Assembly: GCA_013150955.1 (NCBI GenBank)
Contig: JAADJD010000062.1
Coordinates: 49,416 to 113,415, forward strand
Origin: Calditrichota bacterium
Lineage (GTDB): Bacteria; Calditrichota; Calditrichia; RBG-13-44-9; J042
Reading direction: 5' to 3'
DNA: 64,000 nucleotides
Shown here: piece after piece, positions 1 to 64,000 of the stretch
Layout of the letters: every line of letters begins with the position of its first letter
Numbering within the stretch: position 1 is the stretch's first letter
Translations under genes and position numbers: made by a program
The notes under the pieces: generated by a model
Seen by the model: the letters and a program-made list of their open reading frames with translations, nothing else
Databases searched by the model: none
Told to the model about the DNA's origin: nothing

Positions 1-528
1 CAGTTTCCCAAAAAGATTCCCCGCGTGGCCTGCATGGGCGATCACGACTTCTGGTTTGCGCCCCGGAGCATCCCGAAGGGACTGCGTGCCTGCGGGTGGC
101 ACTTTTTAAACGATGCTCATCATATCTTCCGCTGGAAGGGAGCTCGAATTCTGGTCACGGGCGTCACCAATATTTACAGCCGCCCCATTCCCCGGAAAGC
201 CGCCCGGACGTTATTCCGCGCGGCACCCGCTGCCGATCTAAAGATCCTGCTGGTTCACCAGCCCAGTGAATCCCTCATCGAATTGGCCCGAAAATTTGGT
301 TACCATCTGGTAGTGGCGGGTCACACCCACGGTGGCCAGATTCTCTTCCGTCCGTTCGGCATCCCATTGACCCCCACCCAGTACGAAAACCGATTCTACT
401 CCGGCGCATATCAACTTGGCTCCCTGCATGTGGTGGTCACCAACGGCATTGGACTGACATTTGCCCCGGTACGGTACCAGGCACCTGCCGAAATTTCCAT
501 CATTAAACTGCAAACCCAATCGGATTAA
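1..528 (+). CDS. calcineurin-like metallophosphoesterase, C-terminal portion; the 5' end lies outside the window
   Basis: The reading frame is open from position 1. It carries a GHTHGGQI-type motif (LVVAGHTHGGQI) typical of metallophosphoesterases. The stop is at 526-528. Confidence 0.6.
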   Translation, partial: QFPKKIPRVACMGDHDFWFAPRSIPKGLRACGWHFLNDAHHIFRWKGARILVTGVTNIYSRPIPRKAARTLFRAAPAADLKILLVHQPSESLIELARKFGYHLVVAGHTHGGQILFRPFGIPLTPTQYENRFYSGAYQLGSLHVVVTNGIGLTFAPVRYQAPAEISIIKLQTQSD

Positions 529-544
529 CAGGGGAGACCTGACG

Positions 545-1045
545 ATGAGTGAGCTGCTTTATTTAAGCTGGGATGAATATTTCATGGGAATCGCCATCTT
601 CACATCCCTGCGTTCCAAAGATCCAAACAGCAAAGTGGGGGCGGTCATCGTAAACCCGGAAAACCATATTGTGGGAACCGGATACAATGGCTTTGTGGCC
701 GGCGCCGATGAATCCCTGTTCAGCTGGGCACGTGAGGGGGAATGGCTGGCAACCAAATACCCTTACGTGGTGCACGCAGAGGCCAATGCCATCCTGAATT
801 CGACCACCAGCGATTTGCGCGGATGCCGCATTTACACCACCCTGTTCCCCTGCAACGAATGCGCCAAAAAAATTGCTCAGAAAAAAATGGCCGAGGTCAT
901 TTACCTGTCCGATAAATATCGCGGCGAAGATTTTCACCAGGCCTCGGAACTAATTTTTAAGGCCTGCGGAATCCAGACCCGAAAACTGCACATGCCTTCC
1001 CTTCATGAAATTTTAAAAAAGTTCGAAAATTATATCCCATTATGA
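545..1045 (+). CDS. comEB: dCMP (deoxycytidylate) deaminase, ComEB-like
   Basis: HAEANAI and PCNECAKKI zinc-binding motifs of the cytidine/dCMP deaminase fold. ATG at 545 follows the GGGGAG RBS; the ORF-track start at 461 is an upstream over-extension. Confidence 0.8.
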   Translation: MSELLYLSWDEYFMGIAIFTSLRSKDPNSKVGAVIVNPENHIVGTGYNGFVAGADESLFSWAREGEWLATKYPYVVHAEANAILNSTTSDLRGCRIYTTLFPCNECAKKIAQKKMAEVIYLSDKYRGEDFHQASELIFKACGIQTRKLHMPSLHEILKKFENYIPL

Positions 1046-1305
1046 AAGCAGAAGCGGAACTTTTAATGGCGAAAAACTAATAATCCCTGTTGGAACACGA
1101 AAGGGAAATGAGAGAACGGTCACTATCAGAACGGAAAAGAACAAAACATATCCGCTTACGCCATACGCGATGAACGAAACGGTGACCACAGCGATGCTCC
1201 AGAGCGGACCGATCCAATGTGGATTCCCAGTTCGGGCACCGGAATTCGGCTTGCAACCCGTCGTTTGTCCACTTAAATTGTGAGCCCCTAACAAACAAGG
1301 TGAAT

Positions 1306-3732
1306 ATGTTAAAATCCTGGTGGGAAAAATTTGTTGAATTCTTAAAAACGCGGGAAGTCCTCCACACCTCCCTGGAAGATTTTCTCATCAAAGCTACCTT
1401 TGCTGCCATTCTTATTCTGGCTATTGTCTGGTTACTCCCTTCCGAACGGCCGTTTGAATACCGCAATTTAACGGTGGGCAGCATTGCACGGGAAGAGATC
1501 ATTGCCCCGTTCACGTTTCCCATTTTAAAAACCGAAGATGAGCTGAAGGCCGAACGTCGGGAAGCCTGGTTGAGCGTGCCACGGGTATTCGAGTATCGTC
1601 CCAATGTGCCCAATAAACAGACCATTCTACTGAAGATTTTCTTCACCGAATTAAAAGACGTTTTTCAAAAGGCGGGCATTCCGGATACCATCACCACGGC
1701 TGCCCCCCCGGCTTTAGACCAGACCCTGGCCGACAGCATCCTGCAGGAAATTTTCCTGAAATATAACCTCAATCTAACCCAGGAGCTGTTAAACAAGCTG
1801 GCACTGCTGTATGCCCACCAGCGACTGGATTCGCTCCACTTCTATCTGGCAAAGGGCTTTGCCGAGGTTTACAGCCAGGGAGTGGTGGATCGGGCAAAAG
1901 ATCAGATTCCGGAACAGCAGGTCACCATCATTGAGAACGGGAAAGAACAGGTGGTGGCCACCAAGGAGGTTCTGGACGCCACCGAAGCGGCCACCCATAT
2001 TTACAATCTGCTGCAAAATGTTTACCCGGACGATGCCCCGGAAAACGAGATTGCCAGCTACCTCATCCCGGCCTTCCTGATGCCCAATCTGGTATACAAC
2101 GAAGAGCTGACCCAGGAACGCAAGGAAAAAGCCGTTCACGACGTACCCCAGACGCGAGGTTTTGTTTATAAAAACCAGCGCATTGTGGAAGAAAACGAGA
2201 TCATCACCGAAGAGATTTACCGGAAACTGCAATCGCTGGCCGTGGCGCTTCGGGAACGGGCCACGCTGACGGGAAAATGGCAGCGGGTTAAATTCTACAC
2301 CGGGAAATACCTGTTCGCCATCTTTGTGCTGCTCATCCCCACGCTGTTTCTCTTTTTCTTTCGGCGCCAGCTCATCCGGGATAATAAATTACTGGGAATG
2401 ATCACCCTGATATTCCTCATCCAGTTTGCCCTCACCTCCTTAATTGGCGATGTGCTGAAATGGCATCACTACAGCATTCCGGTAATTCTGGCGCCCATGC
2501 TGTTATCCATGCTGCTGGATGCCAGCGTGGCATTTGTGGGTACGGTCTCGCTGAGCCTGATTATGGGAGCCTATCAGGGAAATGACTACGCATTTGGATT
2601 TATGACCCTGATCGTGGGTACCATCGCCCTGTATTCGGTGCAGAAAATTCGCAACCGGGGTCAGATGTTCCGCGCCATTTTGATGATCGTCGTCAGCTAC
2701 TTTTTTGTGAACCTGACCTTTGGCATGCTGCATTTCGAATCCACCAAAAACATCCTGACCCAGTTTAGTTTCTACCTGTTGCCAAACTCCATCTTCACCC
2801 CCACGGCGGTATTCATGCTGATTGGCATTTTCGAGCGGCTGTTCGACGTGACCACCGATATTACCCTGCTGGAGCTGTCGGACATGAACCACCCGTTGCT
2901 GAAGCGCCTGTCTGTTGAGGCGCCGGGAACATTTCACCACAGCATTATCGTGGGAAACCTGGCCGAATCGGCAGCAAAAGCCATTGGCGCCAATGCCTTA
3001 CTGGCCCGGGTGGGGTGTTATTATCATGACATCGGCAAGATGCTAAAGCCGGAATATTTTGTGGAAAACCAGATGGGGGCCATGAATAAACATGAAACGC
3101 TTTCCCCCCATATGAGCACCCTGATTTTAATCAATCATGTGAAAGCGGGACTGGAACTGGCCGAACAGTACGGATTGCCCAATGCTGTTAAGCAGTTTAT
3201 TCCCGAACACCACGGCACCAGCCTGATTACCTACTTTTACCGGAAGGCACTCGAGATCAGTGATCCCAGCGAGATTAACGAAGACGATTTTCGTTATCCG
3301 GGCCCCAAGCCGCAGTCACGGGAAACGGCCATTGCCATGCTGGCGGACACGGTGGAAGCAGCCAGCCGCACCCTGCAGAACCCCACCCCCCAGCGCATAC
3401 GGGGACTGGTGAATTCCCTGGTTGAAAAGAAGATTTCCGAGGGCCAGCTGGATGAGTGCGATTTGACCCTGCGTGAAATTAAAATGATTAAGGAAGCATT
3501 CATCCACATTCTGATGGGTATCCATCACCTGCGGATCGAATATCCCGTGGAAGCTACCGCCTCGGAGACCCGTGAAAGCAAGGTGGAGGCAACGGCCACG
3601 GCCTCGGCAGCAACAACACCTCAAATTCTGAAGGCAAAAAAAGCCCGCGTGGCCAATCCCGACGGCGACAATATTCAAATTCAGGAAAATGCCAAAGCCG
3701 CCCAAAATGAGAACAAAAATCGACGTTCATAA
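1306..3732 (+). CDS. 7TM receptor with intracellular HD hydrolase domain (7TMR-HDED; PgpH/YqfF-like)
   Basis: It has an N-terminal extracytoplasmic region, about 7 hydrophobic helices, and a C-terminal HD domain (HDIGK...EHHG). The ATG at 1306 was chosen (MLKSWW). The C-terminal Ala/Thr/Gln-rich tail is low complexity. Confidence 0.8.
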   Translation: MLKSWWEKFVEFLKTREVLHTSLEDFLIKATFAAILILAIVWLLPSERPFEYRNLTVGSIAREEIIAPFTFPILKTEDELKAERREAWLSVPRVFEYRPNVPNKQTILLKIFFTELKDVFQKAGIPDTITTAAPPALDQTLADSILQEIFLKYNLNLTQELLNKLALLYAHQRLDSLHFYLAKGFAEVYSQGVVDRAKDQIPEQQVTIIENGKEQVVATKEVLDATEAATHIYNLLQNVYPDDAPENEIASYLIPAFLMPNLVYNEELTQERKEKAVHDVPQTRGFVYKNQRIVEENEIITEEIYRKLQSLAVALRERATLTGKWQRVKFYTGKYLFAIFVLLIPTLFLFFFRRQLIRDNKLLGMITLIFLIQFALTSLIGDVLKWHHYSIPVILAPMLLSMLLDASVAFVGTVSLSLIMGAYQGNDYAFGFMTLIVGTIALYSVQKIRNRGQMFRAILMIVVSYFFVNLTFGMLHFESTKNILTQFSFYLLPNSIFTPTAVFMLIGIFERLFDVTTDITLLELSDMNHPLLKRLSVEAPGTFHHSIIVGNLAESAAKAIGANALLARVGCYYHDIGKMLKPEYFVENQMGAMNKHETLSPHMSTLILINHVKAGLELAEQYGLPNAVKQFIPEHHGTSLITYFYRKALEISDPSEINEDDFRYPGPKPQSRETAIAMLADTVEAASRTLQNPTPQRIRGLVNSLVEKKISEGQLDECDLTLREIKMIKEAFIHILMGIHHLRIEYPVEATASETRESKVEATATASAATTPQILKAKKARVANPDGDNIQIQENAKAAQNENKNRRS

Positions 3733-4150
3733 CATTCATTCCCGCTACCGGATTCATCCCGAAATGGTGAAAAAACTGGTTCAATACGTGCTGAAACTGG
3801 AAAAAATGAATGCTCGCGAAATCAGCGTGGTGTTTGTGGATGACGAGTACCTGCGAAAGCTTCACCGGGAATTTTTCAATGACGATAGCTATACGGACGT
3901 GATGGCTTTCGACCTGTCGGAAAATGAAGGGCTGGAAGGGGAAATTTACGTTTCGCTGGATCGGGCTCGATATTTTGCTGGAAAATACCGGGAACCCTTC
4001 TCCCGCGAAGTCGCCCGGTTAATTATTCACGGCCTGCTGCACCTGAAGGGATACGACGATAAAACCACCGCCCAGAAGCAGGATATGCACCGGCGGGAAA
4101 ATCAACTGCTGGCAGACTTTCCCCACATCAGCAAAATACTGGACGAGTAG
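3689..4150 (+). CDS. ybeY: endoribonuclease YbeY (rRNA maturation factor)
   Basis: HGLLHLKGYDD matches the H-x3-H-x5-H metal motif. The gene follows the 7TM-HD gene as in conserved phoH-pgpH-ybeY clusters. The start may be 3707 (MRTKIDV). Confidence 0.85.
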   Translation: MPKPPKMRTKIDVHNIHSRYRIHPEMVKKLVQYVLKLEKMNAREISVVFVDDEYLRKLHREFFNDDSYTDVMAFDLSENEGLEGEIYVSLDRARYFAGKYREPFSREVARLIIHGLLHLKGYDDKTTAQKQDMHRRENQLLADFPHISKILDE

Positions 4151-4242
4151 GCCACGGGAAAGATGTGGATTTTTTTCCATTCAACGATTATATTTCTTAG
4201 TAAATGGATCAGTGAAACTAAGAGAGGAGATCATAAAAAGAG

Positions 4243-5547
4243 TTGATCAGCGAACTTATTCTCTACACAATTGTCTTCTTCATCTTACTCAGTCTCTCCG
4301 CTTTCTTTTCCGGTTCAGAAACAGCTTACTTCTCCCTGTCGCCGGCCACGGTGGATCGTTTTCGCAGTTCGCGGAAACGGGCTGAACAACGAGTAGCCAC
4401 CCTGTTAACCAATCCGCGGCAGTTGCTGATCACCATCGTTGTCGGGAACACGCTGGTAAACATCACCACCGCCTCGCTGGCGGCCATCCTGACCGAGCGC
4501 ATCTCCAGGGCCATGCAGGTCAGCCAGCACATTGGCCTCATCGTTGATGTGATTGTAGTAACCTTTGTCATACTGATTGCCAGCGAAATATTGCCCAAGG
4601 TGATTGCCGTCCGGGACGCCGAACGATACGCCCGCCTGAGCAGTCGCTTTCTTTCCTTTTTCTACTACCTGATTTTTCCCGTCAGCTATTTCCTGGCCCG
4701 ATTCACCCGATTCCTCCAGAAACGCCTGGGATTCACCGAGGACAAAACTTTCCTCTCCGAAGAGGAGCTGAAAACTCTGGTGGAAATGGGGGAAGAACAC
4801 GGGACGCTTCAAAAGGACGAGCGGGAAATGATCCACAGCATCTTCGAGTTTGGGGAAACTACAGTAAAAGAGATTATGGTTCCGCGAACAGACATGGTTT
4901 GCGTGGAGGCCAGCACCACCCTTACCGATCTTATGAAACTGGTGAAAACCAAATTGCATTCGCGCATTCCCGTCTATAAGGGGCGGATTGATAACGTCAT
5001 TGGAATACTGTATGTTAAAGACCTGCTGCCCTATCTCACCAAACGGCGCCGGGAACGGCTGGATCTGGAGAAGCTGGTTCGTCCGGCTTACTTTGTACCC
5101 GAACAAAAGAAGATCGACGAACTGTTGCGCGAGTTCCAGAAAGAACGCATCCACATGGCACTGGTGGTGGATGAGTACGGGGGCATTGCGGGACTGGTTA
5201 CCCTGGAGGACATTATTGAGGAAATCGTTGGAGAAATACAGGACGAGTACGACAAGGAAGCGCCATTGTACAAAAAAATCGATGAAAACACCTTCATCGT
5301 GGATGGCCGCATGCCGCTGGAAGAAATCAACGAGGAACTGCACCTGAATCTGCCCACAGAAGAAGGGTTCGAAACCATCAGCGGATTCATCCTGAGCAAG
5401 CTGGGAGCCCTTCCCAAAGAAAAGGAAAAAGTCGAGTACGATGGTTACGTGTTCATCGTCGAACGGGTAACCCGGAATCGCATCATCAAGGTGCGGATTG
5501 AAAAGATACAACCGGATGTGCGGGTAGAGGATGAAGTCCAGAGCTGA
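4243..5547 (+). CDS. HlyC/CorC-family protein (DUF21 membrane domain, CBS pair, CorC_HlyC C-terminal domain)
   Basis: The N-terminus has four hydrophobic helices with the GSETAY motif, followed by CBS domains and a transporter-associated C-terminus. A TTG start at 4243 sits 13 nt downstream of AGAGAGGAGA. Confidence 0.8.
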   Translation: MISELILYTIVFFILLSLSAFFSGSETAYFSLSPATVDRFRSSRKRAEQRVATLLTNPRQLLITIVVGNTLVNITTASLAAILTERISRAMQVSQHIGLIVDVIVVTFVILIASEILPKVIAVRDAERYARLSSRFLSFFYYLIFPVSYFLARFTRFLQKRLGFTEDKTFLSEEELKTLVEMGEEHGTLQKDEREMIHSIFEFGETTVKEIMVPRTDMVCVEASTTLTDLMKLVKTKLHSRIPVYKGRIDNVIGILYVKDLLPYLTKRRRERLDLEKLVRPAYFVPEQKKIDELLREFQKERIHMALVVDEYGGIAGLVTLEDIIEEIVGEIQDEYDKEAPLYKKIDENTFIVDGRMPLEEINEELHLNLPTEEGFETISGFILSKLGALPKEKEKVEYDGYVFIVERVTRNRIIKVRIEKIQPDVRVEDEVQS

Positions 5548-6922
5548 GCACGAGGTTGTACTTCGGGCCATTCCACCTGTAAAGGAATTGCTTGACCATC
5601 CCCTTTTCCAACTATTTCCGGTCTCTCGACCCTTTTTAAAACGCATCATTCAGCAGGAAATCGAACGCTTCCGCCAGCAGGTAGTTCAGCAACAGCTGGC
5701 CATCACGCCGGAATCTGTGGCCAGGCGGCTGCAGGAACAGATTACCAATCGGCTTCGTCGACTGGTATCGGCGCAACTCACGCGGGTCATCAACGCCACG
5801 GGTATCATCGCCCACACCAATCTGGGACGGGCCCCACTGGCACCGGCGGCCATCGAGGCCATCCGTCAGCTGGCGGGAGGCTATTGCAACCTGGAATTTC
5901 AGCTGGCCTCTGGAGGTCGCGGCCGCCGTGAATCCAATGTGGAAACCCTGCTCCAGCTGCTGACCGGTGCTGAAGCGGCGCTGGTAGTCAACAACAACGC
6001 GGCCGCGGTTTTGCTGGTCTTGCACGCCCTGGCCCGGCGACGCGAAGTGATTGTATCCCGCGGTGAACTGGTGGAAATCGGGGGCTCCTTTCGCCTGCCA
6101 GAAGTGCTGCAGACCAGTGGTGCCAGGCTGGTAGAAATTGGCACTACCAACAAAACCCGCCTGGATGATTACCGGAAAGCCATTGGTCCCCGCACGGCAG
6201 CCATTTTGAAAGTCCATCCCAGTAATTATCGCGTGGTGGGGTTCACCCAGTCGGTGGCGATCCAGGAACTTTCCCCGCTGTGCCGGAACCACGGCATCCC
6301 ACTGATTTACGATCTGGGCAGCGGAGCCCTGGTCGATCTGCAACAATGGCAACTCCCGGCAGAACCGGTGGCATCCCGGGCGCTGCAGGATGGCGCGGAC
6401 ATCGTCACCTTCAGCGGCGATAAGGTGCTGGGAGGCCCACAGGCCGGAATCATCATCGGCAAGAAGGCGTATCTGGATAAAATTCGCCGGCACCCGTTAA
6501 CCCGCGCCCTCCGCTGCGACAAATTGACCTACGCCGCATTGGAAGCCACCCTGCGATTGTATTTACAGCCGGAATCACTTCCACAACACCTTCCGGTCCT
6601 GCATTTGCTAACCACCCCGGTGGAACACCTGCGCCAACGGGCACAAACCATCGTCGATACGCTAACCACCCGGGCTGTCCAGGCACGCATTGTTCCCTCC
6701 ACGGCACAAATGGGCAGTGGTGCCCTGCCGCTGGAGACCATACCTTCCATTGCCGTGGAACTGACCCCGCGGAAATTCTCCGCTGCCACCATCGCCCGCA
6801 AACTGCGGCAAAACTCGCCGCCCATCATTGGCTACGTGCAGGATGAAAAAGTTTTCCTGGACATGCGCACGGTGGACGCTTCCGAACTGGCCGAGATTAT
6901 CAAAGCCATTAACCGGCTGTAG
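5531..6922 (+). CDS. selA: L-seryl-tRNA(Sec) selenium transferase (selenocysteine synthase)
   Basis: The PLP-lysine motif FSGDKVLGGPQAG is present. The protein is about 460 aa. It overlaps the preceding gene by 17 nt. Confidence 0.85.
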   Translation: MKSRAEHEVVLRAIPPVKELLDHPLFQLFPVSRPFLKRIIQQEIERFRQQVVQQQLAITPESVARRLQEQITNRLRRLVSAQLTRVINATGIIAHTNLGRAPLAPAAIEAIRQLAGGYCNLEFQLASGGRGRRESNVETLLQLLTGAEAALVVNNNAAAVLLVLHALARRREVIVSRGELVEIGGSFRLPEVLQTSGARLVEIGTTNKTRLDDYRKAIGPRTAAILKVHPSNYRVVGFTQSVAIQELSPLCRNHGIPLIYDLGSGALVDLQQWQLPAEPVASRALQDGADIVTFSGDKVLGGPQAGIIIGKKAYLDKIRRHPLTRALRCDKLTYAALEATLRLYLQPESLPQHLPVLHLLTTPVEHLRQRAQTIVDTLTTRAVQARIVPSTAQMGSGALPLETIPSIAVELTPRKFSAATIARKLRQNSPPIIGYVQDEKVFLDMRTVDASELAEIIKAINRL

Positions 6923-7029
6923 ACAATTGGACATACTCCCGGGTTTTTCCTTAGCCCGGCCTTGTCTCTCGATGCGTCCCCGAAGAAAGACCTCCTTATT
7001 TGCACCCGGAAAATGTTCGGCTTACATTT

Positions 7030-7235
7030 TTAACCCGGATTAAGCATAAACAACCTGCTACAGGGGGATTTAATATGCATTAGCCTACGAATTACACGAA
7101 TTAAAACAAATAAAAATACAAAAACACATTGGATGGCAGCCGGATTCAAATTTGTTTCGGGATTTATTCGCGATTTTGAGGGTATGGTTTGGATGCATTT
7201 GCATAATTCTTGGTTTGATGCATCACTTGGGTTAA
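7030..7235 (-). mobile_element. MITE-like TIR repeat element copy A (reverse orientation, with extra internal terminal copy)
   Basis: It starts TTAACCCGGATTAAGCAT and ends CATCACTTGGGTTAA. The core is similar to other copies. It sits between selA and selB. Confidence 0.6.
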
Positions 7236-7389
7236 CTATCCACCGATTCAAAAAAATTTCTTTCAGGTAGCTTTACGGAAACATTGTCTCTCAAAAATTT
7301 ATATTTATTTTTGCTCAATCGCGTCATTCGTGGTCCAAGGCTTGATTTGGGTTTATTTTATTTTAAGACCCGGCAACGAAGGGGTGGGA

Positions 7390-9318
7390 ATGCGGACAGG
7401 AAGACAATACGTCATCGGAACGGCCGGTCACATTGATCACGGAAAAACGGCCCTGGTAAAGGCTCTGACCGGTGTGGATACCGATCGGTTGCCGGAGGAA
7501 AAGGCGCGCGGCATTACCATTGATCTGGGATTTGCCCATTTAAACGATCGCATCACCATCATTGACGTTCCAGGACACGAGCGGTTGATAAAAAATATGG
7601 TGGCCGGCGTCAGCACCATCGATCTGGTGCTGTTTGTGGTGGCCGCCGACGATGGCCTGATGCCACAGACCCATGAACATCTGGAAATCGTTCGTTTATT
7701 AAATATTCCCCGGGGTGTTTTTGCCCTCACCAAAATCGACCTGGTCTCCCCGGAGTGGTGCGAGCTGGTGAAAAGCGAGCTGCAAAACCGCCTGAAAGGA
7801 ACCCCCTTTGAACAGGCACCCATCGTTCCCACCAGTGTGGTGACCGGGGAAGGCATCCAGACCCTGAGAGAAACCCTTTTGCAAATGCTACGAGAAATAC
7901 CGCCGCGAATGAGCCGGGACTATTTTCGAATGCCGGTGGATCGGGTGTTTACCCGCAAAGGATTTGGTACCATTGTAACCGGCACCGTGCTAAGTGGCCA
8001 GCTAACGACGGGCACCTTACTGGAGTTGCAACCTTCCGGGAAGACGGTGCGCGTGCGCGGACTGCAGACGCATGGACGGGACGTGGACTCCGTGGAAACG
8101 GGCGATCGTGCGGCGCTGAATCTGGCCGGCGTTGAGCAACAGGAGGTTAAACGTGGAATGGTGCTCATCACCCCGGACTATGCAGCACCGGCCGAATCTC
8201 TGACCGTCTACCTGCAGGTGCTTTCCGACTCCCCAATCCCCCTGAAAAGTCATCAGCGGATCCGCCTGCACATTCATACCGAAGAAGTCATGGGACGATT
8301 GGTCATCCCCGGCAACCAGGCACTGCCTCCGGGACGTTCCGCTTACATTCAGATCCGTCTGGAAAAGCCCATCCAGGCGTGCTACGGGGATCGGTTCATT
8401 GTGCGTCAGTACTCGCCCCAGGTCACCCTCGGTGGGGGCATGGTGCTCCAGGTCAATCCCCCGCGATTCCGAAAAAAGTGGGAATCCCTTTTTCTGGAAA
8501 CCGCCCGCCAGCTTCATCAGGGCACACCGGAGGAACGTATCCTGGCGTTGTTGAATCCCCTGACCGTGAAGCCGCTCTCCTTCCGGCAACTGCAGGTGGG
8601 GACGGATCTTCCCGCCGGGGAGTTGACCAGGCGGCTTCAGTCCCTCCTCTCCCGGAAGGACATTCACTCCCTTATCCTGGACGGCCACCCCCACTATTTT
8701 TCCCGGTTTCAGGCCCGGGTCATTTTACACGATTTGCAGCGAATCCTGGAAAAATACCATCACGACCACACTCTGCTCCCTGGAATGCCGCGGAAGGAGT
8801 TGCTGGCCGCCATGCCACATCGTTATCACCCGGATTTAATCGCCGCTGTTCTTGATCTGGGAATTCAGGGAAATCACATTCAGGTGGTGGGGAATCGACT
8901 GGCATTGCCAGCGCATGCGACCCGGTCGTCTGCCGACACGGAAGCCTGGCTGCAGCGCTTGCGTAACGCCATCGAATCTGCAGAGTGGCGTCCACAGCCG
9001 ATCGAATCCATTGGCCGGGAACTGGAAATTCCTCGCAAAACATTAAAGACGCTACTAACCCTGCTCATTGAGTCGGGAGAAATCTATCCCGTAAACCACA
9101 CCTATTACCTATCCCGAGATGCATACCAGAAGATGGTGCAACGGGTACGGGACTATTTTCAGAAAAAGGCACACATGCGGGTCAGCGATTTTAAAACGCT
9201 GCTGAACATCACCCGAAAACACGCCATTCCCTTGCTGGAATTTCTGGATGCCCGGGGCATTACCCGACGGGAAGGGGATGTGCGCCTGGCGGGAGACCGG
9301 CTACAGGCCGATCCCTGA
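7390..9318 (+). CDS. selB: selenocysteine-specific translation elongation factor SelB
   Basis: GTAGHIDHGKT is a P-loop, and DxPGH is present (IIDVPGHE). A long C-terminal extension of about 300 aa is consistent with the winged-helix SECIS-binding domains. ATG at 7390 follows GAAGGGGTGGG. Confidence 0.85.
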   Translation: MRTGRQYVIGTAGHIDHGKTALVKALTGVDTDRLPEEKARGITIDLGFAHLNDRITIIDVPGHERLIKNMVAGVSTIDLVLFVVAADDGLMPQTHEHLEIVRLLNIPRGVFALTKIDLVSPEWCELVKSELQNRLKGTPFEQAPIVPTSVVTGEGIQTLRETLLQMLREIPPRMSRDYFRMPVDRVFTRKGFGTIVTGTVLSGQLTTGTLLELQPSGKTVRVRGLQTHGRDVDSVETGDRAALNLAGVEQQEVKRGMVLITPDYAAPAESLTVYLQVLSDSPIPLKSHQRIRLHIHTEEVMGRLVIPGNQALPPGRSAYIQIRLEKPIQACYGDRFIVRQYSPQVTLGGGMVLQVNPPRFRKKWESLFLETARQLHQGTPEERILALLNPLTVKPLSFRQLQVGTDLPAGELTRRLQSLLSRKDIHSLILDGHPHYFSRFQARVILHDLQRILEKYHHDHTLLPGMPRKELLAAMPHRYHPDLIAAVLDLGIQGNHIQVVGNRLALPAHATRSSADTEAWLQRLRNAIESAEWRPQPIESIGRELEIPRKTLKTLLTLLIESGEIYPVNHTYYLSRDAYQKMVQRVRDYFQKKAHMRVSDFKTLLNITRKHAIPLLEFLDARGITRREGDVRLAGDRLQADP

Positions 9319-9446
9319 ATAAAAACCGGCCATTCCTCAATGCGCCCAACGGAAACCGGATTTCACGATCGCTGAAACCGACCGGGCCACCTTCCAATAT
9401 TCCTGCTCTCACTGCATCCCAAAACGGCAGTGGCAGATTCCAGGAT

Positions 9447-10076
9447 CTACTTTTTCTCTTTGGCCTTCTCTTCCTTGATGTGGAACGACTTCACGAATTC
9501 ATCGAAGCTGCTGCGCCAGTGATCCACCGTTTTCTGTGGCCCAACGGCCTTAAAAAACCAGGGGCCGTTCTTGGTTTCGGCAATCGCTGCCAGCATGGCG
9601 TAATCGGGCAATTCCTCCACCGGCCCGCCCATCATCATCATGGGATTTTTCGGCCGAATGTAAGTGCCGGTGACGTACACCAGCGTAACGGGAATGCCAT
9701 TAATGATGCGGTAAGATTTCTGCACGTGATAAAGCGTACTGGTGCTGTCTGGCTGCTTGAATTGCCCATACCAGCGGGTCAGATTGGCTTCTACCGAACC
9801 GCCGGTACCGGGGAAGAAAAAGACGGCCAGAACCGCATCATCCGCCCCTTCGTAACCCGGCCAGCGAAACTGTGCCAGCCGCATCTTGCTGCGGGGTGTT
9901 TCGGACACCCAACCTTTGGGCACCGTGTAGGCCACCTCTCCGTCCGGCAGCACCCGATCTTTCTTCTTCTGAAACACGGCATGGGGGGAAACCGCACCCT
10001 GCTGTCCATGGGCTTCGGGGAATGGAAAAATAAAAAAACTCATCCATAAAAGACCAAACCACAGGTTTCGCAACAT
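9447..10076 (-). CDS. hypothetical secreted protein
   Basis: MLRNLWFGLLWMSFFIFPFPEAHG reads as a signal peptide. A GGGAGA RBS lies 7 nt upstream of ATG 10074-10076. No recognised domain. Confidence 0.5.
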   Translation of the reverse strand: MLRNLWFGLLWMSFFIFPFPEAHGQQGAVSPHAVFQKKKDRVLPDGEVAYTVPKGWVSETPRSKMRLAQFRWPGYEGADDAVLAVFFFPGTGGSVEANLTRWYGQFKQPDSTSTLYHVQKSYRIINGIPVTLVYVTGTYIRPKNPMMMMGGPVEELPDYAMLAAIAETKNGPWFFKAVGPQKTVDHWRSSFDEFVKSFHIKEEKAKEKK

Positions 10077-10297
10077 ATTTTTTCTCCCAGATGGTTTTTT
10101 TATGGTAGGGCCCAAATGGCCACTTTCCTTTTTCTTTTGTCTACTAAATTATACGAACAATTCCATTCCCTCACAATCGGGAAAAATTCTTTATTTCAAT
10201 GAATTCTCTTTTAGTCTCATTTAATAATGAAGGGATTTATATTTGGCATTTGCTACGCCATAACCCATCATTAACTTTTTGTGTAAAGGAGGCGGAT

Positions 10298-11269
10298 ATG
10301 CAGGTACCGGATTGGGAAGACATTCGCCAGGCGGCAAAACGAATCGCGCCTTTTGTGAAGCGAACCCCCGTCTTCACCAGCGAAACACTGAACCGGTTAA
10401 CCGGCGCCCACCTGTTTTTTAAATGCGAAAACTTTCAGAAAGTGGGGGCTTTCAAGTTTCGGGGGGCCTGTAACGCCGTATTTTCATTGAACGATTCCGA
10501 AGCCCGAAAGGGCGTGTGCACGCATTCTTCGGGGAATCACGCCGCGGCCTTATCGCTGGCGGCCCGCCTGCGGGGCATCCCGGCGTATGTGGTAATGCCG
10601 GAAAATTCCCCGCGGGTGAAAGTGGACGCGGTACAACATTATGGTGGACAGATCACCTTTTGTGCCCCCACCCTGACTGCCCGGGAACAAACCCTGCAGA
10701 AAATTCAACAGCAAACCGGAGCGGTGTTCATTCATCCCTACAACAATTTTCTTGTAGTGGCGGGGCAGGGCACCGTGGCGCTGGAATTTCTGGAGGCCAT
10801 CCCTGACCTGGACATCCTGCTGGCACCGGTTGGTGGCGGTGGGTTGATGAGCGGTACCTGTCTGGCCGCTTCCGTGCTGCGGCCGGATATTCAGTTAATC
10901 GGTGCAGAGCCTGCGGCCGCCGATGATGCCTGCCGCTCCCTGCAAACGGGTAAAATTATCCCGCCCGAAAATCCCCGGACCATTGCCGATGGATTGCGCA
11001 CGTCCCTCTGTCCCCTCACCTTCCAGGTGCTCCAGCAGCATCTGGACAGCATTCTGACCGTCAGCGAGGAAGGAATTGTTCAGGCCATGCGCCTGATCTG
11101 GGAACGCATGAAAATTGTGGTGGAACCGTCTGCCGCCGTGCCCTTTGCAGCCGTTCTGGAACACAAAAATCGTTTTCGCAACCGGCGGGTGGGGATCATC
11201 CTGAGCGGAGGGAATGTGGATCTGGACAGGCTGCCCTGGTTTTCCCCGGCACCCGATGCCCGCAATTAA
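10298..11269 (+). CDS. PLP-dependent serine/threonine dehydratase family enzyme (serine-racemase-like)
   Basis: FKFRGACNAV is a PLP-lysine motif, and the SSGNHAAAL and GGGGL glycine-rich loops are present. An AGGAGG RBS precedes ATG 10298. The stop TAA 11267-11269 lies inside the TTAA terminus of the repeat element. Confidence 0.75.
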   Translation: MQVPDWEDIRQAAKRIAPFVKRTPVFTSETLNRLTGAHLFFKCENFQKVGAFKFRGACNAVFSLNDSEARKGVCTHSSGNHAAALSLAARLRGIPAYVVMPENSPRVKVDAVQHYGGQITFCAPTLTAREQTLQKIQQQTGAVFIHPYNNFLVVAGQGTVALEFLEAIPDLDILLAPVGGGGLMSGTCLAASVLRPDIQLIGAEPAAADDACRSLQTGKIIPPENPRTIADGLRTSLCPLTFQVLQQHLDSILTVSEEGIVQAMRLIWERMKIVVEPSAAVPFAAVLEHKNRFRNRRVGIILSGGNVDLDRLPWFSPAPDARN

Positions 11270-11440
11270 CCCAGATTACGTATTAAACCACCAATTGCAC
11301 GAATTAACACAAATTAAAAATAATCAAATACATTGGATCAAATCTGGATTAAAATTTGTTTTGGGGTATATTCGCGATTTTGTGGATATGGTTTGGTTTC
11401 ATTCGCGTGATTCGCGGTTTCATGCATTATCTGGGATTAA
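11266..11440 (-). mobile_element. MITE-like element copy B (reverse orientation, about 175 bp)
   Basis: TTAACCCAGATTACGTATTAAACCACCAATTGCACGAATTAACACAAAT ... TTCATTCGCGTGATTCGCGGTTTCATGCATTATCTGGGATTAA. Confidence 0.65.
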
Positions 11441-11518
11441 TTTTTCTTGCAGGCTGCGGGATTATATTGTAAAATCCAAAATGGAAAAATGATAAAGGTG
11501 TTTGGAGGCAATCAATCC

Positions 11519-12103
11519 ATGTTAAACATAAAAATTACCGATCCCGCACGACGCAAAATCGTTGAGCTGATGCAGCAAATGGAGCAGCCCGTTAAAGGTT
11601 TGCGCATCGTTGCCAATGCGCGTTCTCCCCTGAACGTGGAATACAGCCTGGCTTTTGTGTACGAGGACGAAATTTTTCCCGACGACACGGTTGTGGACAT
11701 TGGCGATTTCGAGGTGTACGTGGATGCGGAAAGCGTCCCTTACATGGATGGCGTGATCCTGGATTTCCTGGACAATCCCATGGGAGGCAACTTCCGAATC
11801 GATGCGCCGCCCCCACCGGCGCCCAAACTGGAAGGCCCCCTGGCAGAACGGCTTCAAAAACTCATTCAGGAGCAGATCAATCCCGCACTGGCTTCCCACG
11901 GTGGATTTGTCCATCTGGTGGACGTTAAGGACAATGTGGCCTACATTGAAATGGGAGGGGGTTGCCAGGGATGCGGGCTGGCCAATGTGACCCTGAAACG
12001 GGGCATTGAAATGATGATCAAACGGAACATTCCAGAAATTAAGGAAGTGCTGGATGTGACCGATCACGCCCGCGGTACCAATCCCTATTACAAACGTACC
12101 TGA
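11519..12103 (+). CDS. nfuA: NfuA-like Fe-S cluster carrier (degenerate A-type domain plus Nfu domain)
   Basis: The C-terminal GGGCQGCGLA is a CxxC Nfu motif. GGAGG lies upstream of ATG 11519. The ORF-track start at 11447 lies inside a repeat element. Confidence 0.7.
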   Translation: MLNIKITDPARRKIVELMQQMEQPVKGLRIVANARSPLNVEYSLAFVYEDEIFPDDTVVDIGDFEVYVDAESVPYMDGVILDFLDNPMGGNFRIDAPPPPAPKLEGPLAERLQKLIQEQINPALASHGGFVHLVDVKDNVAYIEMGGGCQGCGLANVTLKRGIEMMIKRNIPEIKEVLDVTDHARGTNPYYKRT

Positions 12104-12126
12104 AGCCCGGATAATTATCCCCGCGA

Positions 12127-15012
12127 TTACCCCTTCTGTGCGGAACCTTCTGCTTCCTGGCGAATCTCGAAAATTTCTTCCAGATCCTCACGGGTCAATT
12201 GCTTGACAAAACCCGTATCCGAGGTGATGAGTTCCTTGGACAGCTGGCGTTTGGCCTCCTGCAACAGACGGATCTTCTCTTCCACAGAATCTTTAATAAT
12301 GTATTTGTAGACAAAAACGCCCTTGTCCTGCCCAATCCGATGCGCCCGATCGGTGGCCTGTTGTTCCACCGCCGGATTCCACCAGGGATCCAGATGAATC
12401 ACGTAATCGGCAGCCGTCAGGTTCAGTCCCAACCCACCAGCCTTTAACGAGATCAAAAACGCACCGATTTCGGGATTTTCCTGGAAATTGCGAATGTGCT
12501 TGGCCCGATTCCGCACCCGTCCATCCAGATACTCGTACTTCCAGCCTTTCTCATCAAACAACCGCCGCACCAGCGATAAAAAGCGCACAAACTGGGAAAA
12601 GATCAACACCTTATGGCCCCGCCCCAGTATTTCTTCCAGCATATCCTCCAGCAATAGAATTTTCCCGGACTGATACAGATCCATGTCCGGTTTCAAAATG
12701 GCGGGGTGACAGGCAATCTGCCGTAAATAGGTCAACGCCTCGATAATCTTCATCCGCACTTTGTTGATTCCCAGTTCGTCAATCTGGCTAAAAATCTGCT
12801 GGCGGTAAGCCTCCAGCACCTGATTGTAAATGCGGCGCTGCTTCTCGGTCATCTCCACCACCTGGATAATCTCCGAAAGCGGTGGCAATTGCTTTTCCAC
12901 TTCCTCCTTCGTCCGCCGCAGGATAAACGGGTAAATTAATTTGCGCAACGTGTGCAGGGCATGTTCGCGTTCTTCCGGGGGAATTTCAACATATTTTGCG
13001 GTAAACTGCGGCAGCGTGCCCAGAAAACCCGGATTCACAAAATTGAACTGTGCCCACAAATCCTGCAGCGCATTCTCGATGGGCGTACCGGTTAGCGCCA
13101 GCCGATGCAGAGACTTCAACTTTTGCACGGCGCGGTAGGTTTTGGTCTGGGGATTCTTAATCTTTTGCGATTCGTCCAGAATCACATACTCAAACGTGCG
13201 TTCCGCAAGATGCTTCTGATCCTGCAAAACCACTCCGTAGCTACAAAGAATCACGTCATACTGATCGAACTTTTCCAGCATCCTGACCCGATCGACCCGA
13301 TTTCCGTAATAGCGCAAGACGCGCATTCCGGGTGCAAATTTCTGGAATTCTTCCCACCAGTTGAAAATCAGCGTTAACGGCACCACGATCAATGCCGGGT
13401 GTCGTAACCGGCCTTCTTCTTTCAGTTTGGTTAACAGGGCAATGACCTGAACCGTCTTGCCCAGCCCCATGTCATCGGCCAGGATGCCTCCAAACCGGAA
13501 TTCGTGCAGGAAATGCAGCCAATCCAGGCCTGCCTTCTGATACTCGCGCAACTGCCCTCGAAAACCGCCGGGCACCGAAACGGGCTCGATCTCCCGAAAC
13601 TCCCGATAGCGTTGAATTAACTGCCGGCTATCCTCATCAAAATTGATGTCCCCCAGGATTTCCTCCAGTTCCTGCAGCACCATCACGCCGGCATTGGGCA
13701 GGCGGATTTTCTCATGGCCATCGCGGATGTCCAGTATTTCGGCCACCCGCAGGATCTTTTCTCGCACTTCCTGAGGCACGTAAATGTGGGAACCATCCGA
13801 CAACTTGAGATAAGGCTTCCCCGATTTCAACTGCCGTACCAGCTGGGGGATGGCCACCGAGCGATTGCCCACTCGAATCTGAAAGCGCAGTTCCAGCCAG
13901 TCCTCCAGCGCCTGTACATCCACCCGAATGCGCGGCGTTCCCCGATGCACGCGGTAGTAATGCAGCCGATCCAGCCCGTAAATTTTAAACCCAAATGCTT
14001 CCAGCCGGGGAATTTCCAGGCGCATCCAGTCCAGGGGATGGTAATCGGCGGCAATGTGCCAGTAACCGCTGCGGTAGATCAACCCATGTTCTTCCAGGAA
14101 GTTCCGCGCCCGATCCTCTTCTTCGCGATCCCGGCGGATGATGAATAAATGACCGTTGTCGTTGGTTAAACTTTTTTCCGCCGGGGGATTGGCCGGGAAT
14201 TCGAAACGGCTGTAACGGAAAAACACTTCGATTTGCAGATGCTGATTTTCTTCCGTGAACACAATCGCTTTTTCTTCCAGTGGCAGTTCGTAAGCCTTTA
14301 AATGATCCGCCAGATTCTCCCAATCCAGGATGGGCAACAGATGGGACAGGTAAATCCGGATGAAGTCATCCAGTTCACTCTTGGGAATTTCAAATTTCTC
14401 GTATACCCGGAAATAATTATTCCAGAATATGGCCGGTAAATGCGATTCAATCTTATACAGCACCTTCTGGTACAGAATGTAGATGGGATTCGAGGTCAGC
14501 ACGGTTACCGGATGTTCCAGTTCCAGTGCATCGTCCTTGAATTTCAAGGTGGGTTGCAGATAGAACCCGGTTTTACCCTGTTTCAATCGCAACACAATGC
14601 TGGCCGTCTCCGGATGAAAGGTAACCGGTTCTGGATTCCGCTGCACCATGTCCTTGATCAGCACGCTGCTATTCCGCAACCAGTCCAGCAAAAATCCCAC
14701 CGGCTGAGTGTAAGTGAACACCTGGCGTCCGTCGTTACCAACGCTGGTTTGCAAATAAATCAGGCAATTCAGTTCATCTTCGGTGATGTTCACCTTGCTG
14801 CTATCAATAACCGCAAGCGAAAGGCGCACTTCCCTGCCGGGTGAACCATCCAGCCGGGTGTAGTTGGCATAAGGTAAAATCGTCCAGTTGGTAGCGCGCA
14901 ATTCAATCAAAAAATAAGGCTCGTACACTCCGGCTTTGGACTCAAAAGACTTGGGTTGCGGCGACTTTTCGATTAACCCTACCAGTTGTTCAATTTTGCC
15001 TCGCCAGCTCAT
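12127..15012 (-). CDS. SNF2-family helicase with N-terminal bacterial SNF2-associated region (YwqA-like)
   Basis: Motif I is DDMGLGKT, motif II is DESQKIKN, and motif VI is QATDRAHRIGQ. About 470 aa of non-helicase N-terminus precede the helicase. Confidence 0.85.
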   Translation of the reverse strand: MSWRGKIEQLVGLIEKSPQPKSFESKAGVYEPYFLIELRATNWTILPYANYTRLDGSPGREVRLSLAVIDSSKVNITEDELNCLIYLQTSVGNDGRQVFTYTQPVGFLLDWLRNSSVLIKDMVQRNPEPVTFHPETASIVLRLKQGKTGFYLQPTLKFKDDALELEHPVTVLTSNPIYILYQKVLYKIESHLPAIFWNNYFRVYEKFEIPKSELDDFIRIYLSHLLPILDWENLADHLKAYELPLEEKAIVFTEENQHLQIEVFFRYSRFEFPANPPAEKSLTNDNGHLFIIRRDREEEDRARNFLEEHGLIYRSGYWHIAADYHPLDWMRLEIPRLEAFGFKIYGLDRLHYYRVHRGTPRIRVDVQALEDWLELRFQIRVGNRSVAIPQLVRQLKSGKPYLKLSDGSHIYVPQEVREKILRVAEILDIRDGHEKIRLPNAGVMVLQELEEILGDINFDEDSRQLIQRYREFREIEPVSVPGGFRGQLREYQKAGLDWLHFLHEFRFGGILADDMGLGKTVQVIALLTKLKEEGRLRHPALIVVPLTLIFNWWEEFQKFAPGMRVLRYYGNRVDRVRMLEKFDQYDVILCSYGVVLQDQKHLAERTFEYVILDESQKIKNPQTKTYRAVQKLKSLHRLALTGTPIENALQDLWAQFNFVNPGFLGTLPQFTAKYVEIPPEEREHALHTLRKLIYPFILRRTKEEVEKQLPPLSEIIQVVEMTEKQRRIYNQVLEAYRQQIFSQIDELGINKVRMKIIEALTYLRQIACHPAILKPDMDLYQSGKILLLEDMLEEILGRGHKVLIFSQFVRFLSLVRRLFDEKGWKYEYLDGRVRNRAKHIRNFQENPEIGAFLISLKAGGLGLNLTAADYVIHLDPWWNPAVEQQATDRAHRIGQDKGVFVYKYIIKDSVEEKIRLLQEAKRQLSKELITSDTGFVKQLTREDLEEIFEIRQEAEGSAQKG

Positions 15013-15092
15013 GCTTCACGTGTCTTTCATTGACTAAGTTTCACTTATCCATTATGAAAATGAATTTACGGTGTTCCTTGTTCCTGGCAATT

Positions 15093-16463
15093 TTAAATTG
15101 GTTGCAGTCCCTCTTCCACAATCTTCTTTTGATACAGATACAAAAACCAGGCCACAACCAATCCGGCACTCAGGAAATTCCCCAGCAACATGCCATACCA
15201 CACCCCCACCAGTTGAAAAATAATGCTTCCCAGAAAAATGAACGGTATTTGAAAAACATACAGGCGTACCAGATTGGCCCACAAATACTGGCGTCCCAAT
15301 CCCAATCCCTGAAAACTGGCAATAATGCAAATATAAAAACTGAAAAAAACATAGCCAAACACGGAAATGCGCAATGCCTGTGCGGTAATGTTTAATACCG
15401 ATGGACTTTCCGCAAACACGCCGGCAAACACCCGCGGCGCCAGTGCCACCACCACCGCTGCCAGTAACATCATGGTAAACGCCACCTGAATGCCCCGGAA
15501 CAGGATGGTTTTCAACCGATCCAATTTCCGCGCCCCAAAATTATGGCCGGTCAGAATGGTTACCGCCTGTCCCACCCCCAGGATGGGAAGGAAGGCCACC
15601 ATCTCGTAGGTGAACACAATGGTGTAAGCGGCCTGAGCATCTTCGCCAAAGCGCTTAAGAATGGCAAAAACAATGCCCATGGCGATGCTGGTTAAGAACT
15701 GACTGAGCGAGGAGGGAACCCCCACCTGAAAAATGCCTTTGACCGATTTCCAGGACAGGCGGAGCTTTCGGAAACTCAGGGAAACCGGGATTTTTTTACC
15801 GAACAAAACCGCCAGTGTTAAAAGCACCGCCAGCACGCGGGCAATACCGGTTGCCAGTGCCGCGCCCCGGATGCCCATCTCCGGAAATGGCCCCAGACCA
15901 AAAATCAACAGGGGATCCAGTAAAATGTTCAAAACGGTTCCCGTCACCATGAAGACCATGGGATAAACCGTATCCCCCCAGCCGCGAAACACATTGTTTA
16001 AAAACATGCCCAGTAAGACGACCGGAGCAAACAGGAGAATAATGGTAAGATAATCCAGAATCATCTGCAGCAGTTCTTCCCGGGCCCCCATGGCCTCGAA
16101 CAACGGCCGCTGAATCCACAATCCCCCCAGGGTTAGCCCCAGACCAATCACCCCCGCAAGGACAAACGCATGCAGTGCTGTACTGATGGCCTGATCCACC
16201 CGGCCGGCTCCCAGATTCCGGGCAATGTAGGAATTGATGCCCACCCCGATGCCGGATCCCACCGCGATTAAAAACAACTGCACGGTAAAGGCCATTCCGA
16301 TGGCCGCCGTGGCCGTATCCCCCAAACGACTTACAAAATATCGATCCAGAAAGTTGTAACTGGTCTGAAATGCAAACGCAATGATCATCGGTAATGCCAG
16401 TTTCAGAATCAGAGGCAGGACTGCCCCTTCCAGCAATTCTTTTTCGTCAATTTTATGAATCAT
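15093..16463 (-). CDS. MATE-family multidrug efflux transporter
   Basis: It has 12 predicted TM helices and the characteristic MATE length and repeat structure. Confidence 0.85.
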   Translation of the reverse strand: MIHKIDEKELLEGAVLPLILKLALPMIIAFAFQTSYNFLDRYFVSRLGDTATAAIGMAFTVQLFLIAVGSGIGVGINSYIARNLGAGRVDQAISTALHAFVLAGVIGLGLTLGGLWIQRPLFEAMGAREELLQMILDYLTIILLFAPVVLLGMFLNNVFRGWGDTVYPMVFMVTGTVLNILLDPLLIFGLGPFPEMGIRGAALATGIARVLAVLLTLAVLFGKKIPVSLSFRKLRLSWKSVKGIFQVGVPSSLSQFLTSIAMGIVFAILKRFGEDAQAAYTIVFTYEMVAFLPILGVGQAVTILTGHNFGARKLDRLKTILFRGIQVAFTMMLLAAVVVALAPRVFAGVFAESPSVLNITAQALRISVFGYVFFSFYICIIASFQGLGLGRQYLWANLVRLYVFQIPFIFLGSIIFQLVGVWYGMLLGNFLSAGLVVAWFLYLYQKKIVEEGLQPI

Positions 16464-16697
16464 GGTTTATTTTGTCCCCTTAAACGAGAAATATAAATAA
16501 AAAAAAAGAATTTAGAAGCCAAATTTTAAGAAAAATGCACCTTTGCAGGATGCCGCGGGAAACAACCTTTTTTTCGGAGCGTACTGCCGACTTCCCGAAG
16601 CCATTCTGTCCCCGGTTTCTTCCCGAACCTTGACGCTGTAAAAAACTTCCCTAAGAAAAACCCTGCCTTTAAAAATGCATTTTAATTCCATCGAAAC

Positions 16698-16726
16698 TTG
16701 CGTCCTTATCCCCGGCAGTCTATATT
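16698..16726 (+). promoter_or_regulatory. candidate sigma70 promoter (-35 TTGCGT, 17 nt spacer, -10 TATATT) with an AT-rich upstream region
   Basis: TTGCGT is at 16698-16703 and TATATT at 16721-16726 with exactly 17 nt between them. It lies about 250 nt upstream of the REC-GGDEF gene. Confidence 0.45.
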
Positions 16727-16837
16727 TTGAAAAAGGAAACCGACGGAAACGGGTAACCGGGAACGGTCTCGAATAGAAAAGCGTTTCGCCACTTCAGGGA
16801 AGACGAACCCGAGGCAGACGAGGGATGTAAAAAAATG

Positions 16838-16892
16838 GGATGGGTGTGTGGGGAAAAATAAGGGATCGAGGCACCCATCCTTTCTCAGTTCC
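16838..16892 (+). terminator. 9 bp stem hairpin (GGATGGGTG...CACCCATCC) followed by a T-rich tract inside the long leader; candidate attenuator or sRNA terminator
   Basis: A perfect inverted repeat spans 16838-16846 and 16872-16880, followed by TTTCTCAGTT. Confidence 0.35.
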
Positions 16893-16974
16893 GGAAAAAA
16901 AGATTTGATGAATCCGGCAGGTAAATGCGATGAATAAACCCGAAATCACGATCACACAAACCTGAACAATCAGC

Positions 16975-18675
16975 ATGGAAAAGAAGGCATACAAAGTTTT
17001 ATATATCGAGGACGATTACGCGTCCCGCCTGCTGATCCGCAAGATATTGCGTTCCGGGGAATTCGATGTCCACGAGGCCAGCACCGGAATGGAAGGCCTG
17101 AAAAAGGCACAGGAACTGCAACCGGACATTATTTTAATGGATTTAAACCTGCCGGATATCTCTGGAACCAACCTGACCACCAAAATTAAAAGCATGCCCG
17201 AATTGAAGGACACAGTGGTGGTCGCCATTACCGCTCGCAACAGTGTGGAAGCCCGCCAGCTCTCGCTCATTGCTGGATGCCACGGCTACATCAGCAAACC
17301 CATCGATCCCCACACCTTCCCCGACCAGATCCGTCAATTCCTGCGCGGAAAGCGGGAAGAAATTGAATTTGAGAAACGGGACTACTACCATCAACTTTAC
17401 GAAGAAGCCCTGGTCAATAACCTTACCATCAAACTGCAGGAACTGCAACGATCAAACAGTTTACTTAAGCAACGCACCAGCACGCTCAAGGACTATTCCC
17501 GAAAGCTGGAAAAGCTGTTAACCATCATCAATGACCTCCAACTCTGCCATTCTTCGGAAAAACTGAAAGAAAAGTTGATCGATTATCTCTGCGAACTGTT
17601 TGCATTTGACCGATGCCTGTTTCTGGATGTGGACTTCGAGAACCTGACGCTAAAGGTCGCCGTTGGCAGGGGACTGGAAAAATCGCGCTGGGAAAATTTT
17701 CATCTGCCGTTTCAAACCCAACTCTTTCGCCGGCTGTTCAAGGAGCGGCAAATCCTCCCCAATCTCACAATTCAGCAAATTGAAAATCCTCAGATTCGGC
17801 AGTTATTGGAGGAGCTGGGCAGTCAACATTTTACTCTGGCCATTCTGGGCATTCCCGCCGATGCCGCCATCCAGATGAGCAGTAAGGAGAACCTGAAGGA
17901 ATTTATGAAACCCTTCCTGACCACATTAACCGCTACTGCGGATATTGACGTCCAGAACATCGAGGATCATTTGAGAGAATTCCTGCTCTCGGAAGTGTTC
18001 TACATCGGTGGCTATTTGTTTATGGACTATACCCATCCCACAAAAAAACTGTCCAGCCATGACCTGCGCATTCTGGATATGCTGCTGCGAACGTCCACTT
18101 TAATTTATCAGAATCTTCAGCTGCGGGAACATCTGAAAAAACTATTCATTCGTGCCGAGAAGGATGCCATCACCGATTACCTGACCAATCTTTACAATCA
18201 TCGCTACTTTATTCAGCAGCTGAGCCGGGAGTTCAATCGGGCACGGCGGCATAATTCTCAGTTCGCTCTGATCATGATCGACATTGATCATTTTAAGGAT
18301 TTCAACGATACATTCGGTCATCAGGCAGGCGATCTGGTCTTACAAAAAATTGGTCGGATCCTGCGGGAAAACACCCGCAAAAGCGATATTGCCGCCCGCT
18401 ACGGGGGTGAGGAATTTGCCATCATCTGTCCGGAGCTAAACAAGCGCCGGGGTCAGATCCTTGCCGAAAAATTGCGGAAAATTATCGAGGGAACGCGCCT
18501 GCCATTTTCTCAGGATACCCGGATTACCATTTCTGCCGGTGTTGCTGCCTTTCCGGAAGATGCGGACAATCCCCAGGATCTCATCCGCTGTGCCGATGTG
18601 GCCCTTTACGAAGCCAAACGGAAGGGACGCAACAGGGTACAGGCGTTTTCACCCGCGCTTCAAACCACCCCCTGA
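16975..18675 (+). CDS. response-regulator receiver plus GGDEF diguanylate cyclase (PleD-like)
   Basis: An N-terminal CheY-like REC domain (DD...D...K pattern) is followed by a central GAF-like region. The C-terminus has GGEEF and upstream RxxD-like residues. Confidence 0.8.
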   Translation: MEKKAYKVLYIEDDYASRLLIRKILRSGEFDVHEASTGMEGLKKAQELQPDIILMDLNLPDISGTNLTTKIKSMPELKDTVVVAITARNSVEARQLSLIAGCHGYISKPIDPHTFPDQIRQFLRGKREEIEFEKRDYYHQLYEEALVNNLTIKLQELQRSNSLLKQRTSTLKDYSRKLEKLLTIINDLQLCHSSEKLKEKLIDYLCELFAFDRCLFLDVDFENLTLKVAVGRGLEKSRWENFHLPFQTQLFRRLFKERQILPNLTIQQIENPQIRQLLEELGSQHFTLAILGIPADAAIQMSSKENLKEFMKPFLTTLTATADIDVQNIEDHLREFLLSEVFYIGGYLFMDYTHPTKKLSSHDLRILDMLLRTSTLIYQNLQLREHLKKLFIRAEKDAITDYLTNLYNHRYFIQQLSREFNRARRHNSQFALIMIDIDHFKDFNDTFGHQAGDLVLQKIGRILRENTRKSDIAARYGGEEFAIICPELNKRRGQILAEKLRKIIEGTRLPFSQDTRITISAGVAAFPEDADNPQDLIRCADVALYEAKRKGRNRVQAFSPALQTTP

Positions 18676-18678
18676 TTG

Positions 18679-19323
18679 CTACACCCCAAAATACCGATCA
18701 CCCGCATCCCCCAGCCCCGGAAGGATAAATCCCCGCGAATTCAGCTGACGATCCAGCGCCGCGGTGAAAATGGGCACTTCTGGATGATGCTCCTGCATGA
18801 CCGATACCCCTTCCGGTGCGGCGATAACCGCCAGCATCACGATCCGTTCCGCCCGATGCCGTTTAAGCTTCTCCACCGCGGAATGGGCACTGCCACCCGT
18901 GGCCAGCATAGGATCCAGTAAAAACACGTCCATCCCGCGAATGTCATCCGGCAATCGCAAATAGTAATCCACCGGCTGCAGGGTGGTTTCGTCCCGATAC
19001 ATCCCCAACACACCGATGCGTGCTTCGGGGAATACCTTCACAATGCCGTTTGCCATGCCCAGGCCCGCCCGTAGAATGGGCACCAGCAAAATGGGGTGCT
19101 GCAACCGGCGAACGGTCATTGATTCCAGCGGGGTTTCGATGGTTTCGTCACGGGTGGACAGTTTTCGGGAGGCTTCGTAAAATAGCAACAGGCTGATATC
19201 TTCCAGCAACGTACGAAAATCAAAAAATGGTGTGGCCTTATCCCGCAAGCGGGCCAGCTTGTCCTGAATGATCGCATGCTCAACCACGGTGAGATTCGGA
19301 AACGACTGCATGGTGCGCCTCAT
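18679..19323 (-). CDS. upp: uracil phosphoribosyltransferase
   Basis: The PRPP-binding motif VFLLDPMLATGGS is present, with the UPRTase-specific C-terminus GLGDAGDRYFG. Confidence 0.85.
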   Translation of the reverse strand: MRRTMQSFPNLTVVEHAIIQDKLARLRDKATPFFDFRTLLEDISLLLFYEASRKLSTRDETIETPLESMTVRRLQHPILLVPILRAGLGMANGIVKVFPEARIGVLGMYRDETTLQPVDYYLRLPDDIRGMDVFLLDPMLATGGSAHSAVEKLKRHRAERIVMLAVIAAPEGVSVMQEHHPEVPIFTAALDRQLNSRGFILPGLGDAGDRYFGV

Positions 19324-20026
19324 ACCCTTTAATGATAATGTTTCGAACCACTTCCACCAGTTGATCGCGCGTATCGAAAGTGTAGCCCGATGGATCCACC
19401 GGCGGATGGATGATCAAGGTGACCCGTCCCGGCCGGATCCACAAGCTTTTCTTCGGAAGCACCCGATTGGTGCCAATGATGGTCAGGGGTAAAATGGGGA
19501 GCCCCGTTTTGATGGCCACCACAAAAGGGCCTTTCTTAAAAGCCCGGATGGTGCCATCGGGACTGCGGGTGCCTTCGGGGAATGCCAGAAGCGAGAGATG
19601 TTTTTCCTTCAGCAACTGCTCCCCCTGGTTCAACACCTTAATGGCCTGACTGCGATCCTGCCGATCCAGCCGCAGGATTCCCGCTGCCCGAATCGCCCAG
19701 CCAAACACCGGCACCCGAAACAATTCCTTCTTCGCCACCACGGTCAAATGCAGGGGAATGTAACTGAACACCACTGGTATGTCCATGTGACTTTGATGAT
19801 TCCCCACCACCACATAATTCTGACCGGGCCGGATATGCTCGCGCCCCTTTACGGTGACGCGAACCCCGGCGGCAATAAGCAGTAAACGCGACCAGGCACG
19901 GGCAATTTTGCTGATGATCGATGCGTAGGGATTGAACATCCCGATTAAAATCACGAAGATGGCCCCCACCACGGTGGAAACCACCAGAACGGTAACAAAA
20001 AGAATCTGGTGTAAAAAACCCAGCAT
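19280..20026 (-). CDS. plsC: 1-acyl-sn-glycerol-3-phosphate acyltransferase (PlsC family)
   Basis: NHQSHMD is the HX4D acyltransferase motif, and PEGTRS is present. An N-terminal TM helix is present. Confidence 0.75.
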   Translation of the reverse strand: MLGFLHQILFVTVLVVSTVVGAIFVILIGMFNPYASIISKIARAWSRLLLIAAGVRVTVKGREHIRPGQNYVVVGNHQSHMDIPVVFSYIPLHLTVVAKKELFRVPVFGWAIRAAGILRLDRQDRSQAIKVLNQGEQLLKEKHLSLLAFPEGTRSPDGTIRAFKKGPFVVAIKTGLPILPLTIIGTNRVLPKKSLWIRPGRVTLIIHPPVDPSGYTFDTRDQLVEVVRNIIIKGYEAHHAVVSESHRG

Positions 20027-21303
20027 CAGTATTCCCGCTTAATAATATGAAACCCGGTATATTTTCGTAACACTTCGGGAACAATCACCGATCCTTCATC
20101 GGTTTGATAGGTTTCCAGCAGTGCCACCATCAATCGCGGTGTGGCCAGTCCGGATCCATTCAACGTATGCACAAACTCGGGTTTCGATTGTGAAGTTCTC
20201 CGGAACCGAATGTTCATGCGCCGCGCCTGAAAGTCCTCGAAGTTGCTGCAACTGGATGCTTCCAGCCAGCGCTTTTCAGCCGGCGACCAGACCTCGATGT
20301 CGTAGCACTTTGCCGCCGCAAAACTGAGGTCGCCGGTACACAATTCTACTACCCGATAGGGGATTCCCAGCAGTTCCAGAATGCGACACGCATCCTGAAC
20401 CAGCAAATCCAGCTCCTGATAAGACGTTTCTGGTAGAACAAACTTCACCAATTCCACTTTATTGAATTGATGCAAGCGCAAGAACCCGCGCGTCTCCTTG
20501 CCCCAGGAGCCTGCCTCGCGCCGGAAACAGGCCGAATAGGCACAATATTTCAGAGGAAGGCTGTCGCCATACAGAATCTCATCGCGATGGAGATTGGTTA
20601 CGGGGACTTCTGCTGTGGGGATCAAGAATAGCTCATCCCTTTCCAGGAAATACATGTCTTCTTCCATTTTGGGCAATTGCCCGGTGCCCCGCATGCTCTC
20701 CCGATTGACCAGGAAGGGTGGGAAAATTTCCTTGTAACCGTGCTCCTGAATATGAACATCCAGCATGAAATTAATTAATGCCCGTTCCAGCTGGGCTCCC
20801 TTTCCCTTATACACCGGGAACCCGCGTCCCGCCACCTTGCTGCCCCGCGGAAAGTCGATGATATCCAGCCGCTCACCAATTTCCAGGTGATCGGAAATCT
20901 TGAAATCAAACTCCGGCAATTTCCCCCACGCCTTGACCACCACGTTGTGGGAGGCATCCTTGCCCACGGGCACACTGGGATGGGGCAGATTGGGTATCCG
21001 ATCCAGTTCCTGTGCCAGTTCGGTTTCGATGCGTCGCAACCGCTCATCCAGCTGTTTAATCTGCTGACTGATCTGGCGCGTTTGTTCAATCACCTCGCTG
21101 GCATCCTGCCCGGCTTTCTTCAATTGACTGACTTTCTCGGACAGGACCCGTCGTTCGTGCTTCAACGCATCGGATTCCTGTAAAAGCTTCCGACGTTCCG
21201 CATCCAGGGCCAGGATTCGATCCACATTGCCCGTTTCGCGCTTGGCTTTAATGCCTTTCTTGACCCGTTCCGGATGTTCTCGAATAAACTTCAGATCTAA
21301 CAT
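20026..21303 (-). CDS. serS: seryl-tRNA synthetase
   Basis: An N-terminal coiled-coil arm is followed by a class II core (FRRE, GTGQLPK). Length 425 aa. Confidence 0.9.
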
Positions 21304-21315
21304 ATGCGCCTCTCA

Positions 21316-22440
21316 TTATCCTGCCAGTTGGTTAAAAAACTGTTCAATGGTGTTCACAACCAGGTCAATTTCCGAATCCCGCAAATCCGGGTGCATGGGC
21401 AGGCTCAGAACCTCCCGGGCCACCTTTTCGGCCACCGGAAAATCCCCTTCGTGAAAACCATATCGTTGTTTAAACGCGGGTTGGAGATGCACCGGGATGG
21501 GGTAATGAATGGCCGTGGGAATGCCGCGTGCATTCAGAAACGCCTGCAGGCGATCACGGTGCCGCGTGCGGATGACAAACTGGTGGTAAATATGGGTGGA
21601 ACCCTCCTGCGGCTGCTGGAAGGTAACCCCCAGTTTCTGCAAACGCTCGCGGTACATTTGTGCAATCTCTTCCCGGCGACGATTCCACGCATCCAGGTAC
21701 GGCAACTTCACTCGCAATATGGCGGCCTGCAGGGCATCCAGACGACTGTTCATTCCCACATATTCATGAACATAGCGCCGACGGGATCCATGATCGGCCA
21801 GCATGCGCACCTTTTCGGCCAATTGATCGTCATGGGTCAACACCACGCCCGCATCCCCATAGGCACCCAGATTTTTTCCCGGATAAAACGACACCGCGGC
21901 CAGATTGCCCCAGGTGCCCACCTTTCGCCCCCGATATTCCGTCCCCAGTGCCTGTGCCGCATCCTCAATCACATACAGCCCATGTCTTCGGGCAATTTCC
22001 AGGATGGATTGCAAATCGGCCGCCTGTCCGTAAAGATGCACGGGAATAATTACCCGGGTGCGGGGACTGATGGCACCTTCCAGCAAATCCGGGCGCATTG
22101 TCAGGGTTCCCTCGTCGATGTCCACAAACACGGGCACCGCACCCAGCAGGGAAATGGCCTCCGCGGTGGCGATGAACGTAAACGGAGTGGTGATGACCTC
22201 GTCCCCGGGTTGAACATCCAGCGCCATCAGGGCCAGGATGAGGGCATCGGTGCCACTGGCGCAGGGAATGGCATGGGTCACGCCAACATAGTCCGCCAGC
22301 TCCCGGGCAAAGTGCTGAACCTCTGGCCCATTTATAAACTGACAGGACTCAATGACCCGAAAAATTGCGGCGTCGATCTCTTCTCGCAATTGTAAATACT
22401 GGCGCCGCAAATCCACCATGTGCATGTTCATGGAAACCAT
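21316..22440 (-). CDS. DegT/DnrJ/EryC1/StrS-family PLP aminotransferase (sugar aminotransferase)
   Basis: This is a fold-type I aminotransferase with conserved lysine context (SFYPGKNLGAYGDAG) and Dxxx(V)IED. Confidence 0.8.
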   Translation of the reverse strand: MVSMNMHMVDLRRQYLQLREEIDAAIFRVIESCQFINGPEVQHFARELADYVGVTHAIPCASGTDALILALMALDVQPGDEVITTPFTFIATAEAISLLGAVPVFVDIDEGTLTMRPDLLEGAISPRTRVIIPVHLYGQAADLQSILEIARRHGLYVIEDAAQALGTEYRGRKVGTWGNLAAVSFYPGKNLGAYGDAGVVLTHDDQLAEKVRMLADHGSRRRYVHEYVGMNSRLDALQAAILRVKLPYLDAWNRRREEIAQMYRERLQKLGVTFQQPQEGSTHIYHQFVIRTRHRDRLQAFLNARGIPTAIHYPIPVHLQPAFKQRYGFHEGDFPVAEKVAREVLSLPMHPDLRDSEIDLVVNTIEQFFNQLAG

Positions 22441-22844
22441 CCCGATTTAAAATGAACGTTTCAACCCACTTCTGACTACCCAACACTTTCCCTTCGCCGG
22501 CTCAAGCCCCCCAACAACCCTGTGGGTTGATCTTCAGCGCTGGAGACACGTTTCGACGTTTGATGTCTCTCCAAATCAAAAAAATATAATAAATGGGCCT
22601 ACCCAAATCAAAAGCCAAAACCAGAACCCTGTGGACGCGATTCTATCCCCGCACAAATTTAGCCAAAAATACCCATCAAATGCCACCGGTGAATGCAATG
22701 CCAACATTAATTTTGGAAAGGAAAATCGTTAATCCATGAGGAAAGGGATAGCATTGAAGATCGGGTATCTGTCGGGTTCGGAACGATCCCGTATCGGCAA
22801 GTTCTTGTTCCCCCATTTTTCTTTGATGAAAACTTGCCCCGTAT

Positions 22845-23062
22845 CAGGTATGAAACCACGAATCACACGGATAAAACCAAAAATATCCACAAAATCACGA
22901 ATAAACACCGAAACAAAATTCCGTCCAGATCTAATCCAATGTACTTTTTTATTTTATTTGTGTTCATTCGCGTCATTCGTGGTTCTAATGCATAATCTGG
23001 GTTTATTATTTTTATTCGTTTTAATTCGTGTCATTCGTAGGCTATTGCATAATCTGGGTTAA
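22845..23062 (+). mobile_element. MITE-like element copy C (forward, duplicated right terminus)
   Basis: GAAACCACGAATCACACGGAT ... TTCATTCGCGTCATTCGTGGTTCTAATGCATAATCTGGGTTTA plus a second copy ...CGTAGGCTATTGCATAATCTGGGTTAA. Confidence 0.6.
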
Positions 23063-23242
23063 AAAACGCTTCTCTGAAGAGGCCATTCACGTCGCATTAC
23101 TGGATCAGGAAGAATATGGGGATAAAAACGGGATTCTGGTGATCACGGCAGAGCGGTTTCTTGAGAGATTCATTTAATTACCGGGGAAAATCATTATACT
23201 TTTTCCAGGGCTAAAAGCGCTGGATCCGATGCTCCATCGCGA

Positions 23243-23626
23243 TTAATATTCCAGCTCCTCTGCCTGATGAAAATATTCATAAAATCCCATCTGCTGGAGG
23301 GGTTCTTTTAAACTCTCGGTGAGAGATTCGATCTCGATCTTCTCCAGACCAATCATGAAGTGCTGAATTTCCTTTAAAAACTGTTGCATCCAGACGGCAA
23401 AGCTCAGCAATTCCTTGTCCGTTAAAGTGTTCTTTGCAATATTCAAATGGGCGGTATCGTTAAGCTTGAAATGTTTCAGTACATGAAAATAGGGCAGGAT
23501 CTTGCGGTAACTATCCTTTAAAAACTGGGTGGTCAATTCCGTTCCCAGGATGTTTAAAGCAAAGGAACGACAAAGATCAAATGTTTTTTTGATGATTTCG
23601 GGGTCAATTTCAGGATTTTTTGCCAA
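23243..23626 (-). CDS. hypothetical protein (127 aa)
   Basis: A clean ORF 20 nt downstream of the cNMP/REC gene on the same strand. No recognised motif. Confidence 0.4.
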   Translation of the reverse strand: MAKNPEIDPEIIKKTFDLCRSFALNILGTELTTQFLKDSYRKILPYFHVLKHFKLNDTAHLNIAKNTLTDKELLSFAVWMQQFLKEIQHFMIGLEKIEIESLTESLKEPLQQMGFYEYFHQAEELEY

Positions 23627-23645
23627 ACGCTCCTCCAGCCGGTAT

Positions 23646-24731
23646 TCATCCTAATGCCGATTCAACGATTTTAACAATCTCTCCCACCTCGTGGGAATTG
23701 GTCAGGTACACATTCTCGGAATTACCGACCTGAGCCTGAAATTCCTCTTTGTTGGAGGCTTCGGTAAGCAGCACAAAGGGCGCGGTGCTCACCTCGCGCA
23801 CCATTTTGAGGAATTCCGTTCCCGATCCATCGGGGAGTTTGGTATCGGATATAATCAAATGGGGTTTCAGGCTCTGCACCAGATTTTTCCCCTTGGCGGC
23901 ATTGTCCACCACATACACTTCATATCCCATGCTCTCGAAGGTGCGCTGCAGCATTTTTTGAACCACCAGACTGTTGTTCACGATGACAATGCGATTGGCG
24001 GGTTGACTTTCCGGTTCCTCCACGGCTTCGGTATTTTCCAGCTGAATGGGTCGGGGTTTGATGATGAATTCTCCCTCGTCCCAGTTCAACATCTGATCCA
24101 GCGCCTCATCCTCGCTCAAATCTCCCAGGATCACCTTTTGCAAAACGCCTTTTTCGTAATGGAATTCCCCTTCCTCATCCCCGCGGCGCACGATAACCTT
24201 GCCATTCAGCGAGTTACTTTCACAGAACTTCAATACATCCACCAGCTTTTTGTCCGCCAGGCTCCCCTTTACTGCCGGTGCAATCTGCGATTTACTGCCC
24301 TTCGCTGCCTGCTGCAACGTGTCCCGCAGGCGCTGGCTCATGATTTTCCCCATGCTCAGGGTAATGGAAGGAAAACGCTCGATAATTACTTCAAAATCAG
24401 ATTTGTGCAGAATGAACATCTCCGAAGGTTCGGTGGTAATCACCGTGGCCGAACGGGGTTCACCGGTCAACAGTGCCATTTCGCCAAAATAATCTCCGCT
24501 CCCCAGGTAGGCAATGACGTGCTCCTCATCGCTATCTTCCGGGGTAACCACAACTTTCACTTTGCCATTGATGATGATGTACATTTTATCCCCGGGATCG
24601 CCTGCCTTGCAGATCACTTCGTTGGCTTCAAAGGGTTTAAATTTCAATCGTTCCACAATAAAATCGATACCATCTCTTCCCAGGGTTCGGAAAAAAGGAA
24701 CCCGTTTCAATACCTCGCTAATCTGGAACAT
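23646..24731 (-). CDS. cyclic-nucleotide-binding domain protein fused to a C-terminal response-regulator receiver domain
   Basis: cNMP-binding signature GEMALLTGEPRSATV is present. The C-terminal REC has IVIVNNS...ISDTKLPDGSG. Confidence 0.7.
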   Translation of the reverse strand: MFQISEVLKRVPFFRTLGRDGIDFIVERLKFKPFEANEVICKAGDPGDKMYIIINGKVKVVVTPEDSDEEHVIAYLGSGDYFGEMALLTGEPRSATVITTEPSEMFILHKSDFEVIIERFPSITLSMGKIMSQRLRDTLQQAAKGSKSQIAPAVKGSLADKKLVDVLKFCESNSLNGKVIVRRGDEEGEFHYEKGVLQKVILGDLSEDEALDQMLNWDEGEFIIKPRPIQLENTEAVEEPESQPANRIVIVNNSLVVQKMLQRTFESMGYEVYVVDNAAKGKNLVQSLKPHLIISDTKLPDGSGTEFLKMVREVSTAPFVLLTEASNKEEFQAQVGNSENVYLTNSHEVGEIVKIVESALG

Positions 24732-24749
24732 ATGCTTCTCCTATCTTCA

Positions 24750-24950
24750 TCACTTTCCGATTTGCGACAATAAGTACATCACGTAGAGCACAAACGCCAG
24801 CATGGCGATCATCCAGACCAACGAACGTCCTTTTGCCCGTTGCCGTTGGCGACGGATGCGAATTCGTTGTCTGATGCGGTCTTCACCTTCGGGTTTGTAG
24901 TAATGAGGGGTGTACTCGAATTTTCGATGTTTGGCCAGTTTAATAAACAT
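24750..24950 (-). CDS. small basic membrane protein (66 aa, single TM helix)
   Basis: An RQRIRIRRQRQR basic stretch is followed by one hydrophobic helix. It lies 19 nt upstream of the cNMP/REC gene. Confidence 0.35.
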   Translation of the reverse strand: MFIKLAKHRKFEYTPHYYKPEGEDRIRQRIRIRRQRQRAKGRSLVWMIAMLAFVLYVMYLLSQIGK

Positions 24951-25107
24951 AAACTCCCTGAATCTATGAATTTGCCAATCAATTTAAAAAAATTTCTAAT
25001 GTGAGTCAACCGAACAGGTGGCAATTGACCGATATTTTATACACCCTTCCTCCAGCGAAGAATTTGCATCCGCCTTGGTAAAATGTTTATCGGTTCCTGA
25101 ACCGAAA

Positions 25108-25276
25108 TTTTAACCTAAATAAAGCATCAACCACGAATCACGCGAATGAATCCAAAAAAATTTCAACAAAATAACGAATTAACCCTGGAACACATCCAGT
25201 TATAAAAAAATTTATTTTGTTATTGTAATTCAGGTGAATTCGTGTGATTCGTGGGCAATGCACAATCTGGATTAAA
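25108..25276 (+). mobile_element. MITE-like element copy D (forward)
   Basis: TTTTAACCTAAATAAAGCATCAACCACGAATCACGCGAATGAA ... GTGAATTCGTGTGATTCGTGGGCAATGCACAATCTGGATTAA. Confidence 0.6.
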
Positions 25277-25438
25277 AAGAAAAATGTTCGGATATTCCTG
25301 GCGGATCCAATCAATTTAAGGAAGGTTTCAACGGAAAATGATCGAAATATGAATGGGAAGCCAGCCCTTGCAAATGAAAAGTATTATCAGACAGCGAAAC
25401 CAGGCTTTTTGCCTGGTTCCGCCAATCACAAATGAGGG

Positions 25439-26848
25439 TTATCTCTGTTGTTCCTGTAAGACGTGACTATTCACCGGAAAACCTGTCTGAATCCAGTCCA
25501 GAATACCGCCTTGAACATTGTAGATTTTCTGGAAGCCATGCTGTCCCAGGACAGCGGCCGCGGCCTGACTCCGGTTCCCGCTATTACACATCACCGCCAC
25601 CGGTTTTGTGGGATCCAGTTCAGCGAGCCGATGGGGGATCTCGCCAAGCGGAATCAGGATCGCACCGGCCACATGCGCCTGAGCAAATTCCCAGGGCTCT
25701 CGCACATCCACCAGTTGCAGCGATTCCGACTGTTCCAGCTGCTGGTACAATTCCTCCACGGAGATTTCTTGAATATCCCCGCTGTTGACCGGTAATCCCA
25801 TCGCCTGCCAGGCCTGTAGCCCGCCTTCCAGATATCCCAGAATGTTGTCAAATCCCACCCGGGCCAGCTCCAGCACCACTTCTGAATAATCTTCCGGATC
25901 CTCCAGTAAAAGCACGATGGCCTCTCCTGGCTCCAGTACATATCCCGCCCGCTTGCTGATGCCTTCGTCCAGTGGCAGGTGAATGGATCGATGCGCATGC
26001 CGCTGGATAAACGCCTCCCGTGAGCGGGTATCCACCAGGGCTGCCCCGCGCACCAGATGGGGCACGGCTTCCTGCACCGTCAGAGATCGAGGCTCAATTG
26101 TACCCAGAGGACGGGGGCCGTCCCGGTTCACGCGTTTAATGTACTGATGATTTCCGGGTTGCTCGGGTAATTCAGACGTAAAATAGTGAACAAAGGCGGA
26201 TTTTTCCCGATGCAGGAACGCCGGATTGGATTGCCTTTCGTATCCCAACGAGGAAACCGAAAGCGAGCCAATTCCCTTTCCACATAGTGAACCGGCCCCG
26301 TGTCCCGGATAAAGCACCACTCCATCAGGTAAGGACGCCAGCTTCTGGTGAATGGACTGGTACAGCTGCTCCGCAAAGCGGACAGCATCCTGGGAATTCA
26401 CCAGATCCGGGCGACCCGCATCCCCAACGAACAACAAATCTCCCGTCAAAGCCAGCCAGGGTTGGTCGCTTCGGGACAGATCATGAATAACCAAGGTGAT
26501 GCTTTCTGGCGTGTGGCCAGGGGTGTGTAATACCTGTACTGACACATTCCCCAGCCGCAACACTTCGCCATCCTTCAAAGGCTGATGCGGAAATCGGGCG
26601 TTGGCCTCCTCATGCAGATAAATTGTTGCTCCCGTACGCCGGGCCAGATCCGTATTCCCACTAACATGGTCTGCGTGCAAATGGGTCTCCACAATATGCG
26701 TAATGCGCAATCCGTGGGTGCGTGCAGCATCCAGATATTTTTCCACATCGCGATCCGGATCCACCACCATGGCAACCCCGGCGGAGGGACATCCCACCAG
26801 GTACGATTGGCAGCCCAGCGTATCTATCGAAAACTGTTGAACAATCAT
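25439..26848 (-). CDS. persulfide-dioxygenase-like MBL-fold hydrolase fused to two rhodanese domains
   Basis: HLHADH and TPGHTPES are MBL metal motifs. Two rhodanese modules follow, the second with CNSGNRS as active-site Cys. ATG 26846-26848 (MIVQQF) follows AAAGGAG. The ORF-track N-terminal 147 aa extension was rejected. Confidence 0.75.
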   Translation of the reverse strand: MIVQQFSIDTLGCQSYLVGCPSAGVAMVVDPDRDVEKYLDAARTHGLRITHIVETHLHADHVSGNTDLARRTGATIYLHEEANARFPHQPLKDGEVLRLGNVSVQVLHTPGHTPESITLVIHDLSRSDQPWLALTGDLLFVGDAGRPDLVNSQDAVRFAEQLYQSIHQKLASLPDGVVLYPGHGAGSLCGKGIGSLSVSSLGYERQSNPAFLHREKSAFVHYFTSELPEQPGNHQYIKRVNRDGPRPLGTIEPRSLTVQEAVPHLVRGAALVDTRSREAFIQRHAHRSIHLPLDEGISKRAGYVLEPGEAIVLLLEDPEDYSEVVLELARVGFDNILGYLEGGLQAWQAMGLPVNSGDIQEISVEELYQQLEQSESLQLVDVREPWEFAQAHVAGAILIPLGEIPHRLAELDPTKPVAVMCNSGNRSQAAAAVLGQHGFQKIYNVQGGILDWIQTGFPVNSHVLQEQQR

Positions 26849-27019
26849 TGCAAACTCCTTTCCGTTTAAAACAAAGTTTTTTGATGGACAAAACCGCGCC
26901 GGGTTACAGAAAAATCTGTAGTAATGGCGAAAATGTTCAGGGCTTCCTTTCGGGTGGATTTCCCCTTGCTTTCCTTCGAGCCCTCTCGTATACTTTCGGG
27001 GACAAAATGCGAGGGAATC

Positions 27020-27862
27020 ATGACCACGGCACTTTCCGATACCCAGATCGAAAAACTCCGCCAGACCGTCTGGAAGGCTCTGAAAAATGCCGGAATCTCT
27101 CCACACCCTCCTGAAGGAAAGTTCTGGCAACCAATCATTGTTCAGGAAAAAAATCGTCGCCAGCGGTTTCTTTCTGCATCCCAACCGGATGCTCGCACGC
27201 TGGCCACATTCATTGATCACACCCTGCTTAAACCCGAGGCCGGGAAATCCCGCGTCGAACAGCTTTGTCAGGAAGCGCAAAAGCACGGATTCGCCGCCGT
27301 ATGTGTGAACCCGGTTTACGTTCCCCTTGCTTCCCGGCTGTTACAAGATTCACCACCAAAGATTTGCAGCGTGGTGGGCTTTCCCTTAGGTGCCAATCTT
27401 TCGTCCATTAAAGCGCAGGAGGCCCGGCAGGCCATTTCCGATGGTGCAACGGAAATTGACATGGTGCTACACGTGGGAGCCCTGAAAGACCGGGATCTGG
27501 TGGCTGTGTATCGGGATATTCGGTCGGTGGTGGAGGTGTGTGATGAGCACGAGGTTCTCTGCAAGGTCATCCTCGAAACGGCGCTCCTGGAAGATGAGGA
27601 AAAAGTTCTGGCCTGTGAATTGTCCGCACTGGCCGGGGCGGCCTTTGTGAAAACATCCACGGGATTTGGCCCTGGCGGGGCAACCGAACAGGACGTGGCA
27701 TTGATGGAGCGCGTGGTGGCGCCCTACCGCATGGGAGTGAAGGCATCCGGTGGCATCCGCAGCTGGCAGCAGGCGGTAAACATGATCCATGCCGGCGCCA
27801 TACGGATTGGAGCCAGTGCCAGCGTGAATATCGTGACCGAAGTACAGATCAAACCCAAATAA
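27020..27862 (+). CDS. deoC: deoxyribose-phosphate aldolase
   Basis: DeoC signatures FIDHTLLKPEA, AAVCVNP, KVILET and VKASGGIRS are present. ATG 27020 follows GAGGGAA. There is roughly a 60 aa N-terminal extension relative to typical DeoC. The stop lies in a repeat-element terminus. Confidence 0.75.
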   Translation: MTTALSDTQIEKLRQTVWKALKNAGISPHPPEGKFWQPIIVQEKNRRQRFLSASQPDARTLATFIDHTLLKPEAGKSRVEQLCQEAQKHGFAAVCVNPVYVPLASRLLQDSPPKICSVVGFPLGANLSSIKAQEARQAISDGATEIDMVLHVGALKDRDLVAVYRDIRSVVEVCDEHEVLCKVILETALLEDEEKVLACELSALAGAAFVKTSTGFGPGGATEQDVALMERVVAPYRMGVKASGGIRSWQQAVNMIHAGAIRIGASASVNIVTEVQIKPK

Positions 27863-27963
27863 AGCGTTAAACCACGAATCACGCGAATGAATTCGAATCA
27901 TATCAACAAAATAGCGAATATATTCGGGATAAACATCTTCATCCAGATAGAATCAAGTACATT
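27857..27963 (+). mobile_element. MITE-like element partial copy E1 (left half; its terminus overlaps the deoC stop codon)
   Basis: AACCCAAATAAAGCGTTAAACCACGAATCACGCGAATGAATTCG... It lacks the right TIR and abuts copy E2. Confidence 0.5.
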
Positions 27964-28215
27964 TTAACCCAGATAATGCATTAAACCGCGAATCACGCGA
28001 ATGAACATAAAAAATATCAATAAAATCACTAATAAACCTCGGAGCGAATTTTCATACAGATCTAAATCAATGGATTTTATTGTTTTTATTTGTGTTAATT
28101 CGTGCAATTCGTGGTTTAAAGCATAATTTGGGTTTATAAAGCATAATTTGGGTTTAATATTTTTATTTGGTGTGAATTCGTGTAATTCGTAGGCTATTGC
28201 ATAATTTGGGATTAA
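27964..28215 (+). mobile_element. MITE-like element copy E2 (forward, full length with duplicated right terminus)
   Basis: TTTTAACCCAGATAATGCATTAAACCGCGAATCACGCGAATGAAC ... TTAATTCGTGCAATTCGTGGTTTAAAGCATAATTTGGGTTTA ... GTGAATTCGTGTAATTCGTAGGCTATTGCATAATTTGGGATTAA. Confidence 0.65.
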
Positions 28216-28238
28216 AAAAGGCGGCTTTGCAGCCGCCT
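28212..28238 (-). terminator. rho-independent terminator (GGCGGCT-TTGC-AGCCGCC plus T-run on minus strand)
   Basis: A GC-rich 7 bp stem at 28220-28237 is followed by T7 on the minus strand, immediately downstream of the 28269-28586 gene. Confidence 0.6.
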
Positions 28239-28268
28239 TCAATATATGGGGACGTGTTTGCGGAAAAA

Positions 28269-28586
28269 TTACTTCTGTTGCCCAACGGGCTTCACATCCA
28301 CAGACACCTTTGTCTCGGCCTTCTTTTCCAGATCACAGCTTTTTCCGGTTTTGGCCGCTTTCTGGACGGCAGCCTTCTTTTCACCTGCCGGGCAGGCGTC
28401 TTTCTTTTCTGCCGCAGCCTTCACGGCCTTATCGCCACAGGCGTCCCCAGCCTTGGCGGATGTTTTCTCCACGGCTGCCTTTGCCTTGCCATCCTTACCC
28501 TTGCCTTCGCAGGCAAAAGCGTTCACCGAAAAAGCGGCTAACACGGCCAGCGTGACCAGAAACACCAGAACTTTCTTCATAAACAC
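28269..28586 (-). CDS. small secreted Lys/Ala-rich protein with four Cys
   Basis: Signal peptide MKKVLVFLVTLAVLAAFSVNAFA is followed by a KA-rich low-complexity mature part with CEGKG, DACGDK, DACPAG and SCD. Confidence 0.5.
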   Translation of the reverse strand: MFMKKVLVFLVTLAVLAAFSVNAFACEGKGKDGKAKAAVEKTSAKAGDACGDKAVKAAAEKKDACPAGEKKAAVQKAAKTGKSCDLEKKAETKVSVDVKPVGQQK

Positions 28587-28909
28587 TCTCCTTTATTTTG
28601 GTTTAATCGCCTTATTTCCATTTCTTTGAAAAGAAGGATAGTGAAAATATTTTATTGGCGCAAGTAAATTTTTTACCTGGCTCAAATAATCGACCATCCA
28701 CACCCGAACCTGAATTTGAATAAACAATCCAACGGAAACATTCCGGGATTCCCTCCCGCATTTCGGACAAAATTCACTTCTTTATTGTTTATTGTAACTT
28801 TTTTAACAAAATTTTCATCTGTATTTGTGTAGAATTTCACTTGCTCAACTGCGAATGGAGGCGGGAAAGTTTCCGGTGTTCCGTTAACATAAATCAGGAG
28901 GCGTGCGTC

Positions 28910-29929
28910 ATGAAGATTGTTCGAAGCTTCATTCTTCTGGGGTTAACCCTGACCCTACTCTCCGTCTGGGGATGCACCAAGAAAGAAACTCCAGAAGTGG
29001 TTCGGGAGGAACCCATCCAGCCCATTCCTTTGAAAGTGGACTACGATCCCGAAAAAGTGGAACTGGGCAAGATGCTCTACTTCGATCCCCGACTTTCCAA
29101 ATCGGGCTTTATTTCCTGTAATTCCTGTCATAACCTGGCGACCGGTGGCGTTGACAACCTGCCGCGATCCATCGGGCACAAATGGCAATTTGGTGGCATC
29201 AACGCACCCACGGTACTCAACTCCCGCTACAACATTGCTCAATTCTGGGACGGCCGGGCGAAAGACCTCAAGGAACAGGCCGGTGGCCCGATTGAAAATC
29301 CCGTTGAAATGGCTTTTTCCCACGAGATGGCCGTCAAGGTGATTCAAAGCATTCCCCAGTACGTGGAGCGATTCAAAAAGGTGTACGGCACCGACCAGAT
29401 TGATATCGACAAAATCACCGATGCCATTGCCGCCTTTGAAGAAACCCTGATTACCCCCAATTCCCGTTTCGACCAGTGGCTGCGCGGCGATGACAACGCG
29501 CTGACGGCCGAGGAAAAGGAGGGCTATCAATTATTCAAAGAAAAAGGCTGCATTACCTGCCACAACGGAATCGGTGTGGGAGGCAACATGTTTCAGAAAT
29601 TTGGGGTGGTAAAACCGTACGAAAGGGACACCAAAACCCTGGGACGCTACGAAGTGACCAAGAATGAGGCAGATAAGTACGTGTTTAAAGTTCCCATTCT
29701 GAGAAATGTGGAGTTGACCTACCCCTACTTTCATGATGGGAGTACTTACAGCCTGAGCGAAGCGGTAAACATCATGGCTGAATATCAGCTGGGCATTGAG
29801 TTAACCCCGGAAGAGACGCGTAAAATTGTTGCCTTTTTAAAAACCCTGACCGGTGAACAACCCCGGATCGTCTATCCAGTATTGCCACCTTCGACAGAAA
29901 AAACGCCCAAACCCACACCGGCGGATTGA
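28910..29929 (+). CDS. di-haem cytochrome c peroxidase (CCP/MauG family) lipoprotein
   Basis: Two CxxCH haem sites (CNSCH, CITCH) and the conserved PIENPVEM loop are present. AGGAGG lies 8 nt upstream of ATG 28910. The signal ends in WGC. Confidence 0.85.
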   Translation: MKIVRSFILLGLTLTLLSVWGCTKKETPEVVREEPIQPIPLKVDYDPEKVELGKMLYFDPRLSKSGFISCNSCHNLATGGVDNLPRSIGHKWQFGGINAPTVLNSRYNIAQFWDGRAKDLKEQAGGPIENPVEMAFSHEMAVKVIQSIPQYVERFKKVYGTDQIDIDKITDAIAAFEETLITPNSRFDQWLRGDDNALTAEEKEGYQLFKEKGCITCHNGIGVGGNMFQKFGVVKPYERDTKTLGRYEVTKNEADKYVFKVPILRNVELTYPYFHDGSTYSLSEAVNIMAEYQLGIELTPEETRKIVAFLKTLTGEQPRIVYPVLPPSTEKTPKPTPAD

Positions 29930-29931
29930 CG

Positions 29932-29965
29932 CATGGATACGTCCCCTGCCACAGAAAGATTGGTG
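29932..29965. terminator. 12 bp perfect-stem hairpin between the convergent CCP and Bcp genes (possible bidirectional terminator)
   Basis: GTCCCCTGCCAC at 29932-29943 pairs with GTGGCAGGGGAC at 29954-29965, with a 10 nt loop. Confidence 0.4.
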
Positions 29966-30084
29966 GCAGGGGACATCCCTGCAAAACATCGCTCCAAACG
30001 TCCGTTACCACAAGCCAAAGCCAACCATGGCCTCCAAAAACCTCCTCCTCCACTCAACAGGGATTTCCATCAATGGCTTATGGT

Positions 30085-30639
30085 TTACCGGGAGTCTGAC
30101 TCTATCTGAATGCCAAACGCCTTCAGGACATCCCTGGCATGGTTGGTCACATCCACTTTTTCAAAAATGTGAACGATCTTGCCCTGTTCATCGATTAAAA
30201 AGGTCATCCGTCGGGGCACAAAGAATTTCATCACCCCACCGTAAGCGCCGTAGGCTTTTGCCACCTGCTTGTCGGCATCGGTCAACAAAATAAATGGCAG
30301 ATTGTACTTTTCCTTAAACTTCCGATGCGACTCGGGCGAATCGTAATTGATCCCGATGACAACAATATGGTTTTCCTCGTACAGATCGTAATTATCCCGA
30401 AAATTGCAGGCCTCTTTGGTACAACCGGGGGTGTCATCTTTGGGATAAAAATAAACCACCACCTTCTTTCCCCGGAATTCTTTTAACGACCGCAGGGTAC
30501 CGGTGTCGTCTTTCAATTCAAAATCCGGGGCGGGATCTCCCACCTTTAGCAGCGTTTTTGTCGCACCCGCCATTCCGGGATATATGAAAACATGCAGGAT
30601 GATCATCAACGTTCCCAGACCCAGATAACGCATACCCAA
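30085..30639 (-). CDS. bcp: thiol peroxidase Bcp/PrxQ-type peroxiredoxin with N-terminal signal/anchor
   Basis: TPGCTKEAC carries the peroxidatic Cys in a thioredoxin-fold context. The N-terminus is hydrophobic. Confidence 0.8.
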   Translation of the reverse strand: MGMRYLGLGTLMIILHVFIYPGMAGATKTLLKVGDPAPDFELKDDTGTLRSLKEFRGKKVVVYFYPKDDTPGCTKEACNFRDNYDLYEENHIVVIGINYDSPESHRKFKEKYNLPFILLTDADKQVAKAYGAYGGVMKFFVPRRMTFLIDEQGKIVHIFEKVDVTNHARDVLKAFGIQIESDSR

Positions 30640-30695
30640 TCCTCCTTTGTTTGATGGGTTCTCAGGAAAAATCTACGGAGCAAAACATTTTCTTT

Positions 30696-31341
30696 TTACG
30701 AATTGTTGGTAAGCGCATCTTCCTCCAGGAAGGATTCGAGCAAATGTCCCGATTTTCTGGCTTTGGTGGCCAGATAAAATTGATTTACAGGATGCGGCTG
30801 GATTTCCAGGGGTAATCGGTGAACCACCTCTATACCAAACGCCTCCAATCCCGATATCTTCCGGGGATTGTTGGTCAATAACGCCACCCGGTTCACATGC
30901 AAATGATGCAGCATGGCAGCGGCGATATCGTAGCGTCGTAAATCGTCATCGAAACCCAGGGCGTGATTGGCCTCCACCGTGTCCAGGCCCGATTCCTGTA
31001 AAGCATAGGCTCGAATCTTATTACCCAGACCAATGCCGCGTCCCTCCTGCCGTAAATACAGCACAATCCCGTAGCCCTGCCGATCGATATATTCCAGCGC
31101 TGCATGCAGCTGTTCCCGGCAATCACACTTCAGCGAACCCAACACTTCGCTGGTCAGGCATTCGGAATGAACGCGAACGGGCACCACCGAATGGACTTCC
31201 GGCCGTCCCTGAACCACCGCCAGATGTTCCCGATCATCCTGATCATTGCGAAACACCAGCACCCGGAATTGTCCAAAGCGGGTGGGTAGGTGGGCTTCTG
31301 CGTACACCCATACGCGGGGGTGACTTTCTGATCTATTCAAA
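30696..31341 (-). CDS. ribA: GTP cyclohydrolase II
   Basis: RVHSECLTSEVLGSLKCDCREQL is a zinc Cys cluster, and GRGIGLGNKIRAY and TVEANHALG are present. A TTG start 6 nt after GGAGAAGG aligns with the RibA N-terminus. The ORF-track extension to 31496 was rejected. Confidence 0.7.
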
Positions 31342-31645
31342 ACCTTCTCCTTTTCCCGGTTCTTCAACCAAAACGCTAAAACATTACGCTGTTGCCAGAT
31401 CCATGTTCCCGCTTTCAAAAGAATATCGGCACCCATTCCCCATCGGGCTGTAATGTTGCTTACATAAATCCGATGGATGAGATCCGCAAAAGACACACAT
31501 TCCGGAAAAATTTGAGTTGTGGATTGTGCGAATCCGGTTCTTTTTCTAACTTAAGCCGGCCTGGCGGATTGCCGATCACCCAATCCGCTAACGGATGAAT
31601 GATTGAAAAATTGTCCGCAATATCAAATACCACGGAATTTACCGG

Positions 31646-33400
31646 ATGAACGGCGAGAAATTGAGACAGATCCTGCACCGAATTGACGGTCGGGGATACA
31701 AAGCGTATAAAGACATTCAGGGAGCGTATCGCTTTGCCCGATACACGCTGTTTATTGATCACGTGCAGGGCGATCCGTTTGCTTCGCCTTCTAAAATCCG
31801 ATTGCGGGTGTCCGGGACGGTTGCAGGTTTCCCTGGTTCGCTCCACGACACCCCGGTTCGTCGCATGGCGCTGGCGGATTACCTGGCCCGTCAGGTTGCC
31901 CGAGCCATTCGTTCGGTCGCGCGGCAGCACCGTGGAAGCGGCAAAAGCGGCCTCATCGCCATCGATTCCGGTGGACAGGAAGTGCTGGAACGCACGGCGG
32001 TAAAAATCACCCCGGAATGGGTCGAAGCCCGGTTGTACGTGGGATTACCGGCGGCTGGGCGCACCGTGCTGGCCCGACAGGCTGAAGAGATTTTTTTCAA
32101 AGAACTGCCGGCCATCGTTCAACAAAGCTTATTCTGGGAATCGCTGAATCAATCGGAAGCCCGGCATTTTGTCCACACGGTGGAGAACCAGGAGTTTATC
32201 CGGGAACAACTTTCGGAACGAGGACTGGTGGCTTTTGTAGCCAATGGGGCCATCCTTCCCCGGGAAAGCGGTGCCAGCGATCGTCCCATGTCCCGGCGGG
32301 AAGCGGTGCCCTTCCAATCGCCGGCCAGCCTGGAAGTCACCTTCCAGCTGCCCCATCCGGTCGATGGCCCCGATGGGGAACAAACCATCCTCCGCGGCAT
32401 GGGCATTCCCGAAGGCATCACCCTGATTGTGGGCGGCGGCTATCACGGAAAATCCACCCTGTTGAATGCCATCGAACGGGGCGTCTATCCTCACATCCCT
32501 GGCGATGGCCGGGAATATGTGGTGACCCGAAGGGATGCGGTGAAGATTCGGGCGGAAGATGGGCGTCGGGTTGAGATGGTAGACATCAGCCCGTTCATCA
32601 GCAATCTTCCTTACGGTCGTAGCACCTCTGCCTTCTGCACCGACGATGCCAGCGGCAGCACCAGTCAGGCCGCCAACATTCTGGAAGCCCTGGAAGTAGG
32701 TGCCCGCGTGTTACTGCTGGACGAGGATACTTCCGCCACCAACTTTATGATCCGCGATGCGCGCATGCAGGCCCTGGTGCACAAAGATCGAGAACCCATT
32801 ACCCCATTCATCGATCGGGTGAAAGAACTGCATCAGCGGCTGGGCGTTTCCACCATTCTGGTCATGGGTGGCAGTGGGGACTATCTGGATGTCGCCGACA
32901 CGGTCATCCTGATGCATAATTACCTTCCGGAAGACGTTACCGAATCCGCCCGCGAAGTCGCCCGCGCCTATCCCACCCGAAGGAAAACGGAAATCCCCGC
33001 CCCGATGACCTCAGTGACCGAACGCATCCCGCTGGCCTCCAGCTTCGATCCCTCCAAAGGTAAAAAGGAGGTAAAAATTCAGGCCAAAACGCTGGATGCC
33101 ATTCAGTACGGGACACAGATGATTGAACTTCGGGCACTGGAACAGCTGGTGGACATCAGCCAGACCCGTGCCATCGGCTATGCCATTCATCTGGCCACGC
33201 GAAAGTACATGGACGATCGGCGAACGTTAAGGGAGGTACTGGATTTACTGGACAATTTTTTCCAGTCGGAAGGATTGGATGCGCTGGATCCCTTCCGACG
33301 GGGAGATCAGCATCCTGGCAGCTTTGCCCGCCCCCGTCGGTTCGAAATCGCAGCCGCCATTAACCGCCTGCGTACCCTGCGCATGAGACAAAAAACCTGA
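31646..33400 (+). CDS. ABC_ATPase-domain protein (COG3044-like predicted ATPase of the ABC class)
   Basis: GGGYHGKSTLL is a P-loop at about residue 255. The protein is about 580 aa with the typical soluble architecture. Confidence 0.7.
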   Translation: MNGEKLRQILHRIDGRGYKAYKDIQGAYRFARYTLFIDHVQGDPFASPSKIRLRVSGTVAGFPGSLHDTPVRRMALADYLARQVARAIRSVARQHRGSGKSGLIAIDSGGQEVLERTAVKITPEWVEARLYVGLPAAGRTVLARQAEEIFFKELPAIVQQSLFWESLNQSEARHFVHTVENQEFIREQLSERGLVAFVANGAILPRESGASDRPMSRREAVPFQSPASLEVTFQLPHPVDGPDGEQTILRGMGIPEGITLIVGGGYHGKSTLLNAIERGVYPHIPGDGREYVVTRRDAVKIRAEDGRRVEMVDISPFISNLPYGRSTSAFCTDDASGSTSQAANILEALEVGARVLLLDEDTSATNFMIRDARMQALVHKDREPITPFIDRVKELHQRLGVSTILVMGGSGDYLDVADTVILMHNYLPEDVTESAREVARAYPTRRKTEIPAPMTSVTERIPLASSFDPSKGKKEVKIQAKTLDAIQYGTQMIELRALEQLVDISQTRAIGYAIHLATRKYMDDRRTLREVLDLLDNFFQSEGLDALDPFRRGDQHPGSFARPRRFEIAAAINRLRTLRMRQKT

Positions 33401-33444
33401 ATCGATCACCCCGCCCATCCCGTTCGATTCATCGCAAATTAGGT

Positions 33445-33633
33445 TTTAGCTCATGAATGACACGAATTAACTCAAATACAGCGTTAAACCGCAAATCACG
33501 CGAATAAATTCGAAAAAAATCAACAAAATAGCGAATATGTCCGGGAAAACATTTTCATCCAGATAGAATCCAGTGCGTATTTTTATTGGTGTACATTCGT
33601 GTCATTCATAGGCGAATGTATAATCCGGGTTGA
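33445..33633 (+). mobile_element. MITE-like element copy F (forward)
   Basis: ...CAGCGTTAAACCGCAAATCACGCGAATAAATTCG ... GTACATTCGTGTCATTCATAGGCGAATGTATAATCCGGGTTGA. Confidence 0.55.
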
Positions 33634-33757
33634 TCATTCCCTCTTGAGCCAATCACAGGCAATTGGCATTGATTTTGAAATATTCATTCGGCGGAAATTG
33701 AAATCCCTGCAAAATTGACACATCAGGAAAAATTTAAAACCGAAAGGGGGTGACAAA

Positions 33758-34387
33758 ATGGTCATGGAAGTCAAACCTCGGGAACAGGTAGACGAAAAAG
33801 TGGATCAGATGGCATTGAGGATTTTCCTTAAGGCTCTGGAACTACTGGGAGGCCCCCGAAAACTGGTGGAATACCGCAATTTAACCTGGTTGCCTTCTTT
33901 GATGGAGGCGGCCTACACGGTGGTGCTGTTCAATGATTACATGAAAACGGAAGCCGAAATTGCCGAAATGCTGGGGTTGACCCGGAACACGGTGGCTCAG
34001 ATCTTGCGTGCGGTGCCCGAAATTGTAAAAGAAAAACTGGAAGGAACGATTAAGGACTCCGTCAAAACCCACACCGCTGGTGCTCTGGCCAAAATTGCCT
34101 ACCAGGAAATTAAGGAAGGTAGGGAAAACATTGATTTTCTCACTTACTTTTCTCAAAAAACCCTGGAAGCCGTGGGCTACACCTGGCCTATCGAGGTGCT
34201 GGTGCGACTGAAAGGTGTGGACTTCCCGGCCAATCGCGAGGTGCTACTGGAAAAACTATCCGATCTCTCTGTGGAAGGCAGGCCGCTACCGGAATTATTG
34301 CGCCAAATGGATGCTACCGTTTTTCCAGTTCAGAGCCCATCCCAACTGTTGCACCATATTAAAGAAATGCTGGCAGGTTCCCGCTAA
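33758..34387 (+). CDS. hypothetical protein with predicted helix-turn-helix (putative regulator)
   Basis: EIAEMLGLTRNTVAQIL is HTH-like. GGGGGTGA lies upstream of ATG. The gene is flanked on both sides by repeat-element copies. Confidence 0.5.
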   Translation: MVMEVKPREQVDEKVDQMALRIFLKALELLGGPRKLVEYRNLTWLPSLMEAAYTVVLFNDYMKTEAEIAEMLGLTRNTVAQILRAVPEIVKEKLEGTIKDSVKTHTAGALAKIAYQEIKEGRENIDFLTYFSQKTLEAVGYTWPIEVLVRLKGVDFPANREVLLEKLSDLSVEGRPLPELLRQMDATVFPVQSPSQLLHHIKEMLAGSR

Positions 34388-34510
34388 TTGACCGCGTCCC
34401 GGACACCGAAACCGGGATGGCATCAATCGGGTGTCCGGGACAACAATCTTTTTTCCGGGTAAAATTAACCTCCCACCTTTAGAAGCTGGCGCTTTTTCCA
34501 GGAGAACGGA

Positions 34511-34673
34511 TTAAACCCAGAATATGCATTAAACCGCAGATCACGCGAACGAATCCAAAAAATCTCAACAAAATAATGAATAAACCCCGGAACCTATTTT
34601 CATCCGGTTATTTTGTCAATTTTGTTCATGTGAATTCGTGTCATCCGTGGTTTACGTAAAATCTGGATTGAAT
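34511..34673 (+). mobile_element. MITE-like element copy G (forward)
   Basis: TTAAACCCAGAATATGCATTAAACCGCAGATCACGCGAACGAATCC ... GTGAATTCGTGTCATCCGTGGTTTACGTAAAATCTGGATTGAA. Confidence 0.6.
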
Positions 34674-34745
34674 TTTTATATCCCTTTCATATTCGATGCA
34701 TACGCGGTTAATTTCTTCATCGGAGCAAGACAGAGGGGATCACGC

Positions 34746-35942
34746 ATGGCGTCTTCTTCGTCCTCTTCGCAGGGCAAACATTCCCTTCCACGGAATGTCT
34801 GGATTCTGGGACTGGTCAGCCTGTTTAACGACATCGCCTCAGAAATGATCTATCCCATCGTTCCCATTTTTCTCACCCGCACGCTGGGTGCTTCAGCCGC
34901 GATTGTGGGAATCATTGAGGGTATTGCGGAAGCGACGGCCAGCGTTCTAAAGGTATTTTCCGGCTGGCTTTCCGACCGATTTCGCCACCGCAAGAAGTTT
35001 GTGATTGCCGGCTATGCGTTGTCCGCGCTGGCAAAGCTGGTGCTTTCGCTGGCCAGCATATGGTGGCACGTCCTGGGGGCTCGCTTTATTGATCGCTTTG
35101 GCAAGGGAACCCGCACCGCCGCCCGAGATGCCCTGATAGCGGATTCTACCGCCGAGCACCAGCGCGGGGCCGCGTTTGGCATGCATCGGGCCATGGATAC
35201 CCTGGGGGCCATCATCGGGCCGCTGCTGGCACTGGCCCTGCTGCATTTCCTGGGCGAACGTTTCACGCTGATTTTTCTGCTGGCTTTCTTTCCCGGACTG
35301 TTGGCCCTGGGACTGCTCTTCTGGGGCGTGAAAGAGCCTCCACGACGCAGCGACATCCAGCGGTTGACATTTCGCCTCTCCCTGCAACAATTCACCCGGC
35401 CGTTCAAACACTTTCTTCTGGTTAGCCTGGTATTTGCACTGGGCAACAGCTCCGATGCCTTCCTCATCCTGCGTGCCCAATCCATGGGCTATACCACCAC
35501 CCAGACGGTATTTCTTTACGTTCTTTTTAACCTCTTTTTTGCGGGACTGGCTTATCCCATCGGGCGACTGTCGGATCGACTGGGTGCACGGCGGGTTTTG
35601 CTGGGGTCCTTCTTCTTTTTCGGAACCATCTATCTGGGATTTGCCCTGGCTTCCGGCCCACGCCTGCTCATCGCCCTGTTTCCGCTTTACGGAATTTACA
35701 TGGCCATGAGCGAGGGCATCAGCAAAGCCTACATTACCCAGATTGTACCGGAAAATATTCGAGCTACGGCGCTGGGAACCTACTACACTTTGACGGGGCT
35801 CATCACGTTTTTTGCCAGCAGTCTGGCCGGTCTAATGTGGCACTACCTGGATGTTCGGGCTCCCTTTTATTTCGGTGCCGGTATGGCGTTTCTGGCAGGA
35901 ATTTTGTTTCTGCCGGCATATGGAAGGAAAACGAGGGATTAA
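34746..35942 (+). CDS. MFS transporter
   Basis: 12 TM helices. The ATG at 34746 (MASSSSSS) was chosen because the ORF-track start at 34638 falls inside a repeat element. Confidence 0.75.
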   Translation: MASSSSSSQGKHSLPRNVWILGLVSLFNDIASEMIYPIVPIFLTRTLGASAAIVGIIEGIAEATASVLKVFSGWLSDRFRHRKKFVIAGYALSALAKLVLSLASIWWHVLGARFIDRFGKGTRTAARDALIADSTAEHQRGAAFGMHRAMDTLGAIIGPLLALALLHFLGERFTLIFLLAFFPGLLALGLLFWGVKEPPRRSDIQRLTFRLSLQQFTRPFKHFLLVSLVFALGNSSDAFLILRAQSMGYTTTQTVFLYVLFNLFFAGLAYPIGRLSDRLGARRVLLGSFFFFGTIYLGFALASGPRLLIALFPLYGIYMAMSEGISKAYITQIVPENIRATALGTYYTLTGLITFFASSLAGLMWHYLDVRAPFYFGAGMAFLAGILFLPAYGRKTRD

Positions 35943-35949
35943 ATTATTT

Positions 35950-36315
35950 TCAAGGCAATAGCTCCCATCGATGAACCCGGATGCGATGGGTAGTGGAATC
36001 GAGGGTTCCATAGACGCGAACCCGTTTGTTCCGCAAAGATTCATCCTGCAGCAGGCGCCGGGATTCCGGTGTTTCCTCAAAATACCAGATGTCAGCATTT
36101 TCGGTCTGTAAAACCCCAAGGTGAGGATACTCACTGTCGGAACGATCGGCATCTACCGGGCAGCTCAGCGCACAGGCCAGGCAAATCAGTTTCCCTTCCA
36201 CCACGCCATCACCCGCAAACCCTTCTGACAAAAACAGGCCCATCAATCCCAGCAAGGCAATATGAATCATCCAGAGTTTAACAAAAATTGGCATCACGAA
36301 GCCATCTCCTTTCAA
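35950..36315 (-). CDS. hypothetical exported protein (121 aa) with CLACALSCP motif
   Basis: The N-terminus is hydrophobic. No recognised domain. Confidence 0.4.
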   Translation of the reverse strand: MKGDGFVMPIFVKLWMIHIALLGLMGLFLSEGFAGDGVVEGKLICLACALSCPVDADRSDSEYPHLGVLQTENADIWYFEETPESRRLLQDESLRNKRVRVYGTLDSTTHRIRVHRWELLP

Positions 36316-36325
36316 GTTAATTCCA

Positions 36326-36550
36326 GTTTTAATCCCTAATGATGCATTAGACCGCGAATCACACGAATGAACCTTAAAATATCTACAAAATCACGAATAA
36401 CTCCCGAAACAAAACTTCACACGGATATAATCCAATGTACTTTATTATTCTTATTTGTGTTCATTCGTGTAATTCGTGGTTCTAATGCATAATCTGGGTT
36501 TATTTGTGTTCATTCGTGTCATTCGTAGGCTAATGCATAATCTGGGTTAA
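36326..36550 (+). mobile_element. MITE-like element copy H (forward, duplicated right terminus)
   Basis: TTTTAATCCCTAATGATGCATTAGACCGCGAATCACACGAATGAACC ... TTCATTCGTGTAATTCGTGGTTCTAATGCATAATCTGGGTTTA plus TTCATTCGTGTCATTCGTAGGCTAATGCATAATCTGGGTTAA. Confidence 0.65.
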
Positions 36551-36595
36551 TTGGGGATTCCACGAATCCATTTTCACGCATCAGGACAAATCGGG

Positions 36596-37486
36596 TCATG
36601 GATTCATTCCCCTGGGTAAGGCCAGTTTGAGTTTATTGGCCAGCACCTCTATTTCCAATCGTCGCCCTTCCAGGTGGGGATCGCCGTCCGTGTGAATGTA
36701 ACCGGGATCTGCGCGTTCGACCACCACGGATTTGACCCGGTAAATCTCCATGGCATCCACTTCGTGGATGGTTCCCGTAAACAATCGGTGCAAATTGATA
36801 ACCGTGCGCCACAAAGGCAGGGGCGAAAGGATGCACAAATCCAGGAATCCGTCATCGGGAATGGCCTGGGGGGCAATGACCGCACCGTTACCGTACTGGG
36901 GCGCATTGGCCACCGAGAGCAGAAGGGGATGGCGTTCGCAACGGCGCCCATCAAAAAACAATTCCACCGGACGAGGCCGGTAACGAAAATATTCCCGTAC
37001 CCCCACAATGAAATAGGGTAACGGCCCTCGCATGCCGAACCGCTCAAAATTTGCGCTAATGACCGCATCCAGTCCCATTCCCGCCACATTCACAAAAAAA
37101 TGCGAATTGATCCGTCCCACATCTATCCAGCGATAATCCACCTGCAACAATCCTTCAATGGCCTTTTTCTGATTCAACGGAATGTGAAAATTGCGGGCGA
37201 ATCCGTTTCCCGATCCCGCCGGGACCACCCCCAGGGCCGTATCCGTATTCAGCAGACCGCGGGCCACTTCATTGATGGTGCCATCACCACCCACGGCCAC
37301 CACGATCCGGGCTCCCTGTCGGGCCCCCTCCCTTGCCAGTTTCACTCCGTGTCCCTGATACCGGGTCTTCTGGATCTGATAGTCCACCGACGCTTTCGAA
37401 AAAATCTCATGGATCCAGGCGATTAACTTTTCGGGCTTGCGATTGATCCCTGAAACGGGATTGACAACAAAGAGGATATGGCTCAT
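36596..37486 (-). CDS. diacylglycerol-kinase catalytic-domain lipid kinase (YegS/DagK family)
   Basis: GGDGT is present (VAVGGDGTINEV). Length and architecture fit this family. Confidence 0.75.
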   Translation of the reverse strand: MSHILFVVNPVSGINRKPEKLIAWIHEIFSKASVDYQIQKTRYQGHGVKLAREGARQGARIVVAVGGDGTINEVARGLLNTDTALGVVPAGSGNGFARNFHIPLNQKKAIEGLLQVDYRWIDVGRINSHFFVNVAGMGLDAVISANFERFGMRGPLPYFIVGVREYFRYRPRPVELFFDGRRCERHPLLLSVANAPQYGNGAVIAPQAIPDDGFLDLCILSPLPLWRTVINLHRLFTGTIHEVDAMEIYRVKSVVVERADPGYIHTDGDPHLEGRRLEIEVLANKLKLALPRGMNP

Positions 37487-38496
37487 AAATGTTCTTCCGT
37501 TTTTACCATCCGCTCCCGAAATTCAGCGTCCACTTCTTGAAGATACAAGTCTACGATCTTCCGGGCAACTGACGAAACATCCGCGGGATGCTCCAGGGTG
37601 AACCAGCGAATGTCCGGTTCCGCGCGGAACCAGGTGTACTGGCGTTTGGCATACCGACGCGTGTTCTGCTTCACCCGTTCCACGCAGGTATACAAATCGA
37701 TTTTTTCTTCCAGGAAATCAATGACTTCCTTGTAGCCTACGGTGTTCAGGGCATTCAATTTGGGGGAATATCCCATGGCCAGCAAACGCCGGACTTCCTC
37801 CACCAGTCCCTGATCGAACATCCACTCCACGCGGGCATTGATTTGTTCGTACAGGGCCTGTCGTTCCATGGTGAGACCGAATTTAACGCCCACGAATGGC
37901 GCGGGATCTTTTTGTGTGCGACGCACCTCCGAAGCCGGTCGCCCCGCGAGGTAAGTAATTTCCAGCGCCCGAAGGACTCGCTTTACATTGTGGGGATGAA
38001 TCCCGGCAGCGGTTTCAGGATCCCGCCTCTGCAATTCCCGATACAGGGCTTCCTCACCCTCTTCCTGTACCCGCTGCAACAATTGCTGGCGCAACTGGTC
38101 ATCCCGGTAATCCTTCCCCAGAAATCCCTCCAGCAACGCCCGAATGTATAATCCGGAGCCACCCACCACCAGCGGCACCCGATTGCGAGACAGGATTTGT
38201 AAAACCACCTTTCGCGCATCTCTGGCAAATTGACCGGCACTGTATTCCTGATCCGGATTCAATATGTCGATGAAATGATGGGGGATCTTCCGACGGACTT
38301 CGACCGGGGGTTTATCGGTACCGATATCCATGTAACGGTAAATCTGGCGAGAATCGGCAGAAATGATTTCCACTGGCAAGCGACGGGCAATCTCCAGCGA
38401 AACCCGCGTTTTTCCCACACCCGTCGGGCCAACCAGAACCAGAATTCTTGGTAAACGTGGGGTGGATTGCCGTATGTTGGAATCGTTCGTGGTCAT
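37483..38496 (-). CDS. miaA: tRNA dimethylallyltransferase
   Basis: GPTGVGKT is a P-loop, and ISADSRQIYRYMDIGTDKP is present. Confidence 0.9.
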   Translation of the reverse strand: MTTNDSNIRQSTPRLPRILVLVGPTGVGKTRVSLEIARRLPVEIISADSRQIYRYMDIGTDKPPVEVRRKIPHHFIDILNPDQEYSAGQFARDARKVVLQILSRNRVPLVVGGSGLYIRALLEGFLGKDYRDDQLRQQLLQRVQEEGEEALYRELQRRDPETAAGIHPHNVKRVLRALEITYLAGRPASEVRRTQKDPAPFVGVKFGLTMERQALYEQINARVEWMFDQGLVEEVRRLLAMGYSPKLNALNTVGYKEVIDFLEEKIDLYTCVERVKQNTRRYAKRQYTWFRAEPDIRWFTLEHPADVSSVARKIVDLYLQEVDAEFRERMVKTEEHL

Positions 38497-38571
38497 CCGT
38501 TCGAAATCATCTCTTTTTTAACCGAACATGCCACACGTTAATTTAACATATTTTCCCGAAACACTTCCATT

Positions 38572-38744
38572 TTAACCCCAATAATACATTAAACCGCGAA
38601 TCGCGCGAATGAAACCAAATCATATCCACAAAATTTCGAGTAAACCCTGAAACAAATTTTCATCCCGATATAATCAATGGGCTCTATTATTTTTTGTGTT
38701 CATTCGTGTCATTCATGGTCTAAAGCATAATCCGAGTTTAACCC
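38572..38744 (+). mobile_element. MITE-like element copy I (forward)
   Basis: TTTTAACCCCAATAATACATTAAACCGCGAATCGCGCGAATGAAACC ... TTCATTCGTGTCATTCATGGTCTAAAGCATAATCCGAGTTTAACCC. Confidence 0.6.
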
Positions 38745-38915
38745 AACTCCATCGGATGCTACCGGATGTAAACCGCCCATCGGATACAAACGATCTTGTG
38801 GTAATTGTTTTAACCTGAAATATTTCTATGGCAATTTGTGAACATCATCCAGGGGCGCAACGGCCCGCGTTAAACCGGATTTCCGTTTTGCCTTTTCCTT
38901 ACACGAAAGAAGGGA

Positions 38916-40712
38916 TTATTTGATCCGTTTAAACTTTTTATCCAGCTCTTCCAGGGTAAGATTGACAATCACCGGGCGGCCATGGGGACAGAAAAAGGGT
39001 TCCCGGGTGGCAAATAGCTGATCCACCAGGGCGTTCATTGCTTCCAGGCTTAATTTCTCGCCGGACTTGATGGCATTCTTACAGGCAAAAGCCGCGGCGA
39101 TCTTTTCGTGCGGCTGATAATTTTTGTCCTCATTTTCCCGGTAATAGTCCAAAATCTCCAGCAAAATTTTCCCCTCGTAGCCCACTTTCACATCCCCGGG
39201 AATGGCTTCGATTAAAATCGTTCGACCGCTGAGTTCGGTAATGGCAAACCCAATTTTCTCCAGCCACTCTTTCACTTCCGAGAATATCAAATAATCCTCC
39301 AGAGACAATTCCAGCGTTTGTGGAAATAGCAGCTGTTGCGAAGGCACCGATTGTTTCTTTTCCAGCGCATCCAGAATGCGTTCGTAAAGAATGCGTTCAT
39401 GCGCCACATGTTGATCGATAATGACCAGGCCGCTCTTGATCTGAGAAAAAATGTAGCGATTGTGCACCTGCCAGAGATTGGCCTGAACACCAGCCTGATC
39501 TTCCACCTCCACCTCTGACCGGGTAAAGGGTAGGAGGGACGGGCCGGACTCGGTGGTTTCCGGAACGGTGTAGCTTAATGTCAGCTGGGCGTCGGATTCA
39601 ACCGGAGACGATTGTCCACGAATGGGACGATTTACCGGCGGGCGATATCGCCGCATGGTCTGAAAATGCCGCTGAATTTCCTTCTTCTGCGGATCGCCCC
39701 CTGTCATGTCAAAATGGGGCACAATCTTTTGATCCTGAATGGCCTTCCTTACCGAAGACAGAAACAGGTGATACACCACCCGCTCGTTAGCGAAGCGCAC
39801 CTCCATTTTGGTGGGATGCACGTTCACATCGACCAGATGCGGCGGTATGTGCAGGAACAGGATGAACTGGGGATACCGGGAACGTTCAATCAAATTGCCA
39901 TAGCCCTGAAATACCGCGTGTGCCAGATTTCGGTTGATGATCGCCCGTCGATTCAGAAAGATGAATTGATTCTCGGTATTGCCCCGGGTGTGGTCGGGTT
40001 TGCACACGTAACCATCCAGACGAATGTCGTGGACTTCTTCGTTAATATAAACCAATCCCTGATAAAATTTTTCGCCAAAGACCTGGGTAATGCGTTGATC
40101 GATCTGGGTGCCTGGCAAATTGAAGACCTCTTCGCCGTTGTGAATCACCTCGAAATGTACCTCCGGATAGGCCAGAAAGAAGCGCTTAAGCACTTTCAAA
40201 ATGTGGTTAAATTCCGTGTTATTGGCTTTTAGAAAACTGCGCCGCGCCGGGGTGTTGTAAAACAAATTTTTCACCGTAATGGTTGTTCCCCGGTGCATGG
40301 CTTCCTGGCCTCGAAAAACAATCCGCCCTCCTTCCAGCCGCAACACTGTTCCCGCGCCGCTGGACTCTGTGCAGGTCTTCAGTTCCAGCCGGGATACCGA
40401 AGCGATGCTGGGCAGGGCTTCCCCGCGGAATCCCAGCGTGGCAATGCGATCCAGATCCTGGATGCTCTGTATCTTACTGGTGGCATGCCGTTCAAAGGCC
40501 AGCTCTGCATCCTTCTCATCCATTCCACACCCATTGTCGATCACCTGAATCAACTCCTTACCCGCCTGAGAAATAACGATGGTTAGCCGGGTGGCGCCCG
40601 CATCCAGCGAATTCTCCACCAGCTCTTTTACCACCGATGCCGGACGGTCAACAACCTCTCCTGCAGCAATTTTATTGGCAATGTTGGCGGGTAAAACACG
40701 AATTCGAGCCAT
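38916..40712 (-). CDS. mutL: DNA mismatch repair protein MutL
   Basis: The GHKL ATPase N-terminus carries the ELVENSLDAG, DNGCGM and GFRGEAL motifs. ATG 40710-40712 was chosen (MARIRVLP). Confidence 0.9.
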   Translation of the reverse strand: MARIRVLPANIANKIAAGEVVDRPASVVKELVENSLDAGATRLTIVISQAGKELIQVIDNGCGMDEKDAELAFERHATSKIQSIQDLDRIATLGFRGEALPSIASVSRLELKTCTESSGAGTVLRLEGGRIVFRGQEAMHRGTTITVKNLFYNTPARRSFLKANNTEFNHILKVLKRFFLAYPEVHFEVIHNGEEVFNLPGTQIDQRITQVFGEKFYQGLVYINEEVHDIRLDGYVCKPDHTRGNTENQFIFLNRRAIINRNLAHAVFQGYGNLIERSRYPQFILFLHIPPHLVDVNVHPTKMEVRFANERVVYHLFLSSVRKAIQDQKIVPHFDMTGGDPQKKEIQRHFQTMRRYRPPVNRPIRGQSSPVESDAQLTLSYTVPETTESGPSLLPFTRSEVEVEDQAGVQANLWQVHNRYIFSQIKSGLVIIDQHVAHERILYERILDALEKKQSVPSQQLLFPQTLELSLEDYLIFSEVKEWLEKIGFAITELSGRTILIEAIPGDVKVGYEGKILLEILDYYRENEDKNYQPHEKIAAAFACKNAIKSGEKLSLEAMNALVDQLFATREPFFCPHGRPVIVNLTLEELDKKFKRIK

Positions 40713-40794
40713 TCGAAGCTTGTCTTTCCTGATTTTCTCGTAAACAAAAAAATATAACCAACCCACTACAGGGTTTCAACTGCTTTCTGGATAT

Positions 40795-41067
40795 TTAACC
40801 CAGATTAGCTTTAGACCACAAATTGCACGAATTAACACAAATAAAAATAATAAATTACATTAGACTGCGTCTGAATGAAAATTGGTTTCCGGGTTTATCC
40901 CCGATTATACATTAGCCTACGAATGACACGAATTAACACGAACAAAATAATAAAATCCGTTTGATCATATTCGGATAAAAAATGTGCTCCAGGATTTAAT
41001 CACTATTTTGTTGGTATTTTTAGGATTCATTCGCGTGATTTGTGGTTTACTGTATGATTTGGGTTAA
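40795..41067 (-). mobile_element. MITE-like element copy J (reverse orientation, compound, about 270 bp)
   Basis: TTAACCCAGATTAGCTTTAGACCACAAATTGCACGAATTAACACAAAT ... ATTAGCCTACGAATGACACGAATTAACACGAAC ... TTCATTCGCGTGATTTGTGGTTTACTGTATGATTTGGGTTAA. Confidence 0.6.
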
Positions 41068-41243
41068 TTTCACGGGACTGGATATCCATTTCCTGCCACT
41101 CAAACTGTCCGCATTCGTCAGTGGCTAATCCGCTATTCTGTCGAAAAGTCCACGGGAAATATTCATGAGGTGTCGAAAGAAGATGAAAGAGGTATGTTCC
41201 CGGGAAATGGGGGAAGCCCCATCCCCGGGCTGAAGGTCATTGT

Positions 41244-42533
41244 TTAAAATCGAAAACGACTGGTCACCGCCAGGGTGAATCCTTTGCTCCCTCCCGGAGT
41301 AATGGCACCGCGATTCATAAATCCCACATCGATGAACCAGACTTTCAGGTCAATGCCGGCTCCGAATGCAAACGTAAAGCCGGTCTTCCCCCCCACGGAG
41401 ATTCCCGCACGCAGCGGGATAATGGGAAAACCGGTGTATTCCACACCAACCGCCAATCGTGGAGTGGTGGTACCGCCCATGGAACGGTTCAATCCCTGCT
41501 CGTATTCCCCGGTAATTAACAATTGATTGTTCCAGCGGTAGGCCACGGCCAGATCCAGCACCGCAGGCAGGCGACTGCTGAAAGCGCCGATGGTGATGCT
41601 GGTATCCGATTCGACAAACAGGCTATCAGCCATGCGATCGGGGAAGGAAAGGCTATCGGCCTTGATGGAAAAAATACGTTGAGTGGTTTCTTTATTCCAT
41701 CGAATGCTACCAATGGGATTGATCAGCGCCAGACTGACCATCCATTTTTCTTCATATTGCCCAACAAATCCCAGATCGAAGGCAATGCCATTGCCACCCC
41801 GTGCATAGCGGAGACGCATCTGGGAATCCAGTGCCAGAAAGTCGCGCCCGTTGTAAAATTCGCCGCGGGAGTCTTCCACCTCGGCGTAAACCAATCCGGC
41901 CAGATATTTAAACGCCACCCCCACCGCGAAAAAGTCAAAATAATCTTCCAGAAAATCCAGCTCCAGCGGTCGGGAAATTCCCAGCGTGGCAGCCATCCCC
42001 AACCAGGCCTCGCCGTCAAAATTTCCAATCTGGTATGTCCGGTCGATGTCGACATTCCCTTTTAACGGCAGTTCAAGCATGTCCTTGGGCGCCTCTAAAA
42101 ATCCATTTCCCACAACCGCAAGGGACAGGCTCAGATTTCGGGCATAAAACGCCAGCGTATTAAATTTGGCCCAGAAGAAACCCTTCAAACCGGATTCATC
42201 AATGGCATTTAGAATCTCATTCTTATCCGCTGCGGTCAGGGAATCGCCCGTGGTAAAATAACGGTCGTATAGTCCCTTGGAAAGGCTATTGTTGAACACG
42301 CTAATATTGGCTGTCAGCAAATTGAATTCAAAATTGAATGGGCGATACAACGCCAGGGTGGCTGGATTGGTGCCCACCTGCTCCAGTCCCTTGGCATCGG
42401 CCGTGTTGCTATTGGCCATCCCGGCCGATCGCGCATCGAAGGACAATTGCGCAAACACCCCAGGCACCAGCAGCAATACACTGATAATGGCAATTTTTCC
42501 ATACCGTTTCATGGGATACCTACTGATTTTCAT
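41244..42533 (-). CDS. outer-membrane beta-barrel protein, FadL-like (PorV/LptO-like family candidate)
   Basis: The signal peptide, the NPATLA motif and the C-terminal aromatic residue (...SRFRF) support the call. Confidence 0.6.
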   Translation of the reverse strand: MKISRYPMKRYGKIAIISVLLLVPGVFAQLSFDARSAGMANSNTADAKGLEQVGTNPATLALYRPFNFEFNLLTANISVFNNSLSKGLYDRYFTTGDSLTAADKNEILNAIDESGLKGFFWAKFNTLAFYARNLSLSLAVVGNGFLEAPKDMLELPLKGNVDIDRTYQIGNFDGEAWLGMAATLGISRPLELDFLEDYFDFFAVGVAFKYLAGLVYAEVEDSRGEFYNGRDFLALDSQMRLRYARGGNGIAFDLGFVGQYEEKWMVSLALINPIGSIRWNKETTQRIFSIKADSLSFPDRMADSLFVESDTSITIGAFSSRLPAVLDLAVAYRWNNQLLITGEYEQGLNRSMGGTTTPRLAVGVEYTGFPIIPLRAGISVGGKTGFTFAFGAGIDLKVWFIDVGFMNRGAITPGGSKGFTLAVTSRFRF

Positions 42534-44616
42534 TCACGATCACTGTTAATTTCACCTGACCATTGACGGTGATGTAATCCACCGTGCGCAGGGCAACCTC
42601 CCCCGGTGTATCGGCAATTTTCAATTCGTATGCCACCCGAATTGGCGGCTGGCTCAAGATCCGCATTTCCTTACGGGTCAAATTGAACAGAACCTCGCTT
42701 TCCACCTCCTTATTGACGAATCCCGTGGCGGGATCCACCGTTGCCGCCTGCAGCTCAATTTCCTTAATAAATTCTTTATTGGGATTGAAATAGGTGGTAT
42801 CGAACAAATCGTTGCGCAAGGAATCGCGGGTGACAATCATCCGAACTTTTCCACCCAGCGGGGTATGATTCTTGACCCGAAGCGTCAGCGTTGCCTCCTG
42901 AATATCATTCTGTAAGGCATCCCGTAACTCCTGATCAATATCCTGCTCAGTTAACGTATCCACGCGGCTCTGAACGGGTTCCATACCCTGAATGGAAAAC
43001 TTCAAGGGTGTGGTTAGCTCGTAATTGGCCCAGACCTGACTTCCCAGGATCACTTCCGCTTCGCCAGAGGCGGTAATTTCGCCCTGCCCGCGAATGGAGG
43101 TTGGTAGAATGTTCACAAAATCCACCACCTCCGGGCCGGTCAATACAAATTGGGTTTGTCCTGGATTCCCCGGACGGCCGGGATTGATCGGCTGATTTAA
43201 AATCTCTATCTTTGCCGAATCGGTTACCACACCATTCTCATCTTCGTGATACCCCCACAAGGTGAGGTTTAACCGCAAATCTTCGATATACAACTCGTTG
43301 AATAGATTAAGAATCAATTTCACATCGGCCAAACGAATTCCCCCGCCTTCCAGGCGATTGTAATCGGCAATGTTCTTTTCCTCAAAAGGCCCAAAGTCAA
43401 TGGTTTCCGGGGCCAGAATACCGGTAAAGGATTTGAAGAACAGCGAGTCGGAAGAAATCTCGGTTACAATGTTGTCACTGCTCCGAACGGTTACAAACTG
43501 ATCCGATTTGCTGGTCTTGGTAAAGATGAGCACCTCAATGCTATCCAGCGGCACATTGGGGTCGGTCGGATTCTGAATTTTGATACCATCCAGAACAATC
43601 TTCTGGTTGATCGGGTCTTGATCAATAAACAAACTATCCTGGAAAGGATTGCCGTCGGGGCGGATCAGGCTTGGGATGGTGTAGACAATTTTACCGGAAA
43701 TGGCTGTCTCGTTCCGAAATGACAGGTAGAAATTGCCGCGACTGACCACCCCGCTTTTTATTTTATGCCGGCCGTTCAGGGCAAACCGAACCTTGCGCTG
43801 AAATTCCTGGGATTCCAGCTTTGCCTTCACGGAGCTGGCTTCCATATTGGCCAGATCCACAATGATCTGAATTCCGGTTTGATTCAACACTTCATCGGTA
43901 ATGGTAATAGTATCCTTCCGGGCAATGGGCACATTGTATTCCAGACGCAGGCGGTCATAAACATACATTCCCCCGGCAACGATATCATCCCGCCCTTCAC
44001 CCTGATCGCCAGAAGCCACTACCTTGTCGATCAAAATATCGCTTACCTGATTACCCAGACTATCATTCTTCAAGGTGAATTGAATTCCCGAGGAGGAATT
44101 GTTGGGCCCCAGATCGAAAGGCAGGTTATTAATGACCCGGATGATGATCGTCCCCTGCTCCAGATAAATCCACCGGTAATCCTCTGCCGTCAGAATCTTT
44201 GCCGGTGGAACCAGGGTGGTTTCCGGGATGACCACCTGGGCTCCTGTTGGCAAACTGGCCAGTTCAGGGAAGATTTCGGCCAGGGTAATCATTCCGGTGT
44301 TCATGGCCTGCAAGGAGTCCAATCGCAGAATCCCAATTTCCAGTTGATTGGTGCTTCCCCGGGGCTGAAATGCCAGTTCACTTTCCGAAAGGGTTTCTGG
44401 ATCAACCTCACCATTGACCTGAAGGGTGAGTAGCGAATCGGGATTCTGGGCCACGATGTTGGAATCGCCCAGCACCTCACTCATCTTAAACGTTTGTTCT
44501 GACAGGGGAAGAATCAGTGGAACCGCCCATCGCGGGAGTACCGGTTCCTTAAAATCGCAGGTCAGGAAGAACAATAGCGGAACCAGTACGGGAATTAACG
44601 CCTTAATTTTTTTCAT
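42520..44616 (-). CDS. large hypothetical lipoprotein (698 aa)
   Basis: The signal ends in a lipobox-like FFLTC. No recognised domain. It overlaps the downstream OMP gene by 14 nt. Confidence 0.55.
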   Translation of the reverse strand: MKKIKALIPVLVPLLFFLTCDFKEPVLPRWAVPLILPLSEQTFKMSEVLGDSNIVAQNPDSLLTLQVNGEVDPETLSESELAFQPRGSTNQLEIGILRLDSLQAMNTGMITLAEIFPELASLPTGAQVVIPETTLVPPAKILTAEDYRWIYLEQGTIIIRVINNLPFDLGPNNSSSGIQFTLKNDSLGNQVSDILIDKVVASGDQGEGRDDIVAGGMYVYDRLRLEYNVPIARKDTITITDEVLNQTGIQIIVDLANMEASSVKAKLESQEFQRKVRFALNGRHKIKSGVVSRGNFYLSFRNETAISGKIVYTIPSLIRPDGNPFQDSLFIDQDPINQKIVLDGIKIQNPTDPNVPLDSIEVLIFTKTSKSDQFVTVRSSDNIVTEISSDSLFFKSFTGILAPETIDFGPFEEKNIADYNRLEGGGIRLADVKLILNLFNELYIEDLRLNLTLWGYHEDENGVVTDSAKIEILNQPINPGRPGNPGQTQFVLTGPEVVDFVNILPTSIRGQGEITASGEAEVILGSQVWANYELTTPLKFSIQGMEPVQSRVDTLTEQDIDQELRDALQNDIQEATLTLRVKNHTPLGGKVRMIVTRDSLRNDLFDTTYFNPNKEFIKEIELQAATVDPATGFVNKEVESEVLFNLTRKEMRILSQPPIRVAYELKIADTPGEVALRTVDYITVNGQVKLTVIVNENQ

Positions 44617-44744
44617 TGGGAAAAACCTTTATTTTAAATTGCCTCACTCGTTATCGGGAAAATAAATAAATCGACACAAACGACTTAAATATGAGATAAT
44701 TTTTAATTTGCAAACTTGACTTAGGTCACTCCCGGATTCGAAAA

Positions 44745-46997
44745 TCACCGTTGCAGGACAAACCGATGAACGGAACGATTGCCCACATTATCCACCACGA
44801 AAACCTCCAGGTGTCTGGCGCCGGAAGGCAGGTGGCGGGGGTCTACCCGGATGAATTTTTCCTCCGGATCGTATTCAAACAACACCCAGCGGCCATCCGC
44901 CCGAACGGTGATCTGTTTCTCTTTGTATATGCCGGCCATCTCATCGTACACTTCAAAAAACAACGGGCGGCGGGCATTCAACAGGGAATCGTTCCGTACG
45001 GCACTTAACACCCGAAACACCGGCGGGATGGTATCCTGAATCAGCGTAAATTTTTCCAGGCTGGTGATGCGCGCTCGTAATGTATTCCCCTCCCAGCGGG
45101 TAGGTAAAAACAGCCATCCTTTTTTGCGATCCCAGTAGTATGCGCCCAGCCCTTTCACCCCGCGGAGCGAATCGGGTACCCGAAAGCCCATCTCGGCTCC
45201 CCGGCGAAAGGGCTGATCGAACGGTTGAACGTCGTACACCGGCGCCAACATCCGGTACGGCGATGCAACGGCGACCGTTTCATCGGGGACAATCTGTTGA
45301 ATCCGGCAAAACAGGGTGTCGTATACACTCTCGCTTTCGAAACGAATCTCCAGTTGCCCATTCGACGATGCAACCCGCTGCACCTTTCCCGGCACCACCG
45401 GATGCCATTGCTGCAGCTCCGCCACCAGAAAAGGAAATTCATCCACCGGCAATTGGCTAATCCGGAAAAAATCCTCCACAGATAAAACCATCAATGCCTC
45501 TTCGCGCAGGGGATAAATGGGAATCGCCCTGAAGATGTCCGATTCCAGCAACCGGGGCACCAGATGAATGGGCACTTTTATTCCCAGCTGATTGCCACGG
45601 AAAACGATTCGTGGAGTAACACTGCTGCGGGTGGTTTGATCTTCTGGATCGACCGGATCTTCCAGTTGCGGATTCAGGTACACCGGCAACCCCGGCGATT
45701 GCGCCGTGTAGTAAGGGATGACTTTTAATTCCGGAATTTCCGGATTGGTCTTCAAGGGGATGGAAAGAAAATACCAGAAATCGCTGGCAATTTTTTGAAC
45801 ATCATCCAGAACGTATTGCGCGGGATCGCTAACTTTTCCAGACGCCGCCGGTTCACGAATCTCAATCCAGGTCAAGGGTTGCGGAGAGCGAACCGACAGC
45901 AGCAGTTTTTTTTGAACCACGCCCCGCGTCTCCACCTGCACCTGCAGATTTCGGTGAAAAATAATCGTCCCGCGGATCACCGTCTCATTCTGATGAAAAT
46001 CCCGCAAACGGATCTCCACCGTATTTTCCCCATCATTCAGCAATCGCTCATCCAGAATGCCACCTTCAGGAGGAGTATCGGGATAAACCGGCAGAACATT
46101 CGCGGGATGACGGAAGAGATTTTGAAACTTGCCCCATCCCTTTCGCCATAACGAGAAATTTTTATCCAGCTCCACCAGGTGGGTATGGCTGTAGCTGAAA
46201 CGATCATAGCGCACATGAAAGGCCGGTACCTGATTGACCAACAATTCGGCTTCATAAAGGCCAAATTTGTTGTGCACCCCGTTGCCCATATCATATGCAC
46301 GAATGGCCAGGTAGGCCGGCCCGGAAAGGTAGAGCGGTTCCGATAATTCAATGGTTTTACCTGCGTGAAGGGGAATGATGAGTGTATCCGGTTCAAAATT
46401 AATGAATGTGCGTACCTTCAGGGGAATCACGGCCAGAAAACGTGCCCGTGGCGGGATGGTATCTTCCACCTCACCCGGATAAAAACGCAACGGATTCATG
46501 GGACGGTTTTGCGGATCGCGAATTTCGAAATGCAGGTGGGGCACCCCGATTCCCGTTTCGCCGGTATAGCCAATGACCTGTCCCTTTTGCACCGGAAATG
46601 CAGAGGGCTCGGGGAAATAGTCCAGCACGTACTGTTGCCGCTTCATCCGCAATCGATCCGCAAACGCCTCGATTTCCGGAATGAACCGTTCCAGGTGGGC
46701 GTAAACCGCAATGTTGCCATCCTTTAATTTCACATACAGGGCCTTTCCGTAACCATTTGCAGAGACCCGAATCCGATAAATGTAGCCATCATCGATGGCA
46801 AAGATCTTGTACCCGGTTCGATTCCAGGTTTTAATATCGATGGCAGCGTGAAAATGGCGCGGACGAAATTCGCAGAAACTGCTGGTCAGGTGTTTGCTGG
46901 CATTGGTGGGCCAGAGGTAATCCCCGGCCATAAGCCCCACCGGAACCCCCAGAAAAAAAGTAAGAAGTATCCGTTGAACGCGTGAAAATATGTTCAT
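44745..46997 (-). CDS. M23-family metallopeptidase with N-terminal anchor and about 570 aa C-terminal region of unknown function
   Basis: The HxxxD motif (HFHAAIDI) and the HxH motif (VPHLHFEI) of LytM/M23 are present. Confidence 0.7.
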   Translation of the reverse strand: MNIFSRVQRILLTFFLGVPVGLMAGDYLWPTNASKHLTSSFCEFRPRHFHAAIDIKTWNRTGYKIFAIDDGYIYRIRVSANGYGKALYVKLKDGNIAVYAHLERFIPEIEAFADRLRMKRQQYVLDYFPEPSAFPVQKGQVIGYTGETGIGVPHLHFEIRDPQNRPMNPLRFYPGEVEDTIPPRARFLAVIPLKVRTFINFEPDTLIIPLHAGKTIELSEPLYLSGPAYLAIRAYDMGNGVHNKFGLYEAELLVNQVPAFHVRYDRFSYSHTHLVELDKNFSLWRKGWGKFQNLFRHPANVLPVYPDTPPEGGILDERLLNDGENTVEIRLRDFHQNETVIRGTIIFHRNLQVQVETRGVVQKKLLLSVRSPQPLTWIEIREPAASGKVSDPAQYVLDDVQKIASDFWYFLSIPLKTNPEIPELKVIPYYTAQSPGLPVYLNPQLEDPVDPEDQTTRSSVTPRIVFRGNQLGIKVPIHLVPRLLESDIFRAIPIYPLREEALMVLSVEDFFRISQLPVDEFPFLVAELQQWHPVVPGKVQRVASSNGQLEIRFESESVYDTLFCRIQQIVPDETVAVASPYRMLAPVYDVQPFDQPFRRGAEMGFRVPDSLRGVKGLGAYYWDRKKGWLFLPTRWEGNTLRARITSLEKFTLIQDTIPPVFRVLSAVRNDSLLNARRPLFFEVYDEMAGIYKEKQITVRADGRWVLFEYDPEEKFIRVDPRHLPSGARHLEVFVVDNVGNRSVHRFVLQR

Positions 46998-47215
46998 AAA
47001 CCCTTTTTATTCATGATGATCATCTCATTCCGATGGAAGGGCAAATATAATTGCCCAACCCCCTTCAGGCAAATTACTTTCGGCAGAACCCTTCCATTTT
47101 TAAGCCGGATTCGTTCTGCGCGGGCAAATGATTATTTTTACCGGCCCACCCATCTCCGACCATCACATCCTTTTCTTACTCCCAGGCCATTCGTGCTGGC
47201 AATCATGCTCCCACC

Positions 47216-49336
47216 TTAGCGCCCCAGCCATTCCATCCGCACATCCACTACAGTCAACCGACGCCCATCATCGGATAAAATGATCGGATTGAGGTCTAAC
47301 GAGGTGATCCCCGGAAAATCCACCACCAGCTGCGAAAGCCGCAACAGGATATCCACCAACCGGGATTCCTCCATGGCCTCCAGATGCCGGGTACGCTTTA
47401 GCCAGGTGCGCAACCGGGTTTCCCGAATCATTTCACGGGCATCGCGGGGTGTAAGGGGAGCCAGACGAAAGGCCACTTCTTCCAGCGTTTCCACCAGCAC
47501 GCCACCCAGCCCAACCATAATCATATGCCCCAGCTGCGCATCCTTTTGCACTCCCGCGATCAGTTCCCGACTTCCCGAGATCCATTCCTGCACCAGACAG
47601 ACAGCCGAGGTTGAGGCCGCCAGCTTTTCCTGCAATTCCTGCAATTGATCCCAGGCCTGACGGATGTCCGATTCGGTTTGCAAATTGACCCGAACCGCTC
47701 CCACATCCGATTTATGAACAATCTGAGGAGACAGCAATTTCAACACCAGCGGACAATGCCAGGTACGGAAGATGTCCAGAACCTCTTCCAGATCCCGAAC
47801 AATGGCAAATCGCGGAACGGGGAAGCCATACAACTCCAGCAACTTCCAGGCCTGTTGTTCGGCAAGGAATCCCCGGGGAGATAACTCGGCCTGCTCAAGG
47901 ATATGTTGCGCCTGATCCCGATCCACCGAAAGCGTTACCATTTCTTCCTCAGGAAGAGATTTCCAGCGGGCATATTCCCACATGGAGGCCAGTGCCCATG
48001 CGGCACCATCGGGATGAGAAAAGACGGGCATATTCAGGGAATGAAATATTTCCACGCCGGAATGCTCATCCCGGTGAGCCATCAGGACAATCATCACTGG
48101 CTTTTCGTGATCTTTGCCGATGAGTTGCTGAAATTCCCGGGCAATTTGTTCGGGAGTGGTGCTTACCGGCGGGCGCACGATGACGACCACCACAGCATCC
48201 ACGGATTCGTCTTCCAGCACAATCTTCAGCGTTTCCCGATAAGTTTCCTGAGTGGCGCTGGCGATCATGTCTACAGGATTTTCCACCGCCGCCTCTTCCG
48301 GCAGCAGCTGGCGCAACCGCTGACGGGTGGATTCCTGGAAAGGCCTAACCTGTAATCCCACCCGTTCCAGGGCATCCACGGTGAGGATACCCGGGCCACC
48401 GGCGTTGGTCACCACTCCCACCCGTGGTCCCCGGGGTAAAGGTGCCAGCGAAAATGCCAGTGCCGTCTCCACAAATTCCTGAACCCGCTCCAGAGAAATG
48501 GCCCCACATTGCCTGAACAGGGCGTCCACTGCACGGGTGCTACCGGCCAGCGCACCGGTATGGGAAACTGCCGCCCGCGCCGCCGATTGACTGCGACCCG
48601 ACTTCAACACCAGCACCGGCTTGCGGCGGCACAGCCGATACAACCCCTCTCGAAACCTGTCGGGACGATCCAGGCCCTCCTGATACAGCATCACCACCCG
48701 ACTGTCCGCATCTTCCAGCAGGTAGGGCAAAAAGTCGGTTTCCGTCAGATCCGCTTTGTTTCCCAGACTGACAAATTTGGAGAAACCCAGCCGCAGGCTG
48801 ATGGCCAATTCCATAATGGCCACCGCAAGAGCACCCGACTGGGACAGAAACGCCACGTTTCCGGGGATCGGCTGAGTGGGCGAAAAGCTGGCATTCAAGC
48901 GAATCTCTGGATGGGTATTAAAAAAGCCCATGCAATTGGGCCCAATAAAGCGGATGCCATATTTGTAGGCTATTTCCAGCAACTCCATTTCCCGACGCCG
49001 TCCTGCTTCCCCGGTTTCTCGAAAGCCCGCCGTAATAATCACGGCCAGATGGATTCCTTTCTTTCCGCAGGACTCCAGGATTTCGGCCACCTGCTCCTTT
49101 CGGACCATAATCACGGCCAGATCCGGGGTCTCCGGCAATGTATCCAGAGAGCGGTGGCAGGCAATCCCTTCGATCTGATCCGCCGTGGGATGAATCAGGT
49201 AAATTGCTCCCTGATACCCAAAATCCATCACCGCGCGCAGAAACATGTGCCCCAGGGAGCCGGGCTTGCGGGACACACCGAAAATCACCAGCGAACGCGG
49301 CTGGAAAAACTTGCGATCATTCCACTCGCTCTTCAT
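47216..49336 (-). CDS. acetyl-CoA synthetase (ADP-forming), fused alpha/beta (NDP-forming acyl-CoA synthetase)
   Basis: It has a CoA-binding N-terminus, a succinyl-CoA-synthetase-like ligase domain and an ATP-grasp C-terminus. There is no GNAT domain, so it is not Pat. Confidence 0.75.
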   Translation of the reverse strand: MKSEWNDRKFFQPRSLVIFGVSRKPGSLGHMFLRAVMDFGYQGAIYLIHPTADQIEGIACHRSLDTLPETPDLAVIMVRKEQVAEILESCGKKGIHLAVIITAGFRETGEAGRRREMELLEIAYKYGIRFIGPNCMGFFNTHPEIRLNASFSPTQPIPGNVAFLSQSGALAVAIMELAISLRLGFSKFVSLGNKADLTETDFLPYLLEDADSRVVMLYQEGLDRPDRFREGLYRLCRRKPVLVLKSGRSQSAARAAVSHTGALAGSTRAVDALFRQCGAISLERVQEFVETALAFSLAPLPRGPRVGVVTNAGGPGILTVDALERVGLQVRPFQESTRQRLRQLLPEEAAVENPVDMIASATQETYRETLKIVLEDESVDAVVVVIVRPPVSTTPEQIAREFQQLIGKDHEKPVMIVLMAHRDEHSGVEIFHSLNMPVFSHPDGAAWALASMWEYARWKSLPEEEMVTLSVDRDQAQHILEQAELSPRGFLAEQQAWKLLELYGFPVPRFAIVRDLEEVLDIFRTWHCPLVLKLLSPQIVHKSDVGAVRVNLQTESDIRQAWDQLQELQEKLAASTSAVCLVQEWISGSRELIAGVQKDAQLGHMIMVGLGGVLVETLEEVAFRLAPLTPRDAREMIRETRLRTWLKRTRHLEAMEESRLVDILLRLSQLVVDFPGITSLDLNPIILSDDGRRLTVVDVRMEWLGR

Positions 49337-49699
49337 TTACCGTTGCTCCAATACGTTCTCCACAATTCTTACCAGTTCCTGTATGTTTAATGGCTTCTTC
49401 AAAAAGGCTTCCACATCCAGACTTAAAACATCCTGAGGCCGGTACAGATGGGAATAGGCGGTGATTAAAATAATGGGGAAATCCGGCTTACGGTTTTTTA
49501 TTTCCCGGGTCAGTTCCAATCCATTCAGCCCTGGCATTTCCACATCCACCACCGCCACATCAAAGGCGCTTTGCTTAAAAAATTCCAGCGCTTCCAGACC
49601 GTTCACTGAGGTGGTTACCGTATGCCCAAACAAAATGAACGCATCTGCCAGGGTATGTAACAGATCGGTGTCATCATCAACAATCAAAACATTCGCCAT
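49337..49699 (-). CDS. single-domain response regulator (CheY-like receiver)
   Basis: DD...D(54-equivalent)...T...K pattern: LIVDDD, VVDVEMPGLNG and ILITAY. Confidence 0.75.
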   Translation of the reverse strand: MANVLIVDDDTDLLHTLADAFILFGHTVTTSVNGLEALEFFKQSAFDVAVVDVEMPGLNGLELTREIKNRKPDFPIILITAYSHLYRPQDVLSLDVEAFLKKPLNIQELVRIVENVLEQR

Positions 49700-49880
49700 G
49701 CTTCCATCCGAAATTTCGTGTCCACTAAAATCTGCCCCTGCATCTGCGGGGCAATGGGATTAACAATTATCGATTGTTTCCGGGCAATTTGCAAGGTGGA
49801 TTTTTTCTCGAATCAGAGGTTGCGTCATTCAATATTTTTTCCGGGGCATTCCCGGGCAATACGCGTGCATACCGTTTCGG

Positions 49881-51173
49881 TTATATTACCCGTTTCACAA
49901 TCAACAGGGTAACATCATCCTGATTGGCAGCGGTGCCGCAAAATTGAGCCACGGCGTCCAGAATTTTCTCTCCCAGCGCCCGGGCAGAAAGTTCGCCGTT
50001 GGATTTCAACAACCGGATCAACCCGTCCAGGCCAAACATGCTACCATCCGCACATTGGGCTTCCGTGATCCCATCGGAACAGATCACCAGCACATCACCG
50101 GGTTGCATTCTGGCCTGTCCTTCCCGATAGGTTAGCGGATGCAGAAAACCCAGCGGAAGACCACCGGTTTTTAGCTGGCGGATCAGGGGGTCACCGTTTC
50201 GGTAATGGAGTAAAAGCGGTGGCACATGTCCGGCATTGATGTATGTTAAACGGTGTTTGCGGGTATCCAGTTGCACCCAGACCACGGTCGCAAATTTGTC
50301 CTGTGCGGTGAAATCGAACAGATGCTGGTTAATCTTACGAAGCATGCGCGGGGCGGACATTCGGCTGCCCACCAGGGCATGAAAGGCTGCCTGCAAATTG
50401 GCCATCAGTAAGGCAGCGGGTATGCCCTTGCCGGATACATCCACCAGCACCAAACCCAGATTTTCATGTTGAGGGAAAAAATCGTAGTAATCTCCTCCCA
50501 CAAATTTGGATGGCTTTTGAAAGGCAAAGATCTCGTACTGCCGAAGCCGGGGCCATTGTTCCGGTAGCAGATGTTTCTGAATCTCAGCCGCCACCTGAAG
50601 CTCTTCTTCCAGGCGTTTGCGCTCCAGTGCCTCGTGATAGAGCTGAGCGTTCTGAATTGCCACGGCGATATGATCCGCAAAGGCGCGCAAAAACTGAACA
50701 TCACCCTCCCGAAACGGCCCCTCCTTTTTGTTCATAGACTCCACCACTCCAATGATGTGCCCATCCCGGTCCCGCACGGGCACACACAACACGGAACGGG
50801 TGCGGTATCCGCTGCGGCGATCCACTTCGGGATTAAACCGCGGATCCTGATACGCATCGGCAACATTCACGACCTCTCCGGTCCGGGCCACGTAGCCTGC
50901 CAACCCTCTGCCAATGGGCTGCCGGATCTCCAGGGATGCATCCCCCAGCAGCACCTTTGACCAGATTTCGCCCTTTTCCACATCCACTAAAAACAGCGTG
51001 CTGCGATCCGCATCCAGATTGCGGTTTACTTCCCGGACAATAATGTTCAACATTTCATCCAGGTTGAGGGTGGAATTGACCAGTTGAATGGCACTGAGCA
51101 GGGCCTGCAACTGGCCTGTGGTCAAAGGAATTTCCTGCTGCCCTGCCGGGAACGATTCCGTTGTCTCAGTCAT
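49881..51173 (-). CDS. GAF sensor domain plus PP2C-type Ser/Thr phosphatase (SpoIIE/RsbU-like)
   Basis: An N-terminal GAF domain is followed by PP2C motifs GGDYYDF, DVSGKG and DGITEA. Confidence 0.75.
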   Translation of the reverse strand: MTETTESFPAGQQEIPLTTGQLQALLSAIQLVNSTLNLDEMLNIIVREVNRNLDADRSTLFLVDVEKGEIWSKVLLGDASLEIRQPIGRGLAGYVARTGEVVNVADAYQDPRFNPEVDRRSGYRTRSVLCVPVRDRDGHIIGVVESMNKKEGPFREGDVQFLRAFADHIAVAIQNAQLYHEALERKRLEEELQVAAEIQKHLLPEQWPRLRQYEIFAFQKPSKFVGGDYYDFFPQHENLGLVLVDVSGKGIPAALLMANLQAAFHALVGSRMSAPRMLRKINQHLFDFTAQDKFATVVWVQLDTRKHRLTYINAGHVPPLLLHYRNGDPLIRQLKTGGLPLGFLHPLTYREGQARMQPGDVLVICSDGITEAQCADGSMFGLDGLIRLLKSNGELSARALGEKILDAVAQFCGTAANQDDVTLLIVKRVI

Positions 51174-51252
51174 GCTCTGACTCCCTTATGAACGAAGCTT
51201 CACACGGAAAGCAAACACTCTCCGCAACCAATGCTCTGATGATTCTTCCCTG

Positions 51253-51711
51253 TCAGGGAACCCGGTGCAGCATCACCCCGGAACCCGAAAGTTTCATGCG
51301 GCCCCGACCGCCCCATTTTTTACCGGAGCTGTGAAAACCTCCCGTCAGGACATCATTCGAATGATCGATCAGTACATTCAACTCTTTCCGAACAATGCCC
51401 TCATCCTTTACCAAGGGGCCTTCCAGGTGAACGTGAATCACATAATCCGGATTGCCCAGCAAACGCAGCCACCAGCGATTCCAGCGCAATGCGCCGTCCC
51501 GAATCACCGCATCCCCAATTCGCCCACTAACCGTACCATCGGCCTGAATGTACAGATCGAATGGCAGGCTATCCTGCTGACACCAGCTGACGATGATTTC
51601 TCCCTTCCCCTGCCAGTGACCGGCCAATTCGCGAAACGGCATGCGAGAATCCCCGGTACCTGCCATCACCCACTGTGCGATCAGGATCAAAAAGGTCATC
51701 TGTTTCAACAT
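51253..51711 (-). CDS. hypothetical secreted protein (152 aa)
   Basis: Signal peptide MLKQMTFLILIAQWVMAG. No motif. Confidence 0.45.
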   Translation of the reverse strand: MLKQMTFLILIAQWVMAGTGDSRMPFRELAGHWQGKGEIIVSWCQQDSLPFDLYIQADGTVSGRIGDAVIRDGALRWNRWWLRLLGNPDYVIHVHLEGPLVKDEGIVRKELNVLIDHSNDVLTGGFHSSGKKWGGRGRMKLSGSGVMLHRVP

Positions 51712-51771
51712 GATCTATCCTCCGTCAATGGATATGGCCAAATCAGAAGTTCCCAAACCCGTATTCAACCA

Positions 51772-52254
51772 TCAGAAAATCAAAAAATAAAGGAAAAGAA
51801 CGGCCATGATGAAACCAATGATCAATCGGAATACACTGCTGGCCAGAAATCCCAGGAACGCTCCCCAGCCGGCCTTCCAGGCCTCCTGTTGCGAACGTCC
51901 CACCAACATCTCGCCCACCACTGCGCCAACAAAGGGCCCCAGAATCAATCCCCAGATGCTCAGGATCATAAAACCCACCACCGCGCCAATGATTGCCCCC
52001 CAGACACCAGCGGATGTGGCTCCGAACTTTTTCGCCCCTACAGCACCTGCCAGATAATCCATCACATAGGTCAGTGTGGTTACAATTCCCAGCACGACCA
52101 TCGTCGTCCACCCGTAATCGCTCCAGCCGGAGACCAGTCCCCAGACCAGGTAGCCCACATAAATCAGCGCAATTCCCGGCAACAGGGGAATCAATGTGCC
52201 CACCAATCCCACCGCAATGCAGATGAGTGCAACGATCAACCCAAGGGTTTGCAT
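51772..52254 (-). CDS. DUF456-like small integral membrane protein
   Basis: Four hydrophobic helices with Gly-rich GAVVG repeats. Confidence 0.55.
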   Translation of the reverse strand: MQTLGLIVALICIAVGLVGTLIPLLPGIALIYVGYLVWGLVSGWSDYGWTTMVVLGIVTTLTYVMDYLAGAVGAKKFGATSAGVWGAIIGAVVGFMILSIWGLILGPFVGAVVGEMLVGRSQQEAWKAGWGAFLGFLASSVFRLIIGFIMAVLFLYFLIF

Positions 52255-52307
52255 GGTTATTTTCCTGTTAATTTGTTCGTTTCAATATGCATGAATTGTC
52301 CCGAAAA

Positions 52308-53141
52308 TCAAACGTCTATCTGGATGTTTATTACCGGCCCGGTGAACAACGGCAACTGCAGGTACAGGTCGGGTTGACCGGCAAGCCTTTCGAGCCAATC
52401 CTTAAGCAATCCGAACTGTAAAAACCACGGGAGCGGGTCGATGTACTCAAAGGCCAGGGCATATTTGCGACCGGGCGTGGGATTTTCCAGCAGGCGCCAG
52501 AATCGGGTGCGGGCGTCCTCGACCATGGCCGCTGCTCGTTGCTGCAGAAAGGAAGAGATGTCTGCCGTACTCGTTGACGCAGTGCTCTTCAACCACCGGT
52601 AGAAATCCTGCATAAAGGTGCTGGCCACATCGGTCATGATGTAATCCCCCAAACGCAGATTGAATTTGAGATCGGATTCATCGACCCGAACATTTTCCAG
52701 ATGAAAAATGGGGGCTTCGGTGGCAAATGTTTCCGGCACAAACCGATGGCCATAAACCGTGATAAGAGGTGCCAGATACAGGCTACACAGAAGAACCGTT
52801 TTTGACAGGAAAGCCGCGGTTTCCGAAGGAAAATGCGATTCCGAAAAGGGAATGGGAAACGGAAATGCCAGGCGGATGAACGGTTCTTTTTCCAATTGCG
52901 GATATTGTGCGACGGCTGTGTCGTCGGCAGCCACCACTCCAATCCGGCGATACCGAAACTTGCGCACCAGTAAATTCAGAAGGACTTCATTCACATAGGG
53001 ATCGGTAACGGCAATAACACCTTTTACGTTGGCCACCAGATACAGATACTGATTCCAGGGTACGAGCGTCATCCGTATTTCCTCTCCCGCTCTGTTAGAA
53101 TTTAACCAATAGTGAATATCCAGCAAACAGATAATGCACAA
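52308..53141 (-). CDS. hypothetical protein (277 aa)
   Basis: Clean ORF, no motif. The start could be internal (MTLVPW at about 53072). Confidence 0.4.
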   Translation of the reverse strand: MCIICLLDIHYWLNSNRAGEEIRMTLVPWNQYLYLVANVKGVIAVTDPYVNEVLLNLLVRKFRYRRIGVVAADDTAVAQYPQLEKEPFIRLAFPFPIPFSESHFPSETAAFLSKTVLLCSLYLAPLITVYGHRFVPETFATEAPIFHLENVRVDESDLKFNLRLGDYIMTDVASTFMQDFYRWLKSTASTSTADISSFLQQRAAAMVEDARTRFWRLLENPTPGRKYALAFEYIDPLPWFLQFGLLKDWLERLAGQPDLYLQLPLFTGPVINIQIDV

Positions 53142-53423
53142 CCACCATAGGATTTTTTCGAACCATTAAGGCAGCTCCGACTACCTAAGGACACGTGCGG
53201 GAGATGTCACAGCTTTCCAGACACCGCCTAACGTTTCCATTAAGCACCGTGGACAGCCACTCGATGAGCAATTTTCCTGTCGTTCTGACAAGGCATCGAG
53301 AAAAAACCATGCAAGCGTAATCCTTCGCATTTTTATCCCTCACGGAAAGCGTTTTTCCACAGGTTTTTCAAATCGTGGTTTCATTTATTCGATATCACCC
53401 CCTAAATTCGGCCTTCAGATAAC

Positions 53424-54980
53424 GTGAAACCATATATGGAAACACGCACACTGTACTGGATCGCTTTTGTTGCCTACAGCCTGCTGGTTCTGGGCATTGG
53501 TTACCATACCTGGCGGCGGCATCGACATCGGGGAAGCGCGGTTAGCAACCAAACATATTGGGCGGCAGACCGCCAGCTCTCTGGCTGGTCGGTGGGGCTA
53601 TCCATTTCCGCAAGTATGATGTCCATAAGCTGGTCCTGTGTGTATGGCGTTCAACTATTTTACTGGTATGGTGTGGGAGCCATCTGGCTGCTCATCATTC
53701 CCTGGTTACTGACGATGGCCGGGTTTTACCTTCTATCGCCGCGGTTTCGCCGGATGGCGGTTTTTTCCCAGCCAGAGCTTCTGGAAAAACGCTTTGGCAT
53801 ACGATCCCGGCAATTGCTTTCGCCGGCACTGATTCTGGTGTTCACCGTCTGGGGCGGTGCCGAAATTTATGCCGCAGGGATCACCCTGCAACCCTTTCTG
53901 GGACTCCCATTGCCCTGGACACTTCTGATCATCGCCTGCATCGTTGCGGCGTATTCCTTTCTGGGCGGGTTTGGCGCTGTGGTATCAACTGACAAAATTC
54001 AATTTTTACTGGTGGCCGGTTTTATTTCCCTGATGGCCTTTCTGGGTTTCAAGGGGTTGCAGACACACGATCAAGTGCTGGATGTGGTTCAATTAACCCG
54101 GCTGGCTCCGAAATCCCAAAGCGGCATTCCCTGGCTGTTTTCTCCGGGGCCGGCACTGATTCTCATCACCCTGTTCGTTTACCTGCCGGGATGGCTGGTC
54201 GAAACCGACGTATGGATTCGCCTGCAGGCCGCCCGCAGCAACCCCGAAGCCCGCAAAGGCATCTTTCTGGCCGCTGTGAATTCCCTGATTTTCGTTGGAA
54301 TCGTACCCATGATTATCGGCCTCAGCGCTCTGGCCATCTATCCTGCAATCAACGGCGAAATTCCTGCCCGATTACAGGATGGGGCCTTCATATTTGGCGC
54401 CTTCATGCAGGATTTCTCCTCCAGCTGGCTGAATCTGATTCTGGGGATTGGCCTGCTGGCTGCATCCATGTCCACCGTGGATACCTGCGGCAACGTGGTG
54501 GCCCTGTCCGCATCCTATGACCTGCTGGAACCGCGGTTAAAGCACCGCTGGTCACCCCACCGGTTAAACCTGCTGTCGCGCTGGATGTCTGCCGGGGCCA
54601 TCTTTCTGGCGTTCTTTTATGCCCTGTTTACGGAATCGCTGTGGGATATATTCTACCTCTCTTCTGGTATTTTAACCACCACCGTTTTCCTGCCGGTGGT
54701 GGCGGCATTTCATCCAGGAACCCACTCCCGAATGATTCACGGGGCCATCCTTTTCGGTTTTGCAGGAACCCTGATTTTCTACTTTTTAGAATCCCGGGGC
54801 CACCTGTCTGTTATTGAACCACAGTGGCTATCTCAAACCGGTCTGGGTTACATCATCTGGGGATTCCTGGCCTCCATCCTGGGATTCCTTATGGGTTCCC
54901 GGATTCCGCCTCATCCCGGAAACCTTGCCACTGAAAAAGACACCGTTCACCATTCATCCAAAGGGAGGAATCGTTCATGA
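53424..54980 (+). CDS. sodium:solute symporter family (SSF) transporter
   Basis: About 13 TM helices with an SSF-like pattern. The start is GTG 53424 or ATG 53434. Confidence 0.75.
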   Translation: MKPYMETRTLYWIAFVAYSLLVLGIGYHTWRRHRHRGSAVSNQTYWAADRQLSGWSVGLSISASMMSISWSCVYGVQLFYWYGVGAIWLLIIPWLLTMAGFYLLSPRFRRMAVFSQPELLEKRFGIRSRQLLSPALILVFTVWGGAEIYAAGITLQPFLGLPLPWTLLIIACIVAAYSFLGGFGAVVSTDKIQFLLVAGFISLMAFLGFKGLQTHDQVLDVVQLTRLAPKSQSGIPWLFSPGPALILITLFVYLPGWLVETDVWIRLQAARSNPEARKGIFLAAVNSLIFVGIVPMIIGLSALAIYPAINGEIPARLQDGAFIFGAFMQDFSSSWLNLILGIGLLAASMSTVDTCGNVVALSASYDLLEPRLKHRWSPHRLNLLSRWMSAGAIFLAFFYALFTESLWDIFYLSSGILTTTVFLPVVAAFHPGTHSRMIHGAILFGFAGTLIFYFLESRGHLSVIEPQWLSQTGLGYIIWGFLASILGFLMGSRIPPHPGNLATEKDTVHHSSKGRNRS

Positions 54981-55432
54981 AAAGCAGTCTCCTCTTCGCA
55001 ATCTTAGCCGGCACCTTCTGGGGTGTGGGTGGCTATTTCGAAAAAGCCGGATTGCAACTGTTGAAAATGCCCCCTATCGTCGGCATTACCATCCGTACCG
55101 GCATTGCACTGATCCTGCTGGGCATCATTTCCATACCCGCCTGGCAAACGCTGGAAAAAACGTCGGCCATTTCTGGATGGGTCATGCTGGTCATTGGCGG
55201 CGGCATCGTTGCAGGGACTCTGGGAATGTGGAGTTTTTATGCGGCGCTTTCACATTCTCAAAATCTTGGGGTAACGCTGGCCATCGCCTTTGCCTTTTCG
55301 CCCCTTGCCGGCACCATGACCGGACTTTTGAAAGGGACTCAACAGATGGACTGGAAAATTGCGCTGGGATTGATTTTTATTATTGGCGGAATGATTCTAA
55401 TCCAGCTGGCTCATCAGGGCACCCGATCGTGA
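54977..55432 (+). CDS. small EamA-like (DMT superfamily) 4-5 TM membrane protein
   Basis: Hydrophobic. A 4 nt ATGA overlap with the SSF gene suggests translational coupling. Confidence 0.55.
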   Translation: MKSSLLFAILAGTFWGVGGYFEKAGLQLLKMPPIVGITIRTGIALILLGIISIPAWQTLEKTSAISGWVMLVIGGGIVAGTLGMWSFYAALSHSQNLGVTLAIAFAFSPLAGTMTGLLKGTQQMDWKIALGLIFIIGGMILIQLAHQGTRS

Positions 55433-55524
55433 GAAATGAACAATCCCTTCCTGCGTCCCGGTGCAGGAAGGGATTCACCCATCCCAAAGTTTTCCCGATT
55501 CGCCCCATTAATCATCGGCTATCC

Positions 55525-55652
55525 AATAAACCCTCAACAAGTTTCCATCCAAGATATAATCTTTTTATTTGTGTTCATTCGTGTTATTCGTGGTCTCATG
55601 GATAAATCGCATTGTGTCGCGCTCATCGTGCTCAAAACAGAATCCAGATTAA
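55525..55652 (+). mobile_element. MITE-like element partial copy K (right half only)
   Basis: AATAAACCCTCAACAAGTTTCCATCCAAGATATAATCTTTTTATTTGTGTTCATTCGTGTTATTCGTGGTCTCATGGATAAATCGC ... CAGATTAA. Confidence 0.45.
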
Positions 55653-57019
55653 AATTTGTAAGAAAGACCGATCATGACCCGCGTTACCCGGATATCTTCC
55701 AGCGTTCCACCCGGCGTCAAGGCGTCTTCGGACTCCTGCTTCCAGGCACCATACAGATAGGTGATGTTTAACGATACGTACTGATCCAGTTTAAAGCCCA
55801 ATCCAGAGGTCAAATACACCCGATCCATCGTTTTGGGGGCACCCTGGTAAGGCGCGGGAATGTAAATGTAACCACCGCGCACACGAAGCATTTCCCCCAG
55901 TGCCCATTCACCGCCGATCTGATAGCGGATGGTCTCCCGATACTCCCGCCGGATAACGCGATTTTCATCCAGTAAAGCGGCATAATCGGGATCGTCCATG
56001 GAATTCTCCGGGATGACAAACCGGGTTTGCGACCAATCCCGATACCGGAAACTGGCGGCCAGGGTGAACGGCTTCACCCTCAACGAAATACCGCCATCGA
56101 AATAAAACGGCGTCTGGACTTTGTACTGGAATTCTCCTCGATCCAGTTCTTGCTGGTCACTAAAACCATCGTCGTAGACCAGTTCATCGGTTGCCAGATA
56201 GGATTCGGTTACCGTAAAGGTCACCGGCAATCCAATGGTAGCCCCCAGACGGGCAAATCCGCCCAGTTTAAACATACCCCCAATTTTCATCCCGATGGCC
56301 GAATACTGGGACTGGATGGACTCTTCGTATTTGTACGAATAAAAATCGGCTACCATTTTAGGTTCTGAGTATTCATTGTAAATATCTTCCTGGTAAAAGA
56401 ACAATTGATAATTTTCCCGTCCCCGCCAGATGTCCAGACTGACCCCGAGGTCAAAATTGGGGGACAACGCAATGGCCGCCGCAACGCTCCAGTTCCGTAA
56501 TCCACCTTCGTTGTTCACTTCCTCGGTCTGCTGGACATTCTTATCAAACGGGTAATAAACTTCCTGCCCATCTTCGATAACCGGGATTTCCAGACCATTG
56601 CTCTGGGTATTGAATCCCTCAAAGAGCAGGGAACGATCAAAATCTTTCACCCGGTTGTAACCAAAGCCAAGCACAAAGCTGCCTCGCGTGGTAGGAAGAG
56701 GCAGGGCAAATCCAATCGCCCGCACCTGGGTAAAGCCCTGACTTTGATCGGTGGTTACACCATAAAAGGTTGCCGAATTGTTGAAATTTATGTGAGACAA
56801 TTCTCCATAAAATTCCGATTGCCGCAGGGAAGCCAGTCCCGCTGGATTCCAGTAGATGGATAAATAATTATCCGTGGTTGCGGTGAAAGCACCGCCCATG
56901 GACAGGGCACGGGCACCAAAGCCCATCTCGTCCTGCACAATCCGAACCGCATCGAACGCACTTTGACCCCACAGGTTGACACCGAGCATCAGTAACAGAG
57001 AAACAACACCCCGCCACAT
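55649..57019 (-). CDS. outer-membrane beta-barrel protein, FadL-like (paralogue of the 41244-42533 gene)
   Basis: The signal peptide, the NPAGLA motif and the C-terminal ...LSYKF support the call. Confidence 0.65.
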   Translation of the reverse strand: MWRGVVSLLLMLGVNLWGQSAFDAVRIVQDEMGFGARALSMGGAFTATTDNYLSIYWNPAGLASLRQSEFYGELSHINFNNSATFYGVTTDQSQGFTQVRAIGFALPLPTTRGSFVLGFGYNRVKDFDRSLLFEGFNTQSNGLEIPVIEDGQEVYYPFDKNVQQTEEVNNEGGLRNWSVAAAIALSPNFDLGVSLDIWRGRENYQLFFYQEDIYNEYSEPKMVADFYSYKYEESIQSQYSAIGMKIGGMFKLGGFARLGATIGLPVTFTVTESYLATDELVYDDGFSDQQELDRGEFQYKVQTPFYFDGGISLRVKPFTLAASFRYRDWSQTRFVIPENSMDDPDYAALLDENRVIRREYRETIRYQIGGEWALGEMLRVRGGYIYIPAPYQGAPKTMDRVYLTSGLGFKLDQYVSLNITYLYGAWKQESEDALTPGGTLEDIRVTRVMIGLSYKF

Positions 57020-57047
57020 AAATATTCACTCCCTTCTTTAACCTTTT

Positions 57048-58328
57048 TTAACGCCGTTTAATCGTTGCCCGGGAAGACGTTCCCCGGCTGGAACTGGAAG
57101 AGCGGCTGCTTCCGCTCCAGCTGCTTCGCGAAGAGGAACTGGATGAAGACCGATAACTGGGCCGGCTGGACGATCGAGACGGCGACCGATAGCTGGGCCG
57201 ACTGGAAGAACTGGATCGGCTGGATCGATAGGATGGCCGGGACGAGCTGCTCTTCCGGGCAGGCGCTACCGACTCCTGACGTGACTTTCGATAGCTCCGG
57301 TACTTTTTAGTTTCGCTACTGCGAGTCCGTCGGATTTCCCGGGTGTGCGAAGATCCATTTTCCCGCGCGCGAACCACTTTCTTTTCCGTCCGCCGCGGGC
57401 TTTTAGTCCGAACCACCTTGCGCTCACTTCGCTTTGAAGAGCGGACGTCTTTCTTGACTCGCCTCTTTTCTTCGGTGCTCAATCGGGCGCGTTTGCGCTC
57501 CCGATCGTAAATCTTCCGGATAATGCGCTGCTTGTCCGCATTGCGATTGCCATTAGTTAACTCCTTCGGAACCCGGGTGCGGATAATTTCTGGCGTTCGG
57601 CGCCGATTCCGTTCGCGATCAGGAACCTCCCGCTCCACCACGGTACGCTGTTTCCGCTCCGCCACCTGGCCGCGCTTACCGTTGCTGACCACCGGACTGG
57701 AAGCGACCGGTCGGACACCCCCAACCAGCGTCCGATCCGACGGTTCTCGATCACGAATCAGTGGTTTACGGCGATCCCACTCACGCCGCTTGGTCGGCGC
57801 GCGATCCACCACATATCCATAGTTGATCCATCCGCCCCAGTAAAATCCATCCCAATAATACGGCGAATATCCATAAAACCCCCAATAGCCAGTGTAATAA
57901 TAATCCCACCAGTAGTACGGATAAGACCAATACGGATAATACACCACTACCGGAGGTGGGTAATACCAGAACGGTCGACCAAAATGCAATCCAATGTGAA
58001 CACTAACAAAGGGGCCATAGAAGGGATCATAAAAGAATGGATCGTAATAAAACGGATCATAGAAAAACGGATCGTACCAGCCGCCAACAATGTAATCACG
58101 ATTGTAAAAGTAATAATTTTTAACAATGGTACGACCATAGCCGTAGTCATCGTAAGCCTCTTCCTCGTAAACGGTGTCTACCTCAGCAGTGGTATACTCT
58201 TCATCCGAATACACCACTGTGGTGGAGGTGACACCCCTCGTGGTACCAAACGTGGTATAACATCCCTGAAAAAGTAACAGCGAAACAACCGCTGTTGTTA
58301 TCATCAAAATGGATCGCCAGGATTTCAT
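57048..58328 (-). CDS. unusual lipoprotein with an aromatic-rich (Y/W/F/P) block plus an Arg/Lys/Ser-rich repetitive tail
   Basis: MKSWRSILMITTAVVSLLLFQGC is a signal with lipobox Cys. YDPFF occurs four times and a WYYPPPVVVYYPYWSYPYYWWDYYYTGYWGFYGY block follows. The C-terminal 230 aa carry about 40% R/K/S with three SSSRPSYRS units. GAGGTG lies upstream of ATG 58326-58328. Confidence 0.6.
   Translation of the reverse strand: MKSWRSILMITTAVVSLLLFQGCYTTFGTTRGVTSTTVVYSDEEYTTAEVDTVYEEEAYDDYGYGRTIVKNYYFYNRDYIVGGWYDPFFYDPFYYDPFFYDPFYGPFVSVHIGLHFGRPFWYYPPPVVVYYPYWSYPYYWWDYYYTGYWGFYGYSPYYWDGFYWGGWINYGYVVDRAPTKRREWDRRKPLIRDREPSDRTLVGGVRPVASSPVVSNGKRGQVAERKQRTVVEREVPDRERNRRRTPEIIRTRVPKELTNGNRNADKQRIIRKIYDRERKRARLSTEEKRRVKKDVRSSKRSERKVVRTKSPRRTEKKVVRARENGSSHTREIRRTRSSETKKYRSYRKSRQESVAPARKSSSSRPSYRSSRSSSSSRPSYRSPSRSSSRPSYRSSSSSSSRSSWSGSSRSSSSSRGTSSRATIKRR
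57150..57250 (-). repeat. about 27-30 bp imperfect tandem DNA repeats (x3) encoding the SSSRPSYRS units
   Basis: CGATAACTGGGCCGGCTGGACGATCGAGA, CGATAGCTGGGCCGACTGGAAGAACTGGA and CGATAGGATGGCCGGGACGAGCTGCTCTT. Confidence 0.5.
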
Positions 58329-58363
58329 GTCGATCACCTCACTTTAGTTCTACCCTTTTCTAA

Positions 58364-58380
58364 CTCAATATATGTGCCAA
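58364..58380 (-). promoter_or_regulatory. candidate sigma54 promoter (-24 TGGCAC, N5, -12 TTGAG) upstream of the lipoprotein-OMP operon
   Basis: The minus strand reads TTGGCACATATATTGAGTTA. The -24 element and spacing are exact, but the -12 element is TTGA instead of TTGC. The site lies about 35 nt upstream of the ATG and next to the NtrC-family regulator. Confidence 0.35.
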
Positions 58381-58502
58381 AAGATTCTGTGGAAAAGGGA
58401 ATATCACAAAACGACCGATTTTTCTTGAAAAATCAACGGGTTTGCCCATGCTCCTGAATGGCGGGACGATCAGACCACTGTCAACTTTGTTGACACAAGG
58501 TG

Positions 58503-59951
58503 CTAATCCAGTTTATACTTTGCCAGATCGATCCGGTACCGCTGTAGTTTTTTATGCAGTCCCATGCGACTCAAACCCAATTCCCGTGCCGTCTGGCTGA
58601 TGTTTCCCCGATTTTTTTGCAATGCCCGCTCGATAAAATACCTCTCCATCTGTTCCACCCGTTCTTTTAACTGCAATGCCCCCTGACCATTAAAAGGTGC
58701 TCCGTCTGTCGTGTGGATCTCCGGAAATTCAATCAAATCAGGTGTAATGGCCATCCCATCATCCGCCAGCACAATCGCGCGTTCGATGATATTCTCCAGC
58801 TGACGCACATTGCCCGGGTAATCGTAATCCCGCAACCGTTGGAGCGCTTCCGGGTGGATGCCGGTGATTCGCTTGCCCATCTTCAAGGAATATTTCCGGA
58901 TAAAATGATACACCAGTTCGGGGATATCCTCCCGGCGCTCCCTTAAAGGCGGCAAATGGATGGGAAACACATTCAAACGATAGAACAAATCTTCCCGAAA
59001 TTTGCCTTCCTGCACTGCCCGAGCCAGATCCCGATTGGTTGCGGAAATGACCCGGACATTCACATGAATGGCTTTTTCGGATCCCACCGGGTGAATCTCC
59101 CCTTCCTGCAATACCCGAAGCAGGCGTTTCTGAAATTCCGGGGAGGTTTCTCCAATCTCATCCAGAAAGATGGTTCCGCCATCGGCCAGTTCAAACAATC
59201 CTTTTTTATCGCGAGTGGCCCCGGTAAAGGCCCCTTTTACGTGACCAAATAATTCGCTTTCCAGAAGGGTTTCCGGTAACGAAGCACAATTCTGACTGAC
59301 AAACATTTTATGTTTACGAGGGCCGTTGTAATGAATTGCCCGGGCGACCAATTCTTTGCCCGTGCCGGTTTCCCCGGTGATTAAAACCGTGACGTCCGTG
59401 GGAATCACCTTTTTTAGCAAATGAAACACCTTTTGCATGGCCGGACTTTTGCCAATGATATGGTCGAAGGTGTATTCGGCCTCCATCTCGCGTTGCAGCA
59501 GCAAGTTTTCCGCGGCCAGCCGTTCGTTGGCCTGACGCAATTCTTCCAGTAAGCGTTCATTGTCTTTTTTCAGCTGATAATGTTCAATGGCCCGACGGAC
59601 GATCAGTCGCAACTCATCCGGTTCCCAGGGCTTTTGAATGTAGTAGAAAATTTGCCCCTCATTAATGGCCCGGATAGTGGCATCGATATCGGAATACCCG
59701 GTAATCAGGATGCGCACCGCATCCGGCTGAATGTCTCTGGCCTGCCGCAGGAATTCCACTCCGGTCATTTCGGGCATCCGTTGATCCACCAGTAAAACGG
59801 CAACCGGTTGCTTGCGGATCACTTCCAGAGCCGATAATGGCGAAGAGGACAGGATCACCTCATAGTCCCGTCGTAAAATGCGCTGAATGGCGTGCAAGAT
59901 CCCCTGTTCGTCATCCACGGCCAGAACCGTGTACCGTCGATTCGTTGACAT
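58503..59951 (-). CDS. sigma54-dependent response regulator (NtrC family: REC, AAA+ and Fis-type HTH)
   Basis: The REC domain is followed by GETGTGKE (Walker A), the GAFTGA sigma54-contact loop, ESELFGH and a C-terminal HTH. Confidence 0.9.
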   Translation of the reverse strand: MSTNRRYTVLAVDDEQGILHAIQRILRRDYEVILSSSPLSALEVIRKQPVAVLLVDQRMPEMTGVEFLRQARDIQPDAVRILITGYSDIDATIRAINEGQIFYYIQKPWEPDELRLIVRRAIEHYQLKKDNERLLEELRQANERLAAENLLLQREMEAEYTFDHIIGKSPAMQKVFHLLKKVIPTDVTVLITGETGTGKELVARAIHYNGPRKHKMFVSQNCASLPETLLESELFGHVKGAFTGATRDKKGLFELADGGTIFLDEIGETSPEFQKRLLRVLQEGEIHPVGSEKAIHVNVRVISATNRDLARAVQEGKFREDLFYRLNVFPIHLPPLRERREDIPELVYHFIRKYSLKMGKRITGIHPEALQRLRDYDYPGNVRQLENIIERAIVLADDGMAITPDLIEFPEIHTTDGAPFNGQGALQLKERVEQMERYFIERALQKNRGNISQTARELGLSRMGLHKKLQRYRIDLAKYKLD

Positions 59952-62900
59952 TATTTCCTCTCCTCATCCCTGTTTTTCCCGGTTTCCCTGGAAAGTGGCA
60001 AATAGATCCGAAAACACGTCCCCTTTCCTTCCTGACTTTCAACTTCGATGCGCCCCCCATGATCCTGAATGATCCGGTAACTGATACTCAATCCCAGTCC
60101 CGTTCCCTGGCCCACAGGTTTGGTGGTAAAAAACGGATCAAAGATCCGCGAAAGCACATCGGCTGGAATGCCTTTTCCATCGTCGCGAATCTCCACGCAC
60201 ACTCGATCCCCTTCACTGCGTGTGGTGATCCAGATGTTTCCTTTCCCCTCAATGGCCTGAATGGCATTCAACAAAAGGTTCATGAATACCTGATTGATTT
60301 GCCCGGGCTGACAGACAATTCGGGGTAGCTCGCCATACTTTTTGTGAACCCGAATCCGATCCCGAATTTCGTGGCGCAGAAGGGTCAGGGTCGATTCCAG
60401 GCCTTCGTGTAAATCCACCGACTTGAACGCCGCTTCGTCCAGTCGGGAAAAATTGCGTAAGTTTTGCACCACTTCTTTCACCCGTCGGCTTCCATCCAGG
60501 CTTTCCTGAATCAAACCATTCAAATCGTTTAAAATAAAGTCCAGATCGTATTGATCCTGTAATTGTTGTACCGTTTCTTTTAACTTTTCGGGCAGATCCC
60601 TGGCATCCCGTTGTTTTAAAATGACCTCCAGCAATCGCGAGAGCGCCTCGACATATTCCTGCAGGGTCTTCAAATTGGCATACACAAAGCTAATGGGATT
60701 ATTTAATTCGTGGGCAACCCCCGCGACCAGTTGCCCCAGACTGGACATTTTTTCGCTCTGGATGAGCTGGGCCTGCGCCTCCTTCAATTCCTGATACAAT
60801 CGCCGCAATTCCCGGTTCTTCGCTTCCAGCTCCCGCACATATTTCTCCCGCACCTCGGCCTCAGTCACCTTCTGAATCAACCGCTTGGTCTCTTCGATAT
60901 AGCGATTGTTTTCCACGGCAATGGCGGCCTGATTGGCAATAATCTGCAAAATGCTTCGATCCTCCGCATTCAATTCCCGACGTCTCTCCCCGGTTACCAG
61001 AACAATCACTGCATACAGGTTATCCTCCCGGCCAATCGGGATCAGGTAATCGCAGGGAATTCGGGTGAACTCCGGCAACTGTCTTTGAATCTCATCACAG
61101 GCCAGAATGCGCCCCCCGCTCAGAAGCGCCTGTTTAGACGGGTCGAGCGAGATTTCCGGCATTTGTGGAAGCGTTTTTCCGGAACGGGCCACCTCACGAA
61201 ACACATCGCCCTGCTTTTCCATGACCAGACAGAGCGATATTTCCAGCGCCCGGTGAATGGTGGAAGCCAGCTGGGAGAACAGCTCCTGATTGGTTTTAAT
61301 TAAAATCAAATCCCGCGAAAATGCCTGCAGCAGACGGCGATAGCCAAACCGCTTTTCCTCCACCCGGCGAATTTTCTCCAGCACCACGGTGGCCGCCCCG
61401 ATCACCACCAGCAAAACCCCCAGCTGGGTGGTTAAAATTTTTCGTACCGGCTCTTCCCGATACATCCAGAACACCCCGTAAAGCAGCCCAATCATTAACA
61501 GAATGAAGGCATTAAAACTCACATTGCGCCAGTGGTAGCGCGAGCCAGCCAGGGAAAGAAAGGCCACAATGATGCCAAAAATCAATAACGACAATCCCAG
61601 ATTGATCCAGAAATCCAGTTGTTGAACCAGGCGACCCAGGGAATGCATCATTCGGTAGGACACCTTCCGCAGGCCGGTTTTTTCTTCCACGATGTACACA
61701 TTTCCCGGTTTCAGCCCGGAACGCCAGCGTTCGGTGCCGGAGGGGAAGACGATTCGCGCAGTGTATTGTCCCCCGGCGTCCACCCCAAAATGGGCCACCA
61801 GTTCGCTCAGGGATAAATAACCCTGTCCCCCACTGATTTCCCGAAAACCAACCAGCACCAGGCTGTCCCGCTCATCTCGTTTATACAACCACACCCGGGT
61901 GCCCACAGCATCGCGATTGCTCCCGACCCCTTCAAGGATCAGGCGGACATAATTTTTGTTATTTAACGGATTGAGATACAGAACGGAATGGGTGTCCTTG
62001 TTGGCCACAAATACGTCCAGATCACCATCGTCATCCAGATCCGCTACCGCCACCCCGGTGCTGTAATTCTGGTTTCGAACGGTACCCGGGAGCCGTTCCT
62101 CAAACACCCGTTCCAGCAGCTGCCCATTTCGATTCAAATAAAATTGATTGGGGCCAATGTTGGAGAAAAAAACATCCTGCCACCCGTCGTTGTTTAGATC
62201 AGCAATGATACCGCCATACGCCGGGTAGGGATTGGCCACCTGAAACGGCCGGGGAGCTTCCTCAAATTGCCAGTTCGTGTCCCCGGCCGCTGTATGATTC
62301 AGATACAGGCGACTGTGGCCATCGCGATCCGCAACCAGAAAATCGAGATCGCCATCATTATCCACATCGCCAAAAACCACGCTGTTGCTATTCACCGCGT
62401 GTTGGAGGTGAAACAACGGCAAAGAAACCGGACGGAAGGACATTCCCCCGCGATTTTCATAAAGCGTATCTGGAGCAAACCAATTGCAAACGTAGAGATC
62501 CAGATCACCATCCCCATCCACATCGGCAAAGGCCGCACCCTGACTTACCGCACGCGAAGCCACCCCATATGCCGACGCCCGATCGCGAAAATACCGCCCA
62601 TCGTAATTGATGAACAGATGATTGGCATGGTGCTCGTCCGTAACGAACAAATCCAGGTCACCATCGCCATCCACGTCTCCCCAGATTCCCATATTGCCAT
62701 CCAGGGGACGCCGCAACCCCATCTCTTCGGTCACATCCTGAAAACGAAAATGGGGCAACTGGCGAAACAATCGGGTACTGACCCCCCACCCCAGAATCAG
62801 CACATCCACCCGGCCGTCATCGTCAAAATCGACGGCCGATCCGCCAAGCTCCAGATTAACCTTTTTGCGCGGCATAAGGTTACCCCCCAGGCCGGTGGCG

Positions 62901-63211
62901 ATGGTTCGATCTTCGAAGGTTTGCCCTCCCTGGTTCACAAATAACCGGTTGAGATTCCGAAATCGCACCACATAAAGATCCGGATAACCATCATGATTCA
63001 AATCGCGAAACACCACCCCGTAACTGTCCCCAAACTCCGGTAATAGAGAATGACTCACCGGTTGGGCAAACATCCGGGCGACCCAGAGGGAATCTCCAGT
63101 TGCACCTGCAGAACTCATGAATAAAAAAATCAGGCCAATAGCCCCCAGCCAGCGCATGCTCCCGCACGGTGAAAAGCCTGGGGAACGCTCACAGTAGGTT
63201 ACTGTTTCCAT
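59951..63211 (-). CDS. sensor histidine kinase with extracytoplasmic seven FG-GAP repeats plus UnbV_ASPIC domain, TM, coiled coil, HisKA and HATPase_c
   Basis: Seven D-x-D/N-x-D-G-x-x-D FG-GAP blades are present (for example FGDVDNDGDLDFLV). The ASPIC/UnbV block is VGTRVWLYKRDERDSLVLVGFREISGGQGY. The H-box is HELNNP and the G-boxes are DDGKGIP and GTGLGL. The start is ATG 63209-63211, TTG 63214, or ATG 63157 if the signal peptide is cleaved. Confidence 0.8.
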   Translation of the reverse strand: METVTYCERSPGFSPCGSMRWLGAIGLIFLFMSSAGATGDSLWVARMFAQPVSHSLLPEFGDSYGVVFRDLNHDGYPDLYVVRFRNLNRLFVNQGGQTFEDRTIATGLGGNLMPRKKVNLELGGSAVDFDDDGRVDVLILGWGVSTRLFRQLPHFRFQDVTEEMGLRRPLDGNMGIWGDVDGDGDLDLFVTDEHHANHLFINYDGRYFRDRASAYGVASRAVSQGAAFADVDGDGDLDLYVCNWFAPDTLYENRGGMSFRPVSLPLFHLQHAVNSNSVVFGDVDNDGDLDFLVADRDGHSRLYLNHTAAGDTNWQFEEAPRPFQVANPYPAYGGIIADLNNDGWQDVFFSNIGPNQFYLNRNGQLLERVFEERLPGTVRNQNYSTGVAVADLDDDGDLDVFVANKDTHSVLYLNPLNNKNYVRLILEGVGSNRDAVGTRVWLYKRDERDSLVLVGFREISGGQGYLSLSELVAHFGVDAGGQYTARIVFPSGTERWRSGLKPGNVYIVEEKTGLRKVSYRMMHSLGRLVQQLDFWINLGLSLLIFGIIVAFLSLAGSRYHWRNVSFNAFILLMIGLLYGVFWMYREEPVRKILTTQLGVLLVVIGAATVVLEKIRRVEEKRFGYRRLLQAFSRDLILIKTNQELFSQLASTIHRALEISLCLVMEKQGDVFREVARSGKTLPQMPEISLDPSKQALLSGGRILACDEIQRQLPEFTRIPCDYLIPIGREDNLYAVIVLVTGERRRELNAEDRSILQIIANQAAIAVENNRYIEETKRLIQKVTEAEVREKYVRELEAKNRELRRLYQELKEAQAQLIQSEKMSSLGQLVAGVAHELNNPISFVYANLKTLQEYVEALSRLLEVILKQRDARDLPEKLKETVQQLQDQYDLDFILNDLNGLIQESLDGSRRVKEVVQNLRNFSRLDEAAFKSVDLHEGLESTLTLLRHEIRDRIRVHKKYGELPRIVCQPGQINQVFMNLLLNAIQAIEGKGNIWITTRSEGDRVCVEIRDDGKGIPADVLSRIFDPFFTTKPVGQGTGLGLSISYRIIQDHGGRIEVESQEGKGTCFRIYLPLSRETGKNRDEERK

Positions 63212-63360
63212 CAATGTGGACTTTTCCCCGTTGCATTAAGTGTTTAAGCATGTAACGACTCGAATTACCCTGAATACACAACGCTTAAGTAAAGATGTTC
63301 ACGCAGATAAAACGAACCGCGATTTGCAAAAATTCCTCTGAAACCATTCGATTTGAAGCC

Positions 63361-63525
63361 AAGTAATGCATTGAACCGCGAATCACGCGAATGAACACAA
63401 AAAATATCAATTAAAATCACGAATAAACCTCGAAGTGAATTTTCATACAGATCTAATCCAATGGATTTTATTAATTGGTATTAATCCGTGCAATTCGTGG
63501 TCTAACGCAGAATTTCGGCTAAATG
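63361..63525 (+). mobile_element. MITE-like element copy L (forward, diverged right terminus)
   Basis: AAGTAATGCATTGAACCGCGAATCACGCGAATGAACAC ... ATTAATCCGTGCAATTCGTGGTCTAACGCAGAATTTCGGCTAA. Confidence 0.55.
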
Positions 63526-63724
63526 ATAATTCGTGCCAACTCGCATGCATTTTCGGAATCTGAGTTAACAATTTGAATGCCCTGTGCAGGGCGTTCAAGC
63601 CGGGCAATAGAAACACCTCCCCGATCCATTCAGTGTTTTTTCTGAGAATGTCATCAATATAGACCGGAACGATGGGGGATTCAAGGGTAAACTGGAGTGA
63701 ATCAGGCGCTGTGGAGCGAACAGA

Positions 63725-64000
63725 CTATTCGCGAATGCGGGGCGGGGTGTATTCCCGGCAGGGATCCACCACCCGGGCATAGGGACTGTTCCAGCTTTTT
63801 AGAAAGGTGCGCGCAATGATCCGGACAATACCCTTGCTTCTTACCACCAGGCCCAGATTCCGGGAGCGGTGAAAATAACTCTCCGCCCAGTTGGAAGTGC
63901 CCACCCACACCCATTCATCATCCACAACCATAAACTTGCAATGCTCCACCCGGGCAAAGGGGATAAATCCACCGCTGTATTCGGGCAATTCGGTAAAGCG
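63725..64000 (-). CDS. phospholipase D-family (HKD motif) protein, C-terminal part; the N-terminus lies beyond the window end
   Basis: HCKFMVVDDEWVWVGTSNW matches HxKx4Dx6GSxN. Confidence 0.55.
   Translation of the reverse strand, partial: RFTELPEYSGGFIPFARVEHCKFMVVDDEWVWVGTSNWAESYFHRSRNLGLVVRSKGIVRIIARTFLKSWNSPYARVVDPCREYTPPRIRE

Follow-up and report, generated by a model that had tools for sequence, protein, structure and literature searches.

The DNA analysed here, a 64-kb window of a Calditrichota MAG, carries a dispersed family of short repeats, two copies of which adjoin the 3' ends of genes: copy B follows a dehydratase gene and copy E1 follows deoC (Table 1). Repeat finding, together with an nhmmer profile built from 11 copies and run on the window, revealed 12 loci with ~10 full-length copies plus solo arms, confirming that the family named in the original prediction is real. 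All 12 loci are intergenic, and their density is about one per 5 kb.

Table 1. Genes, repeat loci, target-site duplications, and recurrences of the subterminal module. Positions are those of the window unless a contig is named.
Feature	Position	Strand	Basis and remarks
Locus A, complex of nested/partial copies	7034..7351	.	nhmmer profile; inserted at TTTAA; second empty site in L001
PLP-dependent threonine/serine (beta-hydroxyaspartate-type) dehydratase	10298..11269	+	NCBIfam; identical to annotated P0001
Left target-site duplication ATTAA	11265..11269	.	last two bases of Asn codon and stop; empty-site comparison
MITE copy B, full length, 166 bp, CCC...GGG	11270..11435	-	nhmmer E=1.6e-50; reverse to family profile; absent in syntenic L001/L002
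Right target-site duplication ATTAA	11436..11440	.	empty-site comparison
Copy C and extra right arm	22833..23064	+	nhmmer profile
Copy D	25114..25271	+	nhmmer profile; flanks TTTAA / TTAAA
deoC (deoxyribose-phosphate aldolase)	27020..27862	+	TIGR00126, 264 bits; identical to annotated P0121
MITE copy E1, left two-thirds only (profile positions 6-119)	27854..27965	+	left junction TCAAA/CCC, duplication not intact
MITE copy E2, full length	27968..28132	+	TTTAA on left
Extra right arm, TAGGC type, locus E	28153..28210	+	followed by ATTAA 28211-28215 and conserved hairpin AAAAAAGGCGGCTTTGCAGCCGCC
Copy F	33426..33635	+	nhmmer profile; sits in TTAA of another arm's fragment
Copy G	34516..34667	+	nhmmer profile; flanks TTAAA / TTGAA
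Copy H and extra right arm	36334..36546	+	nhmmer profile; outer flanks TTAAT / TTAAT
Copy I	38576..38736	+	nhmmer profile; flanks TTTAA / TTTAA
Partial copy J1 and full copy J2	40799..41063	-	nhmmer profile; flanks TTTAT / TTAAT
Partial copy K	55523..55607	+	nhmmer profile
Copy L, degenerate ends	63358..63518	+	nhmmer profile
Recurrences of the subterminal module	L007 776-808, 1745-2085, 4876; L009 3366-3587; L011 4951-5077; L008 5222-5251; L034 2700-2760		

From CCC to GGG, full copies span 152-166 bp (~165 bp), and each of them has imperfect terminal inverted repeats of ~43 nt, because of which the copies are predicted to fold into long hairpins (z=-3.6 for copy B). Their G+C content is 29-37%, compared with 51% for the window, and pairwise identity among them is 64-86%. 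There is no conserved open frame through the element, any frame being open in only 2-3 of 10 copies. Two 92-aa ORFs that run through copies (11214-11492, plus strand; 27964-28242, minus strand) and have in common the peptide NP(D/N)Y(V/A)LNH(Q/E)LHELTQIK are artefacts: their frame is by accident open in 2 of 10 copies, and a gene caller could mistake them for genes. Small and non-coding, with terminal inverted repeats, a target duplication visible against an empty site, and multiple dispersed copies, the family has the features of MITEs. Copies F, E2, and J are nested in TTAA sites of other copies, and the variant terminus CCYAAATAMAGC of E1 was also found at D and F, as had been predicted. 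Searches of the window, copy B, and related loci against Rfam, at gathering and permissive thresholds, gave no family match, and MITE copies are absent from the related sequences L001-L006 (~45 kb in total).

Several copies are more elaborate. Loci C (22838-23058), H (36334-36546), and E (27968-28210) have a common layout, in which a full copy is followed by TTTAT, a short interior piece, and an additional TAGGC-type right arm; at H, TTAAT stands at both outer ends, implying that full copy and extra arm moved as one unit. The right terminus of E2, including its flank, forms a perfect 20-bp tandem duplication of TAAAGCATAATTTGGGTTTA (28117-28136 and 28137-28156), after which comes TTTAA. Two further copies, J and I, are located 27-75 nt upstream of the starts of minus-strand genes (38916..40766 and 37483..38496); outward promoters are known in IS1380-family elements.

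The dehydratase ORF (10199..11269, with the annotated start at 10298) ends ...CGC AAT TAA. Its stop codon at 11267-11269 falls, as the original prediction stated, in the first TTAA of copy B (11266-11269, within ATTAA at 11265-11269), and the element starts with CCC at 11270. A relative with 82% amino acid identity, sampled twice as L001 (ENA) and L002 (JGI) and syntenic over window positions 3941-12387, has an empty spacer between the dehydratase gene and nfuA, reading ...CCCTGCA-ATTAA-TTTTTCTTGCAGG, where the window reads ...CCCGCA-ATTAA-(CCCAG...CTGGG)-ATTAA-TTTTTCTTGCAGG, with TTTTTC after the right ATTAA as in the relative. Since the empty site has one ATTAA and the window two, copy B is an insertion with a duplicated target. 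The left duplication restores AAT TAA and thus leaves the protein unchanged: the relative's dehydratase P0002 (...CN) and that of the window (...RN) end at the same residue, both being 323 aa long. Both of these comparisons came out as predicted, the element-free relative carrying a single (A)TTAA that holds the stop codon, and they support a precise insertion on the stop codon with an unaltered C terminus.

Just 3' of the insertion point, the block TTTTTCTTGCAGGCTGCRGGATTATATTGTAAAATCC (window 11441-11475; L001 6973-7007) hardly differs between the window and the relative of 82% identity, and copy B sits exactly between this block and the dehydratase stop. The block probably holds a promoter or regulatory hairpin of nfuA.

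To read the flanks, we took the element as strictly CCC...GGG, because similarity between independent copies of an autonomous IS, described below, ends exactly there. Identical 5-mers then flank B (ATTAA), I (TTTAA), H at its outer ends (TTAAT), and E2 (TTTAA, after the 20-bp tandem duplication); the flanking 5-mers of A, G, and J2 match at four of five positions, and those of D are TTTAA and TTAAA. The fifth base varies between copies and agrees within a copy (p ~0.01-0.05 with permuted right flanks), which is why a 5-bp duplication is preferred: the target is best read as an AT-rich pentamer usually containing TTAA. Alternatively, the duplication is possibly a 4-bp TTAA with ragged ends. By our reading, exact TTAA abuts ~14 of the 22 MITE termini, and several termini adjoin TTTAT or TTGAA. 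A preference for the TTAA tetranucleotide, as proposed originally, was therefore close, in that TTAA is frequent, but the flanks are better described by an AT-rich duplication of 5 bp that includes TTAA.

A second empty site is found at locus A, where L001 has ACATTTTTAA-GA once, with one TTTAA, and the window has ACATTTTTAA followed by CCCGG... at 7034. The right flank of this locus (7352-7366) reads TTTAT-TTTAT-TTTAA before homology to the empty site resumes, and this threefold target pentamer points to slippage, or to more than one event, at the same site. The more distant relatives L004-L006 also lack the element, but have spacers that diverged too far to yield exact empty sites at C, D, and F.

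The ends of the MITE connect it to a known transposon family. A metagenome scan with the terminal 24-mer of the MITE returned one contig, L013, on which positions 1461-2864 form an IS of 1404 bp that is bounded by perfect inverted repeats of 17 bp, CCCAGATTATGCATTAG, and encodes a single ORF of 437 aa. This ORF reaches 271.7 bits with NCBIfam NF033539 transpos_IS1380 (cut-off 180) and 172 bits with Pfam PF13701, and it has 30% identity to the ISEcp1 transposase. The 17-mer CCCAGATTATGCATTAG is matched at 17/17 positions by three MITE arms and at 12-16/17 by the others. Because these 17-nt ends are identical to those of a transposase-encoding IS1380-family IS, the MITE is a derivative of the IS1380 family. 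Moreover, the ISEcp1 repeats, which we read from plasmid pC15-1a (CCTAGATTCTACGT / CCTAAATTCCACGT), have CCYARATT in common with the MITE ends. According to ISfinder, IS1380-family ends start with CC and the duplication is 4-5 bp; the MITE runs from CCC to GGG and has identical 5-mers at four copies. IS1247 of this family makes 5-bp duplications (PMC3281130). Alternative right ends are in use by ISEcp1 and ISPme1 (PMC9330008), a behaviour that would fit the additional right arm seen in the units of C, H, and E.

Relatives of the L013 IS are very common in metagenomes, on low-GC contigs and in part in MAGs labelled Cytophagales or Bacteroidetes. Copies of 1405 bp in other metagenomes and MAGs have the same ends, similarity between independent copies stops at CCC and GGG, and the preceding base varies between them (a/t). 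The flanks of these autonomous copies are AT-rich and not clean repeats (TTTAA/ATAAA, ATTAA/ATAAT, some TTTAT), probably because metagenome assembly makes chimeras of the flanks of a multi-copy IS or because some copies moved with an alternative right end, and the 5-bp length is accordingly read from the MITE copies alone. A tblastn search with the ISEcp1 transposase found nothing in the window or the related loci, so that no IS1380 transposase gene was located within these 64 kb, and the subterminal ACGAAT repeats of the MITE are absent from the autonomous IS. On L013 itself, an IS256-family transposase gene (146-1369, 406 bits) adjoins the IS1380-family element in an IS-rich region.

The second gene end differs from the first. 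The deoC ORF (26924..27862, with the annotated start at 27020) ends ...GTA CAG ATC AAA CCC AAA TAA and reads, as predicted, into the left terminus of E1, the CCC at 27854-27856 being the first three bases of the element. The stop at 27860-27862 thus corresponds to element positions 7-9 (family consensus CCC AGA TAA TGC), and the junction, TCAAA followed by CCC, is without TTAA. Hence the claim that a stop-bearing TTAA was hit at both genes holds for the dehydratase, where the empty site is seen, but is not supported in that form for deoC, where the stop is an in-frame TAA inside the terminal repeat of the element. Because stop and last codons lie in the element, the present C terminus of DeoC is chimeric, with at least Pro-Lys and the stop encoded by E1. 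The protein ends ...IVTEVQIKPK; its closest orthologue P0122 (80% identity, on L003, from the same sample as L001) ends ...IITEATTGNGNATTSYT and the next, P0123, ends ...IVTGAPTKGADY. Contrary to a shared end point, these tails are 9 and 4 residues longer and unrelated in sequence, and across orthologues the tail varies from 0 to ~15 residues.

Two histories may account for this end. In one, the insertion hit ...AAT TAA, after which decay of the left-hand TAA to AAA lengthened the ORF by Lys-Pro-Lys. This course is possible: AAA at 27851-27853 occupies the position of the duplicated TAA and is in frame with the present stop. The left flank TCAAA nonetheless differs from the right-hand ATTAA at three of five positions, so that three changes in five bases are needed. 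If it is true, the ancestral gene would have ended ...GTA CAG AAT TAA directly before the AAAAAGGCGG hairpin (...CAG AAT TAA, then AAAAGGCGG). In the other history, to which we give somewhat less than an even chance, the native 3' end was lost by a deletion beside an element inserted downstream, and the codons and stop contributed by the element repaired the gene by accident. L003 is syntenic with the window through a small convergent gene and cytochrome c peroxidase, and DNA homology to it ends at window position 27841 (ACCGAAG) and restarts at 28214, at a hairpin (AAAAAAGGCGG...CCGCC) common to the convergent genes; ~66 nt of L003, comprising ten codons, the stop, and 25 nt of spacer, are without counterpart in the window. 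The left duplication is not intact, and E1 is itself truncated with other copies piled on it, which also favours a deletion. Against this, a relative of only 80% identity is a weak guide to a spacer, a short ancestral tail is plausible given tails of 0 to ~15 residues, and the present stop has the frame that a stop in the duplication would have, for which the chance is one in three. The reading frame favours stop decay over deletion fusion; the hypervariable tail length means that orthologues do not separate the two.

At the other end of deoC, a mechanically called 615-aa ORF (25439-27286, minus strand) overlaps the start region by ~360 nt. By eye it has the look of a metallo-beta-lactamase-fold plus rhodanese protein, and its true start probably lies much further downstream.

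A stricter view would make the family a TTAA-specific, piggyBac-like element that landed in a stop-containing TTAA at both genes and left both proteins unchanged. The single TTAA over the stop in the dehydratase empty site, the many termini abutting exact TTAA, and the in-frame AAA of deoC, which makes a decayed stop conceivable, are all compatible with it. We consider it unlikely. The deoC junction has its stop 7-9 nt inside the element and orthologue tails that are longer and unrelated; the fifth duplication base matches within copies while differing between them; and flanks of the autonomous IS include ATAAA, ATAAT, and TTTAT, all without TTAA. Where a piggyBac-like element would show an exact TTAA duplication at every insertion, we found ATTAA, TTTAA, and TTAAT.

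One part of the MITE has a wider distribution than its ends. Its subterminal module, AACC-RCGAAT-SAC-RCGAAT-GAA, consists of CGAAT-type repeats at ~10-bp spacing. When one genome per species was scanned with the 22-mer AACCRCGAATCACGCGAATGAA from this module, at least five loci matched, and among the matches listed the 22-mer is exact in Kiritimatiellota, Verrucomicrobiota, two Planctomycetota, and one Acidobacteriota genome; a related CGAAT-type array occurs in a viral contig. At these loci the motif opens hairpin repeats of CGAAT-type units, in most cases just after (T)TAA. They have neither the IS1380 17-mer nor the MITE interior, only the subterminal module being shared. The motif strings had no full-text literature match and the cross-phylum hairpins no Rfam family, and BLAST of the MITE and of the Geothrix hairpin against plasmids gave chance AT-rich matches only, or none. 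In Planctomicrobium, a nested pair of such hairpins combines two types of unit, CGAAT and CGGAA. The module might represent a widespread undescribed mobile hairpin family, or a conserved protein-binding module, captured by the Calditrichota MITE between IS1380 ends, though we regard this whole reading as rather doubtful.

This sharing of AACCRCGAATCACGCGAATGAA with hairpin repeats of four other phyla and a viral contig, the long hairpins, the strictly intergenic placement, and the high density could also describe structured modules maintained by the host at gene ends (REP/REPIN-like units, terminators, or RNA elements) that are not transposons. Such an identity is very improbable: two loci show presence or absence with a duplicated target, copies are nested in each other's TTAA sites, three arms end in the very 17 nt that bound a transposase-encoding IS, there is no Rfam match, and copies are 64-86% identical. 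The target duplication and IS ends argue against REP/REPIN, a type in which a RAYT gene accompanies short palindromic units that share a 5' tetranucleotide, and by inspection the MITE arms are not self-palindromic. A TA-duplicating MITE of IS630/Tc1-mariner type, of which Correia and RUP are examples, would have ACCC...GGGT as its ends and prefer a T-TA-A context. The sequences at B, J, and I formally allow such an element, but it is barely credible, as similarity among autonomous IS copies ends at CCC/GGG with a varying preceding base (a/t), the matched transposase belongs to IS1380 and not IS630, and copies with TTAAT/CCC or GGG/ATTAA junctions need a 5-bp duplication.

Thus, the repeats very probably are an AT-rich, non-coding MITE family derived from, or trans-mobilised by, an IS1380-family DDE transposase, with AT-rich pentamer targets and with both gene-end cases included. 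The transposase would recognise the terminal CCCAGATWATGCATTAG and insert the element into AT-rich pentamers, usually with TTAA, generating a 5-bp (possibly 4-bp) direct duplication, the transposition itself being deduced from the copies. Insertions inside genes would be purged and, TAA being the commonest stop here, a notable share of the surviving targets would overlap stop codons. At the dehydratase gene, the element entered ...AAT TAA, as the empty site shows, its left duplication remaking the Asn codon and the stop. At deoC, the ORF continues through the duplication position and the first six element bases (AAA CCC AAA) into the element's own in-frame TAA, an arrangement that may have arisen by decay of the left-duplication TAA to AAA or by a deletion fusing gene to element. 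The terminal repeat CCCAGATAATGCATTAA carries TAA in two of three frames, so an ORF that loses its stop beside an element ends within a few codons.

Given the target preference, stop-codon overlap does not exceed chance. With a crude gene set, TAA is the stop of 21 of 47 genes and is preceded by T in 9 of the 47, and, by the same comparison, 38 other intergenic TTAA sites lie outside elements, so that a stop codon coincides with ~15-20% of the TTAA sites at which an insertion is tolerated. For 12 loci, one certain and one possible stop hit is the chance expectation (one to two), and the overlap is an expected by-product of that preference and of selection against intragenic insertions.

Compared with known systems, the family resembles IS1380-family members (ISEcp1, IS1247, ISPme1) in its CC-start ends (MITE CCCAGATT versus ISEcp1 CCTAGATT / CCTAAATT), short 4-5 bp duplication, AT-rich targets, and alternative right ends. 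Unlike these IS, the window elements are ~165 bp long and non-coding, with inverted repeats of ~43 nt instead of 14-17, and they have a subterminal ACGAAT-N3-CACGAAT module that autonomous members do not. Similarity to eukaryotic piggyBac elements consists of TTAA in the target, 5'-CCC...GGG-3' ends, and a transposase superfamily for which IS1380 serves as the prokaryotic outgroup (PMC10813416), and this likeness runs through the prokaryotic IS1380 family. In contrast to piggyBac, which duplicates exactly TTAA, the duplication here is best read as 5 bp, with TTAA frequent and not obligatory, and the transposase match is to IS1380 (PF13701) and not to the piggyBac domain.

In Coxiella, all affected functional genes with a QMITE carry the insertion at the 3' end (PMC5896051). 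QMITE1/2 are likewise short, hairpin-forming, non-autonomous, high-copy elements whose 3'-end insertions supply C-terminal residues and stops; they differ in parent IS family and target, and in the present family the protein is unchanged in one case of the two. Neisseria Correia elements, which duplicate TA, and Rickettsia RPEs, which insert in frame inside genes, are also bacterial MITEs that remodel gene 3' ends. An RPE-like in-frame tolerance was rejected for the present family, as it has no conserved open reading frame through the element.

The repeats thus constitute a new family of IS1380-derived elements and reveal no new mechanism. For annotation, the DeoC of this MAG ends in residues encoded by an element, and gene callers may extend or truncate ORFs at such repeats. 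For the biology of these genomes, an abundant IS1380-derived MITE family is now documented in Calditrichota. The matched empty site shows that a transposon with a TTAA-containing target can land exactly on a TAA stop codon and leave the protein intact, and the same MITE can rewrite a C terminus, because its inverted repeat has TAA in two of three frames.

Follow-up and report, generated by a model that had tools for sequence, protein, structure and literature searches.

The IS1380 family of insertion sequences includes ISEcp1, ISPme1, and IS1380 itself, and the transposon piggyBac carries a 13-bp terminal inverted repeat (TIR) together with 19-bp subterminal repeats. As prokaryotic relatives of piggyBac, IS1380 transposases have served as its outgroup (PMC10813416); alternative right ends are also on record for the IS1380 family (PMC9330008). 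Small bacterial elements of the MITE type (e.g., Correia/NEMIS of Neisseria, ERIC, RUP, Nezha, and Chunjie) are non-coding, TIR-bounded, and present in multiple copies; they show target duplications, lie between genes, form hairpins, and sometimes alter gene ends. All of these traits recur in a repeat family that we describe here from a 64-kb window (the whole stretch of Calditrichota DNA analysed), which very probably represents a non-autonomous MITE of the IS1380 family. Like IS1380-family insertion sequences, the window units have a terminal 17 bp starting CC(C/T)A(G/A)ATT and an AT-rich 5-bp duplication; however, while the insertion sequences are 1.4–1.7 kb long and encode a transposase, the window units measure ~165 bp, encode none, and carry an additional inner module. 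No earlier description of such elements in Calditrichota was found in the literature, and nothing relevant was found there on the arm sequences, on GxxExxY, or on MITEs in Caldithrix.

Repeat copies and gene context in the window

A profile built from seven copies and run with nhmmer identified 11 full units (~165 bp) and eight to nine fragments or extra arms in the 64-kb window; these pieces amount to ~2.5 kb (3.9%) of it. Units range from 152 to 166 bp in length, with compound copies of up to 265 bp. The sequence-only reading had listed 13 loci, all of which were recovered both by the profile and by direct reading; it had not included the extra arms at 7300–7355 and 33429–33478. The copies are the following.

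7030..7235, minus strand: compound copy between selA and selB, with a full unit (7074-7235) and a degenerate extra end (7034-7073); nhmmer E=3e-33.
7300..7355, plus strand: solo right-arm fragment, profile positions 119-174; nhmmer E=2e-5; array match at 7317-7332.
11265..11440, minus strand: full unit 11270-11435 (profile match 11266-11439); perfect 5-bp duplication, ATTAA/ATTAA.
22838..23063, plus strand: three-armed copy; the unit ends at 23001 (profile match 22838-23005) and the second right arm at 23058 (profile match 23003-23062); the left end is degenerate, while the end at 22985-23001 equals the insertion sequence right-end consensus at 17 of 17 positions.
25109..25276, plus strand: full unit 25114-25271 (profile match 25110-25275); flanks TTTAA/TTAAA.
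27852..27965, plus strand: partial copy comprising the left two-thirds of a unit, profile positions 4-116; nhmmer E=9e-24.
27963..28215, plus strand: unit 27968-28132 (profile match 27964-28136), an end duplication reaching 28152, and a right arm reaching 28210 (profile match 28150-28214); the end of this extra arm (28194-28210) equals the insertion sequence left-end consensus at 17 of 17 positions.
33429..33634, plus strand: full unit 33467-33633 and an extra inverted solo arm (33429-33478), both by nhmmer.
34511..34672, plus strand: full unit 34516-34667 (profile match 34512-34671); flanks TTAAA/TTGAA.
36329..36551, plus strand: three-armed copy 36334-36546 (profile match 36330-36502 plus arm 36500-36550); perfect duplication, TTAAT/TTAAT; both right arms (36482-36498 and 36530-36546) equal the insertion sequence right-end consensus at 17 of 17 positions.
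38571..38741, plus strand: full unit 38576-38736 (profile match 38572-38740) between miaA and mutL; perfect duplication, TTTAA/TTTAA.
40794..41068, minus strand: tandem copies between mutL and a DUF5723 gene, one partial (40799-40903; profile match 40795-40898) and one full (40899-41063; profile match 40895-41067), with TTTAT at 40899-40903 common to both.
55523..55609, plus strand: fragment with an internal part and a right arm, profile positions 67-168; nhmmer E=2e-9; array at 55577-55592.
63354..63522, plus strand: full unit with decayed ends; nhmmer E=4.5e-45.

The two arms of a unit are, as the sequence-only reading had proposed, imperfect inverted repeats; they span 40–62 nt and are 75–87% complementary. 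The strands of the nhmmer matches bear out the earlier statement that copies occur in both orientations, and their orientation relative to the flanking genes varies as well. Pairwise identity among the window copies is 67–87% (mean 74%); this divergence, together with the decay of several target duplications, marks the family as old. The 17-mer at the outer end occurs 15 times in the window at up to three mismatches (0.13 expected), and the sub-repeat CRCGAATnnCRCGAAT occurs 27 times (0.17 expected), always inside copies. Conservation per column is highest in the inner arrays formed by this sub-repeat (0.87–0.91) as compared to the 17-bp ends (0.79–0.82). The units have no coding capacity, and only spurious ORFs run over their arms; the pseudo-peptide FIRVIRGLMH noted earlier is a correct translation of the right arm, and the family does explain the spurious small ORFs. 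Window copies fold end to end, equally well on both strands, with z-scores down to -9, and many of them lie directly downstream of stop codons. A BLAST search of the element and its inner module against plasmid and phage collections returned chance AT-rich matches only, and no enrichment of promoter-like or terminator-like sites was found within 22.7–41.3 kb of the window.

The window is ordinary chromosome, with selA, selB, serS, mutL, miaA, upp, ybeY, an SNF2 helicase gene, and genes for transporters and sensor proteins. The Pfam-annotated and largest ORFs, a set that takes in all but a few mid-sized ORFs, are all housekeeping and include no transposase, and a tblastn search of the window with the IS1380 transposase gave no match, in agreement with the earlier statement that the window holds no transposase gene; no Y1_Tnp domain was found among the Pfam-scanned window ORFs. 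Copies were said to be always intergenic, and they do lie mostly in gene gaps; however, two of them reach gene ends. The stop codon (11267–11269) of a gene encoding a PLP enzyme falls in the ATTAA target duplication, and the last codons (..KPK) and the stop codon (27860–27862) of a DeoC-family gene are supplied by the fragment at 27852–27965.

The selA and selB genes are adjacent (window 5531–9318) and are parted by the compound copy at 7030–7235 and the solo arm at 7300–7355, the latter overlapping the start of selB in its longest possible form; the window yielded no tRNA genes at all, tRNA-Sec included.

IS1380-type ends, target duplications, and empty sites

Metagenome contigs were scanned for the outer end of the arms (TAATGCATWATCTGGGTTWA); at least 120 contigs matched, with G+C contents between 22% and 56% and with interiors that are in many cases unrelated. 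Ten autonomous elements from metagenomes (1393–1410 bp) share their ends with the window units. The outer 17 bp of the window arms (CCCAGATTATGCATTAG / CCCAAATTATGCAATAG) correspond to the right-end (CCCAGATTATGCATTAG) and left-end (CCCAAATTATGCAATAG) consensus of these elements and represent IS1380 terminal inverted repeats, several window ends being identical to them at 17 of 17 positions. Each of the ten elements contains a single 437-aa ORF that ends ...GEKRKWLDGLFD... and has its stop codon within the right end. This ORF matches Pfam PF13701 (DDE_Tnp_1_4) and NCBIfam NF033539 (“IS1380 family transposase”; 276 bits vs. a cut-off of 180), and the encoded transposase shares 30% identity with that of ISEcp1 and 52% with annotated IS1380 transposases of Aliarcobacter. 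The left end of ISEcp1, taken from a plasmid record (CCTAGATTCTACGTCAG), has 12 of 17 positions in common with the 17-bp end. A second IS1380 clade, with 1.65-kb elements and a 465-aa transposase (34% identical to the 437-aa protein), also has CCCAGATWATGCA ends and 5-bp duplications, indicating that the ends are conserved across this branch of the family. The type of autonomous partner for which a search had been suggested is represented by IS1380-family insertion sequences that carry the same 17-bp ends and come from other organisms; in viral contigs, the only IS1380 relatives found were ISEcp1-like copies. Many other non-coding families (36–374 bp) with the same ends were found in metagenomes, one of them (L130) being an internal-deletion derivative.

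Dozens of the metagenome MITE families with these 17-bp ends (96–374 bp) are unrelated to one another. Minimal elements consist of two ends with 0–30 nt between them (L114 1914–1943, L105 2538–2584, L060 1096–1170, and L109/L139/L151); an example is the 30-bp perfect palindrome TTAACCCAGATAATGCATTATCTGGGTTAA. On a 2.8-Mb contig, a Y1_Tnp (IS200/RAYT-like) gene (L199 2881–3636) adjoins an element of the 1.65-kb IS1380 clade.

Identical 5-mers flank 36 of 55 non-redundant two-ended elements that carry these ends in metagenomes, as compared to 12.7 ± 2.9 (maximum 23) when partners were permuted in 2000 trials. No more than four elements have 5-mers that match solely in inverted orientation, and the next five bases outward never matched. 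Duplicated pentamers include TTAAA, TTTAA, TTTAT, and TTAAT (TTWAW), and an annotated Aliarcobacter IS1380 element that interrupts a DMT transporter gene is flanked by ATAAA/ATAAA. In the window, four copies show perfect 5-bp duplications (11270–11435, ATTAA; 27968–28152, TTTAA; 36334–36546, TTAAT; 38576–38736, TTTAA) and five more match at four of five positions; because the target pentamers are so alike, the four perfect window duplications are weak evidence by themselves, and it is the metagenome elements that provide statistical support. In the sequence-only reading, the termini coincided with TTAA. The TTAA-like insertion sites are real, and the flanks support the target duplication that had been proposed; however, this duplication is 5 bp long rather than TTAA, and since the five bases outside CCC...GGG are direct repeats, TTAA belongs to the target, with the element itself running from CCC to GGG.

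The closest MutL relative is 82% identical, and the best MutL relatives carry the names Calditrichia or Calditrichaeota. A 16-kb contig of this relative (L047), syntenic with ~34–47 kb of the window, contains no copy. Four orthologous gaps in this contig are 170–480 bp shorter than in the window; at 82% MutL identity, the relative is too distant, and its gaps too diverged, for a base-by-base alignment of junctions. The copies at 38571..38741 and 40794..41068 are missing from their orthologous gaps, and at the 40.8-kb copy the flank on one side aligns with the relative right up to the element end. The repeat family has probably expanded after the split from the nearest sequenced relative.

One of the window gaps also contains a 121-aa ORF on the minus strand (35950–36315) that has no Pfam match; this gap is ~480 bp longer than in L047 after subtraction of the MITE, and the ORF may be a small gene specific to this lineage or else non-coding filler.

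Taken together, the units are small and non-coding, have TIRs and direct duplications, occur as dispersed copies, and share the ends of autonomous elements found in other organisms, all of which supports the earlier view of a MITE-like, non-autonomous, TIR-bounded element. An IS1380-family DDE transposase supplied in trans would recognise and bind the outer 17 bp and may direct insertion into AT-rich pentamers (TTWAW) with duplication of 5 bp. Mobilisation in trans is what we infer here, since the autonomous IS1380 elements recovered include none from this genome or other Calditrichia; the transposase may come from a full-length insertion sequence that is located elsewhere in the genome or was formerly present. 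The window copies themselves contain no gene for an IS1380-type DDE transposase, and for this reason they are filed as IS1380-derived MITEs and not as IS1380 elements.

The preference for TTWAW could also explain where copies are found. Because TTWAW is common near stop codons and between genes, and because the ends recreate TTWAW, copies accumulate in gene gaps and beside each other, and repeated insertion at recreated sites may have produced the tandem and three-armed copies. A second right arm is present in three copies (22838–23058, 27968–28210, and 36334–36546), for which the use of alternative right ends could likewise account. The perfect duplication at 36334–36546 encloses the whole three-armed unit, suggesting that it moved as one piece. 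At 28116–28156, the right end of the element is duplicated in tandem (~20 bp; AAAGCATAATTTGGGTTTA twice), and it is the second copy of this 20-bp duplication that forms the perfect TTTAA/TTTAA pair with the left flank.

Inner heptamer arrays

The ~40-bp TIR is composite, and only its outer 17 bp represent the IS1380 end. Further inward, each arm consists of AACC-(CRCGAAT-nn)2-3, which directly adjoins the 17-bp end on either side of the window units. The sequence-only reading had compared its sub-repeats to paired transposase-binding sites; the repeats do exist, but the 14 autonomous IS1380-family elements read from the two clades all lack the CRCGAAT arrays, and the arrays also occur as a stand-alone module. 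A 21-mer from the module (TTCATTCGYGTSATTCGYGGT) was found in at least 46 genome contigs from at least 10 phyla; hosts include Planctomycetota, Verrucomicrobiota, Acidobacteriota, Desulfobacterota, Pseudomonadota (Sulfuricella), Bacteroidota, Chloroflexota, Spirochaetota, Hydrogenedentota, and other Calditrichia, the 11 Desulfobacterota contigs representing one genome. The stand-alone module was found in 11 viral contigs as well. It takes the form of inverted pairs, AACC-(CRCGAAT-nn)2-4 ... (nn-ATTCGYG)2-4-GGTT, with loops of 5–98 nt, or of solo arrays (e.g., L018 2349–2404, L019 2775–2846, and L177 3934–4022). In the matched genome contigs it lacks IS1380 ends, and no 5-bp target duplication was found in its flanks; complementarity between the arms of one module element is not kept beyond ~18–27 nt. 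An Rfam search of the window and 19 loci gave no family for the module.

Sister modules combine AACC with tandem heptamers of a different sequence (CACAGAT, AACGAAT, or CACGGAA) and occur in some cases inside IS1380 ends and in others alone (L072, a ~165-bp element; L147 7898–8065; L083 8102–8267; L053; L002; L020). Arrays located directly inside IS1380 ends were found in other MITE families at L072 (CACAGAT), L147 and L083 (AACGAAT), and L065.

When 131 ORFs neighbouring the module were compared with Pfam for a gene partner, the matches were scattered housekeeping functions, with PDDEXK_3/GxxExxY found twice and PIN once. In two orthologous loci from Acidobacteria (L007 7379–7813 and L027 3819–4240), CGCGAAT arms tightly enclose a gene encoding a GxxExxY nuclease (122 aa, PD-(D/E)XK; TIGR04256, E=4e-42); one arm overlaps the ribosome-binding site of this gene and the second lies directly against the stop codon, an arrangement that resembles a mobile cassette. 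A truncated GxxExxY gene was also observed beside two further hairpins (L026).

On a viral contig of the Mu-like type, four CACGAAT units form an array (L050 2700–2765) that replaces ~36–60 nt at the 5′ end of a MuA-like gene and appears to supply the start codon of this transposase gene. Two related contigs (L183 and L184), 96–98% identical to L050 over the rest of the MuA-like gene, have no array at this spot, and an interpretation of the arrays as multi-site transposon ends of the Mu/Tn552 type was rejected. The possibility that the AAC...GTT feet mark integron attC sites was also rejected after the flanks were read, as the two sides are not complementary.

Most likely, the inner module originated as a palindromic repeat in its own right, became enclosed by two IS1380 ends, and was amplified with them; the stronger conservation of the arrays relative to the 17-bp ends is not obviously expected of a purely passive passenger. 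It is possible, though still doubtful, that A-ACC-(C[AG]CGAAT + 2-3 nt) x2-4, with its sister versions, is an undescribed palindromic element of multiple phyla, which either represents a novel type of non-autonomous mobile element that moves without target duplication or serves as an array bound by a widespread protein. On this view, the module would have entered IS1380 ends more than once and been amplified there as a compound MITE.

Alternative explanations and comparison with known systems

The mosaic of extra and tandem arms, the intergenic sites, the hairpin potential, and the conserved inner arrays would also be compatible with REP/BIME- or REPIN-like units that are spread by a RAYT or kept for a host function. 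We consider this origin very improbable, as the ends match IS1380 TIRs exactly and 5-bp direct duplications flank the copies, whereas REP/RAYT systems are not known to make target duplications; in addition, the units are ~165 bp long vs. 20–40 bp for REP, and the scanned window ORFs include no Y1 transposase. Long hairpins with strongly negative z-scores and the position of many copies just past stop codons could equally point to structured RNA genes or cis-elements (an sRNA, a terminator, or an mRNA-stabilising hairpin) with a conserved fold. A known structured ncRNA family was the alternative that the sequence-only reading had itself named, and several results make it scarcely credible. Rfam gave no match at the gathering score and chance-level matches only at E values up to 10. 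Paired cells make up 80.8% of the alignment vs. 81.9 ± 0.7 in column shuffles, the covariation score (0.087) lies below the shuffle mean (0.103), no compensatory changes were found, and the RNAalifold consensus reaches only -3.8 kcal/mol; furthermore, copies lie in either orientation to neighbouring genes, and both strands fold equally well. Separate conservation of each arm accounts for the pairing in the hairpins.

A third alternative retains the IS1380 affiliation and differs in its view of the arms: the whole ~42-bp arm would be the native end of an unsampled IS1380 subgroup, with the arrays as subterminal transposase-binding sites. The direct contact between arrays and 17-bp ends on both sides, the same placement of other heptamers in at least three MITE families, and the status of the arrays as the best-conserved columns in the window copies are all in line with this proposal, as is the analogy with piggyBac, which has subterminal repeats (PMC5381638) and for which IS1380 represents the outgroup (PMC10813416). 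However, the arrays are missing from all 14 autonomous IS1380-family elements, and they occur with neither an IS1380 end nor a 5-bp duplication in the genome contigs of 10 or more phyla and in the viral contigs described above, which makes a native end unlikely. The interpretation of the window units as IS1380-type MITEs with a composite arm is preferred.

An IS1380-type MITE family is of an ordinary kind; as far as the literature search showed, it is new in Calditrichota, and its unusual part is the inner arms. Locally, the family accounts for spurious small ORFs, two altered gene ends, and ~4% of the region. More broadly, this IS1380 branch keeps near-identical 17-bp ends and a TTWAW target in hosts with 22–56% G+C and has spawned many MITE families, so that the 17-mer plus a 5-bp duplication provides a practical search key for metagenomes. 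No known family, enzyme, or RNA model is attached to the module whose 21-mer was found across at least ten phyla; if this module is a true independent element or a protein-binding array, it would be the real discovery here.

As compared to other bacterial MITEs, those in the window differ in their IS1380 parent family, their Calditrichota host, and their composite arms. They share with REP, BIME, and REPIN sequences the mosaic palindromic units in gene gaps, but are bounded by TIRs of the DDE insertion sequence type and flanked by target duplications, with no RAYT gene among the scanned window ORFs. Mobile insertion cassettes and transposable modules resemble the window units in that insertion sequence ends surround DNA foreign to the insertion sequence; here, however, the passenger is a palindromic repeat module and not a gene, whereas the stand-alone module at L007 and L027 is cassette-like in the other sense, its arms enclosing GxxExxY as a passenger gene. 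With piggyBac, the window units have in common a TTAA-containing target, CCC directly after the duplication, and a short TIR combined with subterminal repeats (PMC5381638). While piggyBac is eukaryotic and uses a strict 4-bp TTAA, the window units are prokaryotic, have a 5-bp TTWAW target, and have relatives whose transposase is of the IS1380 type; this parallel suggests that they may offer a prokaryotic model of the superfamily.

Follow-up and report, generated by a model that had tools for sequence, protein, structure and literature searches.

Two studies published in 2025 have described FadL-like barrels of Bacteroidota that anchor surface lipoproteins in the BAM machinery (PMC12578637, PMC12611786). 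BamG, a barrel of the FadL family, anchors the surface lipoprotein BamH by means of the highly conserved lipidated N-terminus of the latter, and a single operon encodes BamG2 together with BamH2 (PMC12578637, PMC12611786). Here, a Calditrichota MAG was analyzed over a stretch of 64,000 nucleotides (the window) and found to encode a lipoprotein and a DUF5723 barrel that constitute a separate barrel-lipoprotein pair, which is equally widely conserved and uncharacterized. This pair links DUF5723 to DUF4621 (represented by the crystal structure of BDI_1231, PDB 4h3w, a protein without assigned function) and to a family of ~690-aa proteins, comprising about 1,000 clusters, that is absent from Pfam.

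The open reading frames of the three genes listed in the preliminary description of the window were confirmed, all on the minus strand: (i) a secreted M23 metallopeptidase of 750 aa (44745..46997), identified by its ORF, Pfam match, and motifs; (ii) an outer-membrane lipoprotein of 698 aa (42520..44616); and (iii) a β-barrel outer-membrane protein (OMP) of 429 aa, or 422 aa from an alternative ATG, assigned to DUF5723 by PF18990 (41244..42533). The first two genes are separated by an AT-rich spacer of 128 nt (44617..44744, minus strand), a candidate for a separate promoter of the pair. The 14-nt overlap reported earlier between the lipoprotein and OMP genes was found to depend on the start codon, as it holds with the ATG at 42533 and is replaced by a 7-nt gap, with a 422-aa product, when the ATG at 42512 is used; the equivalent of the latter is the start called in the relatives L003 and P0179. 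Coupling of the two genes is tight under either start codon. In the window, no matches were returned by Rfam and tRNA scans, and a scan for sigma-70 promoters and terminators gave nothing above shuffled expectation.

Synteny analysis, the check that had been suggested for this locus, was run across related loci and revealed the lipoprotein gene followed by the DUF5723 barrel gene on the same strand in all 13 independent loci with enough sequence. Calditrichota and KSB1 are represented among these loci, as is a relative of a Marinimicrobia-named protein, and the range reaches Bacteroidota; source names were available for few members of the family (Calditrichota, KSB1, Marinimicrobia, and Bacteroides). 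The distance from lipoprotein to barrel gene was between −14 and +143 nt in the set used for this comparison (the window, L001, L003-5, L006, L007, L008, L009/10, L011, and L018). PF18990 was detected in the partner barrels of all related loci, and paired family members were recovered down to 16 to 19% identity, in addition to remote DUF4621-type forms. A reciprocal search from the barrel identified the partner in L015 as a 702-aa member of the lipoprotein family (hhalign probability 100%, E = 1e-56). The remote forms included a Parabacteroides pair (DUF4621 of 352 aa and DUF5723 of 468 aa), a Bacteroides sp. pair (361 aa and DUF5723 of 466 aa), and a 587-aa lipoprotein (hhalign probability 93.7%) adjoining a DUF5723-TSP3-OmpA fusion. 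The two genes are thus co-inherited across phyla, in agreement with the earlier proposal of a conserved envelope module. One gut Bacteroidales barrel cluster was found to hold 3,758 member sequences.

The M23 gene did not share this conservation. It adjoins the pair only in relatives of at least 80% identity and is not next to the pair in nine loci (L001, L007, L008, L009, L011, L014, L015, L017, and L018), while the upstream gene of other loci encodes a C25 peptidase, MetK/AhcY, an ABC transporter component, or RseP. Hence, the conserved unit is two genes (lipoprotein and barrel), not three, and the three-gene operon originally proposed is not upheld. We therefore regard as highly improbable an arrangement in which the three gene products work jointly, such as one that couples peptidoglycan remodeling to the outer membrane. 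Consistent with such an arrangement, all three genes run in the same direction with little space between them, the trio is kept in the close relatives, a different M23 gene (286 aa) lies three genes upstream of a DUF4621-DUF5723 pair in a Bacteroides MAG, and in one case a DUF5723 barrel carries a fused OmpA domain of the peptidoglycan-binding type. Apart from the nine loci, it is opposed by the conserved AT-rich spacer that sets the M23 gene apart from the pair and by the C-terminal region of the peptidase, which has no relation to the lipoprotein family. Housekeeping genes near the pair include mutL-miaA, metK-ahcY, and dxr-rseP, in line with the housekeeping role proposed below.

The M23 assignment itself was confirmed. 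Pfam Peptidase_M23 (PF01551) matched the N-terminal ~175 aa of the 750-aa protein only (48.8 bits, cut-off 28.7), which places the catalytic domain at aa ~25 to 175 (46473-46925, minus strand) with the zinc-ligand motifs HFHAAID (HxxxD) and HLHFEI (HxH). The remaining 575 aa, likewise described as free of recognizable motifs, had no match in Pfam or PDB, where the matches of the full protein were M23 domains only. A faint precomputed match of the orthologue to PF27332 (TP_0781) could not be reproduced, and the TP0781 literature was uninformative. The M23 protein of the relative L003 is 68% identical over its full length. The M23 gene is a real gene but a lineage-specific neighbor that lies outside the conserved module. 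The region 44605-44760, which spans the spacer, showed 84% DNA identity to a relative whose lipoprotein is 80% identical. Because the 128-nt spacer is conserved to this degree at the DNA level, a separate promoter for the lipoprotein/barrel pair is suggested, and the M23 gene probably has its own transcript boundary. By eye, conservation appeared higher in the spacer core than at the aligned 3′ end of the M23 gene.

The 698-aa protein carries the signal peptide and lipobox Cys that define a bacterial lipoprotein (MKKIKALIPVLVPLLFFLTC; aa 1 to 20, ending in LFFLTC; 44557..44616, minus strand), and this Cys20 was invariant in 110 of 110 aligned family members. The residue at lipobox position −1 is an atypical T in the window protein and G, A, or S in most members. 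As anticipated from its lack of a recognizable domain, the protein had no match in Pfam or NCBIfam. An exhaustive profile search nonetheless recovered 993 representative clusters at E ≤ 1e-3, mostly of ~690 aa; a word-indexed homologue search returned only four to seven relatives. From the lipobox Cys onward runs a conserved lipidated tail (aa 20 to 32, CDFKEPVLPRWAV; 44521..44559, minus strand), which ranks second in conservation among the 8-column stretches of the protein and has the family motif C-[ST]-[ILF]-x-E-P-x-[LA]-P-x-[WF]-[DE]. Within this motif, P is found at +5 in 103 of 110 members, P at +8 in 103 of 110, and W or F at +10 in 101 of 110. AlphaFold (AF2) modeled the tail as an unstructured coil (pLDDT ~71 versus >90 elsewhere), and we propose it as a candidate barrel-docking element. 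Besides the lipobox Cys and D680, the invariant or near-invariant residues were G, P, and N, which are structural, and no catalytic constellation was evident among the conserved residues.

The orientation of the lipoprotein was considered in terms of the surface-lipoprotein criterion of two acidic residues within six of the Cys (PMC12578637), a Bacteroidota rule that may not extend to other phyla. Two acidic residues were found in this region in the window protein (CDFKEP), the 587-aa form (CKADID), and the Parabacteroides DUF4621 (CVDSKYD), but not in the Bacteroides sp. form; across the family, 39 of 110 members had at least two and 71 had zero or one. The latter count, together with the lack of a known surface-export rule for Calditrichota, would be consistent with a lipoprotein that is anchored in the outer membrane's inner leaflet and contacts the barrel from the periplasm, as in LptE/LptD or the BAM lipoproteins of Proteobacteria. 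We consider this periplasm-facing placement very unlikely, as the acidic residues of the three forms listed above and the closest paradigms, BamH and SusD, which are surface-exposed, point to the opposite side. Multi-domain jelly-roll arrays, moreover, are typical of surface proteins of the FCB group.

A four-sequence alignment gave an unusable model of the lipoprotein (pLDDT 37), and the AlphaFold model from a 110-sequence alignment (pLDDT 93.2, pTM 0.74) was used instead. This model is all-β and consists of an N-terminal domain followed by four homologous jelly-roll-like β-sandwich repeats, all supported by hhalign: R1 (aa ~148 to 246, beginning IRVINNLPF, also supported by the AF2 strands; 43879..44175), R2 (aa ~284 to 390, beginning YLSFRNETA; 43447..43767), R3 (aa ~426 to 540; 42997..43341), and R4 (aa ~566 to 690, beginning TLRVKNHTPLGG, also supported by Foldseek; 42547..42921), each on the minus strand. 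When blocks of the alignment were compared by hhalign, R1 matched R2 (97% probability, E = 6e-11) and R2 matched R4 (97%, E = 4e-11); R3 matched R1 at 79%, R2 at 52%, and R4 at 58% probability. R3 and R4 together correspond to the DUF4621 core. The family profile matched PDB 4h3w at E = 6.9e-4 (profile positions 399 to 584), Foldseek aligned the model with the same structure (probability 1.00, TM 0.45 on the target), and hhalign related the family to the Parabacteroides DUF4621 at E = 1.7e-4, whereas the Pfam DUF4621 model (PF15414) did not match the 698-aa protein. From these comparisons, the C-terminal half of the lipoprotein is judged to be a remote homologue of DUF4621 that falls outside the family as now defined. 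Similar to the window protein, DUF4621 (4h3w, BDI_1231, Parabacteroides distasonis) is a lipoprotein with N-x-hydrophobic-P motifs in its two β-sandwich repeats, and in Bacteroidales, a DUF5723 barrel gene directly follows; it differs in length (~350 versus ~690 aa) and is without the N-terminal domain, R1, R2, and the E-P-x-L-P-x-W tail. The lipoprotein is, in effect, a double-length relative of DUF4621.

The OMP was assigned to DUF5723 (PF18990, E = 2e-23, 84.1 bits, cut-off 26.8), and has a signal peptide, an N-terminal NPATLA segment resembling FadL/PorV, and a C-terminal FRF. The initial designation of the OMP as FadL-like was accurate in the N-terminal resemblance but not in family, as Toluene_X (PF03349) gave no match at E ≤ 0.01. 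Its best match of solved structure was TbuX (E = 0.033 over 26 residues), BamG (NF053685) did not match, and the PorV/PorQ models (NF033709, NF033710) scored below cut-off (PorV_fam 26.2 bits versus 90), with similarly low scores for the orthologous barrels. The DUF5723 barrel does lie within the FadL/PorV-like world, but by weak N-terminal similarity only. The FadL/TodX/TbuX channels share with it the signal peptide followed by a G-x-A...NPA-x-LA segment, the size, and the C-terminal aromatic residue, and differ in that the OMP is unmatched by Toluene_X and has no substrate-pathway genes near it. One alternative is an uptake module, in which a hydrophobic or amphipathic substrate would pass through DUF5723 by lateral diffusion, as in a FadL-type channel, and the lipoprotein would capture this substrate at the surface as a lid or binding protein, much as SusD does on SusC; we view this role as unlikely.

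A relationship to the T9SS was also examined, in which DUF5723 would act like a PorV/PorQ shuttle or anchor and the lipoprotein as its T9SS-associated partner. PorV/PorQ barrels bind or anchor another secreted protein, and weak N-terminal similarity of DUF5723 proteins to PorV/PorQ-family models was detected (E ~5e-6); the gene directly upstream of the pair in L001 encodes a C25 peptidase that bears a T9SS C-terminal domain (PorU model 100 bits, cut-off 420), and in L018 a large protein with a weak Por_Secre_tail match lies two genes downstream. In addition, a table of P. gingivalis OMV proteins, in accession order, lists a DUF5723 protein beside a protein with a T9SS C-terminal domain (PMC12937337). 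However, PorV, PorQ, and PorU scores were all far under the curated cut-offs, the lipoprotein matched no T9SS family, and neither it nor the M23 protein had a Por_Secre_tail/CTD match. Consistent linkage to T9SS genes was likewise lacking, as cargo genes occurred near the pair in only two of the 13 loci, and T9SS-cargo genes are numerous in the genomes of such organisms. The T9SS is not known from outside the FCB group. DUF5723 is also found in Brachyspira, a spirochaete (10.1101/2025.01.03.631275). With a partner that is a lipoprotein lacking the T9SS C-terminal domain and a barrel at 26 bits versus 90, the T9SS-linked surface display put forward previously is not supported, and a T9SS accessory role for the pair is decidedly unlikely.

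A second OMP of the window (55649-57019) had been paired with a neighboring lipoprotein as an analogous module. The NPAxLA motif noted in both OMPs was verified (NPATLA in 41244..42533 and NPAGLA in the second), yet the two proteins had no significant similarity (BLASTP E = 0.37) and fall into different families, DUF5723 and Toluene_X, the second with weak BamG/PorV matches (BamG 58.6 bits versus a cut-off of 250). The putative lipoprotein at 57048-58337 is of low complexity, rich in Y/F/P/W and then R/K/S, and is unrelated to the 698-aa family. This second pair was rejected as an analogue.

Overall, we favor, with a confidence only modestly above even, a model in which the lipoprotein and its dedicated DUF5723 barrel, of the FadL/PorV/BamG superfamily, are encoded by a bicistronic cassette and form a stable outer-membrane complex. 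In this model, the barrel would be the membrane anchor and docking platform, and the lipidated tail (C-[ST]-hydrophobic-x-E-P-x-L-P-x-W) may bind a groove or lateral opening of the barrel, as the BamH N-terminus binds BamG. The rigid β-sandwich array, probably exposed at the cell surface, would serve as a scaffold or binding module without enzymatic activity, and the role of the pair in the envelope is probably housekeeping. Because gut Bacteroides and Parabacteroides, for which genetic systems are established, carry orthologous pairs, this hypothesis is directly testable, and the outcome would assign a role to genes that are apparently widespread in gut Bacteroidales.

In comparison with the known systems, membership of the pair in the BamG/BamH, PorV/PorQ, or FadL families was rejected on the curated cut-offs and by profile and fold searches of the PDB. 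BamG-BamH differs from the pair in that no sequence or fold homology was detected, and BamH was neither recovered by the lipoprotein profile among PDB sequences nor present among the listed top fold matches of the model. What the two systems have in common is (i) an outer-membrane barrel with FadL/PorV-like sequence features and a large lipoprotein, the 14-stranded FadL-family BamG and DUF5723 being likened by these features and not by strand count; (ii) a lipidated N-terminus that is among the most conserved parts of a lipoprotein that looks like a scaffold, not an enzyme; (iii) an operon arrangement, as in BamG2H2; and (iv) occurrence in the FCB superphylum. Tentatively, and as a broader reading that we consider possible but not probable, the pair may be an unrecognized core outer-membrane complex in several FCB-superphylum phyla, with a housekeeping function in outer-membrane biogenesis or integrity, in which 4h3w would be the minimal form and the ~690-aa lipoprotein the duplicated one; it would then stand beside BamG-BamH and PorV as a third system of FadL-like barrel and surface lipoprotein.

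Three co-directional genes lie on the minus strand of the window, as the preliminary description had it: an M23 peptidase gene (44745-46997, 750 aa), a lipoprotein gene (42520-44616, 698 aa), and an outer membrane protein (OMP) gene (41244-42533, 429 aa), with refinements limited to the family and start codon of the last. The 750-aa protein opens with a signal or anchor segment and, as described, has its catalytic domain at the N-terminus with both zinc-ligand motifs (HAAID and HLH). Its Pfam match was confined to residues ~25-175 and its matches to solved structures to the M23 domain, while a Pfam search with the C-terminal 575 residues (44745-46472, minus strand) gave no match. The protein is 68% identical in a relative over its whole length, including this C-terminal region; a faint precomputed match of an orthologue to PF27332 (TP_0781) was not reproduced in our own Pfam search. 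The 698-aa protein, with the N-terminus MKKIKALIPVLVPLLFFLTC, had been said to lack a recognisable domain and indeed matched no Pfam or NCBIfam model. The 429-aa protein was assigned to DUF5723 (PF18990, E=2e-23), with only sub-threshold matches to PorV/PorQ and a FadL-type pilus transporter; the label "FadL-like" is apt for its NPA-x-LA segment but not for its family, the FadL/Toluene_X model giving no match. Likewise, the reported 14-nt overlap with the lipoprotein gene is obtained with the start ATG at 42533, but not with an alternative ATG at 42512, which lies 7 nt past the lipoprotein stop and yields a 422-aa product with a canonical signal peptide, the choice of gene callers in close relatives. 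The two genes are tightly coupled whichever start applies.

Related loci from other genomes and MAGs (L-numbers) were compared for gene order. Relatives with an 80% identical lipoprotein keep the full order of CoA ligase, M23, lipoprotein, DUF5723, mutL, and miaA, and an 89%-identity relative keeps the same neighbourhood in the part of its contig that was read. Beyond this distance, only the lipoprotein and barrel genes of the trio remain together. The gene upstream of the pair was found to be (i) a C25 peptidase with a T9SS C-terminal domain in L001 (lipoprotein 37% identical, barrel 4 nt downstream); (ii) metK in L007 (named Calditrichota, 19% identical, 80 nt); (iii) unannotated ORFs, with metK-ahcY farther up, in L008 (143 nt); and (iv) ahcY in L018, a KSB1 MAG in which lipoprotein stop and barrel start overlap. 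The barrel follows at 13 nt in L009/10 and at 27 nt in L011, where oppositely oriented genes flank the pair on both sides, and in L006 the first 68 barrel codons, up to the contig end, clearly encode a DUF5723 N-terminus. A reverse search started from the barrel gave a relative of a Marinimicrobia-named protein (L015), where the product of the upstream gene, which overlaps the barrel gene by 11 nt, is 702 aa long and is an unambiguous member of the lipoprotein family (hhalign probability 100%, E=1e-56), though only 16% identical. In all, the pairing was present in 13/13 independent loci with enough sequence. The proposed operon of M23, lipoprotein, and barrel thus stands for its last two genes and is contradicted for the first, as the upstream gene varies from locus to locus; in its favour, a Bacteroides MAG carries a different M23 gene three positions ahead of the pair. 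In the window, the M23 and lipoprotein genes are separated by a 128-nt spacer within an aligned stretch that is 84% identical to the 80%-identity relative, and the spacer core appears by eye to be better conserved than the adjoining M23 3′ end. This conservation suggests a separate candidate promoter for the pair. In L007, L008, and L018, three divergent lineages, ptsI or pgi and then metK (with ahcY in L008 and L018) precede the pair.

The intergenic regions of the window also harbor a dispersed repeat, roughly 60-70 nt long and with an approximate consensus of TTAACCCAGATTATGCATTAGCCTACGAATKACACGAATTAACACAAATAAAAATAATAAA, at positions 7095, 11298, 22896, 23018, 28092, 28170, 33461, 36457, 36506, 38696, 40826, 40927, and 55571. 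Its 13-nt core occurs 13 times with at most one mismatch, compared with 0.08 occurrences expected. All copies lie between long ORFs, often paired 50-120 nt apart, and the 477 nt separating the DUF5723 gene from mutL contain two of them. The repeat resembles a REP- or MITE-like element and had no match in Rfam.

At the 50% identity level, an exhaustive profile search with the lipoprotein family returned 993 representative clusters with E<=1e-3, of which 163 reached E<=1e-30; nearly all lengths fell between 665 and 725 aa. The lipobox Cys was present in 110/110 aligned members and is followed by the tail C-[ST]-[ILF]-x-E-P-x-[LA]-P-x-[WF]-[DE], which ranks second in conservation among the windows of the 698-aa protein. 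Positions +5 and +8 are each P in 103 of the 110 members, and +10 is W or F in 101. The AlphaFold model built from this 110-member alignment is all-beta (pLDDT 93.2, pTM 0.74); the conserved tail residues 20-29 are coil at pLDDT ~71, compared with >90 nearly everywhere else. Profile comparisons of alignment blocks revealed four homologous repeats (about 148-246, 284-390, 426-540, and 566-690; probabilities up to 97%), each opening with a strand of the form hydrophobic-x-hydrophobic-x-N-x-hydrophobic-P (IRVINNLPF, YLSFRNETA, ILNLFNELY, and TLRVKNHTP). The only invariant or near-invariant residues other than G, P, and N are the lipobox Cys and D680, a pattern that argues for a probable scaffold or binding function rather than an enzymatic one.

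The model had one specific fold match, 4h3w (BDI_1231 of Parabacteroides distasonis; Foldseek probability 1.00, TM 0.45 on the target), which the 110-sequence profile also found by sequence (E=6.9e-4), with the NILPT and NHxP motifs aligned opposite IVPQ and NEMPF. The Pfam family of 4h3w is DUF4621. The Parabacteroides locus has a gene for a 352-aa DUF4621 lipoprotein with an LAAC lipobox and, 36 nt downstream, one for a 468-aa DUF5723 barrel (E=3e-116); hhalign aligned 225 columns of the C-terminal half of the lipoprotein-family profile with this DUF4621 protein (E=1.7e-4). Homology of the 698-aa family to DUF4621 is convincing, as remote sequence similarity and fold similarity coincide with an identical genomic partner. 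The gene order in the Bacteroides MAG (L016) is dxr, rseP, DUF4621, and DUF5723; this slot after dxr-rseP is the position of bamA in E. coli. A third size class was represented by a 587-aa lipoprotein (hhalign 93.7%, E=1.9e-7) ahead of an 817-aa fusion barrel (L017, 4943-7396), in which DUF5723 is joined to thrombospondin type-3 (TSP3) repeats and an OmpA peptidoglycan-binding domain; this arrangement indicates a module variant probably tethered to peptidoglycan. As these findings show, the lipoprotein-barrel module is distributed over Bacteroidota, Calditrichota, KSB1, and lineages like Marinimicrobia; a single gut Bacteroidales barrel cluster holds 3758 member sequences. Nothing on DUF5723 or DUF4621 was found in the literature beyond proteome or inventory mentions.

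A second lipoprotein-OMP pair of the same kind had been proposed elsewhere in the window and did not hold up. The OMP gene (55649-57019, minus strand) encodes a Toluene_X/FadL family protein, and although the two OMPs do have the NPAxLA motif in common, this N-terminal segment is all that they share (BLASTP E=0.37). Directly upstream, the ORF at 57048-58337 (minus strand, 429 aa) encodes a low-complexity protein with the lipobox LLLFQGC, an extreme Tyr/Phe/Pro/Trp-rich segment (YDPFFYDPFYYDPFFYDPFY...), and a ~250-aa Arg/Lys/Ser-rich tail. Such a composition is highly atypical of envelope proteins, and no match was found in Pfam, NCBIfam, or PDB. In NCBIfam, the second OMP scored best against BamG (58.6 bits for a cut-off of 250) and PorV_fam (58.1 bits for a cut-off of 90). 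It is possibly the version of the FCB-wide BamG found in Calditrichota, or else a protein of the PorV type; no adjacent gene is BamH-like. Directly upstream of these two genes are those of a sigma-54-dependent response regulator (58503-59951, minus strand) and, overlapping by one base, a 1087-aa sensor histidine kinase (59951-63214, minus strand), whose extracytoplasmic domain is of the FG-GAP/ASPIC (VCBS-like) type and which also contains a GAF domain.

Several known systems were considered for the DUF5723 pair. Identity with PorV/PorQ was rejected (26 bits, cut-off 90). A T9SS link is hinted at by this weak PorV similarity and by T9SS-cargo genes close to the pair in L001 and L018; however, it is inconsistent from locus to locus and must accommodate Brachyspira, which to our knowledge has no T9SS. 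DUF5723 is found there too (10.1101/2025.01.03.631275). A FadL-type uptake module in which the lipoprotein captures substrate is a possible reading given its CBM-like domains, but no gene context supports it. A housekeeping envelope role is suggested by (i) the neighbours mutL-miaA, metK-ahcY, and dxr-rseP; (ii) the absence of co-travelling catabolic or regulatory genes; and (iii) the OmpA fusion. The lipoprotein may be exposed at the surface, since the window protein and some Bacteroidota homologues carry two acidic residues after the Cys, a feature present in only 39/110 family members. The module connects DUF5723, DUF4621 (whose structurally solved member 4h3w lacks an assigned function), and a large family absent from Pfam. 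Gut Bacteroides and Parabacteroides, for which genetic systems are established, carry orthologous pairs.

The closest likeness is to BamG-BamH, in which BamG, a 14-stranded barrel of the FadL family, serves as the anchor of the surface lipoprotein BamH, whose highly conserved lipidated N-terminus sits wedged against the barrel, and of which operon-encoded paralogues, BamG2 and BamH2, are known (2025 BAM structures; PMC12578637, PMC12611786). The present pair likewise combines a dedicated FadL/PorV-like barrel with a large lipoprotein, the lipidated tail of which is among its most conserved stretches and was modelled without secondary structure, and the two genes are translationally coupled. 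Because the pair follows this logic, we propose that the lipoprotein and DUF5723 barrel may form a barrel-anchored complex, in which the lipidated tail would dock on the barrel and the beta-sandwich array would be displayed. An identification of the pair as BamG/BamH itself was rejected: the BamG model did not match DUF5723 barrels, the barrel profile matched only a 26-residue TbuX segment in PDB, and BamH chains were neither found by the lipoprotein profile in PDB sequences nor present among the listed fold matches. Thus, the pair is similar to BamG-BamH in arrangement but belongs to a different pair of families, and this uncharacterised, widely conserved two-gene module would represent a variation on the theme of the barrel-anchored lipoprotein.

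Follow-up and report, generated by a model that had tools for sequence, protein, structure and literature searches.

A lipoprotein with aromatic and Arg/Lys/Ser-rich blocks and its FadL-superfamily partner barrel in Calditrichota: a probably inducible envelope module of FCB lineages

The window, i.e., the whole stretch of 64,000 nucleotides analysed here, taken from a Calditrichota MAG, carries on its reverse strand the genes of a sensor histidine kinase, an NtrC-type response regulator, a lipoprotein precursor and a FadL-superfamily outer-membrane barrel (OMP), read in that order (Table 1). The start of the regulator gene overlaps the end of the kinase gene, whose own true start probably lies downstream of the listed TTG. 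The terminator-like hairpin beyond the barrel gene overlaps the 3' end of the convergent EamA gene.

Table 1. Features of the lipoprotein-barrel locus in window coordinates
Feature	Position	Strand	Basis
Lipoprotein precursor gene, 426 aa + stop	57048..58328	(-)	ORF reading and family profile matches
Shine-Dalgarno GAGGTGA, 6 nt 5' of ATG 58328	58334..58340	(-)	read from sequence
Candidate sigma-54-type -24/-12 element TGGCAC-N5-TTGA, 37-51 nt upstream of lipoprotein ATG	58365..58379	(-)	motif scan
Signal peptide aa 1-22, lipobox L-F-Q-G, lipid-anchor Cys23	58260..58328	(-)	family consensus L-[TQS]-[GS]-C
C-Y-T-T, mature N-terminus, module-specific	58251..58262	(-)	consensus C-Y-T-Q-[LF]-[AG]
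Acidic Thr/Tyr/Glu/Asp-rich linker, aa 23-70, net charge -7	58119..58262	(-)	composition
D-T-V sequon, aa 51-53, within D-T-[VILT]-[YV]-Y motif	58170..58178	(-)	matches D[ST][AILVMT]
Aromatic block, aa 71-180, 45% Tyr/Trp/Phe, 12% Pro, net charge -4	57789..58118	(-)	composition
Four YDPF[FY] pentapeptides, aa 85-104, 15-nt period	58017..58076	(-)	TRF and reading
Boundary motif K-R-R-E-W-D-R-R, aa 180-187	57768..57791	(-)	family consensus K-K-R-[DP]-[FW]-[DG]-R-R
Basic Arg/Lys/Ser tail, aa 181-426, net charge +54, C-terminal -KRR	57051..57788	(-)	composition
Three SSSRPSYRS peptide units, aa 361, 374, 386, diverged codons	57147..57248	(-)	reading; TRF empty
Partner outer-membrane barrel, FadL/Toluene_X superfamily, 456 aa, NOX38854.1, N-P-A-G-L hatch motif	55649..57019	(-)	Pfam, NCBIfam, alignment, PDB profile
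Shine-Dalgarno AAGGGAG upstream of OMP ATG 57019	57029..57035	(-)	read from sequence
Terminator-like hairpin, 13-bp stem + T-rich run, ~175 nt past OMP stop	55442..55475	(-)	consensus scan only
NtrC-type response regulator / sigma-54 activator; receiver, AAA+ Sigma54_activat, Fis-type HTH; NOX38855.1	58503..59951	(-)	Pfam
Sensor histidine kinase; FG-GAP/ASPIC-UnbV beta-propeller-type N-terminal sensor, membrane segments, GAF, HisKA, HATPase	59951..63214	(-)	Pfam

The lipoprotein frame is read through 426 codons without interruption, against 5-35 stops in the remaining five frames, and the Shine-Dalgarno sequence placed 6 nt before the ATG at 58328 favours this codon as the start over the GTG at 58337. 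The stop lies 28 nt from the start of the barrel gene, the same value as in the preliminary description of this DNA, and the two genes occupy different reading frames. There is apparently no deposited protein between NOX38854.1 (the OMP) and NOX38855.1 (the regulator), i.e., the gene was apparently skipped by the deposited annotation of the MAG.

The precursor is made up of four parts, namely the lipobox, an acidic linker, an aromatic block of 110 aa and an Arg/Lys/Ser tail of 246 aa. When the 55 window frames that stay open for 200 aa or more are compared, the highest Tyr/Trp/Phe content over 110 aa is 46% here against 22% in the runner-up, and the highest Arg/Lys/Ser content over 240 aa is 54% against 23%, which is to say that the frame is an extreme compositional outlier. 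The aromatic block (Y 26%, P 12%, F 11%, G 11%, W 8%), of which the string quoted in the preliminary description was found verbatim, has no Lys/Arg clusters, and the tail (R 24%, S 22%, K 8%) reaches 44% Ser and 22% Arg over its final 100 aa. At the boundary motif between the two, the central Arg is kept in 94% of 64 sequences, and over 90% of the family members have Arg or Lys at the final two positions of the chain, the last residue being Arg in 48 and Lys in 13 of the 64. An AlphaFold2 model of the lipoprotein, built with 42 sequences, gives a pLDDT below 50 nearly throughout the mature chain, which is thus predicted to be disordered. The segment VSVHIGLHFG of the aromatic block was considered as an amphipathic beta-strand that might augment the barrel, and was dropped with no sign of generality: a crude amphipathic-strand pattern, which missed the window's own segment, matched 16 of 71 sequences and none of them at this element.

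Two kinds of short peptide repeats are found in the chain. The first had been described as four copies of YDPFF, and it is the core YDPF that occurs four times, as YDPFF twice and as YDPFY twice, over a 15-nt-period repeat detected by TRF at 58024-58073. The second, SSSRPSYRS, had been attributed to tandem DNA repeats of 27-30 bp, an origin that is ruled out by two observations: TRF found no DNA tandem repeat at these units (57147-57248), which are spaced by 39 and 36 nt, and their codons have diverged, with 13 of 27 nucleotides different between units 1 and 2. Given that the differences among the three 27-nt units are mostly synonymous, including switches between AGY and TCN serine codons, it is the peptide that has been conserved, and not the DNA.

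These observations also bear on the reading in which the frame stays open as a consequence of low-complexity DNA and is not a gene, for which the lack of a deposited protein between the neighbouring genes might speak, and which the preliminary description had itself named as a possible artefact of the DNA repeat. This reading is effectively refuted already and keeps a vanishing probability, given the uninterrupted codons in one frame out of six, the presence of a Shine-Dalgarno sequence and a lipobox, the writing of the same peptide units in different codons, and the existence of about 1,000 homologous clusters with a common architecture and syntenic positions. The interval is a real gene with a real family, and, as had been claimed from the outset, its product has no recognisable domain, with zero matches to Pfam, NCBIfam and the sequences of the PDB.

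The tail had been likened to protamines, SR-type tails and silaffins. In protamines the Arg clusters make up most of the sequence, SR-type proteins are nuclear RNA-binding proteins with RS dipeptide repeats, and silaffins are Lys-rich, with KxxK units that carry polyamine and phosphate modifications and precipitate silica. A role as a biomineralisation template or nucleic-acid condenser would draw on composition, i.e., on the Ser and Arg content of the final 100 aa and on the SSSRPSYRS units, and is highly improbable: Arg prevails in the tail and Lys accounts for only 8%, no homology to silaffins or protamines was found in Pfam, NCBIfam or the PDB, no mineral-related gene is linked, and a secreted lipoprotein cannot meet the chromosome. 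The Arg content of the tail, 24%, is far below that of protamines, the comparison with protamine or SR-type tails does not hold for this secreted protein, and the protamine, silaffin, adhesive and phase-separation readings are to be taken as analogies from composition.

Beyond the window, a profile of the lipoprotein matches 1,011 clusters (50% identity) at E<=1e-3 and 352 at E<=1e-10, nearly all of the listed matches being full length, and a Bacteroidales-type profile adds 601 proteins. The members share conserved positional motifs beyond their composition, and the three-block architecture (acidic, aromatic, Arg/Lys/Ser) is conserved across the family: the Tyr/Trp/Phe content of the aromatic block ranges from 26 to 47% over 71 sequences (33-47% in the 64 long forms), the net charge of the tail from +6 to +63 (+16 to +63 in the long forms), and about 60 of the 71 have a linker of net negative charge. 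The Bacteroidales-type and short variants also gave zero matches to Pfam, and a search of the literature for a described counterpart found none, except BamG/BamH and NHBA as analogies. The family is unnamed, is modelled in neither Pfam nor NCBIfam, and has no relative of solved structure.

The lipobox of the window protein reads MKSWRSILMITTAVVSLLLFQG|C, and the signal peptide ends in LLFQG|C, with residues at -3 and -2 (F, Q) that are looser than the E. coli consensus, although it was counted as conforming to the pattern [LVI][ASTVI][GAS]-C. The lipid-anchor Cys is invariant in 71 of 71 family sequences, and both the translation and the family consensus bear out the lipobox-like ending reported previously. 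The mature protein starts with C-Y-T-T-F-G-T, and all 82 module lipoproteins have the Tyr-Thr pair after the anchor Cys, against 0 of the 31 other lipoprotein candidates of the same DNA. The Cys-Tyr-Thr (CYT) signature is specific to the lipoprotein-barrel module, where it is also found on other, otherwise different small lipoproteins of the same operons, and the Bacteroidales-type N-terminus reads C-T-S-G-S-Y.

With the rule for surface lipoproteins of Bacteroidota taken from PMC12578637, no export signal was found in the window protein or in the family consensus, as neither has an acidic residue within 6 positions after the Cys. Given this lack of Asp/Glu, the canonical signal is absent, which makes exposure on the surface through the usual route less likely and a periplasmic location possible. 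In addition, D51-T52-V53 conforms to the Bacteroidota O-glycosylation sequon and may be glycosylated. Where 13.5 of 71 sequences would be expected to carry the pattern D[ST][AILVMT], 44 do, and among 115 Bacteroidales-type sequences the figures are 47.7 expected and 109 found.

To assess the pairing, related loci from MAGs of Calditrichota, Marinimicrobia, KSB1 and other FCB lineages were collected with the barrel alignment. Out of 79 loci that could be assessed, 77 have the lipoprotein gene upstream of a barrel that belongs to a single clade of the FadL superfamily. All six apparent exceptions contain the lipoprotein: in three of them (L007, L014, L019) the two genes are separated by an additional one coding for about 240 aa, in another (L070) by a gene for a short C-x-x-C-H lipoprotein, and in the last two (L009, L065) only by a longer non-coding gap. 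The same pair is found in Rhodocaloribacter (Rhodothermota), Bacteroidales, Bacteroidetes GWF2 and Ignavibacteriales, with barrels homologous to that of the window (E 3e-40 for Rhodocaloribacter and 2e-23 for Bacteroidales), and it adjoins the housekeeping gene proS in Bacteroidota and Rhodothermota. The lipoprotein is thus linked to one barrel clade almost without exception, and the operon-like arrangement that had been proposed is supported by both the 28-nt gap and this conservation. The presence of the pair in Calditrichota, Marinimicrobia, KSB1, Zhuqueibacterota, Ignavibacteriota, Rhodothermota and Bacteroidota points to an old envelope component of the FCB lineages, and, given such conservation, an OMP-dependent docking or display route is a reasonable idea.

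In at least eight loci (six from Calditrichota, two from Ignavibacteriota), a second CYT-lipoprotein with an invariant C-x-x-C-H is encoded between the long lipoprotein and the barrel. Together with the abundance of Tyr and Trp in the aromatic block, this may suggest a redox or cross-linking module, in which the chain would be an electron/hole-hopping relay or a substrate of dityrosine cross-linking, with the small protein as a haem lipoprotein in some lineages. The chance of this is slight, considering that the 28-nt gap of the window leaves out the C-x-x-C-H gene, that the short protein matches no Pfam cytochrome family and its motif allows one haem at most, and that no further redox genes are linked.

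On the regulatory side, about 38 loci have an orthologue of the NtrC-type regulator (50-65% identity) immediately before the lipoprotein gene, homologous kinases were found by tblastn at the same position in about 29, and the order kinase-regulator-lipoprotein-OMP is syntenic in about 38 loci. In Calditrichota and Marinimicrobia the lipoprotein-barrel pair follows a kinase and regulator of this kind. The candidate element of the window has a perfect -24 half when compared with TGGCAC-N5-TTGC, while its -12 half reads GA and not GC. Of the 35 regulator-linked loci, 28 carry the pattern TGG[CT]A[CT]-N5-TTG[ACT] within 150 nt (background 0.024 per 150 nt), and in most of these 28 it is placed 48-64 nt before the lipoprotein start codon; over the whole window there are 4 matches against 1.3 expected. 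Both the putative sigma-54-type element and its linkage to the kinase and regulator are conserved, as judged from motif and synteny, and two different two-component systems with propeller-type sensors are found upstream in different lineages. A palindrome, TGTCAAC-AAA-GTTGACA, is placed 167 nt before the ATG; a search of 32 related loci did not recover it, and no claim is made for it as an activator-binding site. The sigma-54-type element, the kinase/regulator pair, the CYT N-terminus, and the size and spread of the family are not part of the preliminary description.

Some of these features may also be explained by a lipoprotein that faces the periplasm. Here, the chain would be a tether or stress buffer of the envelope, anchored in the inner leaflet of the outer membrane, with its cationic tail on peptidoglycan or anionic phospholipid, i.e., as a sigma-54-induced, non-covalent stand-in for Lpp, and the barrel would be a co-regulated neighbour or be regulated from the periplasmic side. 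The missing export signal, the conserved D-T-[VILT] sequon, which fits periplasmic O-glycosylation, and the conserved dibasic C-terminus would all agree with it, as would the fact that sigma-54 regulons often concern the cell exterior. The predominance of Arg over Lys at the C-terminus makes covalent attachment of the Lpp type unlikely, regulated rather than constitutive expression would be odd for a structural tether, and both the near-obligate pairing with one barrel clade and the CYT signature would be left unexplained, so that this explanation is considered unlikely, albeit not negligible.

As to the barrel itself, the preliminary description had classed it as FadL-like, and its score of 50.9 bits against Pfam Toluene_X (PF03349; gathering threshold 29.7) identifies it as a superfamily member, putatively of the 14-strand type; a single-sequence AlphaFold2 model has a mean pLDDT of 29.5. 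In the hatch motif, N58-P59-A60 is invariant in 33 barrels of the clade, with G61 and L62 kept in at least 90%. A profile of these 33 sequences finds its closest PDB matches in CymD (6e-10), TbuX (1.6e-9) and FadL (3e-7), with TodX also among them, and fits CymD, TbuX and FadL better than PorV or a putative BamG chain.

BamG and BamH, reported to be conserved across most FCB phyla (PMC12611786), are the nearest precedent, given that they also combine an FCB FadL-superfamily barrel with a lipoprotein, that the conserved lipidated N-terminus of BamH binds BamG, and that the barrel and lipoprotein genes of BamG2-BamH2 form an operon. The pair might then correspond, in Calditrichota, to BamG-BamH of the Bacteroidota-type BAM complex, as weak BamG matches are found in 31 of the 33 clade barrels (best E 3.4e-26). 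This identity is nevertheless very doubtful. The window barrel reaches 58.6 bits on the BamG equivalog model (NF053685), far below the cut-off of 250, and the partner barrels of Rhodothermota and Bacteroidales only 37.7 and 41.9; the pair is also found in Bacteroidales and Bacteroidetes GWF2, i.e., in a phylum where bona fide BamG is reported to be universal. BamH has a two-domain, carbohydrate-binding-like fold and an acidic export signal, neither of which was found in the present lipoprotein, which has no similarity to BamH and is predicted to be disordered. Finally, the predicted control by sigma-54 and a two-component system would be unexpected for an essential BAM subunit.

PorV and PorQ of type IX secretion are likewise FCB FadL-like barrels that hold partner proteins at the outer membrane, and the N-terminal hatch motif of the present barrel matches the PorV_fam model. 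The scores, on the other hand, stay below the cut-offs for both PorV/PorQ (NF033709, 58.1 bits against 90) and PorV (NF033710, 27.7 against 250), the lipoprotein has no T9SS C-terminal domain, and no T9SS genes are linked. By these models, the barrel clade is neither BamG nor PorV.

Its similarity to transporters opens another explanation, a substrate-capture accessory that follows the logic of SusD-SusC or VolA-FadL, in which hydrophobic or anionic-amphiphilic substrates (fatty acids, lipids, aromatics) would be gathered by the chain and taken in by the barrel via its lateral opening, and the kinase and regulator would induce the pair on substrate. The Toluene_X score, the PDB matches and the invariant NPA hatch would fit such a role, as would the presence, by lineage, of two distinct propeller-sensor systems upstream. 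The FadL-family genes tbuX and todX are part of regulated aromatic-catabolic clusters, and the lipoprotein gene volA of Vibrio cholerae is reportedly co-transcribed with a fadL homologue. VolA, however, is a folded lipase, whereas the present lipoprotein has neither fold nor enzyme motif, and the relationship to FadL, TodX, TbuX and CymD is distant even at its best (E 6e-10 with the 33-sequence profile). No catabolic genes are linked at any locus examined, and the position next to the housekeeping gene proS in Bacteroidota and Rhodothermota also speaks against this role. No accessory protein is known to be required by FadL channels, and no known substrate-binding lipoprotein has a fully disordered chain and a tail such as the one found here (246 aa, +54). 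Substrate capture is given a minor share of the probability.

The reading preferred here, tentatively and at somewhat short of an even chance, is that of a two-gene envelope module, restricted to the FCB superphylum, in which the lipidated N-terminus would be docked by the barrel, and the polymer held there would be inducible, self-associating and able to bind polyanions. The lipoprotein would be lipidated and then transferred to the outer membrane, where its conserved N-terminus (Cys-Tyr-Thr-Gln/Thr-Leu/Phe) may dock on the cognate barrel, or in its lateral opening, just as BamH has its conserved N-terminus wedged into the FadL-like BamG. In this way the barrel would anchor, and probably expose, the disordered chain; the physical docking is suggested by analogy and synteny, and the surface location is a possible one. 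Aromatic-rich and Arg/Lys/Ser-rich composition is known to drive cation-pi association or coat assembly, as in the low-complexity domains of FUS type, mussel foot proteins and Bacillus CotC/CotU and CotG. The chain may behave as a multivalent sticky polymer, in which the aromatic block and the Arg-rich tail would associate through cation-pi and electrostatic contacts, and polyanions (DNA, acidic polysaccharide, LPS or peptidoglycan, for example) would be bound by the tail as well; composition is the basis for both properties. These Tyr/Arg sticker polymers and spore-coat proteins have no sequence relationship to the family, which differs from them by uniting both chemistries in one lipid-anchored envelope protein. 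In Calditrichota and Marinimicrobia, including the window, the adjacent propeller-sensor kinase and NtrC-type regulator would drive the sigma-54 promoter, and the outcome would be an inducible coat or adhesive layer. This docking reading is weakened by the closer fit of the barrel profile to CymD, TbuX and FadL than to PorV or the putative BamG chain, and by the occurrence of related aromatic/Ser-Arg proteins that have other N-terminal domains and no adjoining barrel.

Other lipoproteins offer partial parallels for the docked, disordered chain. RcsF, which associates with OmpA/C/F, and other long-linker lipoproteins are lipid-anchored, with a disordered segment that associates with or threads an outer-membrane barrel; RcsF includes a folded domain for signalling and relies on general porins, whereas the whole chain is predicted to be disordered here and the barrel is dedicated. 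NHBA, the Neisseria heparin-binding antigen (PMC6104945), is likewise a lipoprotein, and resembles the present chain in its long disordered region and in a polyanion-binding segment rich in Arg. It differs in that its C-terminal beta-barrel domain is folded and its Arg motif short, shows no homology, and lacks an aromatic block and a partner barrel.

A bolder form of the docking reading, and an unlikely one, is that the barrel clade and the CYT tag make up a new FCB dock-and-display (possibly export) route that works without the acidic signal. It would place disordered clients on the surface, i.e., the aromatic/Arg-Ser polymer, the small C-x-x-C-H lipoproteins and other CYT chains, and the Tyr/Trp block and Arg tail would condense or be cross-linked oxidatively into an inducible coat.

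Given the recent BamG-BamH structures, in which FCB FadL-like barrels can be docking platforms for lipoproteins, the module would extend this docking principle to a second, regulated system with an entirely disordered client, a kind of chain that is unusual for bacterial envelope proteins. The lipoprotein family is widespread, with about 1,000 clusters and 601 Bacteroidales-type proteins, and may nevertheless be missed by gene callers; its cultured carriers include Rhodocaloribacter litoris and, apparently, Caldithrix abyssi, the latter through a MAG so labelled (L053). As a natural two-block polymer of Tyr/Trp and Arg/Ser, the protein is also of interest for the chemistry of adhesion and condensates, and the module as a whole is probably an undescribed, inducible part of the cell envelope.

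The frame of the lipoprotein gene stays open for 426 codons, while each of the five other frames holds 5-35 stops, and the reading that it is not a gene was rejected as practically inconceivable. The N-terminus of the product, MKSWRSILMITTAVVSLLLFQG followed by Cys, is a lipobox-bearing signal peptide. The mature chain behind it consists of three blocks, i.e., a Thr/Tyr/Glu/Asp linker of 48 aa (net charge -7), an aromatic block of 110 aa (Y 26%, P 12%, F 11%, G 11%, W 8%) in which the YDPF[FY] pentapeptide recurs four times and the long aromatic stretch quoted in the preliminary description is present, and a tail of 246 aa (R 24%, S 22%, K 8%; net charge +54) that ends in -KRR. Of the 55 frames in the window that stay open for 200 aa or more, that of the lipoprotein is an extreme outlier in both measures, with a Tyr/Trp/Phe content of 46% against 22% in the next frame, and an Arg/Lys/Ser content of 54% against 23%. 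The coordinates of the features discussed here, including those of related loci in other genomes (L handles), are collected in the following table.

Positions of the features in the window and in related loci
Feature	Locus	Position	Strand	Remark
Lipoprotein gene	window	57048-58328	minus	
Barrel gene	window	55649-57019	minus	
NtrC-type regulator gene	window	58503-59951	minus	
Sensor histidine kinase gene	window	59951-63214	minus	
Shine-Dalgarno GAGGTGA	window	6 nt before ATG at 58328	minus	
Sigma-54-type element TGGCAC-N5-TTGA	window	58365-58379		37-51 nt before lipoprotein ATG
Palindrome TGTCAAC-AAA-GTTGACA	window	58479-58495	minus	perfect; just past regulator stop, 167 nt upstream of lipoprotein ATG
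YDPF DNA repeat	window	58024-58073		15-nt period (TRF)
D51-T52-V53	window	58170-58178		sequon match
Terminator-like hairpin	window			3' of barrel gene
277-aa ORF	window	52308-53141	minus	between small membrane-protein ORF and sodium:solute symporter gene; no Pfam match
Short C-x-x-C-H lipoprotein	L030, L038, L040, L041, L045, L046			between long lipoprotein and OMP genes
Short C-x-x-C-H lipoprotein	L089	6221-6757		
Short C-x-x-C-H lipoprotein	L070	about 3990-4610		
Small CYT-tagged disordered basic-tailed lipoprotein	L053	3068-3439		near barrel gene
Small CYT-tagged disordered basic-tailed lipoprotein	L076	8951-9511		near barrel gene
Small CYT-tagged disordered basic-tailed lipoprotein	L078	8824-9396		near barrel gene
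240-aa signal-peptide protein, end ...GVAAYF	L007, L014, L019	about 4230-4955		between lipoprotein and barrel genes
Reg_prop/Y_Y_Y kinase and LuxR-type regulator	L090	1388-4912		

The preliminary description had attributed the three SSSRPSYRS units of the tail to tandem DNA repeats of 27-30 bp, which does not hold: the units, at aa 361, 374 and 386, are spaced by 39 and 36 nt, no DNA tandem repeat was found there by TRF, and the identical peptides use different codons, including AGY/TCN serine switches, so that it is the peptide that is conserved and not the DNA. The only repeat visible as a DNA repeat is that of YDPF.

The absence of any recognizable domain was borne out by the Pfam, NCBIfam and PDB sequence searches, all of which returned zero matches for the lipoprotein. 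An initial homology search recovered eight proteins of the same layout, from which a profile was built. It matched 79 proteins in one database and, among representatives at 50% identity, 1,011 clusters with E<=1e-3 (352 with E<=1e-10), with matches over the full length in nearly all of those listed. A separate alignment of a Bacteroidales-type subset added 601 proteins, and every family member found is named "hypothetical protein" in its source. The conserved features include C-Y-T-Q-[LF]-[AG] right after the lipobox, D-T-[VILT]-[YV]-Y in the linker, [IV]-[VI]-x-x-Y-Y, several D-P-[YW], K-K-R-[DP]-[FW]-[DG]-R-R at the boundary, single Arg positions throughout the tail, and a dibasic C-terminus, and by these alignments the conservation of the family exceeds mere composition. 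In 71 sequences from the loci, 64 of them long forms, the linker has a net negative charge in about 60, the Tyr/Trp/Phe content of the aromatic block is 26-47% (33-47% in the long forms), and the net charge of the tail is +6 to +63 (+16 to +63). Judged by this homology, the lipoprotein gene is real and belongs to a large unnamed family.

The window stems from a Calditrichota MAG, in which the GenBank accessions of the flanking proteins are consecutive (OMP NOX38854.1, regulator NOX38855.1). As the protein collection also contains no form of the lipoprotein sequence, this gene was most probably passed over in the deposited annotation. In general, low-complexity lipoproteins of the same family may be under-annotated, and one member is mislabelled "prolyl-tRNA, partial". 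The residues D51-T52-V53 and their homologous positions match the general O-glycosylation sequon of Bacteroidota, which was observed in 44 of 71 sequences (13.5 expected from shuffled controls) and in 109 of 115 (47.7 expected). In L086 (protein P0026) and L087 (P0056), an aromatic block and an RR-terminated Ser/Arg tail of similar kind follow another N-terminal part, and further proteins (P0030, P0031, P0044, P0046, P0055, P0057, P0068, P0074) also carry the cassette behind N-termini without Cys-Tyr-Thr (CYT). In place of the CYT lipobox stands a folded domain that begins with "ADETITVTA...", or DUF4384, and no FadL-like barrel was adjacent in the two contexts looked at; from its distribution, the disordered cassette looks modular.

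Disorder was examined with AlphaFold2 (42-sequence alignment), which gave a confident helix for the signal peptide only, with pLDDT below 50 and zero predicted secondary structure over nearly the whole mature chain. At least on its own, the mature lipoprotein is thus predicted to lack a fixed structure, i.e., to be intrinsically disordered. A silaffin- or protamine-like function, suggested in the preliminary description, has composition as its sole basis and is highly improbable.

The partner gene begins 28 nt after the lipoprotein stop, as previously described, and encodes a barrel above the Pfam Toluene_X/FadL threshold (50.9 vs 29.7 bits), but below the thresholds of NCBIfam BamG (58.6 vs 250 bits) and PorV/PorQ (58.1 vs 90 bits). 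A scan with an alignment of four barrels, limited to one genome per species, returned 135 relatives and 80 loci, mostly of Calditrichota, Marinimicrobia and KSB1, the others being MAGs labelled Zhuqueibacterota, Ignavibacteriae, Cytophagia and Bacteroidota. When the same strand was searched over 3.5 kb upstream of the barrel genes, an aromatic, Arg/Lys/Ser-rich lipoprotein was found in 77 of the 79 assessable loci, beginning with a lipobox and CYT in all but one of the 77, while the apparent exceptions to the pairing have an extra small gene between the partners or a longer gap. The same pair occurs in the cultured Rhodothermota species Rhodocaloribacter litoris, one Bacteroidales MAG, Bacteroidetes GWF2, Ignavibacteriales, and one further genome. 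In L084, L085 and L088 (Rhodothermota, Bacteroidota), the pair has a conserved neighbour of another kind in place of the regulatory genes, namely the divergently oriented proS, which encodes prolyl-tRNA synthetase. The 240-aa protein encoded between the partners in three loci of Calditrichota type, one from a MAG labelled Deltaproteobacteria, may be a small beta-barrel.

The barrels of Rhodocaloribacter (E 3e-40) and the Bacteroidales MAG (E 2e-23) are homologous to that of the window, and neither is a BamG or a PorV by the curated cut-offs. A 33-sequence profile of this group matched best in the PDB to CymD (6e-10), TbuX (1.6e-9) and FadL (3e-7), and more weakly to PorV (3e-4) and to 9hjm_F (6e-3), an unnamed "outer membrane protein" chain which we take to be possibly a BamG. 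All these barrels share the N-P-A hatch motif, and at least 90% of them also retain the G-L after it. These comparisons place the window barrel in a clade of its own within the FadL superfamily. Orthology of the pair to BamG-BamH is hardly credible, given that three tests of membership were negative.

A screen of lipoprotein-like starts in the window and 90 loci yielded 113 candidates, of which 82 have CYT, all within such modules (70 long aromatic, nine short C-x-x-C-H and three other small disordered basic-tailed lipoproteins), while none of the 31 others has Tyr-Thr after the Cys. Two different CYT lipoproteins precede one barrel in several operons. That the otherwise differing clients of one barrel clade have an N-terminal tag in common is as expected of a docking or sorting signal, and this provides the strongest internal argument that lipoprotein and barrel would be physically linked. 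The small CYT lipoproteins near barrel genes indicate that the clade may serve several clients.

The short form (~180-200 aa), whose gene sits between the long lipoprotein and barrel genes in some Calditrichota and Ignavibacteriota, has an invariant C-x-x-C-H, an aromatic "PWW" motif, and a Ser/Gly/Asn tail with KKK or RK at its end. As C-x-x-C-H is the c-type haem-binding motif, these proteins prompted the idea of a redox or cross-linking module, which is very unlikely, since they are absent from the window, and one scanned example and a related variant matched no Pfam family, cytochromes included.

Immediately upstream, and in the same orientation, are the genes of an NtrC-type sigma-54 activator and of a kinase with FG-GAP/ASPIC-type sensor repeats and GAF, HisKA and HATPase domains, with same-position orthologues in about 38 (regulator) and 29 (kinase) loci. 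In 28 of the 35 loci linked to the regulator, the pattern TGG[CT]A[CT]-N5-TTG[ACT] lies no more than 150 nt from the start codon (background 0.024 per 150 nt), mostly 48-64 nt before the start, with GA or GT commoner than the canonical GC in the -12 half. In the window alone there are four matches against 1.3 expected, so the promoter argument rests on conservation of position. The palindrome past the regulator stop, not found in 32 related loci, could be a candidate activator-binding site. At L090, a propeller kinase and a LuxR-type regulator replace the FG-GAP kinase and sigma-54 activator; from these gene orders, two unrelated two-component systems, both with propeller-type sensors, are recruited to the same operon.

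Two structures from 2025 showed that, in Bacteroidota, the surface lipoprotein BamH is bound by the FadL-like barrel BamG through its lipidated and highly conserved N-terminus, placed between barrel strands or in a groove, and the paralogues BamG2 and BamH2 share an operon (PMC12611786, PMC12578637). By analogy, the barrel of the window would dock the CYT N-terminus and anchor the disordered chain, which would probably be exposed. Given its slightly acidic aromatic block and strongly cationic Arg/Ser tail, the chain appears to be built for self-association through cation-pi and charge contacts and for the binding of polyanions. Partners are also held by PorV, a further FadL-like barrel. For the window pair, the analysis shows the gene and its family, the lipobox, a prediction of disorder, the conserved architecture, the synteny with the barrel, the module-specific tag and the linkage to promoter and regulator, and from these it infers docking, topology, self-association and polyanion binding. 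This inducible, barrel-docked lipoprotein is our tentative preference, held at somewhat less than even confidence.

The main counter-evidence is that the acidic residues of the canonical export signal are absent after the Cys, so the chain may be periplasmic. This absence and the dibasic C-terminal end would suit a periplasmic tether or stress buffer, which is nonetheless unlikely, as the terminal residue is Arg rather than Lys, and the specificity for the barrel would be left unexplained. It is similarly doubtful that the lipoprotein captures a substrate for a FadL-type uptake channel, as might be suggested by the closeness of the barrel sequence to transporters and by the regulated expression, given that no catabolic genes are linked and that the lipoprotein is of so odd a nature.

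Finally, control of the docked lipoprotein by the kinase and regulator would provide the cell with an inducible coat or adhesive. The logic of a FadL-like barrel with a cognate lipoprotein is already known from BamGH, and it is rather unlikely that the pair represents a new dock-and-display route for disordered lipoproteins. The lipoprotein family itself is without a described counterpart, and the barrel adds a new clade to a superfamily that is already known.
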